Positions 1-64,000 of a stretch of 64,000 nt of DNA are shown piece after piece (positions within the stretch are counted from its first letter, which is position 1; each line of letters begins with the position of its first letter). The translations under genes and the position numbers were made by a program. The notes beneath the pieces are model-generated. The model was not told where the DNA came from. It worked only from the letters and a program-made list of their open reading frames with translations, and made no database searches. The stretch comes from an uncultured delta proteobacterium (lineage in GTDB: Bacteria > Myxococcota > Myxococcia > Myxococcales > Anaeromyxobacteraceae): NCBI GenBank assembly GCA_963814585.1, contig CAWFDF010000012.1, positions 352,001 to 416,000 on the forward strand, in the 5' to 3' direction.

Positions 1-975
1 TCGGGACCGGCGACGGCGTGGCCATGGCGTGGCGGGCCGGAGCGGCCATCGCCAACATGGAGTTCTTCCAGTTCCACCCCACCGCGCTCTTCCACCCCCA
101 GGCCAAGAGCTTCCTCATCTCCGAGGCGCTGCGCGGCGAGGGCGGCATCCTGCGCAACGCCGCCGGCGAGGCCTTCATGGCCCGCTACGACCCGCGCAAG
201 GAGCTGGCCCCGCGCGACATCGTGGCCCGCTCCATCGACGCCGAGATCAAGCGGCGCGGCGACGACTGCGCCTTCCTCGACATGACGCACCTGCCCAAGG
301 CGTTCCTGCTCGAGCACTTCCCCTACATCCACGCCACCATCAAGGAGTTCGGCGTGGACATGACGGTGCAGCCCATCCCGGTGGTGCCGGCCGCCCACTA
401 CATGTGCGGCGGCGTGGTCACCGACCTCATGGGCCGCACCTCGCTGCCCGGGGCTCTTCGCCATCGGCGAGGTCTCCTGCACCGGCCTGCACGGCGCCAA
501 CCGGCTGGCCTCCAACTCGCTGCTGGAGGGGCTGGTCTTCGGGCGTCGCGCCGCCCTGCGTGCCACCGACGCCCTCTCCGACGCCGGCGGCCAGGCGCCG
601 GCCATCCCGGACTGGAACCCGGGCGACGCGCTGGAGCCCGACGAGGGCGTGGTGGTGGCGCACAACTGGGACGAGGTGCGCCGCACCATGTGGAACTACG
701 TGGGCATCGTCCGCACCCAGAAGCGGCTGGAGCGGGCCCGCACCCGCATCGCCAACCTGCGCGCCGAGATCCGCGACTACTACTGGAAGTACCAGGTGAC
801 CCCCGACCTGGTGGAGCTGCGCAACCTGGCCGACGTGGCCATGCTCATCGTCGAGTGCGCGCGCCGCCGCAAGGAGTCGCGCGGGCTGCACTACGTGCTC
901 GACTACCCCGCCACCGACGAGCGCCAGCGCCGCGACACGGTGATGACGCTGGGTGACGTCGAGGCGTCGCGCTGA
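1..975 (+). CDS. nadB: L-aspartate oxidase (5'-truncated by window; apparent +1 frameshift in G-run near 450)
   Basis: [35 protein letters not shown]; after the shift [22 protein letters not shown] and C-terminal RKESRGLHY ending at TGA 975. Confidence 0.93.
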
Positions 976-1006
976 CCGGCGGCCGGCCGCGCCGGACCTC
1001 CGGGCG

Positions 1007-1636
1007 TTACGGTGGGAGCCGCGGCGGGAGGGTCCGCTGGCCGGCCGGGCCGAAGTCGAGCACCAGCGCGCCGAGGCCGCTGCCGATGAGGAGCTTGAAC
1101 GGCCGCCCCTGGAGCGGCGCCCCGGTCCACGCGAAGCGCACCCGGTAGACCACGTCGAAGGGACCGACGTAGGGGAAGAGCTGCCGGACGGTGGCGTCGG
1201 TGTGGTAGGGCGTGATCTCCACGGCCGGTTCCCGGGCCTGGCCGTCGTCGAGCTCGAGGTGCCAGACGCTGCGGGGCGCGTCGAGATCGTTGGCGCGCCG
1301 ATCGGCGGTGTAGAGGGCGACCACGAACTCCTCGCCGCGGGCCCCGTCGGCCCGGCCCCTGGCCACCGCGCGCTCGGTCTCGGCCAGGTTCCTCGCCTCC
1401 CACTCGGCCTGCCGCCGCACCCCCGCCTCCCGCACCACGGGCGAGAGCCAGGTGGCCGAGGCGCTGGCCCGGTGGACGAAGCCGTCGTAGAGCTCGGCCC
1501 GTCGGGAGGCGTCGTCGCGCAGCCGGCCCCAGTCCCCGGAGTCGGTGCCCGGATCTGGGTTGCGCTGGAGCGGCACGCCGGAGGCGCACCCCCCGGCGAG
1601 CAGGGCCAGCGCGGCCACGGCGGCGAGGCGGATCAT
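1007..1636 (-). CDS. Hypothetical lipoprotein
   Basis: ATG 1636 overlaps pyrE stop; lipobox LLAGGC after hydrophobic signal MIRLAAVAALALL. Confidence 0.7.
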   Translation of the reverse strand: MIRLAAVAALALLAGGCASGVPLQRNPDPGTDSGDWGRLRDDASRRAELYDGFVHRASASATWLSPVVREAGVRRQAEWEARNLAETERAVARGRADGARGEEFVVALYTADRRANDLDAPRSVWHLELDDGQAREPAVEITPYHTDATVRQLFPYVGPFDVVYRVRFAWTGAPLQGRPFKLLIGSGLGALVLDFGPAGQRTLPPRLPP

Positions 1637-2193
1637 GGCAGGAAGTCCTTGCGGGTGAAGAGCGTCCGGAGCGGCACCCCGGTGGCCTCGATGGCCTCGC
1701 GGCCACCCTCCAGCCGGTCGACCAGCGCCAGGCAGGACACCACCTCGAGCCGCTCGGCGCGGCAGCGCTCGATGGCCTTGAGCGCCGAGCCCCCGGTGGT
1801 CACCACGTCCTCGATCACGATGACCCGGCTGCCGTCGGGGATGGTCTTCCGCCCCTCGATCCACTGGCCGGTGCCGTGCCCCTTCGGCTCCTTGCGGACG
1901 ATGAAGGCGTCGACCGGGTGGCCCTCGAGGAAGCTGGTGAGGGCGATGGCGCTGGCGATGGGGTCGGCGCCGAGCGTCAGCCCCCCCACGCCACGCACCA
2001 GCGGCTGCACGCGCAGCACCTCGGCCAGCAGGCAGCGGCCGACGAGGACGTGACCCTCGGCGGTGAGCGCGGTTCGCTTGCAGTCGATGTAGAAGTCGCT
2101 CTCCTTCCCGGAGGCGAGGATCACCTGGCGCCGCTCGAAGGAGAGCTGGCGGAGCAGCTCGAGCAGGCGGGCGCGGTCGGTCGGGATGCTCAT
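1633..2193 (-). CDS. pyrE: Orotate phosphoribosyltransferase
   Basis: LASGKESDFYIDCK, VRKEPKGHG, PRPP motif VIVIEDVVTTGGS. Confidence 0.96.
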   Translation of the reverse strand: MSIPTDRARLLELLRQLSFERRQVILASGKESDFYIDCKRTALTAEGHVLVGRCLLAEVLRVQPLVRGVGGLTLGADPIASAIALTSFLEGHPVDAFIVRKEPKGHGTGQWIEGRKTIPDGSRVIVIEDVVTTGGSALKAIERCRAERLEVVSCLALVDRLEGGREAIEATGVPLRTLFTRKDFLP

Positions 2194-2972
2194 CGGCGGG
2201 CTCCGGCGAGGAAGGCGTGCAGCTCGGCGAGGTAGCGGAGCTGCTCGAGGATCTGGCGGCGCCCATCTTCGGGCAGGTCGGACCAGGCGTCCACGGCGAG
2301 GTCGAGGTCCTGACCCACCGACCAGAGGCCGCTGGCCACCGCCTCGGCCAGCTGCTCCCCGGTGACCTCCTCGGGCCCCTCGTCGGCGGCGGCGGCGCCG
2401 GCCGCGTCCTGCGCGGAGGCGTCGGGCGCCTCGGGCTGCGGCGCCGCTGCCGGCGCGCCCTGCAGGAAGCCGAGGAACCGCTCGCGCAGCTCCGGCGCCA
2501 CGGGGGCCCGGACCAGCGCCTCGTCCACCAGCTCCTCGGCCCACGGGGCCATGCGGCCGGCGGCCAGGCGGTCGCGCAGCGCGCCCAGCTCGGCGGGCGA
2601 GAGCGGCTCGCCCAGCAGCGCCTGCGCCAGCGCCATCGACCAGGCGTCGTCGTCGTCGAGCACGGCGTGGACGCGGGCCAGCACGCGGCCGCGGGCCAGC
2701 AGCCTGACGGCCGCCAGCCGGCGGAAGCCGGCCACCACCTGGTAGCGGGGGCCGCTGGCCTCGGCCGGGCCGGAGCCCGGCGCGCCGGCCGGGAGCGGAC
2801 GGAGCTCGACCGGGCTGAGCTGGCCGAGCCGGGCCATCGAGCCGGCCAGCGCCGAGACGTCCCCCTCCGCCCTCAGGCGGAAGGTGGCGTCGGCGGAGAG
2901 GGCCGAGAGCGGGACGAGCTCGACGACGCCCGTGGCGTGCGCCGGTGCCGTGGTGCGCGCGACGAGCTCCAC
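2190..2972 (-). CDS. padC: ParB/Srx-domain protein, PadC-like
   Basis: ParB N-terminal signature LAGSMARLGQLSPV...YQVVAGFRRLAA; directly downstream of bactofilin genes as in the M. xanthus bacNOP-padC locus. Confidence 0.7.
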   Translation of the reverse strand: MELVARTTAPAHATGVVELVPLSALSADATFRLRAEGDVSALAGSMARLGQLSPVELRPLPAGAPGSGPAEASGPRYQVVAGFRRLAAVRLLARGRVLARVHAVLDDDDAWSMALAQALLGEPLSPAELGALRDRLAAGRMAPWAEELVDEALVRAPVAPELRERFLGFLQGAPAAAPQPEAPDASAQDAAGAAAADEGPEEVTGEQLAEAVASGLWSVGQDLDLAVDAWSDLPEDGRRQILEQLRYLAELHAFLAGARR

Positions 2973-2984
2973 CGCGCTCCGATC

Positions 2985-3530
2985 CTACCTCTTGGTCTTG
3001 ACGAGGACCTTGCGCTTGACCGCGCCCATGGCCACCGGGGCCGGCGGGCCCGAGGGGCGGGCCGTCTGGGGGGCGGGGGCCTCGGCCTTCTTCGCCTCGC
3101 CGCGCTGCGGGGCGCGGGCCGGGGCCGACGGACGGAGGGCGGGGCGGGCCGGGGCGGCGCTGCGGGCCGGAGCCCCCTGCACCCGCCGCTCGCCACCGAC
3201 GTCCACCTCGCCCATGTCGATGCGGCCGCGGAAGCTGGCGCCGTCGACGATGATCACCCGGGGCGCGGCGATGTCGCCGACCATCCGCCCCTCCTTGGTG
3301 ATCTCCACGGACTCGGTGGCGGTGACGTTCCCGACCACGATGCCGGCGATGATGCAGTTCTTGACCTGCACCTCCGCCTTGACCATGCCGGTGGGCTCGA
3401 CGACCAGGGTGCGGGTCAGGGTCAGCGTCCCCTCGACCCGGCCGCGGACCGTGAGGTCCTCGTCGCCCGCCAGGCTGCCGCTGATGAGGATCGACTCGCC
3501 GATGATGGTGGTGCCGTCAGTGGTGGCCAT
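2985..3530 (-). CDS. Bactofilin with Pro/Ala/Lys-rich C-terminal tail (BacP-like)
   Basis: TIIGESILISGSL...DLTVRGRVEG...GDIAAPRVIIVDGASFRGRIDM bactofilin domain plus disordered tail. Confidence 0.9.
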   Translation of the reverse strand: MATTDGTTIIGESILISGSLAGDEDLTVRGRVEGTLTLTRTLVVEPTGMVKAEVQVKNCIIAGIVVGNVTATESVEITKEGRMVGDIAAPRVIIVDGASFRGRIDMGEVDVGGERRVQGAPARSAAPARPALRPSAPARAPQRGEAKKAEAPAPQTARPSGPPAPVAMGAVKRKVLVKTKR

Positions 3531-3533
3531 GGC

Positions 3534-3902
3534 TCACTTCCCCTTCGCTTCCTTGACGTCCATGTCCACGTTGCCCTTGAAGACCGCGCCGTCGGCGATG
3601 AGGATGCGCGGCGAGCGGATGTCCCCCACCACCTTGCAGTCGGCCTTGAGCTCGACCTTGTCGCTGGCGGCGATGTTCCCGGTCACCTGCCCCGACACCT
3701 CCACGTTGGCCGTCTCGATGTCCGCCTCGATCACCCCCGAGGACTCGACGTAGAGGCTCTCCTTCAAGGAGATGCGCCCCTTCACCGTGCCCTGGATGAC
3801 CAGGTCCTCGTCACCCGAGATCTCGCCGTCGATGACGATCGAGCTCCCGATGACGGTGTGCGCGCCGCTGCGGGGCGCGCTCGCCTTTTCGATGCCTGCC
3901 AT
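3534..3902 (-). CDS. Bactofilin (BacN/BacO-like)
   Basis: TVIGSSIVIDGEISGDEDLVIQGTVKG...GDIRSPRILIADGAVFKGNVDM. Confidence 0.92.
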   Translation of the reverse strand: MAGIEKASAPRSGAHTVIGSSIVIDGEISGDEDLVIQGTVKGRISLKESLYVESSGVIEADIETANVEVSGQVTGNIAASDKVELKADCKVVGDIRSPRILIADGAVFKGNVDMDVKEAKGK

Positions 3903-4022
3903 GACCTTGGACTCCTCCAGAACGGCTGGGACCCGGTGGCGAGGGCGCGACACGCGCCGTGGGATCGCCAGACCCGGGGGAACCTTCCGAGGATACGGGG
4001 GCGATCGGCGCGGCGTCAACGC

Positions 4023-4889
4023 CTATCGCCGGGCGCGCGCCGAGATCCACGCCACCACGTCGCCGAGCGGCCGCTCGCGCTCGCGCTCGCTGAACAGCTC
4101 GTGACGGAAGCCCTCGTAGATCACCAGCTCCTTGTCCCTGGCGCCGGCCGACTCGAAGAAGTCGCGGCTCGCGCCCGGGTCGGCGATCCGGTCGTCGCCG
4201 CCGGCCAGCAGGAGCAGCGGGGCGGTGAAGCGGTGGGCCGCGGCCAGCACCTCGCGCTGCGCGGCGGCCGAGGCGGTGACCCAGCGCGCCGTGGTGGTGG
4301 TGCCGCGGAGCGGATCGCGATCGATCCAGGCCTGCAGCTCCGGGTCGGAGGTGAGCGCGGCGGCCTCCACCCGCGCGGCCAGCGCGAAGCGGGGGACGGC
4401 GGCCCCCAGCAGCCTGGCCTTCCACCGGTCCCGCGGCGGCGAGTCGGGTCCGAAGCCGAACAGCGGCGAGGCGAGGACGAAGCCGTCCGCCTGGCCCGGG
4501 TGGTCGAGCCCCCACCGCGCCGCGATCAGCGCCCCGGCCCCCTGCCCCACCACGAAGAACGGGCCGTGGGGGCCGGCCTGCTGCGCCTGCAGGAAGGCCT
4601 GGGCGTCGGCGACGTAGTCGGCGAAGGCGTCGATCGACCAGCGCCGCCCGTCCGACTGGCCGTGGCCGCGGAGGTCGACCAGGGCCACCGTGAAGCCGGC
4701 CCGGACCAGGGCGCCCGCCAGCGCCGGGTAGCGGCCCGAGTGATCGCCGCCGCCGTGGAGCACCGCGACGGTCCCCCGCGGCGCGGCCGGGCGGTAGCTC
4801 CGCCAGTAGAGCCGGGTGTGGTCGCCGGAGTGGAGGAACCCCTCGTCGTGGGTGGCCGCGGGGGCCTCCGAGAAGGGCGGGACGCTCAT
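4023..4889 (-). CDS. Alpha/beta hydrolase, lysophospholipase (AgmH-like) family; nucleophile motif altered
   Basis: HGGGDHSGRY, DLRGHGQS, GGDDRIAD, YEGFRHELFSE; elbow reads GQGAG. Confidence 0.85.
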   Translation of the reverse strand: MSVPPFSEAPAATHDEGFLHSGDHTRLYWRSYRPAAPRGTVAVLHGGGDHSGRYPALAGALVRAGFTVALVDLRGHGQSDGRRWSIDAFADYVADAQAFLQAQQAGPHGPFFVVGQGAGALIAARWGLDHPGQADGFVLASPLFGFGPDSPPRDRWKARLLGAAVPRFALAARVEAAALTSDPELQAWIDRDPLRGTTTTARWVTASAAAQREVLAAAHRFTAPLLLLAGGDDRIADPGASRDFFESAGARDKELVIYEGFRHELFSERERERPLGDVVAWISARARR

Positions 4890-4981
4890 GCTGGCTGGAA
4901 CCTAGGAGCGGACCGCGGGGGCGTCAACCGCGCGTCCACGGGCGCTTGGGGGGGGCCCTCGCCCGTGCTAGATCCCAGGCC

Positions 4982-5794
4982 ATGGCTCCGCCCAACTTCC
5001 TGGTCGCCGCGGCCCAGATGACCTCCAGCGCCGACCGCGCCCGGAACCTGGAGACCGCCGTCCGGCTCATCGAGGAGGCGGCCGACCTCGGCGCCCGGCT
5101 GGTCGGGCTCCCGGAGAACTTCTCCTACATGGGCCCGCAGGAGGGGCTGCTCGAGGGGGCGGAGACGCTGGAGGGCCCGACGCTGGGCGTGATCCGCGAG
5201 GTGGCCCGCCGGCGGGCGGTCTATGTCATCGCCGGCTCGATCGCCGAGAAGGTCCAGGACCCGAGGAAGACCGCCAACACCAGCGCCCTCATCGCCGACG
5301 ACGGCTCGCTGGTGGCCGCCTACCGGAAGATCCACCTCTTCGACGTCAGCATCCCCGACGGCGCCCGCTACGCCGAGTCGGAGGTGGTGGCGGCCGGCGA
5401 CCAGGCCATCATCGCCCCCACCCCGCTGGGCCGGATCGGCCTGACCATCTGCTACGACCTGCGCTTCCCGGAGCTCTACCGGAAGCTGGCCGGCTTCGGC
5501 GCCGCCATCCTCTCCATCCCGGCGGCCTTCACGCTCTTCACCGGCAAGGATCACTGGGAGGTGCTGCTGCGGGCGCGCGCCATCGAGAACCTGGCCTACG
5601 TGCTGGCGCCGGCGCAGGTGGGGAGCCACTCGGCCAAGCGCCAGACGTTCGGCAACGCCATGGTGGTCGACCCGTGGGGGGTGGTGCTGGCCCGCTGCCC
5701 CGACGGCGAGGGGATCTGCGTGGCGCCCTTCAGCCGGACGCGGCTGGAGCGGGTGCGCCAGGAGCTGCCGGCGCTCAAGCACCGGAAGCTGTGA
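4982..5794 (+). CDS. Carbon-nitrogen hydrolase (Nit1/deaminated glutathione amidase-like)
   Basis: LPENF, YRKIHLFD, ICYDLRFPE, RARAIEN triad motifs. Confidence 0.93.
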   Translation: MAPPNFLVAAAQMTSSADRARNLETAVRLIEEAADLGARLVGLPENFSYMGPQEGLLEGAETLEGPTLGVIREVARRRAVYVIAGSIAEKVQDPRKTANTSALIADDGSLVAAYRKIHLFDVSIPDGARYAESEVVAAGDQAIIAPTPLGRIGLTICYDLRFPELYRKLAGFGAAILSIPAAFTLFTGKDHWEVLLRARAIENLAYVLAPAQVGSHSAKRQTFGNAMVVDPWGVVLARCPDGEGICVAPFSRTRLERVRQELPALKHRKL

Positions 5795-5809
5795 GCCCGC
5801 GGCGGCGTC

Positions 5810-6520
5810 CTAGAAGGAGAACATCAGCCCGAAGGTCATGAGGACCCCGTCGTTGGAGAGGTCCCAGCTCGACGACGAGTCGAAGTCGCTGATCTTGGCC
5901 TGCTGGGCCTCGAACACCAGCATGGTGTGCTTGATGCCGGAGTCGCGCTCCAGCTCCCGCGAGAGCGTCGGGTCGATGAAGTCGAGCACCAGCCCCAGGC
6001 CGCCGCCCCAGCCCCAGCCGTTGGTGCCCCCGGACTTGTCGGTCCGGCCGCTCGAGCCGGTCGCCCACCACTGGTCGCGCAGGAGCGCCACGCGAGCGAA
6101 GGGGATGACCGGGATGCCGACCCGCTCCCAGACCTGGTCGACGCGGTAGGTGAGGTCGAGCGAGAGCGGCATGATCCTCAGGCCGGTCGGGTCCTGGCTC
6201 ACGGTGCCGTCGGCGAAGCGCCCGTGGCCCTTGAACTGGACCCAGCCGATCCCCCCGCCCACCTCCAAGGTGCCGTAGCCGCTGATCAGCGCCTTGCCGC
6301 CGCGGAACTTGAACATCCAGCGCTTCGAGGTGCCGAAGCTGCTCTCGAAGGGGGCGAGCGAGCCGGCTGGCATGGCGAACTCGGAGTCGATCATGGGCCG
6401 GTACTGGCCGGCCTGGAACTCGAAGGAGCCGATGCCGGCCTCCCGCTCCGCGGCCCGGGCCACGTCCGGGACGCCGGCGAGGGTGAGCAGCGCCGCTGCG
6501 GCGAGGAGCGCGCGGCTCAT
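5810..6520 (-). CDS. Outer-membrane beta-barrel protein (MXAN_2562-like)
   Basis: Signal peptide, amphipathic strands, C-terminal Phe (FGLMFSF); paired with MYXO-CTERM-type gene. Confidence 0.7.
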   Translation of the reverse strand: MSRALLAAAALLTLAGVPDVARAAEREAGIGSFEFQAGQYRPMIDSEFAMPAGSLAPFESSFGTSKRWMFKFRGGKALISGYGTLEVGGGIGWVQFKGHGRFADGTVSQDPTGLRIMPLSLDLTYRVDQVWERVGIPVIPFARVALLRDQWWATGSSGRTDKSGGTNGWGWGGGLGLVLDFIDPTLSRELERDSGIKHTMLVFEAQQAKISDFDSSSSWDLSNDGVLMTFGLMFSF

Positions 6521-7371
6521 GACCGCCTCCGCAGCCCGCGCAGCGCCAGCGCCACGCCCAGCAGGGACAGCACGCCGGCCGGCCCGCCGGCGCAGCCGCC
6601 CTGCTCGCGCCCGCCGTCCTCCTGGTACTGGTCCCAGAAGCTCGAGACCGGCTCCGGCGTGCCGTAGGCCGGAAGCGAGGCCGCGGACGGCGAGGAGCCG
6701 GCCGCGAGGGCCTTGACGGTGACCTGGTACTCGACCCCGTTGACCAGGCCGGAGACCTTGTTGTTGGTCCTGCCGGTGAAGCTCTGGATGCGGGTGGGGG
6801 TCACGTCGGGAACGGGGTAGGTCTCGGCCGTCACCTCGTAGGTGGCCGCCGCCACGCCGTTGCTCGGGCCGTCCACCCAGCTGACGTAGAGCGCGGAGTC
6901 GCCCGGCGCGGCGGTCACGCCCTCCGGCACCGGCGGTGGCTTCAGGTTCAGCGGGGCACTGCCGGTCGCGGTGGCCCGGAAGACCGTCCCGTTGACGTCG
7001 ACGTGCTGGACGCAGACGTAGATGATGCTGTCCGCTGCGGTCGCCAGGCAGCTGGCGGTCGACGCGGTGATGAACTGGGCCCTGGTCAGCGTGCCGAGGG
7101 TCTGGGTCGGCAGGGTGGCATCCAGGGTCTCGACCAGGGTCCCCGTCGCCGCGGCCGAGGCGGGGCAGGTCGAGGCGTTGTTGACGTAGACCTTGTACTT
7201 GTCACCCGTCACGATCAGGGCGGACGACGTCCAGGCGATGGTGACCAGGTCCGTGGTGTTGTTGCAGTCGGACGGGCCGAAGGCGGCCGGCACGATCAGC
7301 ACGTTTCCAGCGGTCTGGGCGAGCCCTGCGGCCGGGGTGAGCAGGGCGAGGAGGAGGAGCAGGCGGCGCAT
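6517..7371 (-). CDS. Secreted fibronectin-III protein with MYXO-CTERM-like anchor (MXAN_2561-like)
   Basis: Signal MRRLLLLLALL; FN3-like PGDSALYVSW...GLVNGVEYQVTV; C-terminal GGC-hydrophobic-RRRS. Confidence 0.75.
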   Translation of the reverse strand: MRRLLLLLALLTPAAGLAQTAGNVLIVPAAFGPSDCNNTTDLVTIAWTSSALIVTGDKYKVYVNNASTCPASAAATGTLVETLDATLPTQTLGTLTRAQFITASTASCLATAADSIIYVCVQHVDVNGTVFRATATGSAPLNLKPPPVPEGVTAAPGDSALYVSWVDGPSNGVAAATYEVTAETYPVPDVTPTRIQSFTGRTNNKVSGLVNGVEYQVTVKALAAGSSPSAASLPAYGTPEPVSSFWDQYQEDGGREQGGCAGGPAGVLSLLGVALALRGLRRRS

Positions 7372-7383
7372 GGCCCGGGATTG

Positions 7384-7399
7384 TGCAAGGCCGGCGCCA
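7384..7399 (-). promoter_or_regulatory. Putative sigma54 (-24/-12) promoter
   Basis: Minus strand TGGCGC-CGGCC-TTGCA matches TGGCAC-N5-TTGC spacing. Confidence 0.6.
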
Positions 7400-7471
7400 G
7401 CGAAGCAAGGTTCGAACCACCCGGCGGGACTCGGGTTTCCCTCGCCGCCCGCCGTCTCGGAGCCGGCCGGC

Positions 7472-7524
7472 TGCCATTCTGGCAAAGGAGCCGGGGAAAC
7501 CACCGGACCCCTGCCAAACTGTCA
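7472..7524. promoter_or_regulatory. Two putative enhancer-binding-protein sites TGCCA-N3-TG(G/T)CA
   Basis: TGCCATTCTGGCA (7472) and TGCCAAACTGTCA (7512), 40 bp apart, ~100-150 bp upstream of the sigma54 motif. Confidence 0.45.
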
Positions 7525-8559
7525 GCCCTCCCCGGCTCCCTTCCGACGGCGCTCCACCATCGCCAGCGCCACCTGCACCAGGTTGGTGGGGCCGCCCTTG
7601 CGCAGGTTGTCGACGGTGAGGAAGAGCGCCAGCCCGTTGGGCAGCGCGGCGTCGGCCCGCAGCCGCCCCACCAGCACGGCGTCGTCGTTCACGGTCAGCA
7701 TGGGCATCGGGTAGACGCCCTCGCCCGGCCGGTCGATCAGCTTCACCGCCAGGGCGTGCCGCAGCACCTCGCGGGCCGCCGCCACCTCGAGCGGCCGCTC
7801 GAAGCCGACGTGGACCGCCGCCGCGTGCCCGAAGAAGACCGGCACCTGCACCGCCGTGGCCGAGAGGGCCAGCCCGGGGAGGTCGAGCAGCTGCCGGAGC
7901 TCGCGCGCCAGGCTCGCCTCCCCCTCCGCCACGCCATCGGAGTCGACGTCGCCGATCTGCGGCACCAGGTTGAAGGCGATGCGGTGGCGGATCCGCCCCG
8001 GGTCGGGCGGCTCGCGGCCGTTCATCAGGTCGGCCGCCTCGCGCTGCAGCTGCTCGACGCCGCGGTGGCCGGCGCCGGAGACCGCCTGGTAGGTCGCGAC
8101 CACCACGCGCTCCAGGCCGGAGGCGGCGTGGAGGGGCCTGAGCGCCAGCGCCAGGGCGATGGCCACGGGGCCGGGGCTGGCCACCAGCGTGGCGCCGCCG
8201 TCGAGCGCGCCGCCGTTCACCTCGGGCACCACCAGCGGCACGCCGGGCTGGTGGCGGAAGGCGGAGGAGTCGTCGACCACCAGGCAGCCGGCGGCGCGCG
8301 CCCGGGGCGCCCACTCGCGGCTGGCCTCGGCCCCGGCGGCGAGGATGGCCACGTCGCAGCCGGTGAAGGCCTCGGCGGTCGGCACCTCCACCTTGAAGGT
8401 GCCGCCGCGGAAGTCGATCTCCTGCCCGGCCGAGCGGGCGGTGGCCAGGAGCCGCACCCGGCCCACCGGGACGTCGAGGTCCTCGATGACCTCCAGGACG
8501 GCGCGTCCGACGGCGCCGGTGGCGCCGAGCAAGGTGATGGAGATGGGGCGTGGGTCCAT
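7522..8559 (-). CDS. Aspartate-semialdehyde dehydrogenase-like protein (Usg-type, catalytic Cys absent)
   Basis: GATGAVG, DDSSAFR, VPLVVPEVN, YQAVSGAG, VDNLRKG; SPGPV in place of NPNCS. Confidence 0.85.
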   Translation of the reverse strand: MDPRPISITLLGATGAVGRAVLEVIEDLDVPVGRVRLLATARSAGQEIDFRGGTFKVEVPTAEAFTGCDVAILAAGAEASREWAPRARAAGCLVVDDSSAFRHQPGVPLVVPEVNGGALDGGATLVASPGPVAIALALALRPLHAASGLERVVVATYQAVSGAGHRGVEQLQREAADLMNGREPPDPGRIRHRIAFNLVPQIGDVDSDGVAEGEASLARELRQLLDLPGLALSATAVQVPVFFGHAAAVHVGFERPLEVAAAREVLRHALAVKLIDRPGEGVYPMPMLTVNDDAVLVGRLRADAALPNGLALFLTVDNLRKGGPTNLVQVALAMVERRRKGAGEG

Positions 8560-8842
8560 GGGGTCGGAAGATACCGCACCCGCCGCTCCGGGACAGCCGC
8601 TCCGGGACCGCCGCTCCGGAGAGCCGCTGGGCCGAGCGCCGGGACGTCCGCCGTGACCGGGGCGAGCTCGTCGCGCCTCCGGCGCGCCCTCTGGCGGCGG
8701 CAGCTGCGAGTGGCCGCGCCGAGGCGGACGATCCTGGGGCTGCGAGGCTCGGCCCCGGGCACGGCGGACGCCGGCGGCCCGTCGCTCGAGGTCCGCGTCC
8801 CGTCGCCGTAGGACGCGATCTGCGCCCGGACCGGCTTCGAGG

Positions 8843-9736
8843 TCAGGCGAGCAGGTCGCGCAGCGCCGGCTCCAGCTCCGGGAACTTGAACCGGTAGCCG
8901 AGCGCCTGCGCCCGGGCCGGCACCACCCGCTGGCTCGCCAGCAGCACCTCGGCCATCTCGCCGACGGCGAGCCGCAGCGCCGCGGCCGGCACCGGCAGCA
9001 GGTTGGGCCGCCGCAGCACCCTCGCCAGCGTCCGCGCCAGCTCGGCCTGCCGCACCGGCGCCGGGGCCACGGCGTTGATCGGGCCGATCGCCCGCGGGTC
9101 GTCGAGCGCCAGCAGCAGGAGGCCGAGCTCGTCGTCGAGGTGGATCCAGGGCTGCCAGGCCTGGCCGTCGCCGAGCGGGCCGCCGGCGAAGAGGCGGAAG
9201 GGGCGCGCCAGCGCCGGCAAGGCGCCGCCGTCTCGCGCCAGCACCAGCCCGGTCCTCACCAGCACCAGGCGCGCGCGCGCCGCCGCCGGGGCCGCCGCCG
9301 CCTCCCAGGCGGCGCTGAGATCGGCGAGGAAGCCGCGCCCGGACGCCGCGGCCTCGTCGAGCGGCTCGTCGCCGCGGTCGCCGTAGAAGCCGACCGCGCT
9401 CCCCTGCACCAGCACCCGGGGACCACCGGCGCCGAACGCCCCGGCCACCAGCCGGGTCGAGTCGAGCCGGGAGGCGACGATGCGCCCCTTGCGTTCCGCC
9501 GTCCAGCGGCCTCCGGCCACCGGCTCCCCGGCCAGGTGGACCACGGCGTCGGCGCCGGCCAGCGCCTCGGTCCAGGGCCCGGCGATCGCCGGGTCGCCCG
9601 CCACCAGCCGCACGCCGGACGGGAGCGCCACGCCCGGCCGCCGGGAGAGCGCCGTGACCGAGTCGCCGCGCTGGAGCAGCGCCCGGCAGAGCGAGCGCCC
9701 GATGAGCCCGGTCGCGCCGGTGACGAAGACGTGCAT
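8843..9736 (-). CDS. TIGR01777/YfcH-family NAD-dependent epimerase
   Basis: VTGATGLIG, HLAGEP...RWT, SAVGFYG, GPLGDGQAWQPWIH. Confidence 0.9.
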   Translation of the reverse strand: MHVFVTGATGLIGRSLCRALLQRGDSVTALSRRPGVALPSGVRLVAGDPAIAGPWTEALAGADAVVHLAGEPVAGGRWTAERKGRIVASRLDSTRLVAGAFGAGGPRVLVQGSAVGFYGDRGDEPLDEAAASGRGFLADLSAAWEAAAAPAAARARLVLVRTGLVLARDGGALPALARPFRLFAGGPLGDGQAWQPWIHLDDELGLLLLALDDPRAIGPINAVAPAPVRQAELARTLARVLRRPNLLPVPAAALRLAVGEMAEVLLASQRVVPARAQALGYRFKFPELEPALRDLLA

Positions 9737-9759
9737 GGCGCCTTGCTCCTCGCCGCCGC

Positions 9760-10515
9760 TCAGCGCCGCGGCGGCAACCCGTCCGGGAACTTCACCTCGG
9801 CCTCGCTCTTGCGGACGTAGTGCGGCTCCAGCGCCGCCAGGCCGGCCTGGTCGAAGGTGGCCCCACGCAGCGCGGCCGCGCAGAGGTGGCCGATGGCCGC
9901 GGCGCTGGGCACCCGGACGCCGGTGGCGAGCCGCGGCAACGCCTGGCCCAGCTCCGCCACGTAGGCCTCGTACCCCTCGCCGAAGCCGGCCGGCGACCGG
10001 CCGTTGGTGAGCGCCCGCACCGCCTCCAGCAGCGCCGCGGCCGGGAGCGCCGCGTCGGGCCGGACCGCGACCACCCCGGTCCCCTCGGCCCGGTAGAACC
10101 CGGCGTAGAGCTCGCCCTTCCTGGCGTCGAGCAGCGGCACCAGCAGCGCGCCGGAGGGCGCCTCGGGGGCGGCCGCCAGGGCCATCGAGGCCAGGCTGGA
10201 GGCGCCGGCGATGGGGCGCCGGTTGGCGTAGGCGAACCCCTTGAAGGTGGCCAGGCCGATGCGGAGGCCGGTGAAGGAGCCCGGACCGAGGCCGATGGCG
10301 TAGCCCTCGATGTCCGGGAGCTTCCGCTGGCTGGCGAGCAGCAGGTCGCCGATCACCGCCGGCAGCCGCGCGCTGTGGCCGATGGTCGAGCCGACCGCCG
10401 GGCGCAGCGGCTGGTGATCGGTCCGCTCCGACACCAGGGTGGGCTCGGCGTCGCCCAGCTCGAGCAGCGCGGCCGAGAGCGTGAGCGTGGCGGTGTCGAG
10501 CGCGGCGACGAGCAC
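9760..10515 (-). CDS. tsaB: tRNA threonylcarbamoyl adenosine modification protein
   Basis: ALDTAT, GPGSFTGLRIG, DARKGELY, LEPHYVR. Confidence 0.95.
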   Translation of the reverse strand: MLVAALDTATLTLSAALLELGDAEPTLVSERTDHQPLRPAVGSTIGHSARLPAVIGDLLLASQRKLPDIEGYAIGLGPGSFTGLRIGLATFKGFAYANRRPIAGASSLASMALAAAPEAPSGALLVPLLDARKGELYAGFYRAEGTGVVAVRPDAALPAAALLEAVRALTNGRSPAGFGEGYEAYVAELGQALPRLATGVRVPSAAAIGHLCAAALRGATFDQAGLAALEPHYVRKSEAEVKFPDGLPPRR

Positions 10516-10519
10516 GGGC

Positions 10520-12178
10520 CTAGCCCCAGATCCGGATGACGTCGTTGGCGAAGGCGAGGACCATGAGGGTGAGCAGCAGCGCCAGCCCGACCCAGTTGGC
10601 CGCCTCGCGGGCCCGCAGCGAGAGCCGCCTTCGCGTCGCCCCCTCGACCAGCGCGGTGACGATGTGCCCGCCGTCGAGCACCGGGATGGGCAGCAGGTTC
10701 ATCAACCCCAGGTTGACGCTGATGAGCGCCATCTGGAAGAGGTAGACCTTGATCCCCGCCTCGGCCGCCTCGCTGGCGATCTGGAAGAGCATGAGCGTGC
10801 CGCCGACGTTCTTGAAGCTGAGCTGCAGCGTGGCGATCTTGTAGATGCCCAGCACGGTGAGTCGGACCACCTCGGTGAGCTGCTCCGCCGCCACCCGGGA
10901 CAGCTCGCCAAGCCCGCGCCGCAGCGCCACCTCCTCGGCCACCAGCGCCCGGGTGTCGATGCCGGCCCGGTCCTCGAGGTGGAAGCCGATGACGGGCCGG
11001 CGCCGCGGCTCGCGCGTCACCTCGTCCTTGAACTGCTCCTCCCCCGGCACCAGCGTGACGGTGCGTCCGTCGCCGAGGCTGATGGCCACCGGCTTGCCCG
11101 GCTCGAACTCGCGGGCCACGGCGTTGAGATCGCGCCCGGCGCGGATGGGCTTGCCGTTGACCGACACCAGCCGCGCGCCGCGGGCCAGGCCGGCCGCCTG
11201 GGCGGGTGAGCCCTCGTCGACGCGGCTCACGTAGGCGGAGAGGCTCGGGTCGGCTGGCAGGATGGCGCGCTGCCCGCCGGCCGAGCAGGTCGGCACGCCG
11301 GCCAGCGCCACCGGCGCCCGCGCCTTGCCGAGGCCGCGCCGCACCTCCAGCTGCACCGGGGCGCAGGCGGCCGCGGCCAGCGCCGTCTCCAGGTCGCCGG
11401 CGTGGCGCACCTCGCGGCCGTTCACCCGCGTGATCAGGTCGAGCGGCTCGAGGGGCGAGGCCAGGCCCGGGGCCGGGGCGGCCAGCGCCGCGGCGAAGAC
11501 CGGCGTGACCCCGATGACGCCGATGGCGCGGGTCTCCACCGGGTTCACGTCCTCCTCCCGGGCCGGCGTGATCTCGAGCCGGAGCGGCGCCTCGCCGCGG
11601 CGGATCGAGAAGCCCAGGGGCACGCCCGGCCGGGGCGCCACCAGCTCGCGCAGGTCGGAGAAGTAGCGGACCGGCCGCGGCGCGCCGTCCGGCCCCTCCA
11701 CCGCCTCGACCCGATCGCCGGGGAGGAGCCCGGCCAAGGCCGCCGGCGAGCCGGGCGCCACGGTGCCGATGACCGGACCCGGCACCGGGGTGCCGTTCTG
11801 CGCCAGGCCGAGCGCGAGGTAGACCACGAAGGGGAAGATCAGGTTGGCGGCCGGCCCGGCGAAGGCGATGGCCAGCCGCTTCCACGGCGGCTGCTCCAGG
11901 AAGGTGCGCCCGGCGTCCTCGGGCGGGATGGGCTGGGCCGGATCCTCGCCCGCCATCTTGACGTAGCCGCCCAGCGGCAGCACCGAGAGCCGGTACTCAG
12001 TTTCACCCCACGTGAAGCCAGCCAGCCTGGCCCCGAAGCCGACCGAGAAGCGCAGCACCTTGACGCGGAGGAGCTTGGCGACCACGAAGTGGCCCAGCTC
12101 GTGGACGAAGATGAGCCCGGCCAGGAGCGCCACCACCGAGCCGGCCTTGAAGAGGTGATCCATCACGTCGGTCCCCAT
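10520..12178 (-). CDS. rseP: RIP metalloprotease with several PDZ domains
   Basis: HELGH, PLGGYVKM, AGPAAN, NLLPIPVLDGG. Confidence 0.96.
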   Translation of the reverse strand: MGTDVMDHLFKAGSVVALLAGLIFVHELGHFVVAKLLRVKVLRFSVGFGARLAGFTWGETEYRLSVLPLGGYVKMAGEDPAQPIPPEDAGRTFLEQPPWKRLAIAFAGPAANLIFPFVVYLALGLAQNGTPVPGPVIGTVAPGSPAALAGLLPGDRVEAVEGPDGAPRPVRYFSDLRELVAPRPGVPLGFSIRRGEAPLRLEITPAREEDVNPVETRAIGVIGVTPVFAAALAAPAPGLASPLEPLDLITRVNGREVRHAGDLETALAAAACAPVQLEVRRGLGKARAPVALAGVPTCSAGGQRAILPADPSLSAYVSRVDEGSPAQAAGLARGARLVSVNGKPIRAGRDLNAVAREFEPGKPVAISLGDGRTVTLVPGEEQFKDEVTREPRRRPVIGFHLEDRAGIDTRALVAEEVALRRGLGELSRVAAEQLTEVVRLTVLGIYKIATLQLSFKNVGGTLMLFQIASEAAEAGIKVYLFQMALISVNLGLMNLLPIPVLDGGHIVTALVEGATRRRLSLRAREAANWVGLALLLTLMVLAFANDVIRIWG

Positions 12179-12180
12179 CG

Positions 12181-13333
12181 TCAGGTGTTCTTAACGCGCC
12201 GCTCGGCCTCGCGCCGGCCCCAGTCGCTCGCCGCCAGCGCCTGGTCCACCGAGCCCAGCCGCTCGACGGCGTGCGCCTCCAGCACCTCGGCGCAGAGCCG
12301 CGCGATGTCGGTGAAGCGGCAGCGCCTGGTCAGGAAGGCCGCCACCGCCGCCTCGTCGGCGCCGGAGAGGACGGCCGGGGCGGTCCCGCCCAGCTCCAGG
12401 GCCCGGTAGGCGAGCCGGTAGGCCGGGAAGCGGACCGGATCGGGTGCCTCGAAGGAGAGCTGCCCCAGCCGGGCCAGGTCCAGCGGCGGCAGGTCGAGCG
12501 GCAGCCGGTCCGGGTGGCCCAGGGCGTAGCTGATGGGGCCGCGCATGTCGGAGATGCCCAGCTGGGCCACCACCGAGCCGTCGATGTACTCCACCATCGA
12601 GTGCACGATCGACTCCGGGTGGACGACGATGTCGATGCGGGCCGGCGTCGACGTCGAAGAGCCAGCGGGCCTCGATCACCTCCAGCCCCTTGTTCATCAG
12701 CGTCGCCGAGTCGACGGTGATCTTGTCGCCCATCGACCAGGTGGGGTGCTTGAGCGCCTGCTCCGGCGTCACCCCCGGCAGCTCGCCGGCCGCCACCCCG
12801 CGCAGCGGGCCGCCCGAGGCGGTGAGGAGGAGCCGGCGCACCTCGCCGTGGTTGTGCCCCAGCAGCGCCTGGTGGATGGCGGAGTGCTCGCTGTCGACCG
12901 GCAGGATGGCGCCGCCCCGCTCGGCGGCGAGGCGCATGACCAGCTCGCCGGCCAGCACCAGCGACTCCTTGTTGGCCAGCCCCACGTCCTTGCCGGCCTC
13001 GACCGCGGCGGCGGTGGAGCGCAGCCCGGCGCCCCCCGAGATGGCGGCCAGCACGAAGTCGACCTCGGGGTGGGTCGCCGCGGCCACCACGCCGTCGTCG
13101 CCGGCCCGCACCTCGATGCCCGGCGGGAGCAGGGTCCGGAGCGCCGCGGCGGCGGCCGGGTCGGCGGCGGCCACCAGCCTGGGGCGGAGGCGCAGCGCCT
13201 GCTCGGCCAGGCGCTCGACGTTGCGGCCGGCCGCCAGCGCCACCACCCGGAAGCGCTCCGGGAAGCGTGCCACCACGTCGAGCGCCTGCACGCCGACGGA
13301 GCCGGTGGAGCCGAGGATGGCGAGTCGGCGCAT
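12181..13333 (-). CDS. dxr: 1-deoxy-D-xylulose 5-phosphate reductoisomerase (apparent frameshift near 12640)
   Basis: LGSTGSVG, LANKESLV, PVDSEHSAI, DSATLMNKGLE; continues in another frame HPESIVHSMVEY...DMRGPI. Confidence 0.95.
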
Positions 13334-13367
13334 CGGGCCGGACCCTAGCACGCGGGCCGGGCGCGGC

Positions 13368-14198
13368 TCACGAGAGCCAGCGCACGAACAGGTAGACCCA
13401 CGGGACCACGAAGAGGAGCGCGTCGATGCGATCGAGCAGCCCGCCGTGGCCGGGGATGAGCTTGCCGGAGTCCTTGACCCCGGCCGACCGCTTCAGCAGG
13501 GACTCGGTGAAGTCGCCCAGCGGCCCGAGCACCGCCGCCCCGGCGCCGAGCAGGACGGCCAGCGACACCGGGAGCTCCGGCAGCATGGTGGAGCGGAGCA
13601 CCAGCGCCCCGGCCACGCTCCCCGCCGCGCCGCCGGCGAACCCCTCCCAGGTCTTCTTCGGGCTCACCTTCTCGTAGAGCCGGTGCTTGCCGAAGAGCAT
13701 CCCGGCGAAGTAGGCGAAGGTGTCGTTGGCCCAGGTGATGACGAAGGCCAGCACCACCCAGGCCGTGCCGCCCTGCACCCGCAGGCCGACCAGCATCGAG
13801 GCCAGCAGGCCGCAGTAGAGCCAGGCCAGCGCCACCCGCCCGGCCCGGCCCGGCACCTCGGCCTGCTCGACGTGGGTGAAGAGGAGGAGCCCGAGCAGCG
13901 CCAGCGTGGCGAAGGCCAGGGCCAGCGGCGCCCAGTCGGGGAGCAGCGTCTGTCCGCGGTGGAGCGCCGCCAGCAGCGGGATGGCGCCGGCGATGGCCAC
14001 GCCGTACCCCTCGGCCAGCCGGATGGGTCCGAACATGAGCAGCAGCTCCGCGGCGCACAGGCTGGCGGCCACCGCCACCAGCGCGGCGAATGGCCAGCCC
14101 CCGATCCAGGTGAGCCAGATGGCGACGGGGAGCAGCACCACCGCGGAGATGGCCCGCTCCAGCAGGTTGCGGCGGTTGCCGGGGTCGAAGGTCCTCAC
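13368..14198 (-). CDS. cdsA: Phosphatidate cytidylyltransferase
   Basis: SPKKTWEG, GDFTESLLKR, KDSGKLIPGHGGLLDRID. Confidence 0.96.
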   Translation of the reverse strand: MRTFDPGNRRNLLERAISAVVLLPVAIWLTWIGGWPFAALVAVAASLCAAELLLMFGPIRLAEGYGVAIAGAIPLLAALHRGQTLLPDWAPLALAFATLALLGLLLFTHVEQAEVPGRAGRVALAWLYCGLLASMLVGLRVQGGTAWVVLAFVITWANDTFAYFAGMLFGKHRLYEKVSPKKTWEGFAGGAAGSVAGALVLRSTMLPELPVSLAVLLGAGAAVLGPLGDFTESLLKRSAGVKDSGKLIPGHGGLLDRIDALLFVVPWVYLFVRWLS

Positions 14199-14953
14199 TC
14201 CCGCCCCCCCGAGGCCGCGACCTGGTCGCCGGTGAGGCCGAAGCGGCGCTGCCGCGCCTGGAAGTCCGCCACCGCCAGGAGCAGCTCGTGCTCGTCGAAG
14301 TCCGGCCAGTGGGTGTCGGTGAAGTAGAGCTCGGCGTAGGCGGCCTGCCAGAGCAGGAAGTTGGAGATGCGCCGCTCGCCGCTGGTGCGGATCAGCAGGT
14401 CCAGCCCGGGCAGGCCCCGCGTCCAGAGGCCGGCCTCCAGCGCCGCCTCGTCGATGGGGCCGCCGCGCGCCGCCGCGGCCCGCGCCGCCTGGACCAGCTC
14501 CTCCCGCCCGCCGTAGGAGAGCGCCAGCGTGAGGACCATGGCCCGCCCGCCGGCGGTGGCCTGGCGCACCGCCTCGAGGCGCTGGCGCACCCGCGCCGGC
14601 AGCCGATCGAGGTCGCCGATGGCGTCGAGCCGGATGCCGTTGTCCAGCAGCTCCTGCCGCTCCTTCTCCAGGAACTCGACCAGCAGCAGCATCAGCGCCT
14701 CGACCTCGCTGGCCGGGCGCGACCAGTTCTGCATCGAGAAGGCGTAGAGCGTGAGGGCCTCGAGGCCGAGCCGGCGGGCCGCGCGGGTCACCGAGCTGAC
14801 CGCGGCGGCCCCCTCGCGGTGGCCGGCCACCCGTGGCAGCCCGCGCCCCTGCGCCCAGCGCCCGTTGCCGTCCATGATGATGGCGACGTGGCGGGGCAGC
14901 GGCCGGGCCCGGACGCGCGCCTCCAACTCAGCGGTGTCGGAAGTTCCCGGCAC
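14195..14953 (-). CDS. uppS: Undecaprenyl diphosphate synthase
   Basis: HVAIIMDGNGRWA, YAFSMQNW, DLLIRTSGERRISNFLLWQ; GTG start inferred. Confidence 0.95.
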   Translation of the reverse strand: MPGTSDTAELEARVRARPLPRHVAIIMDGNGRWAQGRGLPRVAGHREGAAAVSSVTRAARRLGLEALTLYAFSMQNWSRPASEVEALMLLLVEFLEKERQELLDNGIRLDAIGDLDRLPARVRQRLEAVRQATAGGRAMVLTLALSYGGREELVQAARAAAARGGPIDEAALEAGLWTRGLPGLDLLIRTSGERRISNFLLWQAAYAELYFTDTHWPDFDEHELLLAVADFQARQRRFGLTGDQVAASGGRE

Positions 14954-15026
14954 GGGCGCTCTATAGCACGGGACCGACCGGACCGGGCCGTTTGACCAAT
15001 GGAGCGAGCCATTCCATGCTGCCCGG

Positions 15027-16100
15027 GTGGTCCCGCACTTCATCGGCCCGTGGGAGCTGCTCGCGGTCATCGGCCGGGGCGGCGTCGGCGTGGTCTACAA
15101 GACCGTCCACCGCGCCACGGGGAAGCCGGCGGCGCTCAAGCTGCTGGGCCCGGCGCCGCTGGTCGAGCCGCGGGCGGCGCGGCGGCTGGCGCGCGAGTTC
15201 GAGGTGCTCCGGCGGCTCGACCATCCCAGCGTGGTCCACGTCTACGAGGCTGGCGTCCACGAGGGCTACTCCTACCTGGCCATGGAGCTGGTGGAGGGGC
15301 TCGACCTCCGCGCCTTCCTCTCGCCGGTGCTCGACGAGCCGCGCGCCGTCAGCCCGCCCGGGGCCAGCGCCTCCCACGCCCCGGCCACCGCCGGCCCGGG
15401 AGCCTCCGGGGAGCTGGGGCCCGACGCCATGCGGGCGCTCGCCACCATGATGGAGGAGCCGGAGACCGCGCCCGACGGCATCCACCCGCCCCTCCCCGCC
15501 GGCCCCCACGGCGGGGCCCGGCCGCCGCCCCGCCCCCCGCTCTCGCCGGCGCTGGCCGCCGCGCTCAACCGGCCGCTCCGGATGCTGCGGCTCTCGGTGG
15601 CGCTGCGGCAGGTGCTGTCCGGGCTCGACTACATCCACCGCCACGAGCTGATCCACCGCGACCTGAAGCCCTCCAACATCATGGTGGACGACCACCGGAC
15701 CGCGCGGATCATGGACTTCGGCCTGGTCAAGTGCGACGACGGCGCCGAGCCGCTCACCGGCACCGGGCGGGTGGTCGGCACCTATCGCTACATGTCGCCG
15801 GAGCAGGCCCAGGGGCGGCTCATCGACCCGCGCAGCGATCTCTACAGCCTCGGCGTCATCCTCTACGAGCTGCTCAGCGCCGCCCCGCCCTTCACCGCGA
15901 GTGATCCGGCGGCGCTCTGGCAGCAGATCCTCCACGACCGGGCGCCGGCGCTGGCCACCCTCAACCCGGGCGTCGACCCGCTCCTGGCGGCGGTGGCCGA
16001 GCGCTGCCTCGCCAAGGACCCGGCGGCCCGGTTCGAGAGCGCGGCCGAGATCCTGGGCCTGCTGGGGCACCCGGACCACGACCACGGCGCGGGGCGCTGA
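15027..16100 (+). CDS. Hanks-type Ser/Thr protein kinase with Pro-rich insertion
   Basis: GRGGVGVVY, ALK, HRDLKPSN, DFG, GTYRYMSPE, DLYSLG. Confidence 0.93.
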   Translation: MVPHFIGPWELLAVIGRGGVGVVYKTVHRATGKPAALKLLGPAPLVEPRAARRLAREFEVLRRLDHPSVVHVYEAGVHEGYSYLAMELVEGLDLRAFLSPVLDEPRAVSPPGASASHAPATAGPGASGELGPDAMRALATMMEEPETAPDGIHPPLPAGPHGGARPPPRPPLSPALAAALNRPLRMLRLSVALRQVLSGLDYIHRHELIHRDLKPSNIMVDDHRTARIMDFGLVKCDDGAEPLTGTGRVVGTYRYMSPEQAQGRLIDPRSDLYSLGVILYELLSAAPPFTASDPAALWQQILHDRAPALATLNPGVDPLLAAVAERCLAKDPAARFESAAEILGLLGHPDHDHGAGR

Positions 16101-16105
16101 CCGGC

Positions 16106-16882
16106 GTGGACCTCCTGCTCTCCACCCTCTCCGGGCTGGCGGCGGGCCTCCTCTCCGGCGTCTTCGGCATCGGCGGCGGCGTGGTGCTGGTGCCCATGCT
16201 GGGGCTGGTGCTGGGGCTCGGGCAGCACGACGCCCAGGGGATGACGCTGGCCATCCTGCTGCTGCCGGTGGGGCTGGCCGCGGTGATCGAGTACCACCGG
16301 GCCGGCTACGTCCGCTGGCGGTTGGTGGCGCCGCTGGTGGCCGGCTTCCTGGGCGGGGTCTGGCTCGGCGCCGCGGCGGCGACGGCGGTGGCCGAGCGCC
16401 CGCTGCGGCTCGGCTTCGTGGCCTTCCTGGTGGCGCTGGCGGTGCGCAACTGGAGGTCGGCGGGGAGGGCGCGCGGGGCGGGTGGCGCGGTGGCGGAGCC
16501 GGCGGCGGCGGGCCGGATCCTGGCCCACGCCCTCTGGATCGGCGCGGCCGGCGGCCTGGCCTCCGGGCTGCTCGGGATCGGCGGCGCGGTGGTGATGATT
16601 CCGCTGCTGGTGGCGGCGCTCGGCCTCCGCCAGCACGAGGCGCAGGGGACCAGCCTGGCGGTGATGCTGCCGCCCGTCGGCCTGCCCGGGGTGCTGGTCT
16701 ACGCCAGGGCCCAGGGCGGCCTGCCGTGGCTGGTGATCGGCTGCGTGGCGGCCGGCTTCCTGATCGGGGGCGCGCTGGGCGCCCGGGTGGCGCGGCGGGT
16801 GGCGGGCCCGGCGCTGGTGCGTGGCTTCGCCGTCTTCCAGCTCACCGTGGCGGCGGCGCTGCTGGCCCGGGCGCTCGGGTAG
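16106..16882 (+). CDS. TauE/SafE-family membrane protein
   Basis: Duplicated GxxSGxxGIGGG motifs, AQG(M)TSL, ~8 TM. Confidence 0.88.
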   Translation: MDLLLSTLSGLAAGLLSGVFGIGGGVVLVPMLGLVLGLGQHDAQGMTLAILLLPVGLAAVIEYHRAGYVRWRLVAPLVAGFLGGVWLGAAAATAVAERPLRLGFVAFLVALAVRNWRSAGRARGAGGAVAEPAAAGRILAHALWIGAAGGLASGLLGIGGAVVMIPLLVAALGLRQHEAQGTSLAVMLPPVGLPGVLVYARAQGGLPWLVIGCVAAGFLIGGALGARVARRVAGPALVRGFAVFQLTVAAALLARALG

Positions 16883-19268
16883 GCGACATGCCCGCCGACC
16901 CCTCCGGCACCAGCCAGACGCGGAGCAGGGCATTCCAGTGGGCCTCGGTGAGCTGGTCGTTGGGCGTGACCCAGAGGTCGCGCGCGCCCCCCTCCAGCGC
17001 CGCCGCCAGGGTGGCGGCCAGCTCGTCGGACCCCATCGTCGTCCCGCCCGGCCCCCAGAGCCCCACCGACATGCTCCAGCGGCCGGCCGGGAGCGTGGCC
17101 GCCAGGCGCCGGGCCAGGTCGCCCGACGCCGCGACGGGCAGACCCTCCAGGGCGCGGTAGTTCCAGACCACCAGCCGGTCGGCGTGGCGCAGCAGGCGCG
17201 CGTAGTCGTGGCCGTGGTCGCGGCCGTCGCGTGCCAGGTCCTTCCAGCTGGCGGCCACGTCGACCCAGAGCTGCTTGCCGTGCCGGTGGGCGGCCTCGGC
17301 GCACCGCTGGACGAACCGCTCCATCAGCGCCGACTTCCACGCCCAGACCTCCGGGGACTCGACGTCGGGGCGGCCCCGCCCGTCACGGGGCCAGTCGGCC
17401 CTGCCGCTGGTGGCCCGGAAGGAGGCCAGGTCGGCCGGGCCGAACGAGGTCTGCCGGTAGGCCGCCTCGGTGAGGTCGATGGCGTCGACGGCCTGGGTCC
17501 TGGCGATCTCCTCGACCATCTGGACCACCAGCCCGCCGAACTCGCCGTCCGCCAGCTCGGCCAGGCCCACCTGCTCGGGGTGGGCCGTCCCGTCGGCCAG
17601 GATCGCGGCCGAACCCGGGTGGGTGGCGATCCAGGTGGGCGCGTAGAGATCGACGAAGGCGGCCACCTGGAAGCCGCGGGCGCGGAACTCCGCCGCGGCG
17701 GTGGCCAGCAGGTCCTCGGGCGAGCCCTTCTGGTGGTTCGACCAGCGCGCCTCCTGGCCCATCCAGCGGAAGTAGGCCCAGTCGGTGCGGCCGGCCTCCA
17801 CGCCGATCACCTGGCCGACGCCGACCAGCCACCGGTCCGTCACCCGGCGGATGGCGTCGTGCCAGTCGCCGTACGGGTTGAAGTGGGTGGAGAGCCCGAG
17901 CGCGAAGGCCGGCCGTGCCGCGCGGTCCCCGGCCCCGGGCACGGGGGCCATCACCACGACCGGAGCCGGGGCCGGGGCCGGCCGCAGCAGGAGCGCCACG
18001 CCCGCCACCGTGGCCACCAGGACCACCCACGCCACCACCGTGCCCCAGGGGCGACGCCCGGCCGCGGCCGCGCCCTCCAGGCGCCCCAGCTTCTCCCACT
18101 TCTCCTCGGCTCGGTTCATCTCTTTCCACCATGAGTACAGGACGACGGCGTTGAGGAAGTACGACACCGGCAGGATGAGGAGGCCAAACGGGAGGTAGGC
18201 GAGATCGCGCCACTCCCGGTCGAGCAGGATGCCGTAGACCGCCACCGCGAAGAAGAAGAAGAGCCCGAGCCAGGCCGCCAGCTCCCAGGGGCCCCGGAGC
18301 GCGATCCAGCCACGGGACAGCGCCAGCGGCAGCGCCAGGAGCAGCCCGGTCTGCAGGAGCGGCACCAGCGCCATGTTGGCGAAGTTGACCGGCAGGTAGA
18401 GCGAGAAGGGCCAGGCGTCGCGGGCGAGGAAGCGCCCGCGGTAGCGCCGGGCGATCTTGAGGTAGCTGCGCACCCAGCGGACGCGCTGGCGCCAGAGCCC
18501 GTCGAAGGTGGCCGGGCAGTCGGCCAGCACCATGGGCTCCGGATCGAAGACGATCCGCTTGCCGGCCAGCTGCAGCCGCCAGGTGAGCTCCAGGTCCTCG
18601 CCCCAGATCGGCTCGAAGCCGCCCACCTCGTCGAGCACGCGCCGGCGGATGGCGCCGAGGTTCCCGGAGATGATGGGCAGGCAGCCGATCACCGACAGGG
18701 CCCGGCGGACGTAGCCGGTGCCGATGTGGGTGGTGATCACCAGCAGCTTCTGCAGGGCGGTGGCGGCCCGGAGCGGCGCGTCGTTGCCGCAGACGGCGTC
18801 GATGGACGGATCGGCGAACCAGCGGACCAGCTGGGCCAGGGTGTCGCGGAGGAAGAGGCTGTCGGCGTCGGTGTAGACCACCACCTCGCCGGTGGCGGCG
18901 GCGATGCCGGCGTTGAGGGCCCGCGCCTTGCCGGCGTTGGCCTGCCGGACCAGCCGGATGCGGCCGGCGTCGGCCAGCCCCTGCACCCGATCGGCGGTGC
19001 CGTCGCGCGAGCCGTCGTCGACCACCACGACCTCGAGGTCGTGCCAGGCCGACTCCAGCAGGGTCTCGACGCTGGCCCGGATGGTGCGCGCCTCGTTGTA
19101 GGCGGGCACCACCACGGTCACCCGCCCCGTGAACGGCGGCAGGCGGCGCAGGGCCCGACGCTTCCACCACTCATAGGCGAGCGTGAGCGGGAAGTAGATC
19201 GCCCCCTGGAGTCCGAGGACGAAGACCGTCAGGCCGAAGGCCCAGAAGAGGGCGTGCAGGGCGCTCAT
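16842..19268 (-). CDS. Processive GT2 polysaccharide synthase (PgaC/IcaA-like) fused to C-terminal TIM-barrel glycoside-hydrolase-like domain
   Basis: PAYNE, DDGS, GKARALN, TDAD, GED, QRVRW; TM helices; ~330-aa C-terminal domain with GHL10/PgaB-C-like pattern. Confidence 0.82.
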   Translation of the reverse strand: MSALHALFWAFGLTVFVLGLQGAIYFPLTLAYEWWKRRALRRLPPFTGRVTVVVPAYNEARTIRASVETLLESAWHDLEVVVVDDGSRDGTADRVQGLADAGRIRLVRQANAGKARALNAGIAAATGEVVVYTDADSLFLRDTLAQLVRWFADPSIDAVCGNDAPLRAATALQKLLVITTHIGTGYVRRALSVIGCLPIISGNLGAIRRRVLDEVGGFEPIWGEDLELTWRLQLAGKRIVFDPEPMVLADCPATFDGLWRQRVRWVRSYLKIARRYRGRFLARDAWPFSLYLPVNFANMALVPLLQTGLLLALPLALSRGWIALRGPWELAAWLGLFFFFAVAVYGILLDREWRDLAYLPFGLLILPVSYFLNAVVLYSWWKEMNRAEEKWEKLGRLEGAAAAGRRPWGTVVAWVVLVATVAGVALLLRPAPAPAPVVVMAPVPGAGDRAARPAFALGLSTHFNPYGDWHDAIRRVTDRWLVGVGQVIGVEAGRTDWAYFRWMGQEARWSNHQKGSPEDLLATAAAEFRARGFQVAAFVDLYAPTWIATHPGSAAILADGTAHPEQVGLAELADGEFGGLVVQMVEEIARTQAVDAIDLTEAAYRQTSFGPADLASFRATSGRADWPRDGRGRPDVESPEVWAWKSALMERFVQRCAEAAHRHGKQLWVDVAASWKDLARDGRDHGHDYARLLRHADRLVVWNYRALEGLPVAASGDLARRLAATLPAGRWSMSVGLWGPGGTTMGSDELAATLAAALEGGARDLWVTPNDQLTEAHWNALLRVWLVPEGSAGMSPTRAPGPAAPPPR

Positions 19269-19272
19269 CGGG

Positions 19273-21096
19273 TCAGCGCACCAGCACCAGCGAGCGGAAG
19301 GCCAGCGCGTACCGGGCCCCGACCTGGAGGCCGCGGTGGGCGGCCCGTCCCCGGATCACCTGCGGATCCATGTAGGGCCGGTGGGCCTGGGTCGCATGCA
19401 GGGCGCAGGCCCGCAGGTGGTCGTCGAGGTAGTGGCTGATGTCCACGAACAGGTTGGGCTGGAACCGCTCGGTGGTCGAGACGTCCTCGTAGCAGAGCAC
19501 CGTGGGCACGCCGCGCGCCGCCTCGCGGGTGGCGGCGTGGACGGCCCGGTGGTCGCCGTGGACGTCGGCGTCGCTGTGGGTCAGCACGACGGTGGGCCGC
19601 AGCTCCTTCACCCGGACCTCGATGGCCGCCTTCACCTCCCCCACCCGATCCTGGAGGCCGCTGTCGGGCAGGTCGAGCACCTCGTGGCCGTCGAGCCCGA
19701 GGAAGCGGGCGGCGCGGGCGCTCTCCTCCGGCCGGGCCTCGGGCCGGTCGGTGCCGCGCTCGCCCCGGGTCAAGGTGAGGCCGTGGACCTGCGCGCCGCT
19801 GGCCTTGAGCTTGAGGATGAAGCCGGCGCAGCCGAGCTCGATGTCGTCGGGGTGGGCGCCCACCATCAGCACCACCTGTCCGGCGAACTCCGGCTCGGTC
19901 GGCTCGCGCCGCAGCACCGCCAGCAGCGCCGTGGCCAGGCCGGCGATGATCAGCACCTCGGTGCCCGCCTCGATGATGCGGGGATCCGTCCAGCTCGTAA
20001 GCCACGGCTGGAACACGAAGGTGGCCACGTTCAGGACCAGGGCGACCGGCACCACCCAGACCGCCATCAGGCGCGCCCAGGGGCGGCGGCGGAGGCCGTG
20101 GCGGACCCGCCCCGAGACCAGCACCAGGAGCGGCAGCAGGGCCACGTGCACCAGGAGCTCGGCCCACTCGGAGGTGCTGCGGAGCGGCGCCAGCGCCCCC
20201 TCGCGGTCGAGCGCCGCGGTGAGCTGGATGGCCCCCTCGTCGCTCGGGCTCATCCGCAGGGCCAGCACGGCGTGCTCGCGGGCCGGGATGAGCCGGCCCT
20301 GCGCCAGGTAGCTCCGCCCCAGCGCCACCTGGGCCGAGGCCGACTCGGGGTCGAGCTGGGTCACGACCGACCAGGCGGCGATGGCCGCGGGCCAGTCCCT
20401 GCGGCGCTCCTGGGTCTCGGCCAGCAGGCGCCGGGCCTCGAGATCGGCCGGGGCGATCGCCACCGCCGCCTGCGCCGCCCCGAGGGCCTCGTCGAGCCTC
20501 CCCTGCTGGGAGAGGAGCCGGGCCTGGTCCCGGTGGAGATCGGCGTCCCGGGGGTAGAGCCGCAGCGCCCGCTCCAGCACCGGGGCGGCCCCGGCGGCGT
20601 CACCCCGGAGCAGCCGGGTGCGGGCCATGCCCTTGAGCGCCTCGTGGTAATCCGGGTGCCTGGCCAGGACGTCCTCGTAGAGCCGCTCCGCCTCGTCGAG
20701 CCGCTTGGCCCAGGAGAGCGCGTCGGCCAGGTCGCTCTGCAGCGCCGCGTCGTCGGGGCGCCGCGCGATGGCCTCGCGGTAGCGGACGATGGCCTCGTCG
20801 TAGCGGCCGGCCCAGGCCAGGAGCTGTCCGAGGTGGCCGAGCGCGTCGGCGTCGCGCGGGGCGATGGCGAGGAGCTGCTGGTAGGAGCGGATGGCGTCGT
20901 CGAAGCGGTGCTCCTTGGTGTGGGCGCGGCCCTGGCGGCGCAGCTCCTCGATCCCGGCCGCCGTGCTCCCGGACTCCGCCGGCGGGAAGGGGGGCGGCGG
21001 CCCGTCACCGGGGGCGCCGCGCTGGGCCAGGGCGATCGGCGAGCCACCGGCGACGAGCAGGGCCACCAGGGCCGCGGGCGGGAGAGGGAGCTTCAC
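19273..21096 (-). CDS. Signal peptide-TPR-3TM-PIG-L/LmbE deacetylase fusion
   Basis: GTG 21096 inferred; ~7 TPRs; three hydrophobic helices; AHPDDIE, TRGE, HGDH motifs. Confidence 0.85.
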   Translation of the reverse strand: MKLPLPPAALVALLVAGGSPIALAQRGAPGDGPPPPFPPAESGSTAAGIEELRRQGRAHTKEHRFDDAIRSYQQLLAIAPRDADALGHLGQLLAWAGRYDEAIVRYREAIARRPDDAALQSDLADALSWAKRLDEAERLYEDVLARHPDYHEALKGMARTRLLRGDAAGAAPVLERALRLYPRDADLHRDQARLLSQQGRLDEALGAAQAAVAIAPADLEARRLLAETQERRRDWPAAIAAWSVVTQLDPESASAQVALGRSYLAQGRLIPAREHAVLALRMSPSDEGAIQLTAALDREGALAPLRSTSEWAELLVHVALLPLLVLVSGRVRHGLRRRPWARLMAVWVVPVALVLNVATFVFQPWLTSWTDPRIIEAGTEVLIIAGLATALLAVLRREPTEPEFAGQVVLMVGAHPDDIELGCAGFILKLKASGAQVHGLTLTRGERGTDRPEARPEESARAARFLGLDGHEVLDLPDSGLQDRVGEVKAAIEVRVKELRPTVVLTHSDADVHGDHRAVHAATREAARGVPTVLCYEDVSTTERFQPNLFVDISHYLDDHLRACALHATQAHRPYMDPQVIRGRAAHRGLQVGARYALAFRSLVLVR

Positions 21097-21109
21097 GACG
21101 AGGTGACTC

Positions 21110-22399
21110 TTACAGCACCCCGGTTCGCCACTCCACGTCGAGCAGCAGCGTGGCGTCGCTGCGTGGACCGGCGGTGGGGCTGGTGCTCTCCGGGCCCGGG
21201 TTGGCCACGTACTTGAAGCCGCCTCCCAGCGCCAGTGCGGGCGTGATCCCGTAGCGGGCCCGGGCCCAGAAGACGTTGCCGTCCTTGCCGGCGAAGGTGG
21301 GACCGGAGGCGCTGGAGTAGCGATCGAAGATCCACTGGAGGTCGAGGGCGAGCCGCTCCTGCGGCCGGAGCTCCAGCGCCGAGAGGACCGACCAGGCATA
21401 GCTGGCGTCGAGGTCGCGGTTGGGGATGACGCGGACGCTGGCGGTGAGCAGGTCCGACTCCCAGGCCACACCGCCGCCCACCAGCAGCTCGCGGCGCATG
21501 ACGACGTCGGTGGCGGCGGCACAGTCCGGCGACGGGGCCCCGGGCGTGCAGACGGTGCCGGCCGGGGCCCCGGGCAGCGGCCGGCCCTTGATGGCGGTCT
21601 GGTCGGGATCCGGGTCGAAGAGCACGGCGGCCACGGCGGAGATCGCGAAGCCGTGGCCGAGCAGGACCTCGACGTCGGCGGTGGCCTTGTGGTTCACCAC
21701 GTAGGTCTGCGGATCGTAGAAGAAGTTGGGCGTGAAGAGCTGGTACGCCAGCCCGGCCCGGACCGTCCTGCCGAAGCGGTGGGAGACCTCGACCTCGATG
21801 CGCGGGACCAGGTCGTAGGCGTTCGAGTCGGGCGTGGGCCGATCGGCGCCGGAGTAGGCGTAGCGGCGCAGCGAGAGGTCGCCCTTCAGGTAGGAGCCGG
21901 GGGCGTGGAAGAAGTAGGCGGTCGCGTAGCCCTTGGCGGACTCGTAGAAGATGCTGTCGGACCACCCGGCGCCGGCCTGCAGCTCGAGGCGATCGAGGCC
22001 GGCGTAGCGGAGCTGTCCCTCCACCGCCTGCTTGGAGGTGCCGGGCTCGGTGCCGCCCAGCCAGGCCCGGACCGCCAGCCCGCGCGAGCGCTCCAGCGCG
22101 GCCAGGTCGTCCCGCGCCTCCCGGTCGGCGGGGTCGATCGCGATCGCCTGGCGGAGGGCCTCGGCGGCCTCGGGCGTCCGGTGCAGCCCCCGGAGCGACC
22201 AGCCGATCCGCTTCCAGGTCTCGGCGCTCGGGCCGCCCGCCGCCAGCTCGGCCTGGTACTCGGCCAGCGCCGCCTGGTACCGTCCCTCGGCGCGCCGCCG
22301 ATCGCCCTCGGCCTGATGGGCCTGCGCGGCGGCGGGATCGGCCGCTGCGGCGGGGCCGGCGAAGTGCAGCAGGACCGTCAGGGGCAGGATCAGGCGCAT
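21110..22399 (-). CDS. TPR plus predicted outer-membrane beta-barrel (YaiO/PgaA-like export protein)
   Basis: Signal peptide, two TPRs, Tyr/Phe-rich alternating strands to the C-terminus. Confidence 0.65.
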   Translation of the reverse strand: MRLILPLTVLLHFAGPAAAADPAAAQAHQAEGDRRRAEGRYQAALAEYQAELAAGGPSAETWKRIGWSLRGLHRTPEAAEALRQAIAIDPADREARDDLAALERSRGLAVRAWLGGTEPGTSKQAVEGQLRYAGLDRLELQAGAGWSDSIFYESAKGYATAYFFHAPGSYLKGDLSLRRYAYSGADRPTPDSNAYDLVPRIEVEVSHRFGRTVRAGLAYQLFTPNFFYDPQTYVVNHKATADVEVLLGHGFAISAVAAVLFDPDPDQTAIKGRPLPGAPAGTVCTPGAPSPDCAAATDVVMRRELLVGGGVAWESDLLTASVRVIPNRDLDASYAWSVLSALELRPQERLALDLQWIFDRYSSASGPTFAGKDGNVFWARARYGITPALALGGGFKYVANPGPESTSPTAGPRSDATLLLDVEWRTGVL

Positions 22400-23262
22400 C
22401 GTCCGTTCCTCCAGGCGTCATCGAGGGCGTCGAGCACCTCGCGCGCGGTGAGCACGTTGGCGCCGAGCCGGGCGTTGAGCTCCAGCACCGCCGGCCTTCC
22501 GTCGAGGCCGACCCGGACGTCGGCGTCGAGCGGCCCCTCGAGCCGGAGCACCCGGGCGGCCGCGACCGCGAGGGCGGCCAGGTCGGGGCGATGGACGCGC
22601 TCGACCCCGGTGGCGTTGCCCACCTCCCCGTCCTTCAGGCCGGTCTTGCGGAGCACCACCGCCGCCGGAACGCAGCCGTCGCGCTCGAGGAACAGGTTCA
22701 CGTCGAACTCCTCGCCGGGGAGGAAGGCCTGCCAGACCACCTCCTCGGCGCCGATCCGCGCCAGATCGGCGAGCGTCCGGTGGACCAGCACGCCGCGCCC
22801 GCCGCGCCCGAAGCGCGGCTTGGAGAGCAGCGGGAGGGCGAGCTGCCGGGCGGCCTCGACGCCGGTCATGGTCCCCGGGAAGGTGGCCGGGGCCGCCACG
22901 CCCGCCCGGGCCAGGGCCTGGGCCGTGAGCAGCTTGTCGTTGGCGACGTCGATCCCGGCCGGCTCCGAGACCGCGGCCGCGATGCCGCGCTCGCGCAGCA
23001 CCGGGCGGATCCGGGAGACGACCGGCAGCTCCTCGGTCACGGTGGGCACCACCAGCGACGCCCGCCCGGCCACGGCCAGGTCGACGAGCGCCGAGGGGTA
23101 GGCCGGATCGCGGGCCATGGGCACCAGCCGGAACTCGGTCGCCGCCGACGCCACCTCGCGCACGTCGGTCCCGATCACCCGGTAGCCGCGCTCCACGAAG
23201 TAGGCCGCACCGGCCCGGCCCGCCGGGCCGCCCACGCCCGTCACCAGCACGGTTGCATTCAC
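22390..23262 (-). CDS. ATP-grasp domain ligase
   Basis: VPTVTEEL, DKLLT, KPRFGRGGRG, QAFLPGEEF, LELNAR. Confidence 0.88.
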   Translation of the reverse strand: MNATVLVTGVGGPAGRAGAAYFVERGYRVIGTDVREVASAATEFRLVPMARDPAYPSALVDLAVAGRASLVVPTVTEELPVVSRIRPVLRERGIAAAVSEPAGIDVANDKLLTAQALARAGVAAPATFPGTMTGVEAARQLALPLLSKPRFGRGGRGVLVHRTLADLARIGAEEVVWQAFLPGEEFDVNLFLERDGCVPAAVVLRKTGLKDGEVGNATGVERVHRPDLAALAVAAARVLRLEGPLDADVRVGLDGRPAVLELNARLGANVLTAREVLDALDDAWRNGRCA

Positions 23263-23469
23263 CTGAAGTGTTCCTCCCAGGTGCTTCTTGACTCACGACA
23301 AGGGCCGCTGACAACCCGGATTTCCGCCGACCGCGCCTCCGCAAGGATCAAGCCCTTGACACGACAGGTGAATCTGGATTGTGGCAACTTGGTGACGAAC
23401 CGGACCGGGGCCCGAGTCCAGGGTGGCGAGGCGGCCTCCACCGTCACCCTCCTCCGCTACACTGCGCTC

Positions 23470-24150
23470 ATGTCGGACCTGGCTCCGGGCGACCTGTCCT
23501 ACCAGCTGGTGGTGGCCGAGTACTTCCTCGGCCTCTCCGGCAAGGGGCTGATGGTCTCGCCGCTCGACCGGGAGCTGGTCGCCGACTGGGAGCGGCGCGG
23601 CCTCCCGGTGCCGGTGGTGCTGCGCGGCCTGCAGCAGGGCTGGCAGGACTTCGAGCTGCGCCGCGCCCCCGGCGCCAGCGCGCCCCGCTCGATCCGCGCC
23701 CTGCGCTTCGCCGTCGAGGACGAGTGGCGCGCCTTCACCTCGCGCGCGGTGGGCGACGCCCCGCCGCCGCCGAACGAGTCCGGCGCCGCCGGGGCCCGGC
23801 TCGACGCGGCCCGCCGGCGGCTCGCCGAGGCCGTCGACGGCGCCCCGGCGGCCTGGCGCACCGGCTACCGCGCGGCGCTCGCCGAGCTCGACGCCACCGT
23901 CGCCGCCGGCCCGGGCGTCTCGCTGGAGCGGGTCGAGGCCGCGGTCGCCGCCGCCGACGCCCGCCTGCTCTCGGCCTGGCTGGCCTCGCTCGACCGCCCT
24001 CGCCGCGCCGCCCTCGGCCCCCGCCTCGCGCTCCGGGCCGGCCCCCGCCACCGCGGCGCCAGCCGGCGCGCCCACCGGGAGACCCTGCGCCACCACCTGC
24101 TCGAGGCCGCCCGCGCCGCCGGGCTGACCTGCCTGCGGGGAACGGTGTAG
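23470..24150 (+). CDS. Hypothetical protein with DnaD-like N-terminal segment
   Basis: EYF...GLMVSPLDRELVADWERRGLPVPVVLRGL; 13 bp upstream of DnaC-like ATPase. Confidence 0.55.
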   Translation: MSDLAPGDLSYQLVVAEYFLGLSGKGLMVSPLDRELVADWERRGLPVPVVLRGLQQGWQDFELRRAPGASAPRSIRALRFAVEDEWRAFTSRAVGDAPPPPNESGAAGARLDAARRRLAEAVDGAPAAWRTGYRAALAELDATVAAGPGVSLERVEAAVAAADARLLSAWLASLDRPRRAALGPRLALRAGPRHRGASRRAHRETLRHHLLEAARAAGLTCLRGTV

Positions 24151-24163
24151 AGTCCGCGCCCTG

Positions 24164-25051
24164 ATGTCCACCCCGGTCGAGAGCACCCCGTGCGCGTCCT
24201 GCGGCGGCGCCGGCTACCTGGTCGAGCAGGTCCTCGGCAAGACGGCCCGGGCTCGCCGCTGCGAGTGCCAGGCCCGCTGCACCCGCTGCAACGGCAGCGG
24301 CTTCGCGCTGGTCCCCTCGCCGTCCGGGCCGGTGGCGCAGGCCTGCTCCTGCCGGCACCTCGACGAGCGGCTGGCGCTCTTCAACCAGATCGGCATCCCC
24401 GCCGCGGTCGCCAGGGCCAGCTTCGACGGCTTCAAGGTCTGGTCGCCGGAGCACGCCGGGGCCAAGGGCATCGCCGAGGACTTCGCCCGGAAGTTCCGCC
24501 GGGACGAGCCCACCAAGGGCTTCCTCCTCTACGGCCGGCCCGGCGGCGGGAAGACCCACCTGCTGGCCTCGACGCTGCGCTGGCTGGCCCTGGAGAAGGG
24601 CGTGGCCAGCCGCTACGTCGAGTTCATGCTGCTGCTCTCGGACATGAAGGACGGCTTCGGCGCGGGGCGGAGCCACATGGAGATCCTGCGGCCGCTCCTC
24701 TCGGTCCCGGTGCTGGCCATCGACGAGCTGGGCAAGGAGCGCGGCACGCCCTGGGAGCAGTCGATGCTCGACGAGCTGATCAGCCGCCGCTTCAACAGCG
24801 GCCTCTCCACGCTCTTCGCCACCAACTACTTCGTCGAGCCGCGCGCCGCGCCCCCGGATCCCGCCCGCCGGGCCGATCCGCGCTCCCCGGAGTTCCGGCA
24901 GGAGGCCGAGTCCATGACCCTGGCGCAGCGGGTCGGCGACCGGATCTACTCCCGGCTGAGCGAGATGTGCACCTTCGCCAAGCTCGATCCGGGCATGGAC
25001 GTCCGCAAGGACGTGCACGGCGCCGGGGCCGGGGGCTTCTGGCGCCGCTGA
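24164..25051 (+). CDS. DnaC/IstB-like AAA+ ATPase with N-terminal Cys-rich Zn-binding region
   Basis: CxxCGG/CxC repeats, Walker A GRPGGGKT, Walker B LAIDELGKE, ATN, RIYSRL. Confidence 0.85.
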   Translation: MSTPVESTPCASCGGAGYLVEQVLGKTARARRCECQARCTRCNGSGFALVPSPSGPVAQACSCRHLDERLALFNQIGIPAAVARASFDGFKVWSPEHAGAKGIAEDFARKFRRDEPTKGFLLYGRPGGGKTHLLASTLRWLALEKGVASRYVEFMLLLSDMKDGFGAGRSHMEILRPLLSVPVLAIDELGKERGTPWEQSMLDELISRRFNSGLSTLFATNYFVEPRAAPPDPARRADPRSPEFRQEAESMTLAQRVGDRIYSRLSEMCTFAKLDPGMDVRKDVHGAGAGGFWRR

Positions 25052-25072
25052 GCGCGGGCGCGCGGCCGGCAG

Positions 25073-25222
25073 CTACATCGCCAACATCACCAGCAGCGCC
25101 ATCGCTGTGACGACGATGACCAGGGACCGCCTCCCGCTCGGCCGCGACGCCTCCGCGGCCGCCCCGGAGAGGGGGCGCCGGCTCCTGCTGCTCCATGCAA
25201 GGCTGGTCGGCTGCGTGGTCAT
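25073..25222 (-). CDS. 49-aa small protein with C-terminal TM helix (below ORF-track cutoff)
   Basis: MTTQPTSLAWSSRSRRPLSGAAAEASRPSGRRSLVIVVTAMALLVMLAM*; SD GGAGG upstream; sigma54-like motif upstream. Confidence 0.5.
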   Translation of the reverse strand: MTTQPTSLAWSSRSRRPLSGAAAEASRPSGRRSLVIVVTAMALLVMLAM

Positions 25223-25257
25223 GGCCCCTCCCCCGTCTCGGCGTGACGGCATGATCC

Positions 25258-25273
25258 AGCAAGCCGCGTACCC
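25258..25273 (-). promoter_or_regulatory. Putative sigma54 promoter of the 49-aa ORF
   Basis: Minus strand GG-TACGCGGCTT-GC(T): GG-N10-GC with TTGC. Confidence 0.45.
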
Positions 25274-25430
25274 GCCTGGTCACGAAAGGGACGCCCGCCA
25301 TTTCAGGTGGATCCGGGGCCGGTGTCCCGTGAACCCGGGTGGTACGGCGACGCCCCGCGGGTCGTCGGAGCCCGGTCCACGGGGACCCGGTGCGTCCATG
25401 TCGGACAGCCCCCGGCGACCTCGGCGCAGG

Positions 25431-26594
25431 CTACCCGATCAACCTACGGTGTATTTCACGCGCCGTGTCGGCGAGGAGCCCCGCCTCGGCGTACACCGTC
25501 ACCTCGAGCGGCCCCACCTCGACCGCCAGCGGCGCCGCGCCCAGCGCCGCCAGCGCCGCCACCAGGGCCTCGCGGACCCGCGGGGTGGCGGCCACCCCGG
25601 TCCCGACCACGGTCACCGCGCCGATCCCCTCGGCGGTGACGCGGGCCCCGTCGATCTCGCGCCCCAGCGCCTCGGCCAGCGGCGCGAAGCCGTGGACGTT
25701 CTCGAGCGCCACGGCCAGCACCGCGCGGCCCGGCGCCCCCTCGACGCGCGCCCACGGGGCGTGGGCCGCCGCCAGCAGGGCCTGCGCCCGCCCGGCCGCC
25801 GCCTCCGGGACGTCCACCAGCGCCAGCTCCCGCTCGACCGCCACGCCGGCGATCCGCGCGACGCCGCTCCCGGCACGCACCACCGTCTCCTCGTCGCCGC
25901 CGAAGCTGCTCCGGGCCCGGATGGCGATGCCGGTGCTCCGGGCGAACTCCACCGCCTGGGCGTTGAGCACCTTGGCGCCGGCCCGGGCCAGCGCCTGCAT
26001 CTCCTCGTAGGAGAGCTCGTCCTGCCGCCGCGCCCCGGGCACCACCCGCGGGTCGGCGGTGAAGACCCCGGCCACGTCGCTGTAGATCTCGCAGTCGGCG
26101 GCCAGCGCCGCCGCCAGGGCCACCGCCGTGGTGTCCGAGCCGCCCCGCCCCAGCGTGGTGATCTCCCGGCGCGCCGAGACGCCCTGGAAGCCCGCCACGA
26201 TCACCACCTTGCCCCGGGCCAGCTCCTCGCGGACCCGGGTGGGCCGCACCTCGAGGATGCGCGCGGTGGCGTGGGCGTCGGAGGTCAGGATGCCGGCCTG
26301 GCTGCCGGTGAAGCTGATGGCGTCCACCCCCAGCTCCTGCAGCGCGATGGAGAGGAGCGCCATCGAGATGCGCTCGCCGGCCGTGAGCAGCATGTCGAGC
26401 TCGCGCCGCGGCGGGTCGGGAGAGACCTGCTTCGCCAGCCGCAGCAGGTCGTCGGTGGTGTCGCCCATGGCCGAGACCACCACGCAGACGTCGTCCCCGG
26501 CCCGGCGGCGCGCCGCCACCCTGGCCGCCACGCGCCTCAGCCTGTCGACGTCGGCCACCGAGGACCCGCCGTACTTCTGGACCACCACCGCCAT
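25431..26594 (-). CDS. lysC: Aspartate kinase
   Basis: [39 protein letters not shown]. Confidence 0.93.
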
Positions 26595-26751
26595 CGGAGC
26601 CACCCTCCGGCCGCGACCGTGCCACCGGTGCGGCGGGCCGTCCAGCACCGGGCGGCCCGGCGGCCCTCCACCGCGCCCCCGGGGGCCTCCGGGTTGACCC
26701 GGGCCGGCATCCCGGCTAGATCTCCCCGGCCGAAAGAGAAAAGGACTGCCC

Positions 26752-27018
26752 ATGGCCCGCGTCACCGTCGAAGACTGCCTGCCCCTCGTCGACAACCGCT
26801 TCGCGCTGGTGCTCCTCGCCACCAAGCGCACCCGCCAGCTCATGGCCGGCGCCCGCCCGCTCCAGCCCAACACCAAGAACAAGGCGCCGGTCCTCTCGCT
26901 GCGCGAGATCGCCACGGGCAAGGTCCGGTTCGACCGCCCGGTGCGCGACGCCCTCTCGGGCAAGTACGACAACGAGAAGGTCACCATCGCCTCGAGCCAG
27001 ACCCGCACGCTGCGGTAG
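26752..27018 (+). CDS. rpoZ: RNA polymerase omega subunit
   Basis: [10 protein letters not shown]...[16 protein letters not shown]...LREIATG. Confidence 0.97.
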
Positions 27019-27042
27019 GGTCGGGCGCGATCGCGGTTCACC

Positions 27043-27064
27043 AGGGGCGCCTCCGGGCGCCCCT
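27043..27064 (+). terminator. GC-rich hairpin after rpoZ
   Basis: AGGGGCGCC-TCCG-GGCGCCCCT inverted repeat; weak U-tract. Confidence 0.5.
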
Positions 27065-27195
27065 CTCCATTCCTGCAGGGTCCCGTGACCGTCCTCCGCG
27101 CTCCTCCCCCGAGATCGGCAGTCTCCCTCCTCGACTGCTGAGGGCTCCCTCGAAAGTCCAGTCGTTTCGCGTGGGTGAATAATCGTCCCCGCCGC

Positions 27196-27223
27196 TTGAC
27201 ACCGGCCCGCCGGTGATTACCAT
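27196..27223 (+). promoter_or_regulatory. sigma70-type promoter of groESL
   Basis: TTGACA-16 bp-TACCAT just upstream of CIRCE. Confidence 0.65.
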
Positions 27224-27233
27224 GCCGCCGTCC

Positions 27234-27260
27234 CTGGCACTCGGAGGTCGAGACTGCCAG
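27234..27260 (+). promoter_or_regulatory. CIRCE element (HrcA operator)
   Basis: CTGGCACTC-N9-GACTGCCAG vs consensus TTAGCACTC-N9-GAGTGCTAA, upstream of groES. Confidence 0.85.
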
Positions 27261-27331
27261 AGGCCTCTTCGAACCAACGTGCGGCCGCGCCCCTCCCGGG
27301 CCAGCCGACCCTACGCACCAGGAGGAAGTCC

Positions 27332-29309
<1,978 letters not shown>

Positions 29310-29338
29310 TCCGCCCCGCTCGAGAGAGCGGACGCCTC

Positions 29339-29374
29339 ACGGGGTCGCCGGGGAACCGGCGGCCCCGTTTCATT
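29339..29374 (+). terminator. Rho-independent terminator after groEL
   Basis: ACGGGGTCGCCGG-GGAA-CCGGCGGCCCCGT followed by TTCATT. Confidence 0.7.
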
Positions 29375-29388
29375 CCGGGAGCATGACG

Positions 29389-29808
29389 CTAGAGCGCTCC
29401 GAAGAGCGCGGTGGCCACCCGGCCCAGCCCCTCGACCACGCCGGCCGGCCAGAGCAGCAGCGGCAGCGCCAGGCCGAACCCCATCCCGATGGCCAGCGCC
29501 CGCGGGTGCAGCCGCTCCTCGAGCCGCGCCTCCAGGGCCGAGACCCCGGTGAGCGTCAGCGTCAGCAGCCCGCCGGTCACGAAGGCCGCCGGGGGCGGGA
29601 AGCCGAGCAGCACCAGCCCCGCCGAGAGCGCCACCACCGCCGCGGCGTTGATGACGTCCCGGCCGTGGCCCGCCCACCAGGCCCGGTGCTCCTCGCGCCG
29701 CAGGTGCTCGCCCAGCTCCTCCAGCCGGACCGTCCCGGCCACCGCGGCCAGCAGGGCCAGCCGGGCCAGCAGCTGCTCGGCGTCGCCGCGCGGCTGGAGC
29801 GTCCACAT
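29389..29808 (-). CDS. Hypothetical membrane protein
   Basis: Three to four hydrophobic helices, GC3-rich frame. Confidence 0.6.
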   Translation of the reverse strand: MWTLQPRGDAEQLLARLALLAAVAGTVRLEELGEHLRREEHRAWWAGHGRDVINAAAVVALSAGLVLLGFPPPAAFVTGGLLTLTLTGVSALEARLEERLHPRALAIGMGFGLALPLLLWPAGVVEGLGRVATALFGAL

Positions 29809-29836
29809 GCCGTGGATGGTACCGGAGCGTGCGCCG

Positions 29837-30613
29837 TCAGGGAACGCCGGGGAGGAGCTCGAGCACCGAGCTGCTCCTCCGCTCCCCCGCCTCGCCGGCC
29901 CCCGACCAGCGCCGCTCGTCCTGGAAGGACACCGCCAGCAGCCGGTCGCCCACCCGGGTGAAGCGCCAGGCCTGCTTCACCTCGGTCTCGAAGGTGATGA
30001 TCAGGAAGACCCGCCCCTTGCCGAGCAGCCGCGCGTCCGCGGCCAGCGGCAGCCCGTCGGGGCCGAGCCAGATCCTGCCGATGGCGTCCAGGTCCTTCAG
30101 GTACTTCCGCTCCCGGGCCTGCAGCGCCGGCGAGAGCCGCAGCACCAGCAGCCGGGCCGGCGCGCCGTCGAGCCGATCCTCCCTCTCCTCGATCAGCGTG
30201 GCGCGCGCCAGCTCGTCGCGGAGCTTGCCCGCCGCGTCCAGGCGGTTGGCGAGATCGATGGCCTGCACCTGCGCCAGGCCGTCGCGCGTGGGCGTCGATG
30301 CCTCGTGGTCGGCGGCGTGGCGCCGCTCCTCCTCGCGCGCCTGCTGGAGGACCGCATGTCCCCAGCGGATCTCCAGGCCGCTGGCGGTCTCGGTGGCCTC
30401 GCCGGACACCTCCCCGCCCACCTTGAGCGCCTCCTGGCCCTCGCCGGTGACGTTCTCGAACCGGACCGTGAACCGGGCGGAGACCGGCGTCCTCGCCGTG
30501 AGCCTCCCCAGCGCGGCCTGCAGGTCGGCGAGCGGATCGGGGCGCGGCCCGATGGCCGGATCGGCGCCCAGCGCCAGCGCGGCCAGCAGGGCGAGGGAGG
30601 TGGAGGCGGTCAT
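29837..30613 (-). CDS. Hypothetical secreted protein (possible LolA-like beta fold)
   Basis: Signal MTASTSLALLAALALG; EDRLDGAPARLLVL...GRIWLGPDGLP pattern. Confidence 0.6.
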   Translation of the reverse strand: MTASTSLALLAALALGADPAIGPRPDPLADLQAALGRLTARTPVSARFTVRFENVTGEGQEALKVGGEVSGEATETASGLEIRWGHAVLQQAREEERRHAADHEASTPTRDGLAQVQAIDLANRLDAAGKLRDELARATLIEEREDRLDGAPARLLVLRLSPALQARERKYLKDLDAIGRIWLGPDGLPLAADARLLGKGRVFLIITFETEVKQAWRFTRVGDRLLAVSFQDERRWSGAGEAGERRSSSVLELLPGVP

Positions 30614-30677
30614 GCGACCTTCATAGCGTGGCGGCGGCCGCCCGGCTCATCGGCCTTCGGCAGGCACCTCGGGTCGA

Positions 30678-31433
30678 TCAGTCCCTCGGCTCGCGCTCCA
30701 GCGCCGCCTGCACCAGCGCCACCAGGTCGCCGACGCGCCGCACCCGTGGCACCGCCGCCTCGTCGAGCGTCACGCCGAACCGCTCCTCGAGCGCCAGCAG
30801 GAGGCGCAGGGCCCCGAGCGAGTCCCAGCCCGCCAGGTCGTTCGGCCCCTGCTCCGGCGAGGGCGGCGCCGCCAGCGCCAGCGTCTCGGCCACCACCCGC
30901 GGCACCTCGGCGGCCGGGTCGTCGGCCGCCGGCTGCTGGCCCGGGCCGACGGGGCGCGCCGGCACGCCGCCGACGGTGGCGCCGGCCGGCACCTCACCGG
31001 AGACCACGCTGCCGGCCAGCACCCGGGCCCCGTCGCCGACCACGGCGCCTCGCAGCACCGTGACCCGGCTCCCGAGCCGGACCTGGCGACCCAGCGAGAT
31101 GGGGCTGCTCTCCGGGCGGGCCTCGCGCTGGCCGGCCACGTGGAAGTCGGTGTCGGCGATGGAGACGAAGGGGCCGATCCGCGTCCCGGCGCCGATGCGG
31201 ATGCGGGCGTGGGCGGCGACCGCGGCGCCGTGACCGATGGTGACGTCGTCGCCGATCTCGAGCTCACCGCCCGGGGCCACCACCAGGTGGGACTGGACCG
31301 GCACCGAGGCGAGGCGGAGCCGCTCCCCGACCACGAGCCGACCGCGGTTCTCGATCCAGGGTCGCCCGTCCAGCGCGGCGCCGGCGCCGAGCCGGTCGCA
31401 GCGGCGAAGCCAGAAGGCGGCCCGGAGCGTCAC
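30678..31433 (-). CDS. Hexapeptide-repeat (LbH) acyltransferase fused to C-terminal acyl carrier protein
   Basis: IGDDVTIG, IADTDFH, GGVPAR; ACP motif GWDSLGALRLLLALEERFGV; GTGA coupling to fkbH. Confidence 0.85.
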   Translation of the reverse strand: MTLRAAFWLRRCDRLGAGAALDGRPWIENRGRLVVGERLRLASVPVQSHLVVAPGGELEIGDDVTIGHGAAVAAHARIRIGAGTRIGPFVSIADTDFHVAGQREARPESSPISLGRQVRLGSRVTVLRGAVVGDGARVLAGSVVSGEVPAGATVGGVPARPVGPGQQPAADDPAAEVPRVVAETLALAAPPSPEQGPNDLAGWDSLGALRLLLALEERFGVTLDEAAVPRVRRVGDLVALVQAALEREPRD

Positions 31434-33667
31434 GCCCGCTCCCGCCGCCACTCCAGGTGGATGCAGGCCGGCAGCGCGAAGGGCTCCGAGACCTTCCAGC
31501 GGAACTGCTCCGGCCCGGGCGACTCCAGGCCGGAGCGCAGCCAGAAGTCGAGGCACGGCTTGTTCTTCTTGGTGGGCAGCAGCCGCGCCTCCAGGCTGGT
31601 GGCGCCGCCGCTCCGCGCCGTCTCCACGGCCAGGTGGACCATGGCCTCCTCGACCCGGCGGCCCATGACGCGGCAGGAGAGGACGTAGTCGACCACCCGG
31701 GCCGTGGCGCCGGACACCTCGACGCTGACGATGCCGGTCAGGCCGGCGTCGCCGAAGCGGTCGGCCACGCTCACCGCCCAGAGCGACCGGCCCGGCGCCG
31801 CGGCCCAGGCCACCAGCTCGGGCTCGGTGAGCCGGCGGGTGGCCAGGTTCATCTGGTTGGTCTTGTTGAGGAGCTGGGCGGTGCGCGCCAGGTTGCCGGG
31901 GCCGAGGGGCTCGACGGTGACGCGGATGTCGAGCTTCTCCAGCCAGTCGTCCATCGAGCCGACCTGGTCCATCAGCGTCTGGCGGGCCCGCTCCGAGGCG
32001 TAGAGCTGCGTCCGCTCGGCGTCCTCCCTGCTCACCGCCGGCACGTCGAAGCAGCGCAGCTGGGCCAGCGCCGACGGGTAGAGCAGCTTGTCCTCCGGCC
32101 AGTCGGGGACCAGCACCTCGGGCAGCGTCTCCCGCACCCGCCCGCGCTCCACCGGGTTGTCGTCGATGAAGACCACCGACTGAAGCCCCAGGTTGAGCTC
32201 GGCCACCAGCTCGGCGATGTTCCGCGCCTTGTCCTGCCAGTTGATGCGCCAGCCGACCAGGTCCTCCGGCTTGAGGACCATCTCCGGGTGGGAGCGCATG
32301 GCCTCGAGCGCGGTGGCCTCCTCGTTCTTGCTCACCACCGCCAGCACCACGCCGCGCCGGGTCAGCGCCTTGAGCTGGTGCTGGAAGCTGACCAGCGCCT
32401 CGCCCACCGGATCGTGGCCTCCCAGGCGCAGCCCCTGCCAGCCCACGTCCCCGACGATCCCGCCCCAGAGCGTGTCGTCGAGGTCGAGGACCACCAGCTT
32501 GGAGGCGCCGCCGGAGAGGCCGCGGAGGGCCGCCTTGAGGTCACGGGACGCCTCGGCCAGCACCGCGTCGCCGAAGGCCACCTTGCCGACGAACCAGGCC
32601 CGCGGGTTCTGGCCGCCGCGGCCGCCCACCACGGTCCAGCGCTGGGCATCGAGGACGAAGGCGTTGCCCACCGCCGCCAGCCGCTCCATGAGCCGCTGGT
32701 TCATGTCCGCCAGGGCCCGGGTGGCCCCGCCCGGGCGCGCGTCGATCAGCCCCAGGCCACGCCTCGCCGGCGGCAGGGTCCAGGTGGGCACGAAGAGCGC
32801 GCGCCAGCTCGCGGCCCCGCGCGCCAGCAGCTGCACGAAGGCGTCGACGTCGGCCCGCAGGGCCTCGGAGTCGACCGGCTCGTGGGCCAGCAGCCGGGCG
32901 AAGGCCGGCACGGCCGCCTCGGGACGGGTCCAGACCACGGCGAAGTCCGAGGTGTCCGGGGTGGGGCCCTGCAGCAGCGCCTGGGCCACCTGGCCGAACG
33001 GGGCCACCGCGGCCTGGACCGGCGGCCCATCGGCGCTGCCGGCGAGGTGGCGCGCCAGGTCGTCGACGGTGAAGTCGGCGATGAGCAGGCCGCGCGCGCT
33101 CCAGGCCGGTGTCGAGGCCTCGGCCGGTGCGGGCGCGGTGGAGGCGGGGCCGGCGGAGGGCGCCGCGGCCCCTTCGATCCGGCGCAGGACCCGCGCCGGG
33201 TTGCCGCCGGCCACCACCCCGGGCGGGATCTCGCCGGCCACCACGCTGCCCGCGGTGATGATGGCGCCGGCGCCGATGCGGCTGCCGGGCAGCACCGTGA
33301 CCCGGCCGGCCAGCCAGGCGCCCTCGCCGATCTCGACGGGCTGCGCCTCCTCGGCGCCCGCCCCGGGCACCTCGGTGTCCGACACCAGCACGTACTGGCC
33401 GAGCTGCACGCGGGCGCCGATTCGCACCTGCCGCGCCGCGGTGATGGCGGTGCCGAAGTTGACGTGGGTGCCCTCGCCGATCTCCAGGCGGGCCCCGGGG
33501 CCGCACTCCAGCGACACCCGGTTCCACCGCGAGTTGAGGAGGACGTCGTCGCCGATCTCCAGCGTCCCCCGGTTGACGATGCGCGGGAACCCGCTGGTGC
33601 GCACCCGGCGGCCACGCCGGGAGCAGGCCCGCAGCGCCAGCGGCGCCGTGGCCAGCTCCAGCGACAC
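31430..33667 (-). CDS. fkbH: LbH acyltransferase fused to FkbH-family (HAD-IIIC + GNAT-like) glyceryl-ACP synthase
   Basis: N-terminal LbH (GGNPARV); LDLDDTLWGG, SKN, INWQDKA, FIDDNPVER, KTNQMNL, DRFGDAG, LSCRVMGR; start may extend to ~33755. Confidence 0.9.
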   Translation of the reverse strand: MSLELATAPLALRACSRRGRRVRTSGFPRIVNRGTLEIGDDVLLNSRWNRVSLECGPGARLEIGEGTHVNFGTAITAARQVRIGARVQLGQYVLVSDTEVPGAGAEEAQPVEIGEGAWLAGRVTVLPGSRIGAGAIITAGSVVAGEIPPGVVAGGNPARVLRRIEGAAAPSAGPASTAPAPAEASTPAWSARGLLIADFTVDDLARHLAGSADGPPVQAAVAPFGQVAQALLQGPTPDTSDFAVVWTRPEAAVPAFARLLAHEPVDSEALRADVDAFVQLLARGAASWRALFVPTWTLPPARRGLGLIDARPGGATRALADMNQRLMERLAAVGNAFVLDAQRWTVVGGRGGQNPRAWFVGKVAFGDAVLAEASRDLKAALRGLSGGASKLVVLDLDDTLWGGIVGDVGWQGLRLGGHDPVGEALVSFQHQLKALTRRGVVLAVVSKNEEATALEAMRSHPEMVLKPEDLVGWRINWQDKARNIAELVAELNLGLQSVVFIDDNPVERGRVRETLPEVLVPDWPEDKLLYPSALAQLRCFDVPAVSREDAERTQLYASERARQTLMDQVGSMDDWLEKLDIRVTVEPLGPGNLARTAQLLNKTNQMNLATRRLTEPELVAWAAAPGRSLWAVSVADRFGDAGLTGIVSVEVSGATARVVDYVLSCRVMGRRVEEAMVHLAVETARSGGATSLEARLLPTKKNKPCLDFWLRSGLESPGPEQFRWKVSEPFALPACIHLEWRRERA

Positions 33668-34035
33668 GCTCAGCAGCTTGCGCGCCGTGGCGGCGAGCGA
33701 GCGCCCCTCCTGGCGAGCCAGGCCGCGCCTCAGCTTCTCGACGATGGTTCCCAGGACCGACTCCCCCCGACGCCGTCGCGGCGGCCTGCCCGCCCGCCGC
33801 GTCTCCCAGCGGCCCGCATTCCACCATCGGAGCCGGTCCCAGGCAACGCCCAGCAGGGGCCGTCATGACGCCCGGCCGGGCGCGCCAGGCCAGGGAGGGC
33901 GCCTGCGGGTCCCCTGTGGACGGGACACCACCGGGCGGTCGGCGGCCTGGGCCCCCCAACTTCGCGCCCTCCGGCGCGGTGGGCGCGGCTATCCTCCCCA
34001 TGACGGGGCGAGCCACCTCGCTCCAAGGAGATCTC

Positions 34036-35706
34036 ATGCTGGTCCGCCGACTCGCCGCAGCCCTGCTCCTCTCCACCGCTGGCCTGGCCGCCGCCCAGTC
34101 GCCGCCGGTCGTGGCCATGCAGGTCCAGTCCGGCGAGCCTCGCCCCATCTCGCGCTTCATCTACGGCCTCAACTGGGCGGAGCTGTCCCGGGTCTGGGGC
34201 TCCAAGGTCCCCCGCGGCATCACCCTCAACCGGTTCGGCGGCAACCGCACCAGCGCCTGGGACTGGGAGACCAACGCCTCCAACTGCGGCAACGACTGCG
34301 ACGACACCTACCAGAACGACGCCTACCTGGGCGGGCACGGCCCGGGTGGGGCCGTCAAGCCCAGCGCCGACTGGGCCTTCGCGCGCCAGGCCGGCCTCCT
34401 CGCCACCGTGCCCATGCTGGGCTGGGTGGCCGCCGACACCGCGGGCCCGGTCTCGCTCAAGACCCCCCTGGCCGAACGCCGCGCCAGGCGCTTCAAGGTC
34501 TCCAAGGCGAGGAAGGGAGCGCCCTTCGCGGCCGAGCCCGACACCTCCGACAAGTTCACCTACCAGGACGAGTTCGTGGCCTGGCTGGAGCGGACCTACC
34601 CGTTCGCCCGCACCGACCCGCTCCGGCCCATCTTCTACTCGCTCGACAACGAGCCCGACCTGTGGGGCTCGACGCACGAGGAGGTTCGCGGCGACCGGCT
34701 CTCGAAGAAGAAGTACGTCCTGACCGGCTACCAGGAGCTGGTGGACCGCTCCATCGAGTACGCCGCCGCCATCAAGGACGCCGCGCCCGGCGCCCTGATC
34801 TTCGGGCCGGCGCTCTCGGGCTGGAACGGCTACCAGAACCTCTACCACAACGACGCCCCCGACCCGGCCGGCCGCCAGTTCTTCCTGGCCTACTACCTGG
34901 AGCGGATGCACCAGGCCGGGCAGGCCCAGGGGCGACGCCTCCTCGACGTGCTCGACGTCCACTTCTACTCGCAGGTGAACAGCACCCGCCACCAGTCGGT
35001 CGCCAACGAGTGGGCCGAGCAGGACTCGACCATGATCCAGGCCCGGGTCCAGGCGCCGCGCTCGCTCTGGGATCCGACCTACCGGGAGCGGAGCTGGCTC
35101 ATGGACGTCACCAGCGGCCCGCTCCGCCTCCTGCCCCGGCTGCGCGACCTGATCGCCAGGCACGCCCCGGGCACGCGCCTCGCCATCACCGAGTACTCGT
35201 ACTACCGGGGCGGCGACATCTCCGGCGGCATCGCCCAGGCCGACGCCCTCGGCATCTTCGGCCGCGAGGGGGTCTTCGCGGCCACCCTCTGGCCGCAGGG
35301 GGCGCGGTGGGCCTACCAGGGCGACCTCGACAAGACCTACGCCTGCGCCATGGCCGCCTTCCGCGTCTACCGGGACTACGACGGGCAGGGCGCGGCCTTC
35401 GGCGACCTGTCCCTCCCCGCCAGCACCGTCGACGTGGAGCGGACCAGCATCTACGCCAGCGGCGACAGCACCGACCCGGGCCGGCTGGTGCTGGTGGTCA
35501 TCAACAAGACCGAGGGACCGCTCGACGCCGACATCTCGGTCCCCGGGGGCTCGACCGGCGGCAAGGCCCAGGTCTGGCGGCTCACCGGCGGCATCGGCCG
35601 CTGCACCGGGCCCGAGCGGGTGGCGCCCGACGTGGCGGTGGTGGGCGGCACCCTGGTGGTCCGGCTGCCGGCGCTCAGCGTCTCGACCGTCGTGCTGCGG
35701 CGCTGA
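34036..35706 (+). CDS. Secreted glycoside hydrolase family 44 (endoglucanase-like)
   Basis: Signal peptide; ISRFIYGLN, RFGGNRTS, LDNEPDLW, LDVLDVHFY, RVQAPRSLWDP, AITEY, AQADALGIFG. Confidence 0.88.
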   Translation: MLVRRLAAALLLSTAGLAAAQSPPVVAMQVQSGEPRPISRFIYGLNWAELSRVWGSKVPRGITLNRFGGNRTSAWDWETNASNCGNDCDDTYQNDAYLGGHGPGGAVKPSADWAFARQAGLLATVPMLGWVAADTAGPVSLKTPLAERRARRFKVSKARKGAPFAAEPDTSDKFTYQDEFVAWLERTYPFARTDPLRPIFYSLDNEPDLWGSTHEEVRGDRLSKKKYVLTGYQELVDRSIEYAAAIKDAAPGALIFGPALSGWNGYQNLYHNDAPDPAGRQFFLAYYLERMHQAGQAQGRRLLDVLDVHFYSQVNSTRHQSVANEWAEQDSTMIQARVQAPRSLWDPTYRERSWLMDVTSGPLRLLPRLRDLIARHAPGTRLAITEYSYYRGGDISGGIAQADALGIFGREGVFAATLWPQGARWAYQGDLDKTYACAMAAFRVYRDYDGQGAAFGDLSLPASTVDVERTSIYASGDSTDPGRLVLVVINKTEGPLDADISVPGGSTGGKAQVWRLTGGIGRCTGPERVAPDVAVVGGTLVVRLPALSVSTVVLRR

Positions 35707-35719
35707 GAGGGACGGGCCC

Positions 35720-37006
35720 ATGGGAGACCGCATCCAGCAGGGCGCCGCGGCAGGGCGGCCACCCATGGTCCTGGGCAACGCCGACTTCGGGGGGACGCTG
35801 GCGGCCACCCGATGCCTCGGCGCCCACGGCGTGCCGGTGCTGCTGCCCGGAGCCGCCCGGCTCGATCCGGCCCGCTGGTCGCGCCACGCCCGGCGCATCC
35901 AGGCCCCCTCGGATCCCGAGCAGCTGGTCACCTGGCTGCTCGACGAGGCGCCCCCCGGCCTGGTGGTCTACCCGACCTGCGACGACCTGGCCTGGCTTCT
36001 GGCCCGCGACCGCGACGCGCTGGGGCGCCGCCATCACCTCTACTCGCCGCCGCTGGCTGCCGTCGAGGCGCTGCTCGACAAGCGGCGGCTCCACGAGCTG
36101 GCGCGTGCCGTCGGCCTGGCCTGCCCCGAGACCTGGTACCCGCGCGACGAGGCCGAGGCGACACGGCTGGCGCCCGAGCTCCCCTTCCCGGTGCTCCTCA
36201 AGCCGCGCACCCAGGTGCTCTCGCGCTCCCACACCAAGGGCTTCCGCGCCGCCAGCGCCGGGGAGCTGCCGGCCGCCTGGCGCGCCGCCAGCGGGGAGCT
36301 GCGCTACGCGCCGTCGTTGCTGGAGCGGATCCCCGGGGCCGCCGTCCCCCTGCTCCAGGCCTACCACCGCGACCGGTCCGACCGGATCACCAGCGTGGCG
36401 GGCTTCGTCGACGAGGGGCAGCGCCTCTTCGTGGCCCGCGCCTCCACCAAGGTGCTCCAGTCGCCGCGCGGGCTCGGGATCGGCATCTGCTTCCAGTCCA
36501 CGCCGCTCGAGCCGGCGCTGGCCGACGCCATCCAGGCGCTCTGCGCCGCGGCCGGCTACCACGGCGCCTTCGAGGTCGAGCTGCTGGCGGGCGACCCGCC
36601 CCTGCTGATCGACTTCAACCCCCGGTTCTACGGGGAGCTGGCCTTCGAGGTGGCCCGCGGGCTCCCCTCGCCGTGGCTCGTCTACCTGGGCGCGCTCGCC
36701 GATGGCCCGGCGCTCGAGGCCGAGGTGGCGCGGGCCCGGGCCGCGCCCGTCCACCAGGACGCCATCTTCTGCAACAAGCTGGCGGCGCGGATCGACCTCT
36801 GCAGCCAGGCCCTGGCCGGCGTGGTGCCGGTCGGCGAGGCGCTCCGCTGGAGGCGCTGGTACCTGGACCACCGCCACCGGGCCGTCGATCCCTACGAGGA
36901 GCGGGGCGATCCCGGCCCGCTGATCGCGCAGTGGATCTCGGTGGCGACCGGGGTGCTGCGCCATCCGCGCGCCTTCCTGCGCCAGCGGGTCTGGGGCCGC
37001 ATCTGA
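35720..37006 (+). CDS. ATP-grasp carboxylate-amine ligase (D-aspartate ligase-like)
   Basis: YPTCDD, LLDKRRL, FPVLLKP, LLQAY, GAFEVE, LLIDFNPRF. Confidence 0.82.
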   Translation: MGDRIQQGAAAGRPPMVLGNADFGGTLAATRCLGAHGVPVLLPGAARLDPARWSRHARRIQAPSDPEQLVTWLLDEAPPGLVVYPTCDDLAWLLARDRDALGRRHHLYSPPLAAVEALLDKRRLHELARAVGLACPETWYPRDEAEATRLAPELPFPVLLKPRTQVLSRSHTKGFRAASAGELPAAWRAASGELRYAPSLLERIPGAAVPLLQAYHRDRSDRITSVAGFVDEGQRLFVARASTKVLQSPRGLGIGICFQSTPLEPALADAIQALCAAAGYHGAFEVELLAGDPPLLIDFNPRFYGELAFEVARGLPSPWLVYLGALADGPALEAEVARARAAPVHQDAIFCNKLAARIDLCSQALAGVVPVGEALRWRRWYLDHRHRAVDPYEERGDPGPLIAQWISVATGVLRHPRAFLRQRVWGRI

Positions 37007-37086
37007 TGGCGCTGGCCACGGCCTGGCCCCGGCCGGGCCGGTGGCCGTGGTACGCTGCCCCGGAAGCCACCAGAACGGGGGCTCCC

Positions 37087-37437
37087 GTGAGCAAGCCTGA
37101 TGAAGCCCTGGGACGACGCCACTTCCGGCGCTTCGACGCTCCCATCACGGTCCGGCCGGTCAGCATCCTGGCGAGGGCGATCCCCCGCCGGGTCAACGAC
37201 GTCAGCCTCGGCGGCGTCCGCGCCTACTCCGACGAGCGCTACAGGATCGGCAAGCGGCTCGAGCTGGAGCTGGCCTTCCCCGATGGCGAGAGCGCCACGG
37301 TGCTCGCCGAGGTGGTCTGGGTCGAGGCCCTGCCGGAGGGCGCCCCGGCCCGCTTCGACGTGGGTATGCGCTACGTGGACACCACCGCACATGACCTCAC
37401 CCTTCTCCACCGGGCCCTCGGCCTGCCAAGCCCATGA
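37087..37437 (+). CDS. Stand-alone PilZ domain protein
   Basis: RxxxR (RHFRR) and DVSLGG motifs, AEVVW, GMRY. Confidence 0.85.
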   Translation: MSKPDEALGRRHFRRFDAPITVRPVSILARAIPRRVNDVSLGGVRAYSDERYRIGKRLELELAFPDGESATVLAEVVWVEALPEGAPARFDVGMRYVDTTAHDLTLLHRALGLPSP

Positions 37438-37583
37438 GAGGAAGCGGGTGTTCCCGCTGTCCACCGCGCGCGGGACTCCAGGCGGGGGCGCGGCCCACGG
37501 GGGGCCACGCCACGCGGCCCGGCTGCGTGGTAGGACTACGAGCAATTTCACCACGTCACGACCACATTCCCGAGTCCACTCCG

Positions 37584-38210
37584 ATGCTCTCGTCGCTCCG
37601 TCGCCTCAAGCCGTCCCTCGGCCTCCTGCTCCTCGCACTGGCCGGCTGCGCCACCGGTGAGTTCGTCTGGGTCGACGCCATCCCCGACGAGCTGTTGCCG
37701 ACCGAGACCGAGTACCTCATCGCCCCGGCCGACGTGCTCAACATCCGCGTCTTCGGTCAGGACACCATCTCCGGCAAGGTGAAGGTCCGCAGCGACGGCA
37801 AGATCTCGTTGCCGCTCCTCAACGACCAGGTGGCCGCCGGGCTGACGCCGGGGATGCTGGCCCGCATGCTGGCCGCCGACCTCAAGACCTTCGTGGTCAA
37901 CCCCGTGGTCACGGTGGCCGTCGAGGAGACCCACCCGCTCCAGGTGTCGGTGCTCGGGGAGGTGGTGAAGCCCGGCGTCTACAAGCTGGAGCCGGGCGCC
38001 GAGGTCCTCACCACGCTGGCGCTGGCCGGCGGCCTCACCCCCTTCGCCCGCCGCGACGGGATCTACGTGCTGCGCCGGCTGCAGGGCGCCGACAACAACT
38101 CCAGCGCCAAGCCGCTGCGGATCCGCTTTCGCTACAACGCGCTGATCCGGGCCGAGGGACGCGCGGCCGCCTTCCGCCTGCAGGACGGCGACGTGCTGGT
38201 GGCCGAGTAG
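37584..38210 (+). CDS. wza: Polysaccharide export OPX lipoprotein, short form (Poly_export + one SLBB)
   Basis: Lipobox LAGC; YLIAPADVL, DGKISLPL, VLGEV, AGGLT; ends LQDGDVLVAE without OM helix. Confidence 0.88.
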   Translation: MLSSLRRLKPSLGLLLLALAGCATGEFVWVDAIPDELLPTETEYLIAPADVLNIRVFGQDTISGKVKVRSDGKISLPLLNDQVAAGLTPGMLARMLAADLKTFVVNPVVTVAVEETHPLQVSVLGEVVKPGVYKLEPGAEVLTTLALAGGLTPFARRDGIYVLRRLQGADNNSSAKPLRIRFRYNALIRAEGRAAAFRLQDGDVLVAE

Positions 38211-38213
38211 CGG

Positions 38214-39422
38214 ATGCCGGCCGGGCCCCTGGTCCTCTGCGCGCTGCTCCAGCTCACCGAGGGCCAGGTCACCGCCTACGCGGTCGCCGCCCTGTCCGAG
38301 GCCCGGGGCCTGGCCCTGATCCAGCAGGGGACCACGACCCTGGTGGCCGAGCTGGAGGTCGACCCGCGGGTGGCCCTCCAGCTCGACACCCTGACCCTCA
38401 ACCTCGGGGCCGCCTACGCGCCGCGCCTCTGGGTCTCGACGCAGGCCAGCGGGCTCCAGGTGCTCCACCGCGCCGCGATCCAGGCCTCCTGGAGGCCCGA
38501 TCCGCTCCTGCGCCTGCTGACCTCGGCCACCGGGTCCGTCGGCACCTCCAACCTGCTGGCCCCGGCGCTCGCTGGCCCGGGCGGCACGCCTCCCGGACCG
38601 CTCCAGTCGGTCGGGTTGCAGACGCGGATCCCCTACGTCTACGGCGAGGTGGCGGCCGGCCTGGATGCGACGCCGACGCGGCGGACCCGGGTGGCGCTGG
38701 GCGGCGCCTACGTGGTGGACGGCGGGGCCGACGCCAAGGCCCAGCTCACCTACCCACAGCAGCGCGGCCCCAACGGCTCGCTGGCCTTCGACTGGCAGAT
38801 GAATGCGGACGACCGCCTCGACACCCTGGTGACCACCCTGCGTCGCTCCTTCACGACCGGCGCCGTCGATCCGGTCACCGGGGCCTCGCTCCAGAGGCCG
38901 CCGGTCTGGGTCGGCAGCGTCTCCGAGACCTGGCGGCGGAAGTACGACGTGAAGCTCTCCACCTGGGTTGGAGGGGGCGCCTCCCTCACCACCACCGAGC
39001 TGCTGGGAGGGGACGTCAAGGTCAAGAAGGTCACCCCGCTCGTCGACATCGGGGGCCAGTACCTCGACGAGGACGGCCTCAAGGGGCTGCGCCTCTCCTT
39101 CCGCTACGCCCCGGTCGTCGATACCGTCTCGGGACGCGTCTACCAGCGCGCCGATTCCTTCCTCCTCGGGAACTGGGCGACCACGCAGAGCTGGCGCATG
39201 GTGGGCCAGCTGAGCACCGCCGTGGTGGTGGGCGGCTTCCAGTCCGGGCAGCTGAATCTCTTCGGCGAGGGCCGGATGGCCCACGTCCTGACCCGCGACC
39301 TGGAGCTGACCTGGGGGCTGCGGGGCACGCTGCAGCGGCCGCCCGGGACCTCCCTGGCCGCCTCCTACCAGCAGTGGGGGATCTTCGTGGCGCTGGCCTA
39401 CCAGCAGCGCGGCGCGATCTGA
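38214..39422 (+). CDS. Predicted outer-membrane beta-barrel partner of OPX (EpsX/ExoB-like)
   Basis: 3 bp after wza; many amphipathic strands; ends WGIFVALAYQQRGAI. Confidence 0.65.
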   Translation: MPAGPLVLCALLQLTEGQVTAYAVAALSEARGLALIQQGTTTLVAELEVDPRVALQLDTLTLNLGAAYAPRLWVSTQASGLQVLHRAAIQASWRPDPLLRLLTSATGSVGTSNLLAPALAGPGGTPPGPLQSVGLQTRIPYVYGEVAAGLDATPTRRTRVALGGAYVVDGGADAKAQLTYPQQRGPNGSLAFDWQMNADDRLDTLVTTLRRSFTTGAVDPVTGASLQRPPVWVGSVSETWRRKYDVKLSTWVGGGASLTTTELLGGDVKVKKVTPLVDIGGQYLDEDGLKGLRLSFRYAPVVDTVSGRVYQRADSFLLGNWATTQSWRMVGQLSTAVVVGGFQSGQLNLFGEGRMAHVLTRDLELTWGLRGTLQRPPGTSLAASYQQWGIFVALAYQQRGAI

Positions 39423-39425
39423 GCC

Positions 39426-39593
39426 ATGCCTCGCCTCGTCGTCGCCAGCATCCTCCTGCTGCTGATCGCCGCCCCGCTCCTGGCGGCGCGAGATCCCCAT
39501 CCCATCCGGGCCATGCGCCGGCTCCTGCTCTACGTCGTGCTCGTCCACGTCGCCTACGCCTTCGCCGTCCTGGTCATCTATCCCCGTGTCTGA
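39426..39593 (+). CDS. 55-aa two-TM small protein (below ORF-track cutoff)
   Basis: MPRLVVASILLLLIAAPLLAARDPHPIRAMRRLLLYVVLVHVAYAFAVLVIYPRV*; fills the gap and overlaps wzy start. Confidence 0.65.
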   Translation: MPRLVVASILLLLIAAPLLAARDPHPIRAMRRLLLYVVLVHVAYAFAVLVIYPRV

Positions 39594-41160
39594 CCACGCC
39601 CAGCCCGCCTTCCCGGCCGACACGCTGCGCCCTCCGACACGCCCGGACCGGGCCACGCTGCTCGCCTGGGGCGGCAGCGCCGCCCTGGCCGCGGCCCTGC
39701 TGACGGTCTCGGGCGGCAACCCGGCGGTGGTGGCCGGGCTGGTCCTGGCGGCGGTCGTCGGCTGGGCGATCTGGCGGCTTCCGCTCTACGTGCCCGCCAC
39801 CGGCCTGCTCCTGGCGACCCAGCTCATCGACGACCCTGCCTCCAGCCCGGGCGGCGGGGTCTGGGTCTCGCCGATCGCCCCGGTGGCCGAGCTCCTCTAC
39901 GACAACCTCCACAAGTTCACCGGCATCAGCGCGCTCCGCTTCTCCATCCTCGACCTGATGGTGGTGGGGCTGCTCCTGCTGGCGCTCCTGCGCCGCATCC
40001 TCGGCACCGCGGCGCGCGAGGGGGTGGCGCCGGCCCCGGCCCCCTTCACCGCCGTGGTGGTGGGCGCCTTCCTGGCCCTGCTGGTGTCGCTGGCCTGGGG
40101 GCTGTCGCGGGGCGGCGACTTCCGCTCCTCGCTCTGGCAGCTGCGCCAGCTCCTCGCCCTGCCCCTGGTGACGCTGCTGTTCCTGGTCTCGCTGCGCGGC
40201 CCCAGGGATCTCAAGCTGCTGGGCACGGTGCTCATCGGGGCCGGCCTCGCCAAGACCGCCCTGGCGGTGTGGATCACCGAGACGGTCTTCCGGCCCCAGA
40301 ACGTCAGGCCCCCCTTCGTCACCACCCACGCCGACTCCATGCTCTTCGCCCTCGCCTTCATCGCCGTGCTGGCGATGTGGAACGAGCAGCGAACGCGGCG
40401 GACCTGGACCCTGCTGCTGGTGGCCGGGCCGCTGCTGCTGCTCGCCATGAAGGTCAACAACCGGCGGCTGGTCTTCGTCGAGGCCGCGGCGGCCCTGGTC
40501 ATGATCTTCCCGCTCCTCCCCTGGACCCACCTCAAGCGCAAGGTGATGCGCGCCGTCATCCTCTCCATCCCGGTGGGGATCCTCTATCTCGCGGTCGGCT
40601 GGAACTCGACCGCGAAGATCTTCGCGCCGGTCAAGATCGTCCGCTCCATCGCCGAGCCCGAGACCGACCGGTCGACGGCCATGCGGGACATCGAGAACTA
40701 CAACCTGACGGTCACGTTCCGCACCAACCCGCTCCTCGGCGTGGGCTTCGGCCACCCCTACGTCGAGCAGGTGAAGGCCGACGACATCTCGATGATCTTC
40801 CCGCTCTACCGCTACATCCCGCACAACAGCGTGCTCGCCATCTGGGCCTTCTGCGGCACGGCCGGCTTCGCCGCCATCTGGCTGCCCATGCTGGCCGGGC
40901 TCTTCCTGGCGGCTCGGACCTACCGGCGGAGCGGCGAGCCGATCCACCGGGCCGCCGCCCTGACGGCCGGCTCGATGGTGGTCATCCACCTGATCCAGGC
41001 CTGGGGCGACATGGGCATCCAGGCCTGGTCGGGCGTCTTCCTCATGGCGGCCTGCCTGGCCTCGGTGGCGCAGCTGGCGGTGGCGGTGGGCGCCTACCCG
41101 GCCCCACGCCGGCGGCTCGCGCCCGGGACCTCGCTGGCGCCCGGCCCGGGGGCAGCGTGA
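39586..41160 (+). CDS. wzy: Wzy-type polysaccharide polymerase (O-antigen ligase family)
   Basis: >10 TM; NPLLGVGFG and YIPHNSVL Wzy_C-like motifs. Confidence 0.8.
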   Translation: MSDHAQPAFPADTLRPPTRPDRATLLAWGGSAALAAALLTVSGGNPAVVAGLVLAAVVGWAIWRLPLYVPATGLLLATQLIDDPASSPGGGVWVSPIAPVAELLYDNLHKFTGISALRFSILDLMVVGLLLLALLRRILGTAAREGVAPAPAPFTAVVVGAFLALLVSLAWGLSRGGDFRSSLWQLRQLLALPLVTLLFLVSLRGPRDLKLLGTVLIGAGLAKTALAVWITETVFRPQNVRPPFVTTHADSMLFALAFIAVLAMWNEQRTRRTWTLLLVAGPLLLLAMKVNNRRLVFVEAAAALVMIFPLLPWTHLKRKVMRAVILSIPVGILYLAVGWNSTAKIFAPVKIVRSIAEPETDRSTAMRDIENYNLTVTFRTNPLLGVGFGHPYVEQVKADDISMIFPLYRYIPHNSVLAIWAFCGTAGFAAIWLPMLAGLFLAARTYRRSGEPIHRAAALTAGSMVVIHLIQAWGDMGIQAWSGVFLMAACLASVAQLAVAVGAYPAPRRRLAPGTSLAPGPGAA

Positions 41161-42786
41161 ACGACCTGGCCGCGCCGATCGCCCCTCGCCTGAGCGTGGT
41201 CATCGCCACCTTCAACCGGCTCCCCCTGCTCGGCCGCCTCCTGGACCAGCTGGCCGATCAGTCCCTGGCCGGGGAGGCCTACGAGGTGGTGGTGGTCGAC
41301 GACGGCTCGCGCGAGCCGGTGGCCCCGGCCCTGGCCGGCCGCACCTTCCCCTTCGCGCTGCGGGTCGAGACCCAGGCCAACGCCGGGGCCGCCGCGGCGC
41401 GCCACCGCGGCATCCTGGCCGCGGCGGCGGGCCTGCTGGTCCTCGTCGACGACGACATGCAGGTCCCGCGCGACTTCCTGGAGCGTCACCTGGAGGCCCA
41501 CCCGGAGGGGAGCCGCTGCGCGGTGCTCGGCGCCATCCACCCGCCACCCGACGTCGGCCGCATGCCCATCTTCGAGCGCTGGCACCAGCGCATGCTCGAG
41601 GACCTCGCCACCCGCAGCCGGTCCGGCGTCCGCCCGCGCGGCAACGAGGTCTACACCGGCAACCTCTCGCTGTCGCGCGACGACTACCTGGCGGTGGGGG
41701 GCTTCGACCCCTCACTGGGCCACTCCGAGGACGCCGAGCTGGGGCTGCGGCTGGAGAAGGCCGGCATCCGCATCGACTTCAGCGACGAGGCCTCCACCAT
41801 CAACGGCTCCGACCACGCCAGCCTGGCGCGGTGGCGGCGGCGCTCCGAGCTCTACGGGATCTTCGACTCCCGCATCGCGCGCAAGCACCCCGAGGTGCTC
41901 CATGCCAGCCCCTGGCGCTTCTGGCCCAGGCTGCAGCGCATCTCCCGGCCGCTCCTGCTCGGCACCGCGCTGGTGCCGCCGGTCTCGCGGCTGGTGGCGG
42001 CCCTGGTGGCCGGCGTCTCGATGGCCTGCGCCGGGCTCGGCCTGGAGCGGCTGGCCCTGGCCGGCACCACGCTGGCCTACGGCATCGACTACTACCGGGG
42101 CGTGCGCCTCGAGGCCGGGTCGGCGCGCGCCTTCCTGTCGGAGCGCCGCGCCGCCTTCCTGGCCATGCCGGCCGCCCCGGTCCAGCCTGGGCGCTGGCGG
42201 CGCTTCCGCGAGGACCTGCGCGCCGACCAGGCCATCATCCGCCACTACGAGTCGCGCTATGGCCACCACGCCGGCTCGACCGGGCGATGGCTCGTCGACG
42301 TCATCACCAAGATCGGCCTGCAGGAGATGGCCGCCGTCCGCTGGATGCGGCTGGTGCGGGACCTCCGCGTCCCGCTCGGGGCCAAGCTGACCTCCCGGCT
42401 GGTCCGCCACCTCTACGGCTCGGACATCCACTGGGACGCCGAGTTCGCCCCGGGGGTGGTGCTGGTCCACGGCTTCGGGCTGGCCATCAGCCACGCCGCC
42501 CGCATCGGGCCAGGCTGCATCCTCTTCCAGAACGTCTGCCTGGGGATGGGGATCTCTCCCGCCACCCGGGAGACCGGCGCCCCGCGCCTCGAGGCCAACG
42601 TCCACGTCGGGCCAGGCGCCACGCTCCTCGGGCCCATCACCGTCGGCGAGGGCTCCAGAGATCATGGCCGGCGTCACGCTCACCTTCTCGGTGCCCCCCG
42701 GGTCGGTGGTCGAGGCGCCGACCCCGGCGGTGCGCGGCCGCACCCGCGCGGCGCCCCCGGCGGCGAGCGGAGATCCGGCGCCGTGA
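41157..42786 (+). CDS. GT2 glycosyltransferase fused to serine-acetyltransferase-like LbH domain (apparent frameshift ~42658)
   Basis: SVVIATFNR, DDGS, VDDDM, GGFD...ED; then LYGSDIH..A...GVVLVHGFG...IGPGC...GPITVG; corrected frame ends TGA 42786. Confidence 0.8.
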
Positions 42787-43610
42787 GCGAGACAGGCCCT
42801 GGCGCCCAGCCGCGGGGCGACGCGGCGGCAGGCCCCGACCGCCTCGTCATCGGCGACGTCCCGATCGATCCCGTCACCTTCGAGGGGGCGCTCGCCGCCA
42901 TCGAGGCGCTGGTGAAGGGTGGCCGGGGCGGATCGGTCTTCACCCCCAACGTCGACCACGTGGTGATGGCCGACCGTCACCCCGAGTTCCGCGCCGCCTA
43001 TGCCGCCTGCAGCCTCTCGCTGGTGGACGGCATGCCGGTGCTGTGGGGCTCGCGGGTGCTGGGCCGGCCGCTGCCGGAGAAGGTCTCCGGCTCCGACCTG
43101 GTGGTCCCGCTCTGCGAGCGGGCGGCGGCCCGGGGCTGGCGCGTCTACCTGCTGGGCGGCGCCCCGACCGCGGCTCGCCTGGCGGCCGCCGAGTTCGAGC
43201 GGCTCGGCCTCCAGGTGGTCGGGATCGACGACGGCCGCATCGACCTCTCGCCGGCCGGGGTCGCGGCGGCGAGCCAGGCCGCCCAGCGGGTCCGCGCCAG
43301 CGGCGCCCAGCTCCTGCTGGTGGCCCTCGGCGCTCCCAAGCAGGAGCTCTTCATCCACCGGCACCGGGCCGACCTCGGCCCGGTGGTGGCGGTCGGGGTG
43401 GGGGCCAGCCTCGACTTCGTGGCCGGCCTGGTGCGGCGCGCCCCGGCCTGGATCTCCCGGACCGGGCTGGAGTGGCTCTACCGGCTGGCGCAGGAGCCGC
43501 GGCGCCTGGCGCGGCGGTACCTGGTCGAGGACCCGCGCTTCCTCCTCATCCTCTGGCGGACCTGGCGGTCCCGGGGGCGTCCGCGCCCGCCCGGACCTCC
43601 CACGGCGTGA
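42783..43610 (+). CDS. WecB/TagA/CpsF (GT26) glycosyltransferase
   Basis: TPNVDH, DGMPV, EKVSGSDL, ALGAPKQE, GVGASLDF, GLEWLYRLAQEPRRL; GTGA overlap. Confidence 0.92.
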   Translation: MSETGPGAQPRGDAAAGPDRLVIGDVPIDPVTFEGALAAIEALVKGGRGGSVFTPNVDHVVMADRHPEFRAAYAACSLSLVDGMPVLWGSRVLGRPLPEKVSGSDLVVPLCERAAARGWRVYLLGGAPTAARLAAAEFERLGLQVVGIDDGRIDLSPAGVAAASQAAQRVRASGAQLLLVALGAPKQELFIHRHRADLGPVVAVGVGASLDFVAGLVRRAPAWISRTGLEWLYRLAQEPRRLARRYLVEDPRFLLILWRTWRSRGRPRPPGPPTA

Positions 43611-43644
43611 GGGCCCGGGCGGCGCCGGCTGCCGGGCGCGGCGC

Positions 43645-45092
43645 TCAGTGCGCCCCGCGCGACCGGAGCACCGCCGGGATGGTCTGGGCGACGATGCTGA
43701 CGTCGCGCCACAGTGACCAGTTGTCGATGTAGGCCAGGTCGAGCGCCATCCACTGCTCGAAGTCGATGTCGTTCCGGCCGCTCACCTGCCAGGTGCAGGT
43801 GATGCCCGGCCTGACGCTGAGGCGTCGCCGCTGCCACCGCTTGTACTGCGCCACCTCGGCCGGCACCGGTGGGCGAGGCCCCACCACGCTCATCTCGCCG
43901 ACCAGGGCGTTCCAGAACTGCGGCAGCTCGTCGATCGAGGTGCGGCGGATGAAGCGGCCCACCTTGGTGATGCGCGGGTCGTTGGTCATCTTGAAGACCG
44001 GGCCGCTCATCTCGTTGAAGGCCCGCAGCGACTCGAGGCGCTTCTCGGCGTCGGCGAACATGCTGCGGAACTTGAGCATGTCGAAGGAGCGGCCGTTCTG
44101 CCCGACGCGCCGCTGCCGGAAGAAGACCGGCCCCGGCGAGTCGAGGCGGATGGCGATGGCGGTCGCCGCCAGGACGGGCGACAGCACCACCAGGGCCGTG
44201 AAGCTCACCACCACGTCGAAGACCCGCTTGAGCGCCAGGCCGAAGGCGTTGGTGGGGGTCCTGGTCAGCGCCAGCGTCGGGAGGCCGCCGACGTCCTCGA
44301 CCGACATGCTGGCCGGCCCGCTGTAGAGCATGTCGAGGCCGATGCGGACGCCGACCCCGAGATCCTCGCAGGTGGCGATGGCGTCCTCCAGGTCGTTCAT
44401 CCGGTCGCGCGTCACGGTGAAGACCACCTCGTCGACGACGTGCTCCTTGAGGATGGTCTCGAGCTCGGAGACCCGCCCCAGCACCTTCCCGGTGCTGGGC
44501 GCCAGGGCCAGCTCGTCCATGAGGATGTGCCCGGCGAAGCAGTAGCCCCACTGCGGGTGCTCGGCGAAGCGCTCCACCATCTGATCCGAGAGCGTGCCGG
44601 TGCCGACCACGGCGTAGACGTGGCCATTGTAGCCGCGGCGGCGGGCGGCCCGGGCGCTGTAGCGCAGGACGGTCCGGCTGATGACCATCGCCGCGACGGC
44701 CAGGACCATGTAGAGGACCAGGAAGAGACGCGACACGTCCTGCTGCTGCTTGGCGAGGAAGCCCAGCGCGGTGATGCCGATCCCGGTCGAGATCCCGGCG
44801 CGCAGCAGGCGGCCCAGCTCCGAGCCGAGCGGCCGCAGCCGGTAGACGTCGTAGACCTCGAACAGCCAGGAGGCCAGCAGCCAGGTGAGCAGCGTGGCCG
44901 TGGCCAGGGTGGCGTAGCGCTCCACCGGGTACGGGCCACCGTAGCTGTGGAGGAAGACGTCCCGGAGCCTGAGGGCCACGGGCAAGGCGACCACGAAGGC
45001 CGCCAGGTCAAGATCCGGATCCCGGTGTCGACCAGCCGGGCGTGCTCCTTGAGCCTGGAGTGACACGGCCTCGCCGGCGTGAACTTCATCAT
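43645..45092 (-). CDS. Polyprenyl-phosphate hexose-1-phosphate transferase (WcaJ/EpsZ-like; apparent frameshift ~45012)
   Basis: KRVFD, FKMTNDPRIT, TSIDELPQF, MSVVGPRP, RPGITCTWQVSGRN, DLAYIDNWS; start uncertain. Confidence 0.92.
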
Positions 45093-45182
45093 GGTGCTGC
45101 CCCCCTGCAACCGACCGATTCGACTGCGGCCGCCGCCCCCCTGGCGACGGCCTCCTTCAACTCGAGCTGACCTCGCCCGCGC

Positions 45183-46379
45183 TCATGGCACGGGCTCCCT
45201 CGGCGTTCGTTCCCAGACCAGGCCTGGCGATGGCGCCGTCGTGGCGCGCAGCCGCCAGACCAGGTAGACGGGCGCCCAGGCCAGGCTCCCCACCCCCCGC
45301 AGGCCCAGCCCGGAGGCGACGCACCCCCGCACCACGTACAGGCCGAGCGCCGCCAGGCTGGCCCACCAGGGCCAGGCGCCGGCCGGCACGGCGCCGGTCA
45401 CCAGCGTCCAGGCCAGGGCCAGCGACGAGCCCAGCGTCGCCACCGCCACCAGCCTGGAGAGCGGAGGCACCAGCAGGTCGATCGCCAGGTCGAGGAGCAC
45501 GGCGTCACGGCGCACCAGGCCGCCGCGGAGCAGCGGCCCGGCGAAGCGGCGAGCCATGGCCGCCCGCCCGCCCTCCCAGCGCCGGCGCTGCGTGGCGCTG
45601 GCCCGGGACCCGGTGGGCATCTCTCCGACCGCCGTGGCCTCGTCGACGTAGTGGACGCGGTGACCGGCCAGGCCGAGCCGGATGCCGTACTCGAGATCCT
45701 CCACGACCGAGAAGGCGTGGTGCGGAACCTGCCGCAGCAGCCTGGTCGAGAAGCACATCCCGTTGCCGCGAAGGCCGGCCGAGAGGCCGAGCCGCTCGCG
45801 ACCCAGGGAGCGCACGTCGTGGAAGAGCGAGAGGGCCAGGGCCATCAGCCGGGTCCGCCAGGAGGCCTCCGGGTTGCGGACGCCGTAGCGGGCCTGCAGC
45901 GCGGTGGCGCCGGCCTCGAGGCGGGCGGCGAAGGCCTGCAGCAGGTTGGGGGAGACGACGGTGTCGGCGTCGACCACGACCACCGCGTCGGCACGGCCGT
46001 CGGCCAGGCACCGCTCGAAGGCGTGGGCGAGCGCATAGCCCTTGCCCCGGAGGGTCGCGTCCCGACGCTCCAGCACGGTGGCGCCGGCGGCTCGCGCCCG
46101 CGCCGCGGTGTCGTCGCTGCAGTTGTCGGCCACCACCACCACGCGCCGCTGGGCGGCGGGCCAGTCGACCTGCAGGAGGCTGCCGACGGTGGCGGCGATC
46201 CCGGCCGCCTCGTCATGCGCGGGGACCACCAGATCGAAGCGCAGCGCCGTGACGCCGTGGCGCGGCGCCGGTGGCCGGCGCGACAGCAGCGCCAGGAGTC
46301 CCAGGTAGCCGGCCGCGAGCAGCACGGGGATGGCCGTCACCAGGAGCGCCAGGCTTGCGATGTCAGTGGGCGAGATCAT
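45183..46379 (-). CDS. Membrane GT2 glycosyltransferase
   Basis: VPAHDE, ADNCSD, GKGYAL, DAD, VED, QRRRW. Confidence 0.88.
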   Translation of the reverse strand: MISPTDIASLALLVTAIPVLLAAGYLGLLALLSRRPPAPRHGVTALRFDLVVPAHDEAAGIAATVGSLLQVDWPAAQRRVVVVADNCSDDTAARARAAGATVLERRDATLRGKGYALAHAFERCLADGRADAVVVVDADTVVSPNLLQAFAARLEAGATALQARYGVRNPEASWRTRLMALALSLFHDVRSLGRERLGLSAGLRGNGMCFSTRLLRQVPHHAFSVVEDLEYGIRLGLAGHRVHYVDEATAVGEMPTGSRASATQRRRWEGGRAAMARRFAGPLLRGGLVRRDAVLLDLAIDLLVPPLSRLVAVATLGSSLALAWTLVTGAVPAGAWPWWASLAALGLYVVRGCVASGLGLRGVGSLAWAPVYLVWRLRATTAPSPGLVWERTPREPVP

Positions 46380-46650
46380 TCACTTTCCGTACACGTCAGC
46401 GGAAGTGAGAGTACCGGACACACGGACTCTCCAACAGTCACGTGAACACGGGGACCCATGACGGGGTGTGCACGAGCGCTTGCGGCACGTTGCCCCGGTG
46501 GCCCGACGCGCAAGCCGGCGGCGGGCCGGCCGCGGCCCGGAAGGCGGCCACGGCCCGGGCCGTGTCCCCCGTTCATGCGACGGATGTCGGCGTGCGCCAT
46601 GCGGTTCAAGGACCGCCGGGGCGGAGCTCTGTGACGCGGACCGTTGGGGC

Positions 46651-48186
46651 CTACCCGCCTGCTCCACCCGCGGCGCGCCCGCGCAGCGCCCCGCGCATGA
46701 AGGCCACGGTCTCGCCGACGTTCACCGCGCCGGTGGCCAGCGCCAGCACCACGTAGCAGGCGGCGTCGAGCGCCAGGCGCCACGAGCCGAGGGGCGCGGC
46801 CAGGACGTGGACCCCGACCGTGGCCAGGGCCACCAGCGCCGTCCGGGCGATGCGTCCCAGGCTGCCCTGGTCGAAGAGCCGGCGTCCCACCAGGCCCAGC
46901 ATCCAGGCGGTGACCACCGTCTCGCTGGTGAGGATCGCCACCGCGCAGGCCACGCTGCCGGCGCCGGGGCGATCGAGGGCCCGCATGATGGGGCCGAGGA
47001 AGGCCAGGTTGAAGGCGGCGTCGATGCTGATCCCCATCAAGGTGAGCCTGGTCACGGCCCAGGCCCGCCCCTGCACGTTGAGCACGTAGGCGCAGAGGAT
47101 GTTGACGTAGGTGATGAGCAGGGTCGGCGCGATGATGGCCAGGCCGGCGGCGGCCGGCACGTAGGCCTGGCCGAAGAGGACGCGGATCGAGAGGTCGGCC
47201 CCGAGGGCGATGGCGAGCGAGACCGGCGTGGCCAGGGTCAGCACCAGCACCAGCGAGCGTCGGGCCAGGTCGTCGAGCTCCTCGGTCGAGCGGGCGCCGG
47301 CGCGCGCCAGGAGCGGCAGCAGCACCGAGCCGAGCAGCGGCATGGCCAGCAGCGCCAGCCCGCCGATGGTGTTGGCGGCGCCGTAGTACCCGACCTCGAC
47401 GCGATTGGCGGCCACCGCCAGGAAGCTCACGTCGAGCTTGCTGAAGATGGTCAGCAGCACGGTGTTGCCGAGGAAGGGGAGGCTCTGGAGGAGCGTGTAC
47501 CGCACCGCCGGCCAGTCGAGGCGCAGGCGCACCCCGAGGTGCCGGCGGACCAGCGACCAGAGGACCGCCAGCCGGGCCGCCTCGGTGACGGCCAGCGGCA
47601 CCACGAAGGCCCACACCTCGGCCTTCATCACCATGGCGACGAAGAGGCCGCCGGCCCACGCCACCTTGGAGGCGACGTTGAGGATCGACAGGGCGTCGAC
47701 CTTGCTGACCGACTGGAGCAGCCCCGCCAGCGACGTGTTGTTGGCGGTGATGAGCTGGGCGGCCGCGAAGATCCAGACCAGCACCTGCACCGACGCCGGG
47801 CGCCCGGTGACGTGCAGGATGACGGCCATGACCGGCACCATGACGGCGGCCAGGCCCAGCCTCACCAGCATCACCCCGCCGAGGAAGTCGGAGGCGTGGG
47901 CAGGCCGGACCGAGACCTCGCGGTAGATGTACGGCTCGATGCCCAGGGTCAGGCCGACGAAGAACGTGGCCGAGAAGGCGTCGGCGAAGTTGAAGTCGCC
48001 GAAGTTGGCCGGGCCGAGGTGGCGCGGCAGGAACAGCCGCACCCCGAGGGCGATGCCCCAGGTGAGGAGCAGCGAGACGCTGAGCTTGAGGGCGTTGCGG
48101 ACCGCCACCGCCCGATCCGTCCTGGCATCGCGAAGCAGCGTCCCACCCGGAGAGACCGGACCAGGATTGGCCGGTCCCTCGCTCAT
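46651..48186 (-). CDS. wzx: Wzx-type flippase
   Basis: ~12-14 TM, RHLGPANFG, EVGYYGAA. Confidence 0.85.
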   Translation of the reverse strand: MSEGPANPGPVSPGGTLLRDARTDRAVAVRNALKLSVSLLLTWGIALGVRLFLPRHLGPANFGDFNFADAFSATFFVGLTLGIEPYIYREVSVRPAHASDFLGGVMLVRLGLAAVMVPVMAVILHVTGRPASVQVLVWIFAAAQLITANNTSLAGLLQSVSKVDALSILNVASKVAWAGGLFVAMVMKAEVWAFVVPLAVTEAARLAVLWSLVRRHLGVRLRLDWPAVRYTLLQSLPFLGNTVLLTIFSKLDVSFLAVAANRVEVGYYGAANTIGGLALLAMPLLGSVLLPLLARAGARSTEELDDLARRSLVLVLTLATPVSLAIALGADLSIRVLFGQAYVPAAAGLAIIAPTLLITYVNILCAYVLNVQGRAWAVTRLTLMGISIDAAFNLAFLGPIMRALDRPGAGSVACAVAILTSETVVTAWMLGLVGRRLFDQGSLGRIARTALVALATVGVHVLAAPLGSWRLALDAACYVVLALATGAVNVGETVAFMRGALRGRAAGGAGG

Positions 48187-50249
48187 GTCGGCGCGGCCGC
48201 CAGGGGGCGCTCGTCGCTGCCCGGGGCGCCACTCGAGGCGATCTCGGAGGCGGCGCTCCGGACGGCGCTCGGGGCGTCCTCGGCCGCAGCGACCAGGGGC
48301 GCATTCGAGGCGGCGCTCGGGACGACCACGGCAGCAGCGACCGGGGCGGCCCCGGCGGAAACGCTCGGCATCGGGCTCGCGGAGGCGCCCGGGGCGTCCC
48401 CGGCCGCAGCGACCAGGGGCGCATTCGAGGCGGCGCTCGGGACGGCCACGGCAGCAGCGCCCGGGGCGGCGTCGGCCGCGACGCTCGGCGCCGGGCTCGC
48501 AGCGGCGCCCGGGGCGGCCTCGGCGGCAACCGTCGGCGCCGGGCTCGCGGAGGTGCGAGGGGCAGCCTCGGCGGCGACGACCGGCAGCGCGCTCGCGGCG
48601 GCTCCGGCGACAGCCCCAGGGACCACTCGCCTGCCGATGCGAGCCAGCCAGGCCGGCGTGCTGAACGCATCCAGCAGCGCCGGGCGCCAGTCGACCAGGG
48701 CCGTGGCGCCGAACGCCATGAGCACGCCGAGGAACAGGCCGGAGAACAGGGTGAGCGGGATGTTGGGCTGGATGGGGCGCTTGGGGACCTCGGCGGGCCT
48801 CACCACGCTGTACCGATACTTGAAGGCGGCCCGCGCGGTGTCGAGCTCGATGCGGGCGGACTCGATTCGATCGATGACGGCCTCGTACTTCTGGACGGCG
48901 TAGTTGACCCGCATGCGCAGGGTCTCGGCGTCGTCGGTGTCCCCGGGGCGCGGCCGGGAGCTGAACTCACGCTGCAGGACCGGCGCCGCGGCGGGCGCCA
49001 GGGCGGCGGCCACGGCCTCGTGCCGCTCCTCCGCGGCCCCGGCACCGGCCAGGATGGCCACCTGCGCCACCAGCTCCTGCTCCTCGCGGCGCAGCTGCGC
49101 CAGCTGCGGGGAGTCGCGCGACAGCGAGTCCATGCTCTCGCGGGTGGCCTGGATGGCCGGGTGGGCAGCGGTGTAGGTGGACTTGAGCTCGGCGAGCTGG
49201 GCCTGGAGCTCGCCCAGCCGGCGCTGGCGAAAGGTCTCCAGGTCGGCCACGGCGCGCCGCTTGCCTGCCAGCAGCAGCCGCAGGTTGGTCAGATTGGTCG
49301 ACTCCTTGCCCGGCACCGCTCTGAACGCGGTCTGCTGGGCCGGCGCGGGGCCGCGCGACTCCCGGGCCGCCCGCAGGGCCAGCGACTCCGCCTTGACCCG
49401 CGCCTGAACCTCGGCGGCGTGTCCCTCGAGGATGGAGATGGCCTCGGCGATGGTCGAGACCTCGAGGGCGTGGCGCGTCTCCAGGAAGTCCTGCTGGGCC
49501 GTGGAGACCAGCAGGTGGGCGGTCGCGGCGTCCTGCCAGTCGACCTGGATGGTGATGATGCCGTCGTCGGTCGTGACCTTGAGCCTCTTCTCGAGGAGCA
49601 GGACCAGGGCCTCGACGAGGGCGTCCTCGTCGGCCGGCCCGGAGAACACCGAGGTCACCGCGTCCTTGACGCGCAGCACGAACGGCCGGGACTCCGCCCA
49701 CCGCTTCACCAGGTTGGTCTGCTTGACCAGCGCGATCAGGCTCTCGCGCCGCATGATGGTGGTGGCGGCGCCCTTGGTGGGCGCGTCGGCATCCAGGGGA
49801 ATGGCCCGCCCCGGATTGTTGAGCGCCGGCATGACCAGGTTCCGGGAGGCCATGATGCGCGAGTCGGTCCGGTAGGTCCGCGGCAGCAAGGCCACCGCCA
49901 TGATCGCCAGCACCAGGCAGGTCGCGAAGGTCGCTCCGGCCAGGCGAGGGTGGCGCCGGGGAGCGCCCCAGATGAAGACCGCCCTGCGCCTGATCGCCTC
50001 CCAGTCGAAGAGATCGGGGCTTCCGTGATCGACCGGCCCGGGGCCGGGCGCTGGCCTGGTGCTGGGCTCGGGGCCGGGGGCGAGCTCCTGGCTGGAGCTG
50101 GTGGAGCCCGACCTGGCGTTCGACCTGGAGTTCGTCCTGGGGCCTGGCCCGGGGCCAGGGCTCGGACCAGGGTCTCCCTCCAGGGATGCCTGGACTCCTG
50201 CACCCACGCCAGCGGCCTTGGGCTTCGCTCGCCTCTGCTTGTGTGACAC
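48183..50249 (-). CDS. wzc: Polysaccharide co-polymerase (Wzc/GumC-like) without kinase domain; Ala/Pro-rich tail
   Basis: N-terminal TM, LPRTY, coiled coil, YTAAHPAI, YSVVRPAEVP..P, second TM; GTG 50249 with SD. Confidence 0.8.
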   Translation of the reverse strand: MSHKQRRAKPKAAGVGAGVQASLEGDPGPSPGPGPGPRTNSRSNARSGSTSSSQELAPGPEPSTRPAPGPGPVDHGSPDLFDWEAIRRRAVFIWGAPRRHPRLAGATFATCLVLAIMAVALLPRTYRTDSRIMASRNLVMPALNNPGRAIPLDADAPTKGAATTIMRRESLIALVKQTNLVKRWAESRPFVLRVKDAVTSVFSGPADEDALVEALVLLLEKRLKVTTDDGIITIQVDWQDAATAHLLVSTAQQDFLETRHALEVSTIAEAISILEGHAAEVQARVKAESLALRAARESRGPAPAQQTAFRAVPGKESTNLTNLRLLLAGKRRAVADLETFRQRRLGELQAQLAELKSTYTAAHPAIQATRESMDSLSRDSPQLAQLRREEQELVAQVAILAGAGAAEERHEAVAAALAPAAAPVLQREFSSRPRPGDTDDAETLRMRVNYAVQKYEAVIDRIESARIELDTARAAFKYRYSVVRPAEVPKRPIQPNIPLTLFSGLFLGVLMAFGATALVDWRPALLDAFSTPAWLARIGRRVVPGAVAGAAASALPVVAAEAAPRTSASPAPTVAAEAAPGAAASPAPSVAADAAPGAAAVAVPSAASNAPLVAAAGDAPGASASPMPSVSAGAAPVAAAVVVPSAASNAPLVAAAEDAPSAVRSAASEIASSGAPGSDERPLAAAPT
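48270..48509. repeat. Tandem 120-bp in-frame duplication (2 copies) in wzc tail
   Basis: GGCCGCAGCGACCAGGGGCGCATTCGAGGCGGCGCTCGGGACG repeated at 120-bp spacing (VPSAASNAPLVAAA twice). Confidence 0.9.
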
Positions 50250-50654
50250 CCGCTCCCCCTTCGACGACAGCTCCGGCAACTCCGTGCCGGACAAGATAGG
50301 CCACCCCGGGGCAGCCGCCAACACCCACGGTTCGGCGACGGGCGAACGGGGGTGCCCTGCCCGGCACGGTCACGACTCCCGGCAATACTCGCGGCAGCGC
50401 AATCCCTCGGGAAGCCACGCCATTCCCGGTCTTCGAAGGGGACGAGGCGCCCATCCGGGTACCGGCGACGGCAGCGTGTCGCTTCACCTCATGGAGTATG
50501 GAGATGCTGTAACATTCCGTGACTCAACGCTCGCCCGCGCGGAGCGGGCCTCGCCGGGGGGCGCCGTGGCCGAGAGCAGCCGCATGATCAGAAGCCTGAG
50601 GTCCGGCACCGGACGGATCGGGAACGACCCCGGTGGGCCCTGGGGTGCCCCCAG

Positions 50655-52073
50655 GTGATCCCCCTCAAGCCGATGCTGAAGCGGGCCCTGACCCCGCTGG
50701 TCCGATTCGATGGGCCGTGGTGGGCTCCAGCCCGAGCCTGGCCTGTGGGGCCTGCAGGTGAGCGGCGAGGGCCGCCTGTCCTACCAGGGCATCGACCTCC
50801 CGGCCCTCTGCCAGCGCCGCGGTTCGCCCGTCCACGTGGTCCTGGCCGAGCGCCTGCGCCTGGCCGCCCAGGCCTACCAGGCCGTGCCGCCCGGCCACGC
50901 GGTCGGCGCCGAGATCTACTCCTCGTACAAGACCAACCCGGTCCCGGGGGTGCTGCGGCTGCTGCACGACCAGGGCGTCGGAGCCGAGGTCATCTCCGAG
51001 TACGAGCTCTGGCTGGCGCTGCGCCTCGGGGTCCCGCCGGAGCGGATCATCTACAACGGCCCGGCCAAGTCGAGGGCGTCCATCCGCACCGCCATCGAGA
51101 AGGACATCCTGCTGATCGGCGTGAACCACCGGGAGGAGATCCCGGCCCTGGTCGAGGCGGCGCGCGAGCTGGGGCGGAGGCCCCGCGTCGCCGTCCGCGT
51201 CACCACCGCCGGCGGCTGGTCCAACCAGTTCGGCAGCCCCATCGCCGGCGGCCAGGCCCTGGAGACGGTCCGGGAGGCCCAGGCCTCCGGAGCGCTTCGG
51301 GTCTGCGCCCTCCACTCCCACCTCGGGCGGCAGGTCCGTACCCGCGCCCAGGCCGTGGACCACGTCCGGGCGGTGCTGGCCTTCGCCGATACGCTCCGCG
51401 CGCGGCTCGGCCTGGAGCTCGAGCTGCTCGATCTCGGCGGCAGCCTGGCCTGCCCCACCGTCACCCCCATCTCGACGCTGGCCCAGCGCCTCGCCGGATC
51501 GTTCCAGCGCGAGCCGTCCCCGCCCGATCCCGCCCTCACCATCGGCATCGGCGACTACGTCGCCACCTTGATGGAGAGGTCCGCGCCCACGCCCAGGCCG
51601 CCGGCCGCCCCGCGCCGCGGGTGCTGCTCGAGCCGGGCCGGTCGATGACCGCCTCGACGCAGATCCTGCTCTGCACCGTCCTCTCACCCAAGGACGGCAC
51701 CGGCGCCATCCCCTTCGCCGTCCTCGACGCCGGCATCAACCTGGCCGAGTCCATGCGGGCGGAGTACCACCACGTCTTCCACGCCAGCCGGATGACCGAA
51801 GCCCGCAGCCAGCTGGTGGTGCTGGCCGGCCCCATCTGCTCCCCGGGCGACGTCCTCCGCTGGGCCGTCTCGCTGCCACCGCTCCGGGCCGGCGACACCC
51901 TCGCCATCATGGACGCCGGCGCCTACTTCGTCCCGTTCGAGACCGCCTTCTCGTTCCCCCGGCCGCCGATCGTGATGATCGACGGTGGCCGGGAGCACCT
52001 GCTTCGACGCGCCCAGAGCTTCGAGGACCTGGTGCGCTGCGACGAACAACCGGGCGCCGGGCCGCCGGACTGA
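50655..52073 (+). CDS. PLP-dependent diaminopimelate/ornithine decarboxylase-family enzyme (apparent frameshifts ~50710, ~51575)
   Basis: YSSYKTN, IYNGPAK, HSHLG, DLGGS, LEPGR, GPICSPGD, DAGAY. Confidence 0.85.
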   Translation: MIPLKPMLKRALTPLVRFDGPWWAPARAWPVGPAGERRGPPVLPGHRPPGPLPAPRFARPRGPGRAPAPGRPGLPGRAARPRGRRRDLLLVQDQPGPGGAAAAARPGRRSRGHLRVRALAGAAPRGPAGADHLQRPGQVEGVHPHRHREGHPADRREPPGGDPGPGRGGARAGAEAPRRRPRHHRRRLVQPVRQPHRRRPGPGDGPGGPGLRSASGLRPPLPPRAAGPYPRPGRGPRPGGAGLRRYAPRAARPGARAARSRRQPGLPHRHPHLDAGPAPRRIVPARAVPARSRPHHRHRRLRRHLDGEVRAHAQAAGRPAPRVLLEPGRSMTASTQILLCTVLSPKDGTGAIPFAVLDAGINLAESMRAEYHHVFHASRMTEARSQLVVLAGPICSPGDVLRWAVSLPPLRAGDTLAIMDAGAYFVPFETAFSFPRPPIVMIDGGREHLLRRAQSFEDLVRCDEQPGAGPPD

Positions 52074-52088
52074 GCGGAGGAGGGAGCC

Positions 52089-52808
52089 GTGATCCGCAGA
52101 CTCCTGGAGCTCCTGCACGCCGATCCCTATGGCAACCTCGGCAGCGACCAGACCTGGTCGCGCCTCGCCAAGCTGGCCTCGCCACGCTACCTGCGGAGCA
52201 AGGTGGCGCTCATCGCCTACGAGTCCGCCCACCCCGACGCCCCGTGGTTCACCCGGGACGCCATCGAGCGGCTCGAGGGCTGGCTGCGCCCGAGCTTCCG
52301 GGGCCTGGAGTTCGGCTCGGGGAGGAGCACCCCGTGGCTGGCGCGGCGGAGCGAGTGGCTGGTCTCGGTGGAGCACCACCCGGGGTGGTTCGCGCAGGTG
52401 GCGCGACGCCTCGCCGAGGAGGGCATCGGCAACGTCGATCACCGGCTGGTGGACGAGGCGGACTACGCGTCGGTGAGCGACGGCTTCCCCGACGCCCACT
52501 TCGACTACGTGGTGATCGACGGCCTGCAACGCGACGAGACGCTCCTGCGCGCCACCCGGCTGCTGCGCCCGGGGGGCTGGATCATCTTCGACAACGCCAA
52601 CTGGTACCTGCGGAGCCCGAGCCGGACCCCCCACTCCCGGCCGCCTGGCGGCCCGGCGGCCTCGCCGGCCTTCGAGCGCGCCGAGCGGATCCTCTCGTCC
52701 TGGTCGCTCCGCTGGACGACCAACGGCGTCAACGACACGCTCCTCGCCGCCAAGCCGGAGCCGGACGCGGCCCTATCCGGCCCGGGCGACGCCGGTCACG
52801 GGACGTAG
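52089..52808 (+). CDS. Class I SAM-dependent methyltransferase
   Basis: PWFT, LEFGSGRST, SVEHH, FDYVVIDG, LRPGGWIIFDN. Confidence 0.85.
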   Translation: MIRRLLELLHADPYGNLGSDQTWSRLAKLASPRYLRSKVALIAYESAHPDAPWFTRDAIERLEGWLRPSFRGLEFGSGRSTPWLARRSEWLVSVEHHPGWFAQVARRLAEEGIGNVDHRLVDEADYASVSDGFPDAHFDYVVIDGLQRDETLLRATRLLRPGGWIIFDNANWYLRSPSRTPHSRPPGGPAASPAFERAERILSSWSLRWTTNGVNDTLLAAKPEPDAALSGPGDAGHGT

Positions 52809-55800
52809 ACGAAGACCGCGTCCGGCGTGAACAGGCCGTCGACCCAGCGGACCCGCCCGCTCGGCTCCAGGGTGAGGGCCCGCTTCGCCGAGTAGTGGCT
52901 GGTCACGGTGAGCACCGGGCCGTCGAAGCCGTTCACCAGCTGGACCTGGTTGCCGCCGGGCACTCCGGCGTCGAGGAAGGCGACCCAGTCGCCGGCCACG
53001 GCGAAGGTGCCCTGGTAGAGACCGGTGTTGGTGGAGAGGCGCCGCTCCCGGTCGTCCGCGGTGTTGAAGACGCCGTCGGCCCCGGCGTCGCGCAGGTGGA
53101 CCCCGGCCTGGTCGGCGACGACCAGGCGCCGCCCGGAGACCGCCAGGGACGGGCCGTCGAAGTGGGTCCCGGCGACCGGGCTGCCGGTGGCGTGGAGCAT
53201 GAACGTGGCTGGCGTGTCGTCGGCCCCGGCGCCGAAGGCGAGATCGGGCCCGGCGTCGTAGACGCAGAGCCGCGTGTTGATGTCGTCGCAGGTGAAGAAG
53301 GCCTGGCGCGCCGTGACCCCCCAGGCCCTGGCCCAGTTGGAGTTCTCGCCGACCGGGTAGACGTCGACGACCGCGCCACCGGTGGCGGCGTTCCGCAGCA
53401 GCCCACCCCGAGGGTCGATGACCTTGGTGTGGGCGACGCCGGCGACGTTCTCCACCACCAGCGCCTTCCCGCCACCGGCGGCGACCCCGAGGTAGTAGCT
53501 GGCGCCGGGGTTGCTGTAGACCCTGGCCGAGGGAGCTGCCCCGGCGAAGTAGCGGCCCGTGGCCGGGTCCGGGTCGTACACCCAGATCCCGTCGAAGTTG
53601 GCGCCGGAGACGAGGTCGCTCCCGGTCACGGCGAAGAAGTCGTGGGCTGGCCCGACCGTCTCGCTCCCCGCCGCGGTCCGGGCCGTGATCCCGGCGCTCT
53701 CCGGCCTGTAGAAGGTGGTCCCCGAGCCCTCCGAGGCGAGCACGCTGCCGTAGGAGGCGAGCGGGACCGGGCCGACGATGTCCCAGCGCAGCACCGAGAG
53801 GTCGAGCGCCAGGATGTCGCGGTAGTCGCTGCTGTAGGTGAGGAGCGACCCGGACAGGCTCGGCGAGACCCGCGGCGACGAGGACGGTCGGATGGCCTCC
53901 TGGACGTCGTCGGCGGTTCCGAAGGTCCCGTCCACGCCCGAGGCCCAGTGGGCCAGGTGGTTGCCCGTCCCGTACTCGGTCAGGACCACGTGGTTGCCCT
54001 CCAGGGCCATCCCGCTGGGCGCCCCGGACGACGGGTAGGCGACCTGGACGGTCGGATCGCCCGCCTCGAAGGAGAGGTTGCCGCCGGTGGTGCGCAGCCA
54101 GAGCGAGCCGGCGTCGTACCAGGCGACCCTCGCGCTGTCGGAGGAGAGGGCGGCCAGGGTGGCGGTCGCCGGGAGGTCCATGGCCGTGGTCCCCGAGGCG
54201 AATGAGCCCGAGGGGCTGGCGTTGATGACGTGCCAGGCGGAGCTGGTGCAGGTCGGGCAGGTGGCGGCAGCGTAGAGGATGGCCCGCTCGCCCATGGAGA
54301 TGCCGGAGTCGGAGTGGCTCATGGAGTTGAAGGGGCCCAGGGCGGCGACCACGTCGTCGGCCGTGCCGACCAGGCCGTCGGCACCCGCCTCCCGGACCCG
54401 GATGATGCTGGTGTCGGTGGTGGTGTTCCGCTCCACCCAGGCCATCCGCTCGCCCACGGCCACCACGGCGTTGAACGCGGTCGAGGCGCCCGCGGTGGCG
54501 ACCACCGTGGCCACGTCGTCGGCCGTGCACCAGGCGCCATCGGGGCCCGGCCGCCGGAGCCGGATGGCGCCGTACTCCGCCACCGCCACCAGCCCCTGGT
54601 GGGCCGGCACCACGCCCCGGTCGAGCCCGGTGGCGATGGAGCTCCCGACCTCGCAGCGCGGATCGTCGGCGTCGGGCCGGCGGTCGGCGCCCAGGTCCAC
54701 GATCATCCCGGCGTACTGGACGGCGGGGATCTGGGCGTAGTAGCCGACCAGCGTCCCGCGGACGTTGGGGATCATCTCGGAGGCGATGGTGCCGGCGACG
54801 ATCTGGGCGGTGGCGTCGGCGGTCACCTGTTGCGCCACGCCCGGGCCGACGTTGCCGGCCCGATCGACGGCCCGGACCGCGATGGTGTTGGAGGTGCCCT
54901 CGGTGAGCGCGGCCCGGAACCCCTTGAGCGTGGTGCCGTCGCAGCGGAGCCGGTCGTCGGTGCAGGCGCAGGCGCCGCAGGGCGCCCAGGCGCCGCTGGC
55001 GCTGCAGGCGGCCTGCGGGCAGACCGGCTGGAAGCCGGCGCCGGTGTCGAGCTCGACGTGGGCGATCCCCTGCCAGTCCCCGCCGCCGGCGGTCGCGTCG
55101 GTCGCGGCCCCGGTGACCATGAAGTCGACCCAGGGGGCACGCACCGTGAGCTGGAACGGGTCGTAGTTCGGCGCCAGCCGCGGCGGGGTGGGGAGGGAGA
55201 GGTCGCTCACCACCGAGGTGGCGGCCAGGCCACCGGCGTTCCCGGCGCGATCGACGGCCCGGGCCCAGACGCAGGTCCGCCGGCCGGCGGCGAGCGAGAG
55301 GGCGAAGGTCGAGGTGCTGGAGGCGAAGCCGCAGCTGGAGCCGCCGCTCGAGCAGCTGCAGGCGGTCGCCGACGCGCTGCAGGTGCAGGGAGCGCAGGCG
55401 GTCGTGGCCGCCTGGTCGAGGGTGCAGACCTGGTACCCGTCGAAGTTGGCGTCGGCCTCGCCCCCGGAGATGGTCACCGAGGAGGTGGTCGCGTCGACCC
55501 AGCTCCGCGGCGTGGAGATGCTCGGCGTCGGCGGCACGATGCCGTCGGAGACCACCGTGGTGGCCGAGGCCGGTCCGGCGTTGCCCACCCAGTCGACGGC
55601 CCGCACCTGGACGGTGCTGATCGCGTTGGCGGCCAGGCCGGTGACCGGGAGCGTCGTGGCTGCTCCGGGGATGGCCGCCACCACCGGGGCCGACGCCCAG
55701 TTGGGGGCGGCGCCGACCGCCACCTGGTAGCCGCGGAAGTTGGTGGCCGGCGCGGTGGCGTCGGTCGCGCCGGCGGTGACCGGAAGCGAAGCGCTGGTGG

Positions 55801-58800
55801 ACTGGACGTGGCCGGCGGACCCACCGGCCGGCGGCGTGGCGAGGCCCAGCGCGAGCGCCCCCGGGGCCAGCGCGTCGGTGCAACGGACGCTCCCGGGGAT
55901 GGTGGTGGTGGCTCCTTCCGGGACGGTGGCGGTCGCGAAATCCGCGCAGGTCCGGTTGGCGCTGGTGGCGAGGACGTCGTAGCGGCCGGGCGGGAGGGGG
56001 CCGACCGACCAGCCGCCGCCGGCCCCGCTGGCGCCGCCGGCCGAGTAGGCGACGCCGTTGAAGGCGGTCCCCGTCACGCTCACGGCGACCCCGGCGCTGG
56101 TCGGGTTGGCCCCGGCACCGCCGGCGTCGTCCCACAGCAGGGTGGTGCCGGCCAGGGTCGCGGCGTTCACCACCAGCGTGAGGGTGGTCGGGACCGTCAC
56201 CGTGGAGTCGGCGACCCCGGTCACGGCCGTCGAGGCCTGGACGAAGCCCGCCTTCCGGGCCGTCACGGTGAACTGCCCGCCGCCGAGGCTCACCGGGACG
56301 TCGGTGAAGCGGTAGGTGCCGGCCGCGTCGCTCACCGCCGCCGGGACCGGGACGTCGGTGCCGCCGAGCGTCACCACCGCCCCGGAGAAGTCGGTCCCCA
56401 CGGGGAAGCCGGGGATGGCCCCGGCGGAGAGCCCGATCTGGCCGGCGATGGCGCCGGTGGAGACCTGCAGCGTCACCGGGGGCGCGACGACCGCGGTGCC
56501 GGTCACGGTCAGCCCGACCATCGCCTGGGCGTCGTAGCCGGCCCTGGCGATGGTGAGCCCGTAGCTGCCGCTGGGGAGGCCGCTGAAGGCGTAGGCGCCC
56601 GTCGGGGAGGTGCTCGCGGCCCGCGTGACGACTCCACCGTTCACGTCGGCGCCCGCCAGGGCCACGTCGATGCCGCCGTTCGAGCCGGACGGCCTGGCCA
56701 CGGTGGCCACGCCGGAGATGGAGCCGGTGGTGGCGAGGACCAGGGTCGCTGCCGGGACCGTGGTGACCTCGCCGCCGCTCACCGGAAAGGCCGGGCTGGA
56801 CGTGGACGCGTAGTCGGGGCGGGTGAAGGTGGCGACGTAGCCGGTCCCGATCCGGAGCCGATCGATGGTCCAGCGCCCCGAGCCGTCGGTCACGCCGCTG
56901 GCGGTGTCGGGGCCTCCGCTGACCGTGACCACGGTGCCGGCCTGGCTGGCGGCGCCGGTCGCGGTCGCCGTCCCGGTGGCGGCGCCCCGGCTCGCGGCCA
57001 GCGAGAGCCGACCCAGGCTGGTCGCCTGCCCGGTCGAGATCGACACGCCGACCGGGGCCGGGGTGTCGAAGCCGGCCAGGCCGAAGGCGAGCTGGTAGCT
57101 GCCGGCGACCAGCCCGGCGAGCGAGTAGGTCCCGTCGAGGGCGGTCGGGCTGGTGGTCAGGCTGACGCCCTGGCCGCGGAAGTCGCTGCCCGTGAGGCGC
57201 ACGGTGATGCCCCGTGGGTCGGCGCCGCCCTCGAGGACCGCCACGCCGGAGACCGCCGCCGACGCGATCGGCGAGAGGGGCAGCGTGGCCAGCGTGCTCG
57301 TCAGGCTGGGCGCCACCGTGGCCGCCAGCCCGGTCCTCGGCTGCCAGTTCGGGTCGAGGCGTGCCGTGACCGTCCAGACCCCGACCGGCAGGCCGTCCAG
57401 GGACCAGGCGCCGGAGCCGTCGGTCACGGTCGAGGAGCTCTGGCCCGCCTTGGCGGCCGTCACCACGATCCCCGCCGACGACGCCGATCCGCTCAGCGTG
57501 AAGATCCCGGCCAGCCCGCCCCGGGAGATGGGCAGCGTCACGTCGAACAGCGTCACGTCGCCGCCCGGGGCGGTCACCACCTGGGCCCGCTGCGAGGCGT
57601 GGTCGGTCCGCTCGAAGACCACCGTGTGCGTGCCGGCGCCCACGCCGGTGAGCGACCAGGACCCGTCCGGCAGCGTCACCGTCGTCAGCGCCGTCGCGCC
57701 CTCCACCCGCACGGTGGTCCCGGCGAAGCCGCCCGGGGTGCCGCCCTCGAAGAACGCGCTCCCCCGCATCATCCCGGGGATGGCCGCCAGCGTCACCGGC
57801 GTCGCCGTCACGGGCGTCCGGGCCGTCGCCGTCACCGTGCCGGTCCCCGGCGCGAAGCCGGGTGCCTTCACGTAGTCGATGGCGTAGATCCCCACCGGCA
57901 GCAGGTCGACGCGCCAGTTCCCGGTGCCGTCGGTCAGCGCCGCCGCGACCGGCAGCGACCCCGCCGACTTCGGCCAGGGGGTCAGGCTCACCTGGATCCC
58001 GGCGTGATCGCCCATCCCCTCCAGCCGCGCCACCCCAAGGACCGACCCGGACTCCCGGATCAGGCTCACCGGCGGCAGGTCGGTCCCCGCCGCCGGGGCC
58101 ACCGCCGCCGCCGTCGACACCATGGCGTGGTCGACGAGCTCGTAGGTCACCGAGTACGTCCCGGCGGGCAGGTTCGACACCAGGTAACTCCCGTCGGCCG
58201 GGGACGGATGCGCCGAGCCCTCGTACGGCGTGCCGCCCAGCGTCGTGCCGCGGGCCCGGACCAGCGCCTGGTCCGGCCCCACCGCCCCCCCGACGACGAC
58301 CACCGAGCCGGCCAGCCACCCCGGGTCCGAGTCGAGCCGCACCTCGCCGACGGTCGCGAAGCCCTCGTCGGTCACCACGGCGGTCAGCGTGCCGGCCCGG
58401 TACCCGAGGCGGGTGGCCTCGAGCGTGTGACTCCCCACCGGCACCGACGCCAGCGCGAAGCTTCCGTCGCCGGCGGTGATGGCCGACTCCGAGAGGCCAT
58501 GCACCGTCACCACCGCGCCGCCGGTCGTCTCCTGCGTGCTGTCGGGCAGCACCAGGGCCACCCGGCCCAGGATCCCGCCGCGAATGGCCGACAGCGCCAG
58601 CGGTGGTACCACCACGGTGGTGCCGCCGTCGTCGAGCAGGACCGTGACGCCCAGGATCGACTCCTCGCGGTAGCCGCTCCGGCTGGCCCTGACCACGTAG
58701 ACGCCGGCGGGAACCTCCGACGCCGTCCAGGCGCCGGTCGAGTCGGTCACCGCCGTTCGCGTGGCCCGGGCCCCGGTCACGCTGACGTCCACGCCGGCGA

Positions 58801-58975
58801 GCGCCGGCGCGCCGCCGCCGAGCGCCTCGAGGGTCACCGTTCCCGCCAGCCGCGCCTTGGCCTGATCCGCCACCGGCGTCTCCGGATCGAAGGGGTTCGA
58901 GTGCGTCAGATCGTCACAGCCGGCGGCGAGCAAGGCGGTGGCGAGCGCGAGGCCGCGGGCATTCGACCGGTGCAT
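52796..58975 (-). CDS. Giant surface lipoprotein (~2060 aa) with tandem carboxypeptidase-regulatory-like (Cna/prealbumin-like) domains and C-terminal propeller-like region
   Basis: Lipobox LLAAGC then NPFDP; ~10 repeats TDxxGx(W/Y)...GxY.(V/L)...GY; FN3-like RAVD(W/R)xGN; GxDGxxxTADD repeats. Confidence 0.8.
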   Translation of the reverse strand: MHRSNARGLALATALLAAGCDDLTHSNPFDPETPVADQAKARLAGTVTLEALGGGAPALAGVDVSVTGARATRTAVTDSTGAWTASEVPAGVYVVRASRSGYREESILGVTVLLDDGGTTVVVPPLALSAIRGGILGRVALVLPDSTQETTGGAVVTVHGLSESAITAGDGSFALASVPVGSHTLEATRLGYRAGTLTAVVTDEGFATVGEVRLDSDPGWLAGSVVVVGGAVGPDQALVRARGTTLGGTPYEGSAHPSPADGSYLVSNLPAGTYSVTYELVDHAMVSTAAAVAPAAGTDLPPVSLIRESGSVLGVARLEGMGDHAGIQVSLTPWPKSAGSLPVAAALTDGTGNWRVDLLPVGIYAIDYVKAPGFAPGTGTVTATARTPVTATPVTLAAIPGMMRGSAFFEGGTPGGFAGTTVRVEGATALTTVTLPDGSWSLTGVGAGTHTVVFERTDHASQRAQVVTAPGGDVTLFDVTLPISRGGLAGIFTLSGSASSAGIVVTAAKAGQSSSTVTDGSGAWSLDGLPVGVWTVTARLDPNWQPRTGLAATVAPSLTSTLATLPLSPIASAAVSGVAVLEGGADPRGITVRLTGSDFRGQGVSLTTSPTALDGTYSLAGLVAGSYQLAFGLAGFDTPAPVGVSISTGQATSLGRLSLAASRGAATGTATATGAASQAGTVVTVSGGPDTASGVTDGSGRWTIDRLRIGTGYVATFTRPDYASTSSPAFPVSGGEVTTVPAATLVLATTGSISGVATVARPSGSNGGIDVALAGADVNGGVVTRAASTSPTGAYAFSGLPSGSYGLTIARAGYDAQAMVGLTVTGTAVVAPPVTLQVSTGAIAGQIGLSAGAIPGFPVGTDFSGAVVTLGGTDVPVPAAVSDAAGTYRFTDVPVSLGGGQFTVTARKAGFVQASTAVTGVADSTVTVPTTLTLVVNAATLAGTTLLWDDAGGAGANPTSAGVAVSVTGTAFNGVAYSAGGASGAGGGWSVGPLPPGRYDVLATSANRTCADFATATVPEGATTTIPGSVRCTDALAPGALALGLATPPAGGSAGHVQSTSASLPVTAGATDATAPATNFRGYQVAVGAAPNWASAPVVAAIPGAATTLPVTGLAANAISTVQVRAVDWVGNAGPASATTVVSDGIVPPTPSISTPRSWVDATTSSVTISGGEADANFDGYQVCTLDQAATTACAPCTCSASATACSCSSGGSSCGFASSTSTFALSLAAGRRTCVWARAVDRAGNAGGLAATSVVSDLSLPTPPRLAPNYDPFQLTVRAPWVDFMVTGAATDATAGGGDWQGIAHVELDTGAGFQPVCPQAACSASGAWAPCGACACTDDRLRCDGTTLKGFRAALTEGTSNTIAVRAVDRAGNVGPGVAQQVTADATAQIVAGTIASEMIPNVRGTLVGYYAQIPAVQYAGMIVDLGADRRPDADDPRCEVGSSIATGLDRGVVPAHQGLVAVAEYGAIRLRRPGPDGAWCTADDVATVVATAGASTAFNAVVAVGERMAWVERNTTTDTSIIRVREAGADGLVGTADDVVAALGPFNSMSHSDSGISMGERAILYAAATCPTCTSSAWHVINASPSGSFASGTTAMDLPATATLAALSSDSARVAWYDAGSLWLRTTGGNLSFEAGDPTVQVAYPSSGAPSGMALEGNHVVLTEYGTGNHLAHWASGVDGTFGTADDVQEAIRPSSSPRVSPSLSGSLLTYSSDYRDILALDLSVLRWDIVGPVPLASYGSVLASEGSGTTFYRPESAGITARTAAGSETVGPAHDFFAVTGSDLVSGANFDGIWVYDPDPATGRYFAGAAPSARVYSNPGASYYLGVAAGGGKALVVENVAGVAHTKVIDPRGGLLRNAATGGAVVDVYPVGENSNWARAWGVTARQAFFTCDDINTRLCVYDAGPDLAFGAGADDTPATFMLHATGSPVAGTHFDGPSLAVSGRRLVVADQAGVHLRDAGADGVFNTADDRERRLSTNTGLYQGTFAVAGDWVAFLDAGVPGGNQVQLVNGFDGPVLTVTSHYSAKRALTLEPSGRVRWVDGLFTPDAVFVYVP

Positions 58976-59112
58976 GTGCATCCCCCTGGGGGCTGGACTC
59001 CGGCCCGATTACCGCACCCTTCAATGACGGTTGTCGAGCGAAAGGACCGGAGCGGACGCTGGAGCGAGCCCCGCCCTTGCCGGACGGGAGCGGGCATGCC
59101 ACGGTCTCCCGG

Positions 59113-59826
59113 ATGGCCAGTGGACTGCAGGCCGCGCCGTCCGCCTTCCGCGGCTTCCCCGACGCCCGGGGGGACTTCTTCCTCGCCCTGGCGCTCCACA
59201 ACGACCGCGACTGGTTCCAGGCGCACCGGGCCGAGTACGAGCAGGGCTGGGCCGCGCCCATGGCGGCCCTCCTCGACGAGGTGCGCGAGGGGCTGGGCAG
59301 CGCCTACGGGCGGCGGGCCCTGGGCGCCCCCAAGGTCTTCCGCCTCAACCGCGACGTCCGCTTCAGCAAGGACAAGACCCCCTACAAGACGCACGTGGCG
59401 GGCTGGATTCCGATGGAGACCGGGGGCAAGGCCAGTCCCGGCGCCACCCCGGCGGCGATCTACCTCCACGTCGGCGTGGACGAGCGCTTCACCGGGAGCG
59501 GGTGCTGGGCGCTGGAGCCCGACGCCCTGAAGCGGTACCGGGCGGCGCTCCTCGACGCCCGGCGGGGCGCCGCGCTGGCCCGGCGGCTGGCCGAGCTCAC
59601 CGCCCGAGGCTTCTCGACCTCCTCGGCCGAGACCCTGGCCCGCGTCCCGGCCGGCGTGGACCCGGCCCACCCGCGGGCCGCGCTGCTCCGCATGAAGGGG
59701 CTGGTGGTGGTCCCCGGCGACGTGCCGAGGCGGCTCATCACCCGGCCGGCGCTGGCCGGCTGGCTGGTCGAGCAGGGTCGCGCCGCCGCGCCGGTGGTGA
59801 GCTGGCTGGCGGATCACGTGGCGTGA
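59113..59826 (+). CDS. DUF2461 (TIGR02453) family protein
   Basis: HNDRDWFQAHRAEYE, FRLNRDVRFSKDKTPYKT. Confidence 0.9.
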   Translation: MASGLQAAPSAFRGFPDARGDFFLALALHNDRDWFQAHRAEYEQGWAAPMAALLDEVREGLGSAYGRRALGAPKVFRLNRDVRFSKDKTPYKTHVAGWIPMETGGKASPGATPAAIYLHVGVDERFTGSGCWALEPDALKRYRAALLDARRGAALARRLAELTARGFSTSSAETLARVPAGVDPAHPRAALLRMKGLVVVPGDVPRRLITRPALAGWLVEQGRAAAPVVSWLADHVA

Positions 59827-59973
59827 GGCGGGGCCGGCCATCGAGGTGCGGTCCAGACGTCTGGACTCAACCCGGGCACCGAAGGAGGATCTCGGACGGA
59901 CTCAAGTCGGCTTCGCCCACATGGGCTGGCCGACGCTACCAGGGGCTTGGTCCGCCGATGGTATCGTGACCTC

Positions 59974-61326
59974 ATGGACCTCCGCCTGGGATTGCCGCTG
60001 GCCCTCTGCGCCGTCGCGGCTGGTTGCGCGGCGAGGGTGCCGGCCGCCCCGGTCGACGTGTCGACCCGCGGCGCGGGCAGCGAGCAAGCTGCGCGGGGCC
60101 GGGCCGGTGCGACCCCGGCGACGCATCCTCCGATCGCCGCTTCCGCCACGACCCCGGCATTGACGGTGGCGCTGCCCTACGCACCGGGCGCGGCCGTGGC
60201 CGATGCCCTCTCCGGACGGCTCGAGGTCGTGGGCGTCGGCGCCTGGCCGGGCCTGTTCCGGCGCCTGTCGTGCGTCTACCGCAATGGCCGGGTCTTCGTC
60301 GTGGACGAGCGGTGCAGCGACCCGCGCGAGCCGACCAGCCTGGTGGTCCACGTGGTGTCCCCCACCCGCGGGCGCGCCACCATCTTCGCCGATGCGGGGG
60401 CGCCCATCGGCAGGGCGCGGCGCCCGGACTACAAGTCTTTCGGCGCCGGGAGCGCAGCCCCACGGCCGCCGCCGGCGACGCTGGACGTTGCGGCGAGCTA
60501 CGAGGAGGTGGTGGCGTACGAGGCCGACGCACCGGGCGCGGTGCGGGCGACCTGCAGCGCCGGCACGCAGCGCCCGCAGGGCAACTGCTCGAAGGGCGCC
60601 CCGGTCTCCGCCGGGGAGTACGCGGCCTCGGTCGAGCCGTTCCTGCGGGACCCGCCGGCCGGCTGGTACGAGCTGGTGCGCGGGCTGGTGAGGCTGCGCG
60701 CGCAGGCGCACGCCGGCATCCGCCCGGGCGCCCTCCCGCTCCCCCGCCTCGTCGCCTGGGGCGCGTCGTGGGCGCGCGACCTGGACGTCACGGTGGACGA
60801 GGGGAACCTGAAGCGGGTCGGAAACGGGTTCGGCCGGACCGCCGCCATCGCGGTCACCGCCGACGGGGGCGCGCTGATCGCCGGGACCACGCAGCACGGC
60901 GGCGTGACCGTCCCGGCGGTGGTGCGCGCCGACGCCAACGGCGCCAAGCGGTGGCTGAAGGTGCTGCCGGAGCGGGGCTTCGTCACGCACGAGATCGCCA
61001 GCGTGGCCGTGGTCCCGGGCGGCGCCGTCGTGCTGTCGCCGGGATACCCCGATCCGGGCTGGAAGCCGACCGCGCGCGTCATCAGGCTCGACGAGGTCGG
61101 CAACGTCCGCTGGCAGTGGCTCGGGCGCGGCAAGGACCGGCACCGGATCCCGCAGGTGGTCACCGCCCAGCCCACTGCGCAGGGCACGGTGCTGCTGCGC
61201 GGCTACGTCCAGCTGGTCGCCGACGGCGACGTCCACGCCTGGACCGCCGAGCTCGACGCCCGCGGCAAGGCGATCCGGGAGGAGGTCGGCGCGGTGCTGG
61301 CCGACCACGCCGCGTCCTTCGAGTAG
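59974..61326 (+). CDS. Hypothetical lipoprotein with C-terminal beta-propeller-like segment
   Basis: Lipobox VAAGC; ADGGALIAG, DANGAKRW, LDEVGNVRW repeats. Confidence 0.6.
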   Translation: MDLRLGLPLALCAVAAGCAARVPAAPVDVSTRGAGSEQAARGRAGATPATHPPIAASATTPALTVALPYAPGAAVADALSGRLEVVGVGAWPGLFRRLSCVYRNGRVFVVDERCSDPREPTSLVVHVVSPTRGRATIFADAGAPIGRARRPDYKSFGAGSAAPRPPPATLDVAASYEEVVAYEADAPGAVRATCSAGTQRPQGNCSKGAPVSAGEYAASVEPFLRDPPAGWYELVRGLVRLRAQAHAGIRPGALPLPRLVAWGASWARDLDVTVDEGNLKRVGNGFGRTAAIAVTADGGALIAGTTQHGGVTVPAVVRADANGAKRWLKVLPERGFVTHEIASVAVVPGGAVVLSPGYPDPGWKPTARVIRLDEVGNVRWQWLGRGKDRHRIPQVVTAQPTAQGTVLLRGYVQLVADGDVHAWTAELDARGKAIREEVGAVLADHAASFE

Positions 61327-61369
61327 AGCGCGGGCTGGGACCGCGTCGGCCGGACGGGCGGGAGCGACG

Positions 61370-61795
61370 TCAGACCGGGTGGGGCAGGCTCACCATCCAC
61401 TGGACGCCGAAGCGATCCTCGCACATGCCGAAGTACGGTCCCCACGGGGCGTTGGCGAGCGGCATGTTGACCTTGCCGCCGGCGCTGAGCGCGGCGAAGG
61501 CGCGGTCCGCCTCGGCCTTGTCCGTGGCCACGATGGAGACGTGGAAGTTGTTCCCCACCTGGAGCGGCGGGCCGAAGCCCGGGACGGCGTCGCTCGCCAT
61601 GAGGTGGACGGTCTCGGTGATGGGGAGCTGCGCGTGCACCACCTTGTCCTTCCCGCCCTCGGGGACGCCCTGCATGAAGGGCGTCTCGCCGAAGGTCTGC
61701 CGCATGACGGTCTTGGTGCCGAAGACCGACTCGTAGAGCTTGAAGGCCTCGTCGGTGGTGCCGGGGAAGTTCAGGTAGACGTGGACCAGCTGCAT
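61370..61795 (-). CDS. VOC/PhnB (3-demethylubiquinone methyltransferase-like) family protein
   Basis: YLNFPG...AFKLYESVFG, LMASD, PWGPYFGMCEDRFGVQWM; SD GGAGG. Confidence 0.9.
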   Translation of the reverse strand: MQLVHVYLNFPGTTDEAFKLYESVFGTKTVMRQTFGETPFMQGVPEGGKDKVVHAQLPITETVHLMASDAVPGFGPPLQVGNNFHVSIVATDKAEADRAFAALSAGGKVNMPLANAPWGPYFGMCEDRFGVQWMVSLPHPV

Positions 61796-61878
61796 GGTGG
61801 CCTCCTCCTGGGTGAGCCGGCTACGTAGGGGCTGCGGGGCGGCCGCGCAAGTCCCTGCTGGAGGTGCGGCAGGGCGGC

Positions 61879-64000
61879 TCAATCGACCGGCAGGTTCATC
61901 TTCCTCAGGCACGCGGCGGTACGCGGGTCCCCCCTGAACCGCGGCGAAGGCTTCAGGTTCCGGATACCACCGTCCATGTTCACGCGAGCGCGCTCCAGCC
62001 ACTCGAACGCCTTGTCCCGCTCGCCGGCGTTGTCGTAGGCGAGCGCGATTCCCCAGGCGTGCGTGACGGAACAGCAGGCGATGAACTCGTCGAGGGCCCT
62101 TCGCGCCTCCGCTTCCCGTCCGAGAAGTCGGAACGCCTTCACACGCTCGTAGTGAATGTACGGGTCTCGGGGCGTGATCGGCTCGCTGAGCACGGCCTCG
62201 GCCCACCCCTTCGACTCGGCCACCACGATCCCCCGCCAGTCGTTGCGCGGGTTGATCTCCCGCGCTCGCGCATGCGCCTTCGCGCCGAGCTCGCGATCGC
62301 CTGCCAGGTTCGCGGCGAGGCCGAGCTGGCTCCAGGCCACGGTGCTCAGCGGGTCGAGCTCGGTGGCTCGGCGGAGTTCCTGGACGCCCTCGCGGCTCCC
62401 CATCGCGGAGAGGAGGGCGCCCAGGACGATGCGGGCCTGCACGTCGCCGGGGTCGAGCTCGACCGCCCGGCGCGCGTCGGCGATGCTGCCCTTCCAGTCC
62501 CAGCCGCGGATGTCGACGAGCTGCGCGCGCGCCGCGTAGCCCGCCCCGGCCCCGGGGCGAGCGCCACGGCCCGGGTCGCGGCGTCGAGCGCCTTCCGCTT
62601 GTCCTGGAGGATGCCCTCCAGGCTCGCTTGCCAGCCGGAGCGCTCGTCGAGTGCGTGCGAAAGCCCGCCCCAGGCCTCGGCGAAGTCGGGCTCGACCGCC
62701 ACGGCCTTCTCGAACGACGCGATGGCGCGAGGCAGGTCCTCGTGCGTCAAGCGGGAGAGGAGCTGCCGCCCCAGGAGGTAGGACGCGTAGGCATCCGGGT
62801 CGTAGGATCGCGGGCGATGTCGGTCGGTAGGGAGCAGCCGCAGCTGGAGCGCCGTCGTCACGGCCGCGGCAATCTCCTCCTGGACCCTCAGGATCGCGGT
62901 GGCCTTCCTGTCGTAGCTCTCCGACCAGAGGTGGGTTCCGTCGGCCACCCGGATGAGCTGCGCCGTGATGCGGATGTCGTTTCCGTCCCTTCGCAGGCCT
63001 CCCTCCAGCACGTTCGCGACGCCGAGCCTCTGGCCGATGGTCTTGAGATCGTCGGTCTTGCCCCTGAAGGAGAAGGACGACGTTCGGCCGATGACCTTCA
63101 GTCCGTCGACGTGCGCCAGCGCGTTCCTGATCTCCTCCGCGACCCCGTCCGCGAAATACTCCTGGTCGTGCTTCGGGCTCATGTCGGCGAAGGGGAGGAC
63201 GGCGATGGAGGGGGGCGCGGGCATGGGTGGTGCCTCGCCCTGGATCGGGCCGTCCGGGGGCAGGGCCGCCCTGCGGAGCAACTCCTCCCAGCGAGGGCCG
63301 CCTCGGATCTTCCGGAGCAGCGGGTCGGTCTTGAGCCAGAACATCGCCGTGTCGGGGAAGGTTCGCGCCTTCTCCAGCCAGCCGAACGCGGCGTCGGCGT
63401 TGCCCGCCCAGGCGTAGGTCTGGGCCACCTGGTAGGGCCCCAAGGCGCCGAAGTCGCGGGCGAGCTCCTCCCTCGCGCGGGCCGCGTCGGCGGGCCGCCC
63501 CAGGTCATGGTAGGCGAGCGCCTCGGCGAGGAGCGCCCACGGGCGCCCCGGCGGCCCCATGGCCCGGAACTCGCCCGCCATGGCCAGCGCCTCGCTCGCC
63601 TCCCCGGCGACCACGCGGTCCATCACGATGACCACCAGGGCGAAGGCGCGGTAGCCCGGGAACAGTTCCGCCATGCGATAGGCGGCCTGCCTGGCCTTCG
63701 GGTGGTCCCCCCGGGCGTATGCGGCCGCGGACAGGCCCAGCCACCCGCTCACCCACCCACGCTCGAGGAGCGGGTCGATCCGGGTGACGCGCTCGAACTC
63801 GGCGACGGCCTCGTCCGTCCGCCCGTGGACCAGCAGGCTGAACCCACCGGAGAGGGCGACCGCCGAGTCGCCCGGCGCGATCGCCCGGGCTCGCTCGGCA
63901 CGTCGACCTTCCGCACCGTTGCCGCTTCAGCCGACCAGCGCCCCTGCCCCTCCGGGAACGGGAACTCCCCGGTGAGCATCCGGAACAGCATCACCCCCAG
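61879..64000 (-). pseudogene. Disrupted Ser/Thr kinase - TPR - TolB-like - TPR multidomain gene (3' part)
   Basis: Kinase subdomain IX LGVMLFRMLTGEFPF at right edge; SIAVLPFADMS...YFADGVAEE...RTSSF...LEG...RITAQLI...HLWSESYDR; frame breaks near 63897 and 62545. Confidence 0.65.

Follow-up and report, generated by a model that had tools for sequence, protein, structure and literature searches.

What does an operon make that places a de-N-acetylase and an ATP-grasp ligase beside a GT2 synthase? The operon lies in a 64,000-nucleotide stretch of DNA from an uncultured delta proteobacterium, here called the window. Its open reading frames comprise four intact, closely packed genes on the minus strand, in the order ATP-grasp ligase, TPR/predicted beta-barrel protein, signal-TPR-3TM-PIG-L protein and GT2 fused to a TIM barrel. 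The first two genes overlap by 10 bp, the last two are separated by 4 bp and the largest gap, between the barrel and PIG-L genes, is 13 bp, which confirms the four tightly coupled genes of the original prediction. The operon is accessory, since only 16 of the 151 genomes of the order carry the cassette and the site is also found empty. One contig in run X1 joins position 16885 to 23441 (shorter side, 81 letters), giving a cassette of 16886..23440 (unstranded) that includes the upstream intergenic stretch. In another genome of the same genus, G055, 916 bp separate the two flanks, and the gene within that interval is unrelated.

We examined 69 loci chosen by GT2 motifs alone. ATP-grasp is found in 59/69, PIG-L in 62/69 and both in 56/69 of these loci, the remaining 13 reaching a contig edge; the proposed linkage of the three genes is thus conserved. 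In the reverse direction, the barrel gene stands next to ATP-grasp in 10/10 of the top ATP-grasp loci. The ATP-grasp gene stays with the cassette down to about 30% identity; against strict linkage, a diverged copy (G073, 281 bits) is alone within 15 kb. Distances among GT2, ATP-grasp and PIG-L sequences correlate over 61 loci (Spearman 0.78-0.81, with kin that are not independent). Bacteria with 11 different phylum labels carry copies of the cassette, as does Methanosarcina, where the loci comprise just three cytoplasm-facing enzymes. A clustering-based check of neighbouring genes found no recurring sugar-biosynthesis family or sugar dehydrogenase.

The PIG-L gene (19273..21096, minus strand) encodes a 607-aa protein with a signal peptide (aa 1-24), a TPR superhelix (45-300), three TM segments (308-395) and a PIG-L/LmbE de-N-acetylase domain (408-607; Pfam E 1.5e-28, 100 bits against a cut-off of 28). 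A 749-aa ORF was rejected as an upstream extension, and the GTG start at 21096 was preferred because homologues are about 607 aa long. The motifs H415-P-D-D418 and H513-x-D-H516, whose residue roles we take to be those of MshB, are invariant in 60/60 homologues, and Foldseek matches the domain to 2ixd, 3wl3 and 6ull. The predicted structure (pLDDT 84) has three helices ahead of the domain, corresponding to hydrophobic segments at aa 308-332, 339-367 and 374-397. This block (19912..20175, minus strand) has a strongly basic first loop (means of 5.7 K/R and 0.2 D/E), a second loop averaging 1.4 K/R and 2.8 D/E, and a predicted N-out/C-in orientation. The positive-inside rule fits this topology in 61/62 homologues, and a signal-like h-region is present in 83/85 full-length fusions. 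With an odd number of TM segments, the PIG-L domain is predicted to be cytoplasmic, as originally proposed, and the TPR superhelix periplasmic. The three-TM block is also kept in TPR-less bacterial and archaeal forms, and the 3TM-PIG-L proteins form one clade in a quick tree (66 rows, SH-aLRT 99).

Two loci (L086 and L113) encode PIG-L fused to a receiver domain, without the TM block, alongside a GT2 that belongs to the window GT2 family, which argues for a cytoplasmic enzyme needing no membrane anchor. Together with YaiS of the enterobacterial yai operon, also a soluble PIG-L, these forms favour a soluble substrate. Judged by PDB entry names, the substrates of solved PIG-L relatives are GlcNAc-malate, GlcNAc-inositol, chitobiose and glycopeptide GlcNAc; a search for a precedent of PIG-L acting on UDP-GlcNAc found none. 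The best NCBIfam match is BshB1 (96 bits against 182.5), and the PDB matches include BshB, MshB and Dbv21. In the mycothiol and bacillithiol pathways (MshB-MshC, BshB-BshC) and in Dbv21-type tailoring, PIG-L de-N-acetylation is followed by cytoplasmic acylation of the freed amine. Unlike the cassette, these systems yield small-molecule products and have no membrane synthase or export parts, and they use other glycosyltransferase and ligase folds.

The ATP-grasp ligase (22390..23262, minus strand, 290 aa) is of the PRK12767/PylC-like type. It matches Pfam ATP-grasp_3 (E 7e-12, 46 bits against a cut-off of 23), PylC-like_N and, under cut-off, NCBIfam PRK12767 (E 5e-34). Having no signal or TM segment, it is predicted to be a cytoplasmic carboxylate-amine ligase. 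The family profile finds 2PN1 as its best PDB match (E 8e-28), and this comparison returned no close relative with a characterised function. Among 60 homologues, the nucleotide Lys K110, the RGGR loop (Gly-rich, G154-G155) and D248 and N263 of the D248...E261-x-N263 metal motif are invariant, with E261 conserved in at least 90%. Catalytic motifs are therefore intact in both the ligase and the PIG-L enzyme.

We regard the case as evenly balanced that the cassette produces and secretes a polymer of N-substituted amino sugars by cytoplasmic deacetylation and then re-acylation, a predicted variant of synthase-dependent secretion with a cytoplasmic deacetylase-ligase pair. In the pathway we infer (from the substrate and the sequence of steps to the acyl donor, the product and the channel role of the 3-TM block), a soluble GlcNAc precursor, probably UDP-GlcNAc, would lose its N-acetyl group to the PIG-L domain, and the ATP-grasp enzyme would link the amine so exposed to an acid common in cells, either an amino acid or a small carboxylate. 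Polymerisation and extrusion of the substituted product would fall to the GT2, trimming to the TIM-barrel hydrolase fused to it, and passage across the outer membrane to the TPR/barrel protein. PgaD helps PgaC to form its channel, and the 3-TM block may similarly help this small GT2. Since removing an acetyl group only to restore it would be futile, a different acyl group is suggested, and the lack of a recurring sugar-biosynthesis family among the neighbours points to a housekeeping acyl donor.

The solved relatives include chitobiose deacetylases, and the 3-TM anchor holds PIG-L near the synthase. Both would also suit an ordinary GlcNAc chain on which PIG-L acts at a terminal or primer residue alone and ATP-grasp then caps that residue, as in NodABC (where NodB is a CE4 enzyme), leaving the bulk unmodified. 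We consider such chain-end editing unlikely. A processive synthase has its growing chain end inside the GT domain, by the mouth of the channel, so PIG-L would have poor access to it, and soluble receiver-fused PIG-L forms serve the same GT2 family. NodABC also combines a GT2 synthase, a deacetylase and an N-acylating enzyme in one operon, with elongation by NodC followed by deacetylation by NodB and acylation by NodA (PMC5080398), and we count it as a precedent for the deacetylate/acylate logic. It differs in the acyl-ACP donor of NodA, in its product, a short signal molecule modified at one end, and in having no GH domain or barrel, and the window GT2 reaches just 63 bits against 550 with the NodC model.

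The synthase gene (16842..19268, minus strand, 808 aa) encodes a processive-type GT2 fused to a predicted periplasmic GH-like TIM barrel. Its layout is an N-terminal TM, a GT-A domain, two TM with a probable interface helix, an anchor TM and the TIM barrel. D85, D134-x-D136, G-E-D225 and Q261-R-V-R-W265 are invariant in 64/64 aligned homologues, the full D, DxD, xED, QxxRW set of an inner-membrane GT2, and processivity is predicted. Fold matches are Chlorella virus hyaluronan synthase (Z 30.2, 396 residues), PcManGT (Z 29.2) and cellulose synthase (Z 24.1); PcManGT, which we take to be a non-processive lipid mannosyltransferase, is also the closest PDB sequence match (28%, E 2e-29). This resemblance, the presence of only 3-4 likely spanning helices and the archaeal loci with their three cytoplasm-facing enzymes would agree with a glycolipid pathway, in which a non-processive GT2 puts GlcNAc on a lipid, the anchored PIG-L then strips the acetyl group, as happens in GPI synthesis, and ATP-grasp adds an aminoacyl group. 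We find this quite improbable: the hyaluronan synthase fold scores equally high, QxxRW is invariant, and the GH153-like domain and the barrel gene fit a secreted chain.

That GH-like domain (aa 453-789; 16902..17912, minus strand), of GHL13/GH153- and GHL10-like type, is present in 60/69 loci. Its best fold match is the PgaB GH153 domain 6au1 (Z 26.1, rmsd 3.7, 314 aligned, 14% identity), and Cwp19 matches with Z 25.3; Atlas assigns GHL13 with a score of 0.95, and Pfam gives only a sub-threshold GHL10. T600-E601 at the end of strand 4 is conserved, the Glu being kept in 92/99 distant representatives, and aligns with Asp-Asp of Cwp19 in a weak match (E 0.37). An HHalign comparison with E. coli PgaB was not significant (the GH153 catalytic Asp is D474 in Bordetella PgaB). 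A TIM barrel after a TM anchor with a conserved acidic residue is as expected of a periplasmic hydrolase, whose activity is predicted. A search at E up to 1e-30 gives 110 representatives of the family, which has no Pfam model. In Chloroflexota and Actinomycetota the domain stands alone as a protein with its own signal peptide, and it is missing from Methanosarcina loci. PgaB GH153 cleaves de-N-acetylated PNAG (PMC5933820), and we therefore count the domain in favour of an N-substituted polymer.

The remaining gene (21110..22399, minus strand, 429 aa) encodes a signal peptide, a short TPR recognised by Pfam and a predicted outer-membrane beta-barrel, with 104 full or near-full homologues. Betaproteobacterial relatives end in TLIYKF, an outer-membrane-type C-terminus, and HHalign matches the window protein to them at 99.9%, TPR accounting for part of the match. 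The barrel fold is predicted from this ending, homology, Atlas neighbours and absence from monoderm loci. The gene accompanies diderm loci and is absent from those of Chloroflexota, Arthrobacter and Methanosarcina, as expected of an export pore, which the protein likely is. TPRs of the kind expected in synthase-dependent secretion are present among the cassette proteins, and the predicted barrel has no NCBIfam match, the PgaA model included. A TPR arm on PIG-L had been envisaged as a bridge to this barrel; eight Oxalobacteraceae loci keep the barrel with a TPR-less 3TM-PIG-L, and the arm is dispensable.

PgaABCD/IcaADBC share with the cassette a small PgaC-like GT2 with D, DxD, xED, QxxRW (31% over 228 columns), a GH153-like TIM barrel, a TPR-plus-barrel export protein (its barrel predicted in the cassette) and a de-N-acetylase in the operon. 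Their deacetylase is a periplasmic CE4 enzyme, whereas that of the window has the PIG-L fold and is predicted to be cytoplasmic; the window also differs in the fusion of GH domain and synthase, in its conserved ATP-grasp ligase and in its lack of a PilZ or cyclase gene. Among NCBIfam models PgaC_IcaA fits the GT2 best and the GH domain is nearest to that of PgaB, so a divergent Pga-like machine might make PNAG, a beta-1,6-GlcNAc polymer, either plain or deacetylated in part, while PIG-L and ATP-grasp would have a part in regulation or recycling. This is highly improbable in our view. The model scores 162.3 bits against an equivalog cut-off of 422.3, the operon has no PgaD/IcaD co-synthase or PgaA-type porin gene, Pfam finds no CE4 deacetylase in the four proteins and the ligase persists in relatives of about 30% identity.

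Like the cassette with its predicted barrel, the yaiS-yaiP-yaiX-yaiO operon unites a PIG-L and a PgaC-like GT2 with an outer-membrane barrel and an enzyme for amine acylation. The likeness noted originally is partial: YaiS is 35% identical to the window PIG-L over 167 aa, but YaiP (31% over 227 aa) is no nearer to the window GT2 than PgaC (31%), and YaiO has no detectable similarity to the window barrel. The yai operon has a soluble YaiS, no GH domain and no ATP-grasp; its acylating enzyme YaiX is a left-handed beta-helix acyl-CoA transferase homologous to GlmU/ST0452-type amino-sugar N-acetyltransferases (best PDB match, the ST0452 amino-sugar-1-phosphate N-acetyltransferase domain, E 3e-25; Arch_glmU also matches). 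Pfam finds no hexapeptide transferase in the four window proteins, which are not of the yaiSPXO type. Window and yai proteins fall in separate clades in both trees. The 3TM, receiver-fused and YaiS groups of PIG-L are each supported and not joined in the quick tree, and the GT2s are on long separate branches, so the parallel may be analogy. We found no definition of the yai product.

An amine-acylating partner thus recurs with PIG-L and GT2, as ATP-grasp (window type and receiver loci) or as YaiX, and YaiX in place of the ligase supports the swap logic. The deacetylate-then-re-acylate scheme is supported in part, by the predicted cytoplasmic topology, the linkage and the motifs; for its proposed nucleotide-sugar substrate our search turned up no precedent. 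A sugar's own carboxylate is another possible target of ATP-grasps. The ligase could act on one (for example to form a uronate amide) or make a small co-substrate while PIG-L separately gives free glucosamine, yielding a cationic or amidated polymer instead of an N-swapped one. ATP-grasp chemistry is silent on which partner bears the carboxylate, and PRK12767-type proteins are uncharacterised. We nevertheless judge this very improbable, as no sugar dehydrogenase recurs among the clustered neighbours and the extra enzyme of yai is an amino-sugar N-acyltransferase homologue.

The literature searched, with incomplete review coverage, contained no description of such a cassette or polymer. In characterised bacterial synthase systems (cellulose, alginate, PNAG, Pel), the chain is mostly modified after leaving the cytoplasm. 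If correct, the conserved pairing of deacetylase and ligase in the cytoplasm would diversify polymers by another route, and a surface biopolymer absent from that literature would be expected. A first testable function would follow for PRK12767-type ATP-grasps, for the GH family without a Pfam model and for receiver-PIG-L fusions and, by analogy, a testable one for the E. coli orphan yai operon. A bolder extension, which we hold only tentatively, is that UDP-GlcNAc is converted to UDP-GlcN and UDP-N-aminoacyl-GlcN before polymerisation, as a further secretion class of bacteria and archaea. Such a pathway would yield a chitin- or PNAG-like aminoglycan decorated with peptide and resistant to the known PNAG hydrolases, and the receiver-fused actinobacterial loci and yai would be independent versions with other acyl donors. 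The receiver-fused loci have the arrangement REC-PIG-L/ATP-grasp/PHP/GT2. Cultured carriers of the cassette include Herminiimonas aquatilis, Collimonas antrihumi, Glaciimonas soli, Stakelama marina and Sphingobium faniae, so its chemistry is open to direct testing.

All four genes predicted to form a polysaccharide operon are indeed intact, and they lie tightly coupled on one strand, the minus strand. Using Pfam and NCBIfam, we assigned an ATP-grasp ligase (22390-23262, minus), a TPR/beta protein overlapping it by 10 bp (21110-22399, minus), a signal-TPR-3TM-PIG-L protein after a gap of 13 bp (19273-21096, minus) and, 4 bp further on, a GT2 synthase fused to a GH-like domain (16842-19268, minus). 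A start giving a PIG-L product of 749 aa was rejected; the GTG at 21096, which gives 607 aa, agrees with the lengths of homologues. The cassette has the GC content of the flanking DNA, each gene is present once in the genome, and annotated relatives come from Anaeromyxobacteraceae and Myxococcales. One contig of sequencing run X1 joins position 16885 to 23441, and a different gene occupies the cassette site in genome G055, from the same genus. The operon is accessory: within the order, the ligase occurs in 16 of 151 genomes (10 of the 117 near-complete ones).

At the 3' border, a convergent membrane-protein gene (16106-16882, plus), TauE/SafE-like by eye, overlaps the GT2 end by 41 bp. An imperfect palindrome, TTGTC-N4-GTCAA (23288-23301, minus), precedes the ATP-grasp start by about 25 bp and is partially retained in the compared loci L002-L004; it resembles an FNR/CRP-family box and is possibly a regulator site. 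No sigma-70 promoter was found, nor any Rfam family over 15000-26000, and two terminator-like sites fall within genes, probably by chance. Contigs from the RNA run X18 are short, most of them divergent, and are no sign of cassette expression.

The linkage of ATP-grasp, PIG-L and GT2 was expected to be conserved, and this is what we observe. Scanning GTDB genomes with two GT2 peptide patterns only gave 70 loci, 69 with a clear GT2 match; by HMMs built from these same loci, 59 of the 69 have ATP-grasp, 62 PIG-L, 56 both partners and 60 the GH domain. In each of the remaining 13, the contig runs out on the flank that holds the missing partner in relatives (for L039, L043 and L053, this flank was deduced from L049-51 and L056). 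The genes are not in the same order at all loci. In the reverse direction, the barrel gene adjoins ATP-grasp in all of the top 10 ATP-grasp loci. Record labels place the loci in ten bacterial phyla and Methanosarcina, with Actinomycetota added by an Arthrobacter megaplasmid locus. The barrel gene is absent from monoderms, none being seen in the three Chloroflexota, three archaeal and one Arthrobacter loci; it is present on one contig labelled Eubacteriales (L034), which may be mis-binned.

The PIG-L domain is predicted to be cytoplasmic, in agreement with the original prediction. Hydropathy and the AlphaFold model separate it from the TPR by three membrane helices. Across 62 homologues whose TM block is complete, a truncated protein and a short one having been left out, loop 1 averages 5.7 K/R and 0.2 D/E and loop 2 averages 1.4 K/R and 2.8 D/E; basic residues are commoner on the predicted inside in 61, locus L041 being the sole exception. 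A signal-like hydrophobic core is found in 83/85 full-length fusions and an additional TM-like stretch inside the TPR in 2/87. Forms without a TPR start straight at TM1 and retain the basic loop. Separate support for a cytoplasmic placement comes from loci L086 and L113, in which PIG-L is fused to a receiver domain instead and the GT2s fall in the cassette's family. The TPR arm had also been proposed to bridge the inner and outer membranes. We rejected an essential role as such a bridge: eight Oxalobacteraceae loci combine a barrel gene with a TPR-less 3TM-PIG-L, and the arm is therefore optional. At L027 (8170-9992), TPR and TM-PIG-L are two adjacent ORFs, either because the gene is naturally split there or through an error of assembly. 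The barrel itself is a predicted one; a PDB sequence search with its profile gave TPR matches only among the 60 listed, and Foldseek on whole models is dominated by TPR and GT2 matches.

Our preferred reading, to which we give an even chance, is that PIG-L would free the amine on a soluble GlcNAc precursor, probably UDP-GlcNAc, and that the ATP-grasp enzyme would join a housekeeping carboxylate to it. GT2 would then polymerise and extrude the product, possibly with the 3-TM block completing the channel, the GH-like domain would trim the polymer, and TPR and barrel would serve export. The HPDD and HxDH motifs of PIG-L are kept in 60/60 sequences, and structures have been solved for the related BshB, chitobiose deacetylases, MshB and Dbv21; against this reading, the literature searched gave no precedent for a PIG-L acting on UDP-GlcNAc. 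The pair might instead cap the chain end, as in the NodABC model (PMC5080398), which we consider unlikely.

In the ATP-grasp protein, K110, the RGGR loop, D248, E261 and N263 are conserved, and the closest solved relative, 2PN1, is uncharacterised. A lone diverged copy in genome G073 (L167 5861-7084, contig C17) argues against the preferred reading: its N-terminal motif is altered, it lies beside a MATE-like transporter gene, and no GT2, PIG-L or barrel was found within 15 kb. That the ligase acts on the carboxylate of a sugar is very unlikely in our judgement.

The GT2 keeps every processive motif. In fold it is almost equally close to Chlorella virus hyaluronan synthase (Z 30.2 and rmsd 4.5 over 396 aligned residues) and to PcManGT (Z 29.2 and rmsd 4.3 over 330). 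The likeness to PcManGT counts against the preferred reading; a non-processive glycolipid pathway seems quite unlikely to us. Modelling GT2 (1-398) and the 3TM-PIG-L part as a complex (score 0.00, mark 0.32) speaks neither for nor against pairing.

The cassette operates like synthase-dependent systems, and its genes set it apart from the PNAG machinery (Pga/Ica), as had been claimed: the PNAG membership tests that were run came out negative. On the PgaC model the GT2 scores 162 vs 422 bits. The best fold matches of the GH domain are a near tie of PgaB GH153 (Z 26.1) and Cwp19 (Z 25.3), HHalign of its profile with E. coli PgaB gave no significant sequence match, and a Thr-Glu following strand 4 is conserved in 92/99 distant representatives. 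According to PMC5933820, GH153 of PgaB acts only on de-N-acetylated PNAG, using D474. We regard plain PNAG as a highly improbable product. The Methanosarcina loci, in which no GH153-like domain was found, weigh against the preferred reading. A GH16-like beta-glucanase gene lies just downstream in two of these three loci (L060 10742-11509, L061 5611-6411).

A second design appears among metagenome loci chosen by PIG-L motifs. Within the best 80 of 565, at least 11 loci, some incomplete, carry a receiver-fused PIG-L, ATP-grasp, an intervening gene (in L075, one encoding a PHP protein) and GT2 (L075 7524-11858; L083-85, L088, L095, L097, L102, L104, L105 and L115); no GH or barrel was detected in these operons, and many further PIG-L matches in the 80 are without ATP-grasp or GT2 neighbours. 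The fusion is a putative signal-controlled deacetylase. A third type, yaiS-yaiP-yaiX-yaiO, is carried by E. coli K-12 and by plasmids of enterobacteria; of the 49 PIG-L matches in the plasmid collection, 44 are from Escherichia, Salmonella or Enterobacter. Yai-type operons also lie on conjugative enterobacterial plasmids (L163 5971-9147, L166 5980-9180). YaiS shares 35% identity with the cassette PIG-L, and the cassette barrel has no significant similarity to YaiO. For YaiX, which is intact in its plasmid form, the nearest match is the amino-sugar-phosphate N-acetyltransferase domain of ST0452/GlmU (E 3e-25). Three operon types therefore join a predicted cytoplasmic PIG-L and a PgaC-like GT2 to an amine-acylating enzyme, which has either of two unrelated folds. 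In quick trees each type is a supported clade but the three are not joined, so the likeness is a functional parallel, common descent not being proven; since the backbone of the PIG-L tree, a quick version, is unresolved, we claim no common origin for the 3TM, receiver-fused and YaiS systems.

No description of the system was found in the non-subscription literature, at the level of listings and the openings of abstracts; Iyer et al. 2009 (amidoligases) may hold an earlier prediction of the neighbourhood. The main text of the survey PMC7112194 has no match for ATP-grasp, PIG-L, LmbE or yai, and the available part of PMC12419801 holds nothing relevant. The cassette is real and widespread, an apparently undescribed variant of synthase-dependent polysaccharide secretion whose deacetylase-ligase pair is predicted to be cytoplasmic.

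Elsewhere in the window, groEL (27651-29309, minus) looks frameshifted: its long ORF stops resembling GroEL at about residue 210, and a different frame (28282-29058) encodes the middle part, which appears to be an assembly error or a pseudogene. A dxr-like gene (12181-13351, minus) is likewise seemingly split across two frames (12191-13351 and 12181-12606), and after groEL this suggests indel errors in the assembly. Outside the cassette operon, 29411-33667 holds fusion genes recognised by eye from translations as hexapeptide acyltransferase-ACP and FkbH-like.

Follow-up and report, generated by a model that had tools for sequence, protein, structure and literature searches.

Glyceroyl groups are known on the glycans of gellan, Tannerella, Campylobacter and Vibrio. 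A glycerate ester on the exopolysaccharide (EPS) gellan is described in PMC7009714, and the genetic basis of glycan glyceroylation was called unresolved in PMC5378307 (2017). FkbH/OzmB-type enzymes are described as loading glyceryl groups onto acyl carrier proteins (ACPs) (PMC8949500, PMC3679948), with D-1,3-bisphosphoglycerate as the source (PMC8949500), and in Campylobacter jejuni an FkbH-domain gene, cj1302, is reported in a flagellar glycan locus (PMC7099621). Our literature searches, which had most subscription journals outside their scope, returned among the matches listed no title or abstract on FkbH that describes the architecture reported below, only unrelated matches linking FkbH, acyl carrier protein and polysaccharide, no match on a gene cluster for a gellan glyceryl acyltransferase, and no report of glycerate on myxobacterial EPS.

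The transferases of interest here have a left-handed beta-helix (LbH, hexapeptide) fold, and LpxA and LpxD are LbH enzymes that use an acyl-ACP donor. In solved LbH trimers, His and Trp are contributed by adjacent subunits, and the Trp is linked to acetyl-CoA-using enzymes (PMC3046976). There is a described precedent for an LbH heterotrimer with one complete site (PMC8290278), and three non-identical beta-helices have been modelled as a packed pseudo-trimer in the Pls/PosA synthetases (PMC10522769). Here we analyze two adjacent genes, ORF1 and ORF2, in a 64,000-nucleotide stretch of DNA (the window) from an uncultured delta proteobacterium. We suggest, at only slightly better than even odds (about 0.52), that this pair is an optional glycerate-decoration module for myxobacterial EPS, acting through a composite site in a mixed trimer.

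A coupled pair of LbH fusions

Table 1. Features of the pair and its neighborhood (ORF1 residue numbers are counted from GTG 33667)
Feature	Position	Strand	Details
ORF1, LbH(Trp-type)-FkbH fusion	31430..33754	-	774 aa from probable CTG start; 745 aa from the first GTG (31430-33667)
LbH domain 1	33173..33667	-	Trp118 (33314-33316) present; catalytic-loop His missing
FkbH N-terminal domain (FkbH_N-like)	32513..33094	-	ESM Atlas features; conserved DFT and WTRP motifs
FkbH core	31532..32506	-	HAD motifs DLDDT (Asp395), SKN, K480, DDN; C-terminal LSCRV Cys665
ORF2, LbH(His-type)-ACP fusion	30678..31433	-	251 aa; GTG start overlaps ORF1 TGA stop (GTGA)
LbH domain 2	30945..31433	-	His98 in DTDFH (31140-31142); second conserved His49; Arg119 at Trp position
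Acyl carrier domain	30696..30914	-	WDSL Ser205 (30819-30821)
Myxobacterial eps-type Wzx/Wzy cluster	34036..49913	both	NCBIfam Eps models and Pfam

A preliminary description of this DNA had proposed two translationally coupled LbH genes, one with a full FkbH and the other with an ACP and its intact DSL serine, and closer analysis bears this out. The overlapping start of ORF2 is preceded by GGAG, and PF00132 is above its cut-off in both genes (31.4 bits in ORF1, cut-off 27; 36.7 bits in ORF2, scanned with a 41-codon 5' extension). ORF1 matches TIGR01686 at 260.4 bits (curated cut-off 146.65), and ORF2, scanned with the same extension, matches the PP-binding model PF00550 at 24.6 bits (cut-off 20.8); its Ser205 lines up with the DSL motif of ACPs of known structure (E 2.4e-6) and is kept in 118/120 of the best homologues listed. 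The true start of ORF1 is probably CTG 33754, because GGAG lies 6 nt upstream, GC3 is 0.93 over the 29 extra codons, and the homologues have a median length of 783 aa. A start of ORF2 at GTG 31556 was ruled out by the homologue length of ~250-260 aa and by the GTGA overlap with its SD. We could also rule out that the fusions are an assembly artefact, since the fused protein is covered over its whole length by almost every one of the 120 best homologues listed per gene (56-87% identity for ORF1). The homologues include a protein of Aggregicoccus (P0162), a cultured genus. A protein search for longer homologues returned three matches and no four-domain fusion of the pair, which is weak evidence. 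Elsewhere in the assembly, groEL and lysA are split by apparent frameshifts.

The loading half of the pair looks intact. D395, D397, T399, K447, K480, D502, D503 and C665 are each present in 120/120 of the best ORF1 homologues listed, and the HAD motifs (DxDxT, Lys, DD) together with the Cys of the C-terminal SCR motif, which we take to be the glyceryl carrier in FkbH, are present in 23/23 pair loci. The core aligns with PDB 3slr (BF1531; E 5.9e-42), while residues 188-388 resemble Pfam FkbH_N (PF21211) by language-model features only (ESM Atlas score 0.95), PF21211 being annotated on 20-29% of the members of the clusters concerned. With the score and the HAD/Cys motifs of its family, ORF1 is predicted to form glyceryl-S-ACP from 1,3-bisphosphoglycerate, a step borrowed from established FkbH chemistry. 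The only PPTase found in this genome is AcpS-size (127 aa), which counts against the model, and PPTase genes lie near the pair at two other loci (L132 and L029); a host PPTase would prime Ser205.

Homologues keep the two genes together: LbH-ACP directly follows in 22/22 other loci, which come from Myxococcota and Gemmatimonadaceae and include close kin, 21 of them with a whole LbH-FkbH and one cut at a contig end. Among 401 genomes of the host's own phylum, full-length LbH-ACP occurs in 14, accompanied by a whole LbH-FkbH in 12 and by a contig-cut FkbH in one; the remaining one is degenerate. Duplicate loci (L096 and L099, of L127 and L128) were left out of the locus counts, as were short search loci (L001-L006, L104-L110) that longer fetches replaced, and L045, where FkbH is cut at the contig start and no LbH-ACP follows, was counted as unfused.

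The absence of PKS, NRPS and MBOAT genes claimed for the window held for those of its genes that were scanned. Nor did searches of the whole genome (91.7% complete) find an assembly line for polyketides or peptides that FkbH might feed: they gave no match to an NRPS condensation domain or to MBOAT, and a single full-length match to KS.

His and Trp lie on different genes

Alignments to solved structures suggest that both LbH domains are of the MAT/GAT O-acetyltransferase type. An earlier likening to LpxA/LpxD was not upheld: LpxD models scored 22-33 bits against cut-offs of 207-242.5, no LpxA model appeared among the profile matches shown, and the closest structures are of MAT/GAT type. Across the 120 best homologues listed per gene, the ORF2 domain has the catalytic His98 in 120 and Trp in 2, whereas the ORF1 domain has Trp118, which aligns with the VWIG of MAT/GAT structures, in 119 and a His at D+4 in none. 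Both domains retain the GxPAR motif of the CoA site. In the alignments, each LbH domain is therefore without one of the two canonical residues, and neither has the full set of a self-sufficient homotrimer; both residues are present in 17/17 stand-alone LbH relatives examined. Because His and Trp lie on different genes here and come from adjacent subunits in solved trimers, a mixed trimer with a composite site is predicted. The original idea of a load (FkbH), carry (ACP) and transfer (LbH) system is thus partly supported: the FkbH and ACP motifs, the strict pairing, the eps linkage and the lack of a PKS/NRPS sink are consistent with it, but the LbH domains do not look like two independent transferases.

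Natural variants appear to agree with the composite-site model. At locus L184, inside an eps cluster, both LbH types are fused in one chain without a fused FkbH or ACP, and the two types are also fused in one chain in P0033. A second family, which is ACP-linked, carries tandem His-type and Trp-type LbHs at 8 loci, 3 of them as single chains, and split His/Trp pairs seem to have arisen there again; against the model, 3/8 of its Trp-type domains have a His in a shortened loop. An LbH tree (74 rows, none of them a stand-alone relative with both residues) places the ACP-fused and tandem His-types in one group (support 99/93) and leaves the monophyly of the Trp-types unresolved. In genome G042 (99% complete, no FkbH), the copy of the pair has lost its Trp, its two His residues and the Ser of the ACP. 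In G374, beside epsB, an AMP-binding (adenylation) enzyme takes the place of FkbH; the LbH fused to this loader has neither His nor Trp, and the His-type domains of G374 and P0033 retain Trp too, which counts against the model and suggests that the partner LbH can be a pure scaffold.

This scaffold role feeds the strongest, though still unlikely, alternative, in which the His-type LbH-ACP makes the same glycerate decoration by itself, either as a homotrimer or with its partner as scaffold, the Trp having been lost since the donor is ACP-bound and the LbH of FkbH merely docking the loader. The Trp is linked in PMC3046976 to enzymes that use acetyl-CoA, so an LbH with an ACP donor might do without it; the extra His49 of ORF2 is conserved in 119/120 of the homologues listed; and the G374 loader-fused LbH does without both residues. 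However, Trp118 and the RVT and GxPAR motifs are retained in 119/119 LbH-FkbH domains, the ACP-fused LbH of G374 keeps its Trp exactly where the partner has lost it, and Trp is absent from the His-types of 8/8 tandem pairs and L184, several of which have no ACP in the fetched flanks.

The pair often accompanies myxobacterial eps clusters

Myxobacteria need EPS for social motility. The pair had been described as divergent from a GH44/wzy EPS operon, which we confirmed, and this neighbor is a myxobacterial eps-type cluster. On the + strand it carries epsB (GH44), an ATP-grasp-like gene, PilZ, epsY, epsX, wzy and epsD-C-A, and on the - strand epsZ, epsU, wzx and epsV. The homologues of EpsZ, Wzx, Wzy, EpsV, EpsY, EpsX, EpsU/D/A, EpsB and EpsC together match M. 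xanthus-type NCBIfam models, of which EpsD alone passes its equivalog cut-off. The gene set is as described for M. xanthus eps in PMC7484181, a 2020 paper that gives the structure of M. xanthus EPS as unknown. The adjacent cluster is the presumed source of the acceptor. Two genes downstream of the pair (29837-30613 and 29389-29808) were rejected as module members, having no family match and being absent from other pair loci. A promoter scan found 0 sites, with 0 expected.

Linkage to eps genes extends beyond this locus. Their orthologues are present in the fetched flanks of 15/22 pair loci versus 0/68 unfused-FkbH loci, a control drawn mostly from other phyla, which may lack the myxobacterial eps cluster; in the host's own genome, 0.8% lies within 10 kb of eps-type genes. 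In the host's family, 6/6 pair-bearing genomes are EpsU-positive and EpsU occurs in 26/92 overall (P=3e-4, ignoring kinship).

A different destination for the acyl group, slightly less probable than the preceding alternative, is suggested by the 7/22 pair loci without an eps orthologue in their flanks, two beside a fatty-acyl reductase-like multidomain gene and one beside GT87/GT2. The C3 acyl might then end up on something other than EPS, be it a different glycan, a lipid, a protein or a small molecule, or take another form (3-phosphoglyceroyl or an amino-sugar amide). EpsU searches of two pair-bearing genomes (G429 and G430, completeness unstated) gave no match, and N-glyceroyl sugars exist (PMC5378307). 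Nevertheless, most pair loci are linked to eps genes, in several families and with differing gene orders, and EpsU was found elsewhere in the genome in 5/5 tested genomes with a non-adjacent or short-contig pair. The scanned pair neighborhoods showed no DegT-type aminotransferase, the closest structures are O-acetyltransferases, and the HAD phosphatase motifs are intact.

Least probable, and improbable outright, is an LbH hetero-oligomer acting as an ordinary acetyl-CoA O-acetyltransferase while the FkbH-ACP couple serves an unrelated pathway: half-sites without fused FkbH or ACP in the L184 eps cluster and GxPAR in both LbH domains would suit it, but FkbH and ACP are both fused to LbH domains, genome searches for NRPS, PKS and MBOAT found no other glyceryl-ACP consumer, and His, Trp and ACP Ser have decayed together in the FkbH-less G042 (one genome).

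A candidate glyceroylation module

The domains, motifs, coupling, pairing, His/Trp split and eps linkage established here can be assembled into a model of glycerate decoration. FkbH would take D-glycerate from 1,3-bisphosphoglycerate and attach it to the ACP of ORF2, the beta-helix domains of ORF1 and ORF2 would form a mixed trimer, and its composite site would hand the glyceroyl on to a hydroxyl group of a sugar. Such a hetero-trimer would also keep loader and carrier together, and in a 2:1 or 1:2 arrangement it would hold one complete site of three. O-acylation would take place in the cytoplasm, ahead of flipping by Wzx, with either a nucleotide sugar or the lipid-linked repeat unit as acceptor. 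A bolder generalization, which we hold tentatively and at somewhat less than even odds, is an obligate hetero-oligomeric LbH acyltransferase with its site split over two genes, serving as a scaffold that joins its carrier to an exchangeable loader, be it FkbH or an adenylation enzyme, to form a miniature glycan-tailoring assembly line in one slot of myxobacterial eps clusters.

If true, this wider reading would supply a first biochemical path by which bacterial glycans acquire glyceroyl groups. The glycerate model predicts that myxobacterial EPS has a chemical variant, and as the module is apparently soluble and self-contained, the glyceroylation question can be tested in vitro with two proteins. 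An LbH acyltransferase with a split site would also be an exception to the homotrimer rule of its family, and a warning that single LbH genes without the His or the Trp need not be dead.

Comparison with known systems

Gellan, the precedent first invoked for this pair, stands in that glycerate esters occur on an EPS, but it is an analogy only, as gellan glycerate is L whereas FkbH uses D-1,3-bisphosphoglycerate. FkbH/OzmB-type loaders (methoxymalonyl-ACP; the NRPS FkbH of vioprolide and cystomanamide) share the TIGR01686 score, the HAD motifs and an adjacent carrier domain; unlike them, ORF1 is a long form that includes an FkbH_N-like domain, is joined to an LbH and lies at a glycan locus in a genome where no PKS/NRPS was found. 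Unfused FkbH relatives are accompanied by a small ACP-like gene and by GNAT, MBOAT, AAC(3)-like or LbH genes, but these glycan cassettes have no double LbH fusion, nor myxobacterial eps orthologues (0/68 loci). The LbH O-acetyltransferases MAT, GAT, NeuO and OatWY share the hexapeptide fold and the positions of the loop His and the VWIG Trp, and such sugar-type enzymes are the closest structures; they are, however, homotrimers that use acetyl-CoA and carry His and Trp on the same chain, whereas here there are two genes and a predicted ACP-bound donor. LpxA/LpxD differ, beyond their profile scores, in that the pair has a dedicated fused ACP. Pls/PosA poly-amino-acid synthetases, to which there are weak TIGR02353 matches here, also load, carry and transfer, but as a single membrane-bound chain with an adenylation loader and a polypeptide product. 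The plant complex I gamma-carbonic anhydrase heterotrimer, in which one of three LbH interfaces is described as having a complete site (PMC8290278), is a zinc enzyme and not an acyltransferase, and offers an architectural analogy only.

A coupled pair of LbH fusion genes beside an eps cluster

The preliminary description of two coupled LbH fusion genes diverging from an exopolysaccharide (EPS) cluster was borne out: the domains of ORF1 (LbH-FkbH) and ORF2 (LbH-ACP), their GTGA overlap and a myxobacterial eps-type neighbour were all seen. Assembly error was ruled out as the source of the fusions, as both are full length in the listed homologues (best 120 of 413; best 120 of 2504). Among the matches listed, the closest named homologues come from Anaeromyxobacteraceae; the G+C content of the window is 70-79%.

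Elsewhere in the window, groEL and lysA point to indel errors in the assembly, and the joining of EpsA to the EpsD-EpsC frame may be real or another such error; EpsD-EpsC fusions occur in relatives. An ATP-grasp-like gene could encode another EPS-tailoring ligase; at locus L025 a homologue of it lies close to the pair. No Methyltransf_24 gene was seen beside other pairs.

Features of the window and of related loci (L-numbers)
Feature	Position	Strand	Description
ORF1	31430-33667, probable start CTG 33754	-	LbH + FkbH_N-like + FkbH core
ORF2	30678-31433	-	LbH + ACP; overlaps ORF1 stop
Second glycan-related group	16842-23262	-	GT2, TPR-PIG-L deacetylase, TPR, ATP-grasp genes
groEL	27651-29058		Seemingly split by frameshift
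ATP-grasp-like	35720-37006	+	Within eps operon
EpsD, EpsC, EpsA	41157-43610	+	One shared reading frame
lysA	50710-52073		Seemingly split by frameshift
Methyltransf_24	52089-52808	+	Past far end of eps cluster
LbH-AMP-binding, LbH-ACP	L178:7349-10384		Adjoin epsB
Degenerate LbH/LbH-ACP	L141:5967-7354; L179:3909-4643; L146:1698-2174; L147:6896-7450		Immediately upstream of epsZ-like priming transferases
LbH, ACP-like C-terminus	L103:9665-10807		Planctomycetota; distinct LbH family; adjoins FkbH

The pair is an accessory of the eps pathway

LbH-ACP directly follows LbH-FkbH in all 22 other loci (LbH-FkbH is whole in 21 and truncated by a contig end in one), with the carrier serine intact in each; named hosts include Polyangiaceae and Gemmatimonadaceae, and the others are related genomes spread over several Myxococcota families. 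Orthologues of eps genes (at least 100 bits) lie in the fetched flanks of 15/22 pair loci versus 0/68 loci with unfused FkbH, a control confounded by phylum; the genome background for such vicinity is 0.8%. Checked with Pfam, Wzx/Wzy-type or eps genes lie near 16 of the 22 and GT87/GT2 near one; four show none of these, and the last is a short contig. EpsU is encoded elsewhere in all five tested genomes whose pair does not adjoin eps orthologues; two other pair-bearing genomes yielded no EpsU match. A family-level survey placed the pair in 6/92 genomes, all six among the 26 EpsU-positive ones, and in 0/12 same-genus genomes, 5 of which have EpsU. This distribution marks the pair as an accessory of the eps pathway rather than part of its core. 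A MauG-like di-haem cytochrome c peroxidase gene recurs near the pair at eps-type loci (L131, L133, L134, L027, L031, L178).

A predicted split active site, with a putative loader and carrier

The closest relatives of both LbH domains are maltose and galactoside O-acetyltransferases, in which, according to PMC3046976, a loop His is joined by a Trp that the adjacent subunit supplies. Among top matches that include the window protein's own cluster, and are therefore related sequences, ORF2 homologues keep the His (His98; 120/120) and seldom the Trp (2/120), and ORF1 homologues keep the Trp (Trp118, counted from GTG 33667; 119/120, the exception a fragment) with no His at the loop position (0/120; any His within 8 residues in 6/120). 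The split is also seen across pair loci, and 17/17 stand-alone LbH relatives examined keep both residues. Judged from these sequences, a homotrimer of either LbH would lack the canonical site, and the predicted mixed trimer would restore one.

In the same sets of related matches, all 120 aligned LbH-FkbH homologues have D395, D397, T399, K447, K480, D502, D503 and C665, and 118/120 aligned ORF2 homologues have ACP Ser205; two ACP domains occur in 4/120 listed ORF2 homologues (five longest examined). FkbH domains load D-1,3-bisphosphoglycerate onto a carrier and dephosphorylate it, as described in PMC8949500. Searches of the genome (91.7% complete) found no FkbH besides ORF1, no condensation domain, no MBOAT, one full KS match and one AcpS-size PPTase; at 2/22 other loci the pair has a PPTase gene nearby.

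Mechanism, alternatives and natural variants

Most likely (probability roughly 0.52), the pair O-acylates an EPS precursor: a host PPTase would prime Ser205, FkbH would form glyceryl-S-ACP, the predicted mixed LbH trimer would keep loader and carrier together, and His98 would activate a sugar hydroxyl of the precursor in the cytoplasm. Two observations favour O-acylation: O-acetyltransferases are the nearest structures, and the pair neighbourhoods scanned showed no DegT aminotransferase.

Alternatively, the His-type LbH-ACP could be the whole transferase, with the ORF1 LbH a scaffold or docking domain only, which we consider unlikely. AMP-binding variants bear on both arrangements. At L178, in genome G374, an adenylation loader occupies the pair's slot beside epsB, which suggests that this EPS carries another acyl group. 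Its loader LbH lacks His and Trp and its ACP-linked LbH has both; protein P0243 is a single LbH-ACP-AMP-binding chain. Such variants support hetero-assembly with a swappable loader and also show that the partner LbH can be pure scaffold, so the scaffold arrangement stays alive. Together with the mixed-trimer route, it makes glycerate on the EPS likely. For the pair itself, a different acceptor or acyl form seems doubtful, and plain acetylation improbable.

Further variants combine the two LbH types. At L184 a single chain encoded between epsB and epsD joins Trp-type and His-type LbH, with neither FkbH nor ACP fused to it, and the genome has an FkbH on another contig; in a similar fusion, P0033, the second domain has both His and Trp. 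A separate tandem family has His-type and Trp-type LbH in eight loci (single chain in three), with Trp absent from 8/8 His-types and a His kept in a shortened loop by 3/8 Trp-types. Four of these loci (L142, L181, L182, L183) adjoin NadE-like and asparagine-synthetase and/or AMP-binding genes plus an 82-94 aa gene, bearing an ACP-like motif in L142, and may represent a second carrier-linked cassette in Myxococcota. The Planctomycetota gene at L103 suggests an independent fusion.

Degeneration also occurs. At L141 (genome G042) the pair has lost its Trp, its two His residues and the Ser of the ACP, and no FkbH was found in the 99% complete genome; a second LbH-ACP copy in genome G051 is likewise degenerate. 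The degenerate genes preceding epsZ-like transferases are possibly non-catalytic or regulatory remnants.

Comparison with known systems

Each single part of the module is already known. A glycan locus with an FkbH gene is already on record (cj1302; PMC7099621), and PMC5378307 describes the genes for glyceroyl substituents as unidentified. Our literature search, covering mostly journals outside subscription, returned no paper on LbH acyltransferases with a split site, nor any on the LbH-FkbH/LbH-ACP double fusion. In plant complex I an LbH heterotrimer has a single complete site (PMC8290278), as predicted for the pair, and Pls/PosA is modelled with three packed beta-helices that work after its carrier domain (PMC10522769).
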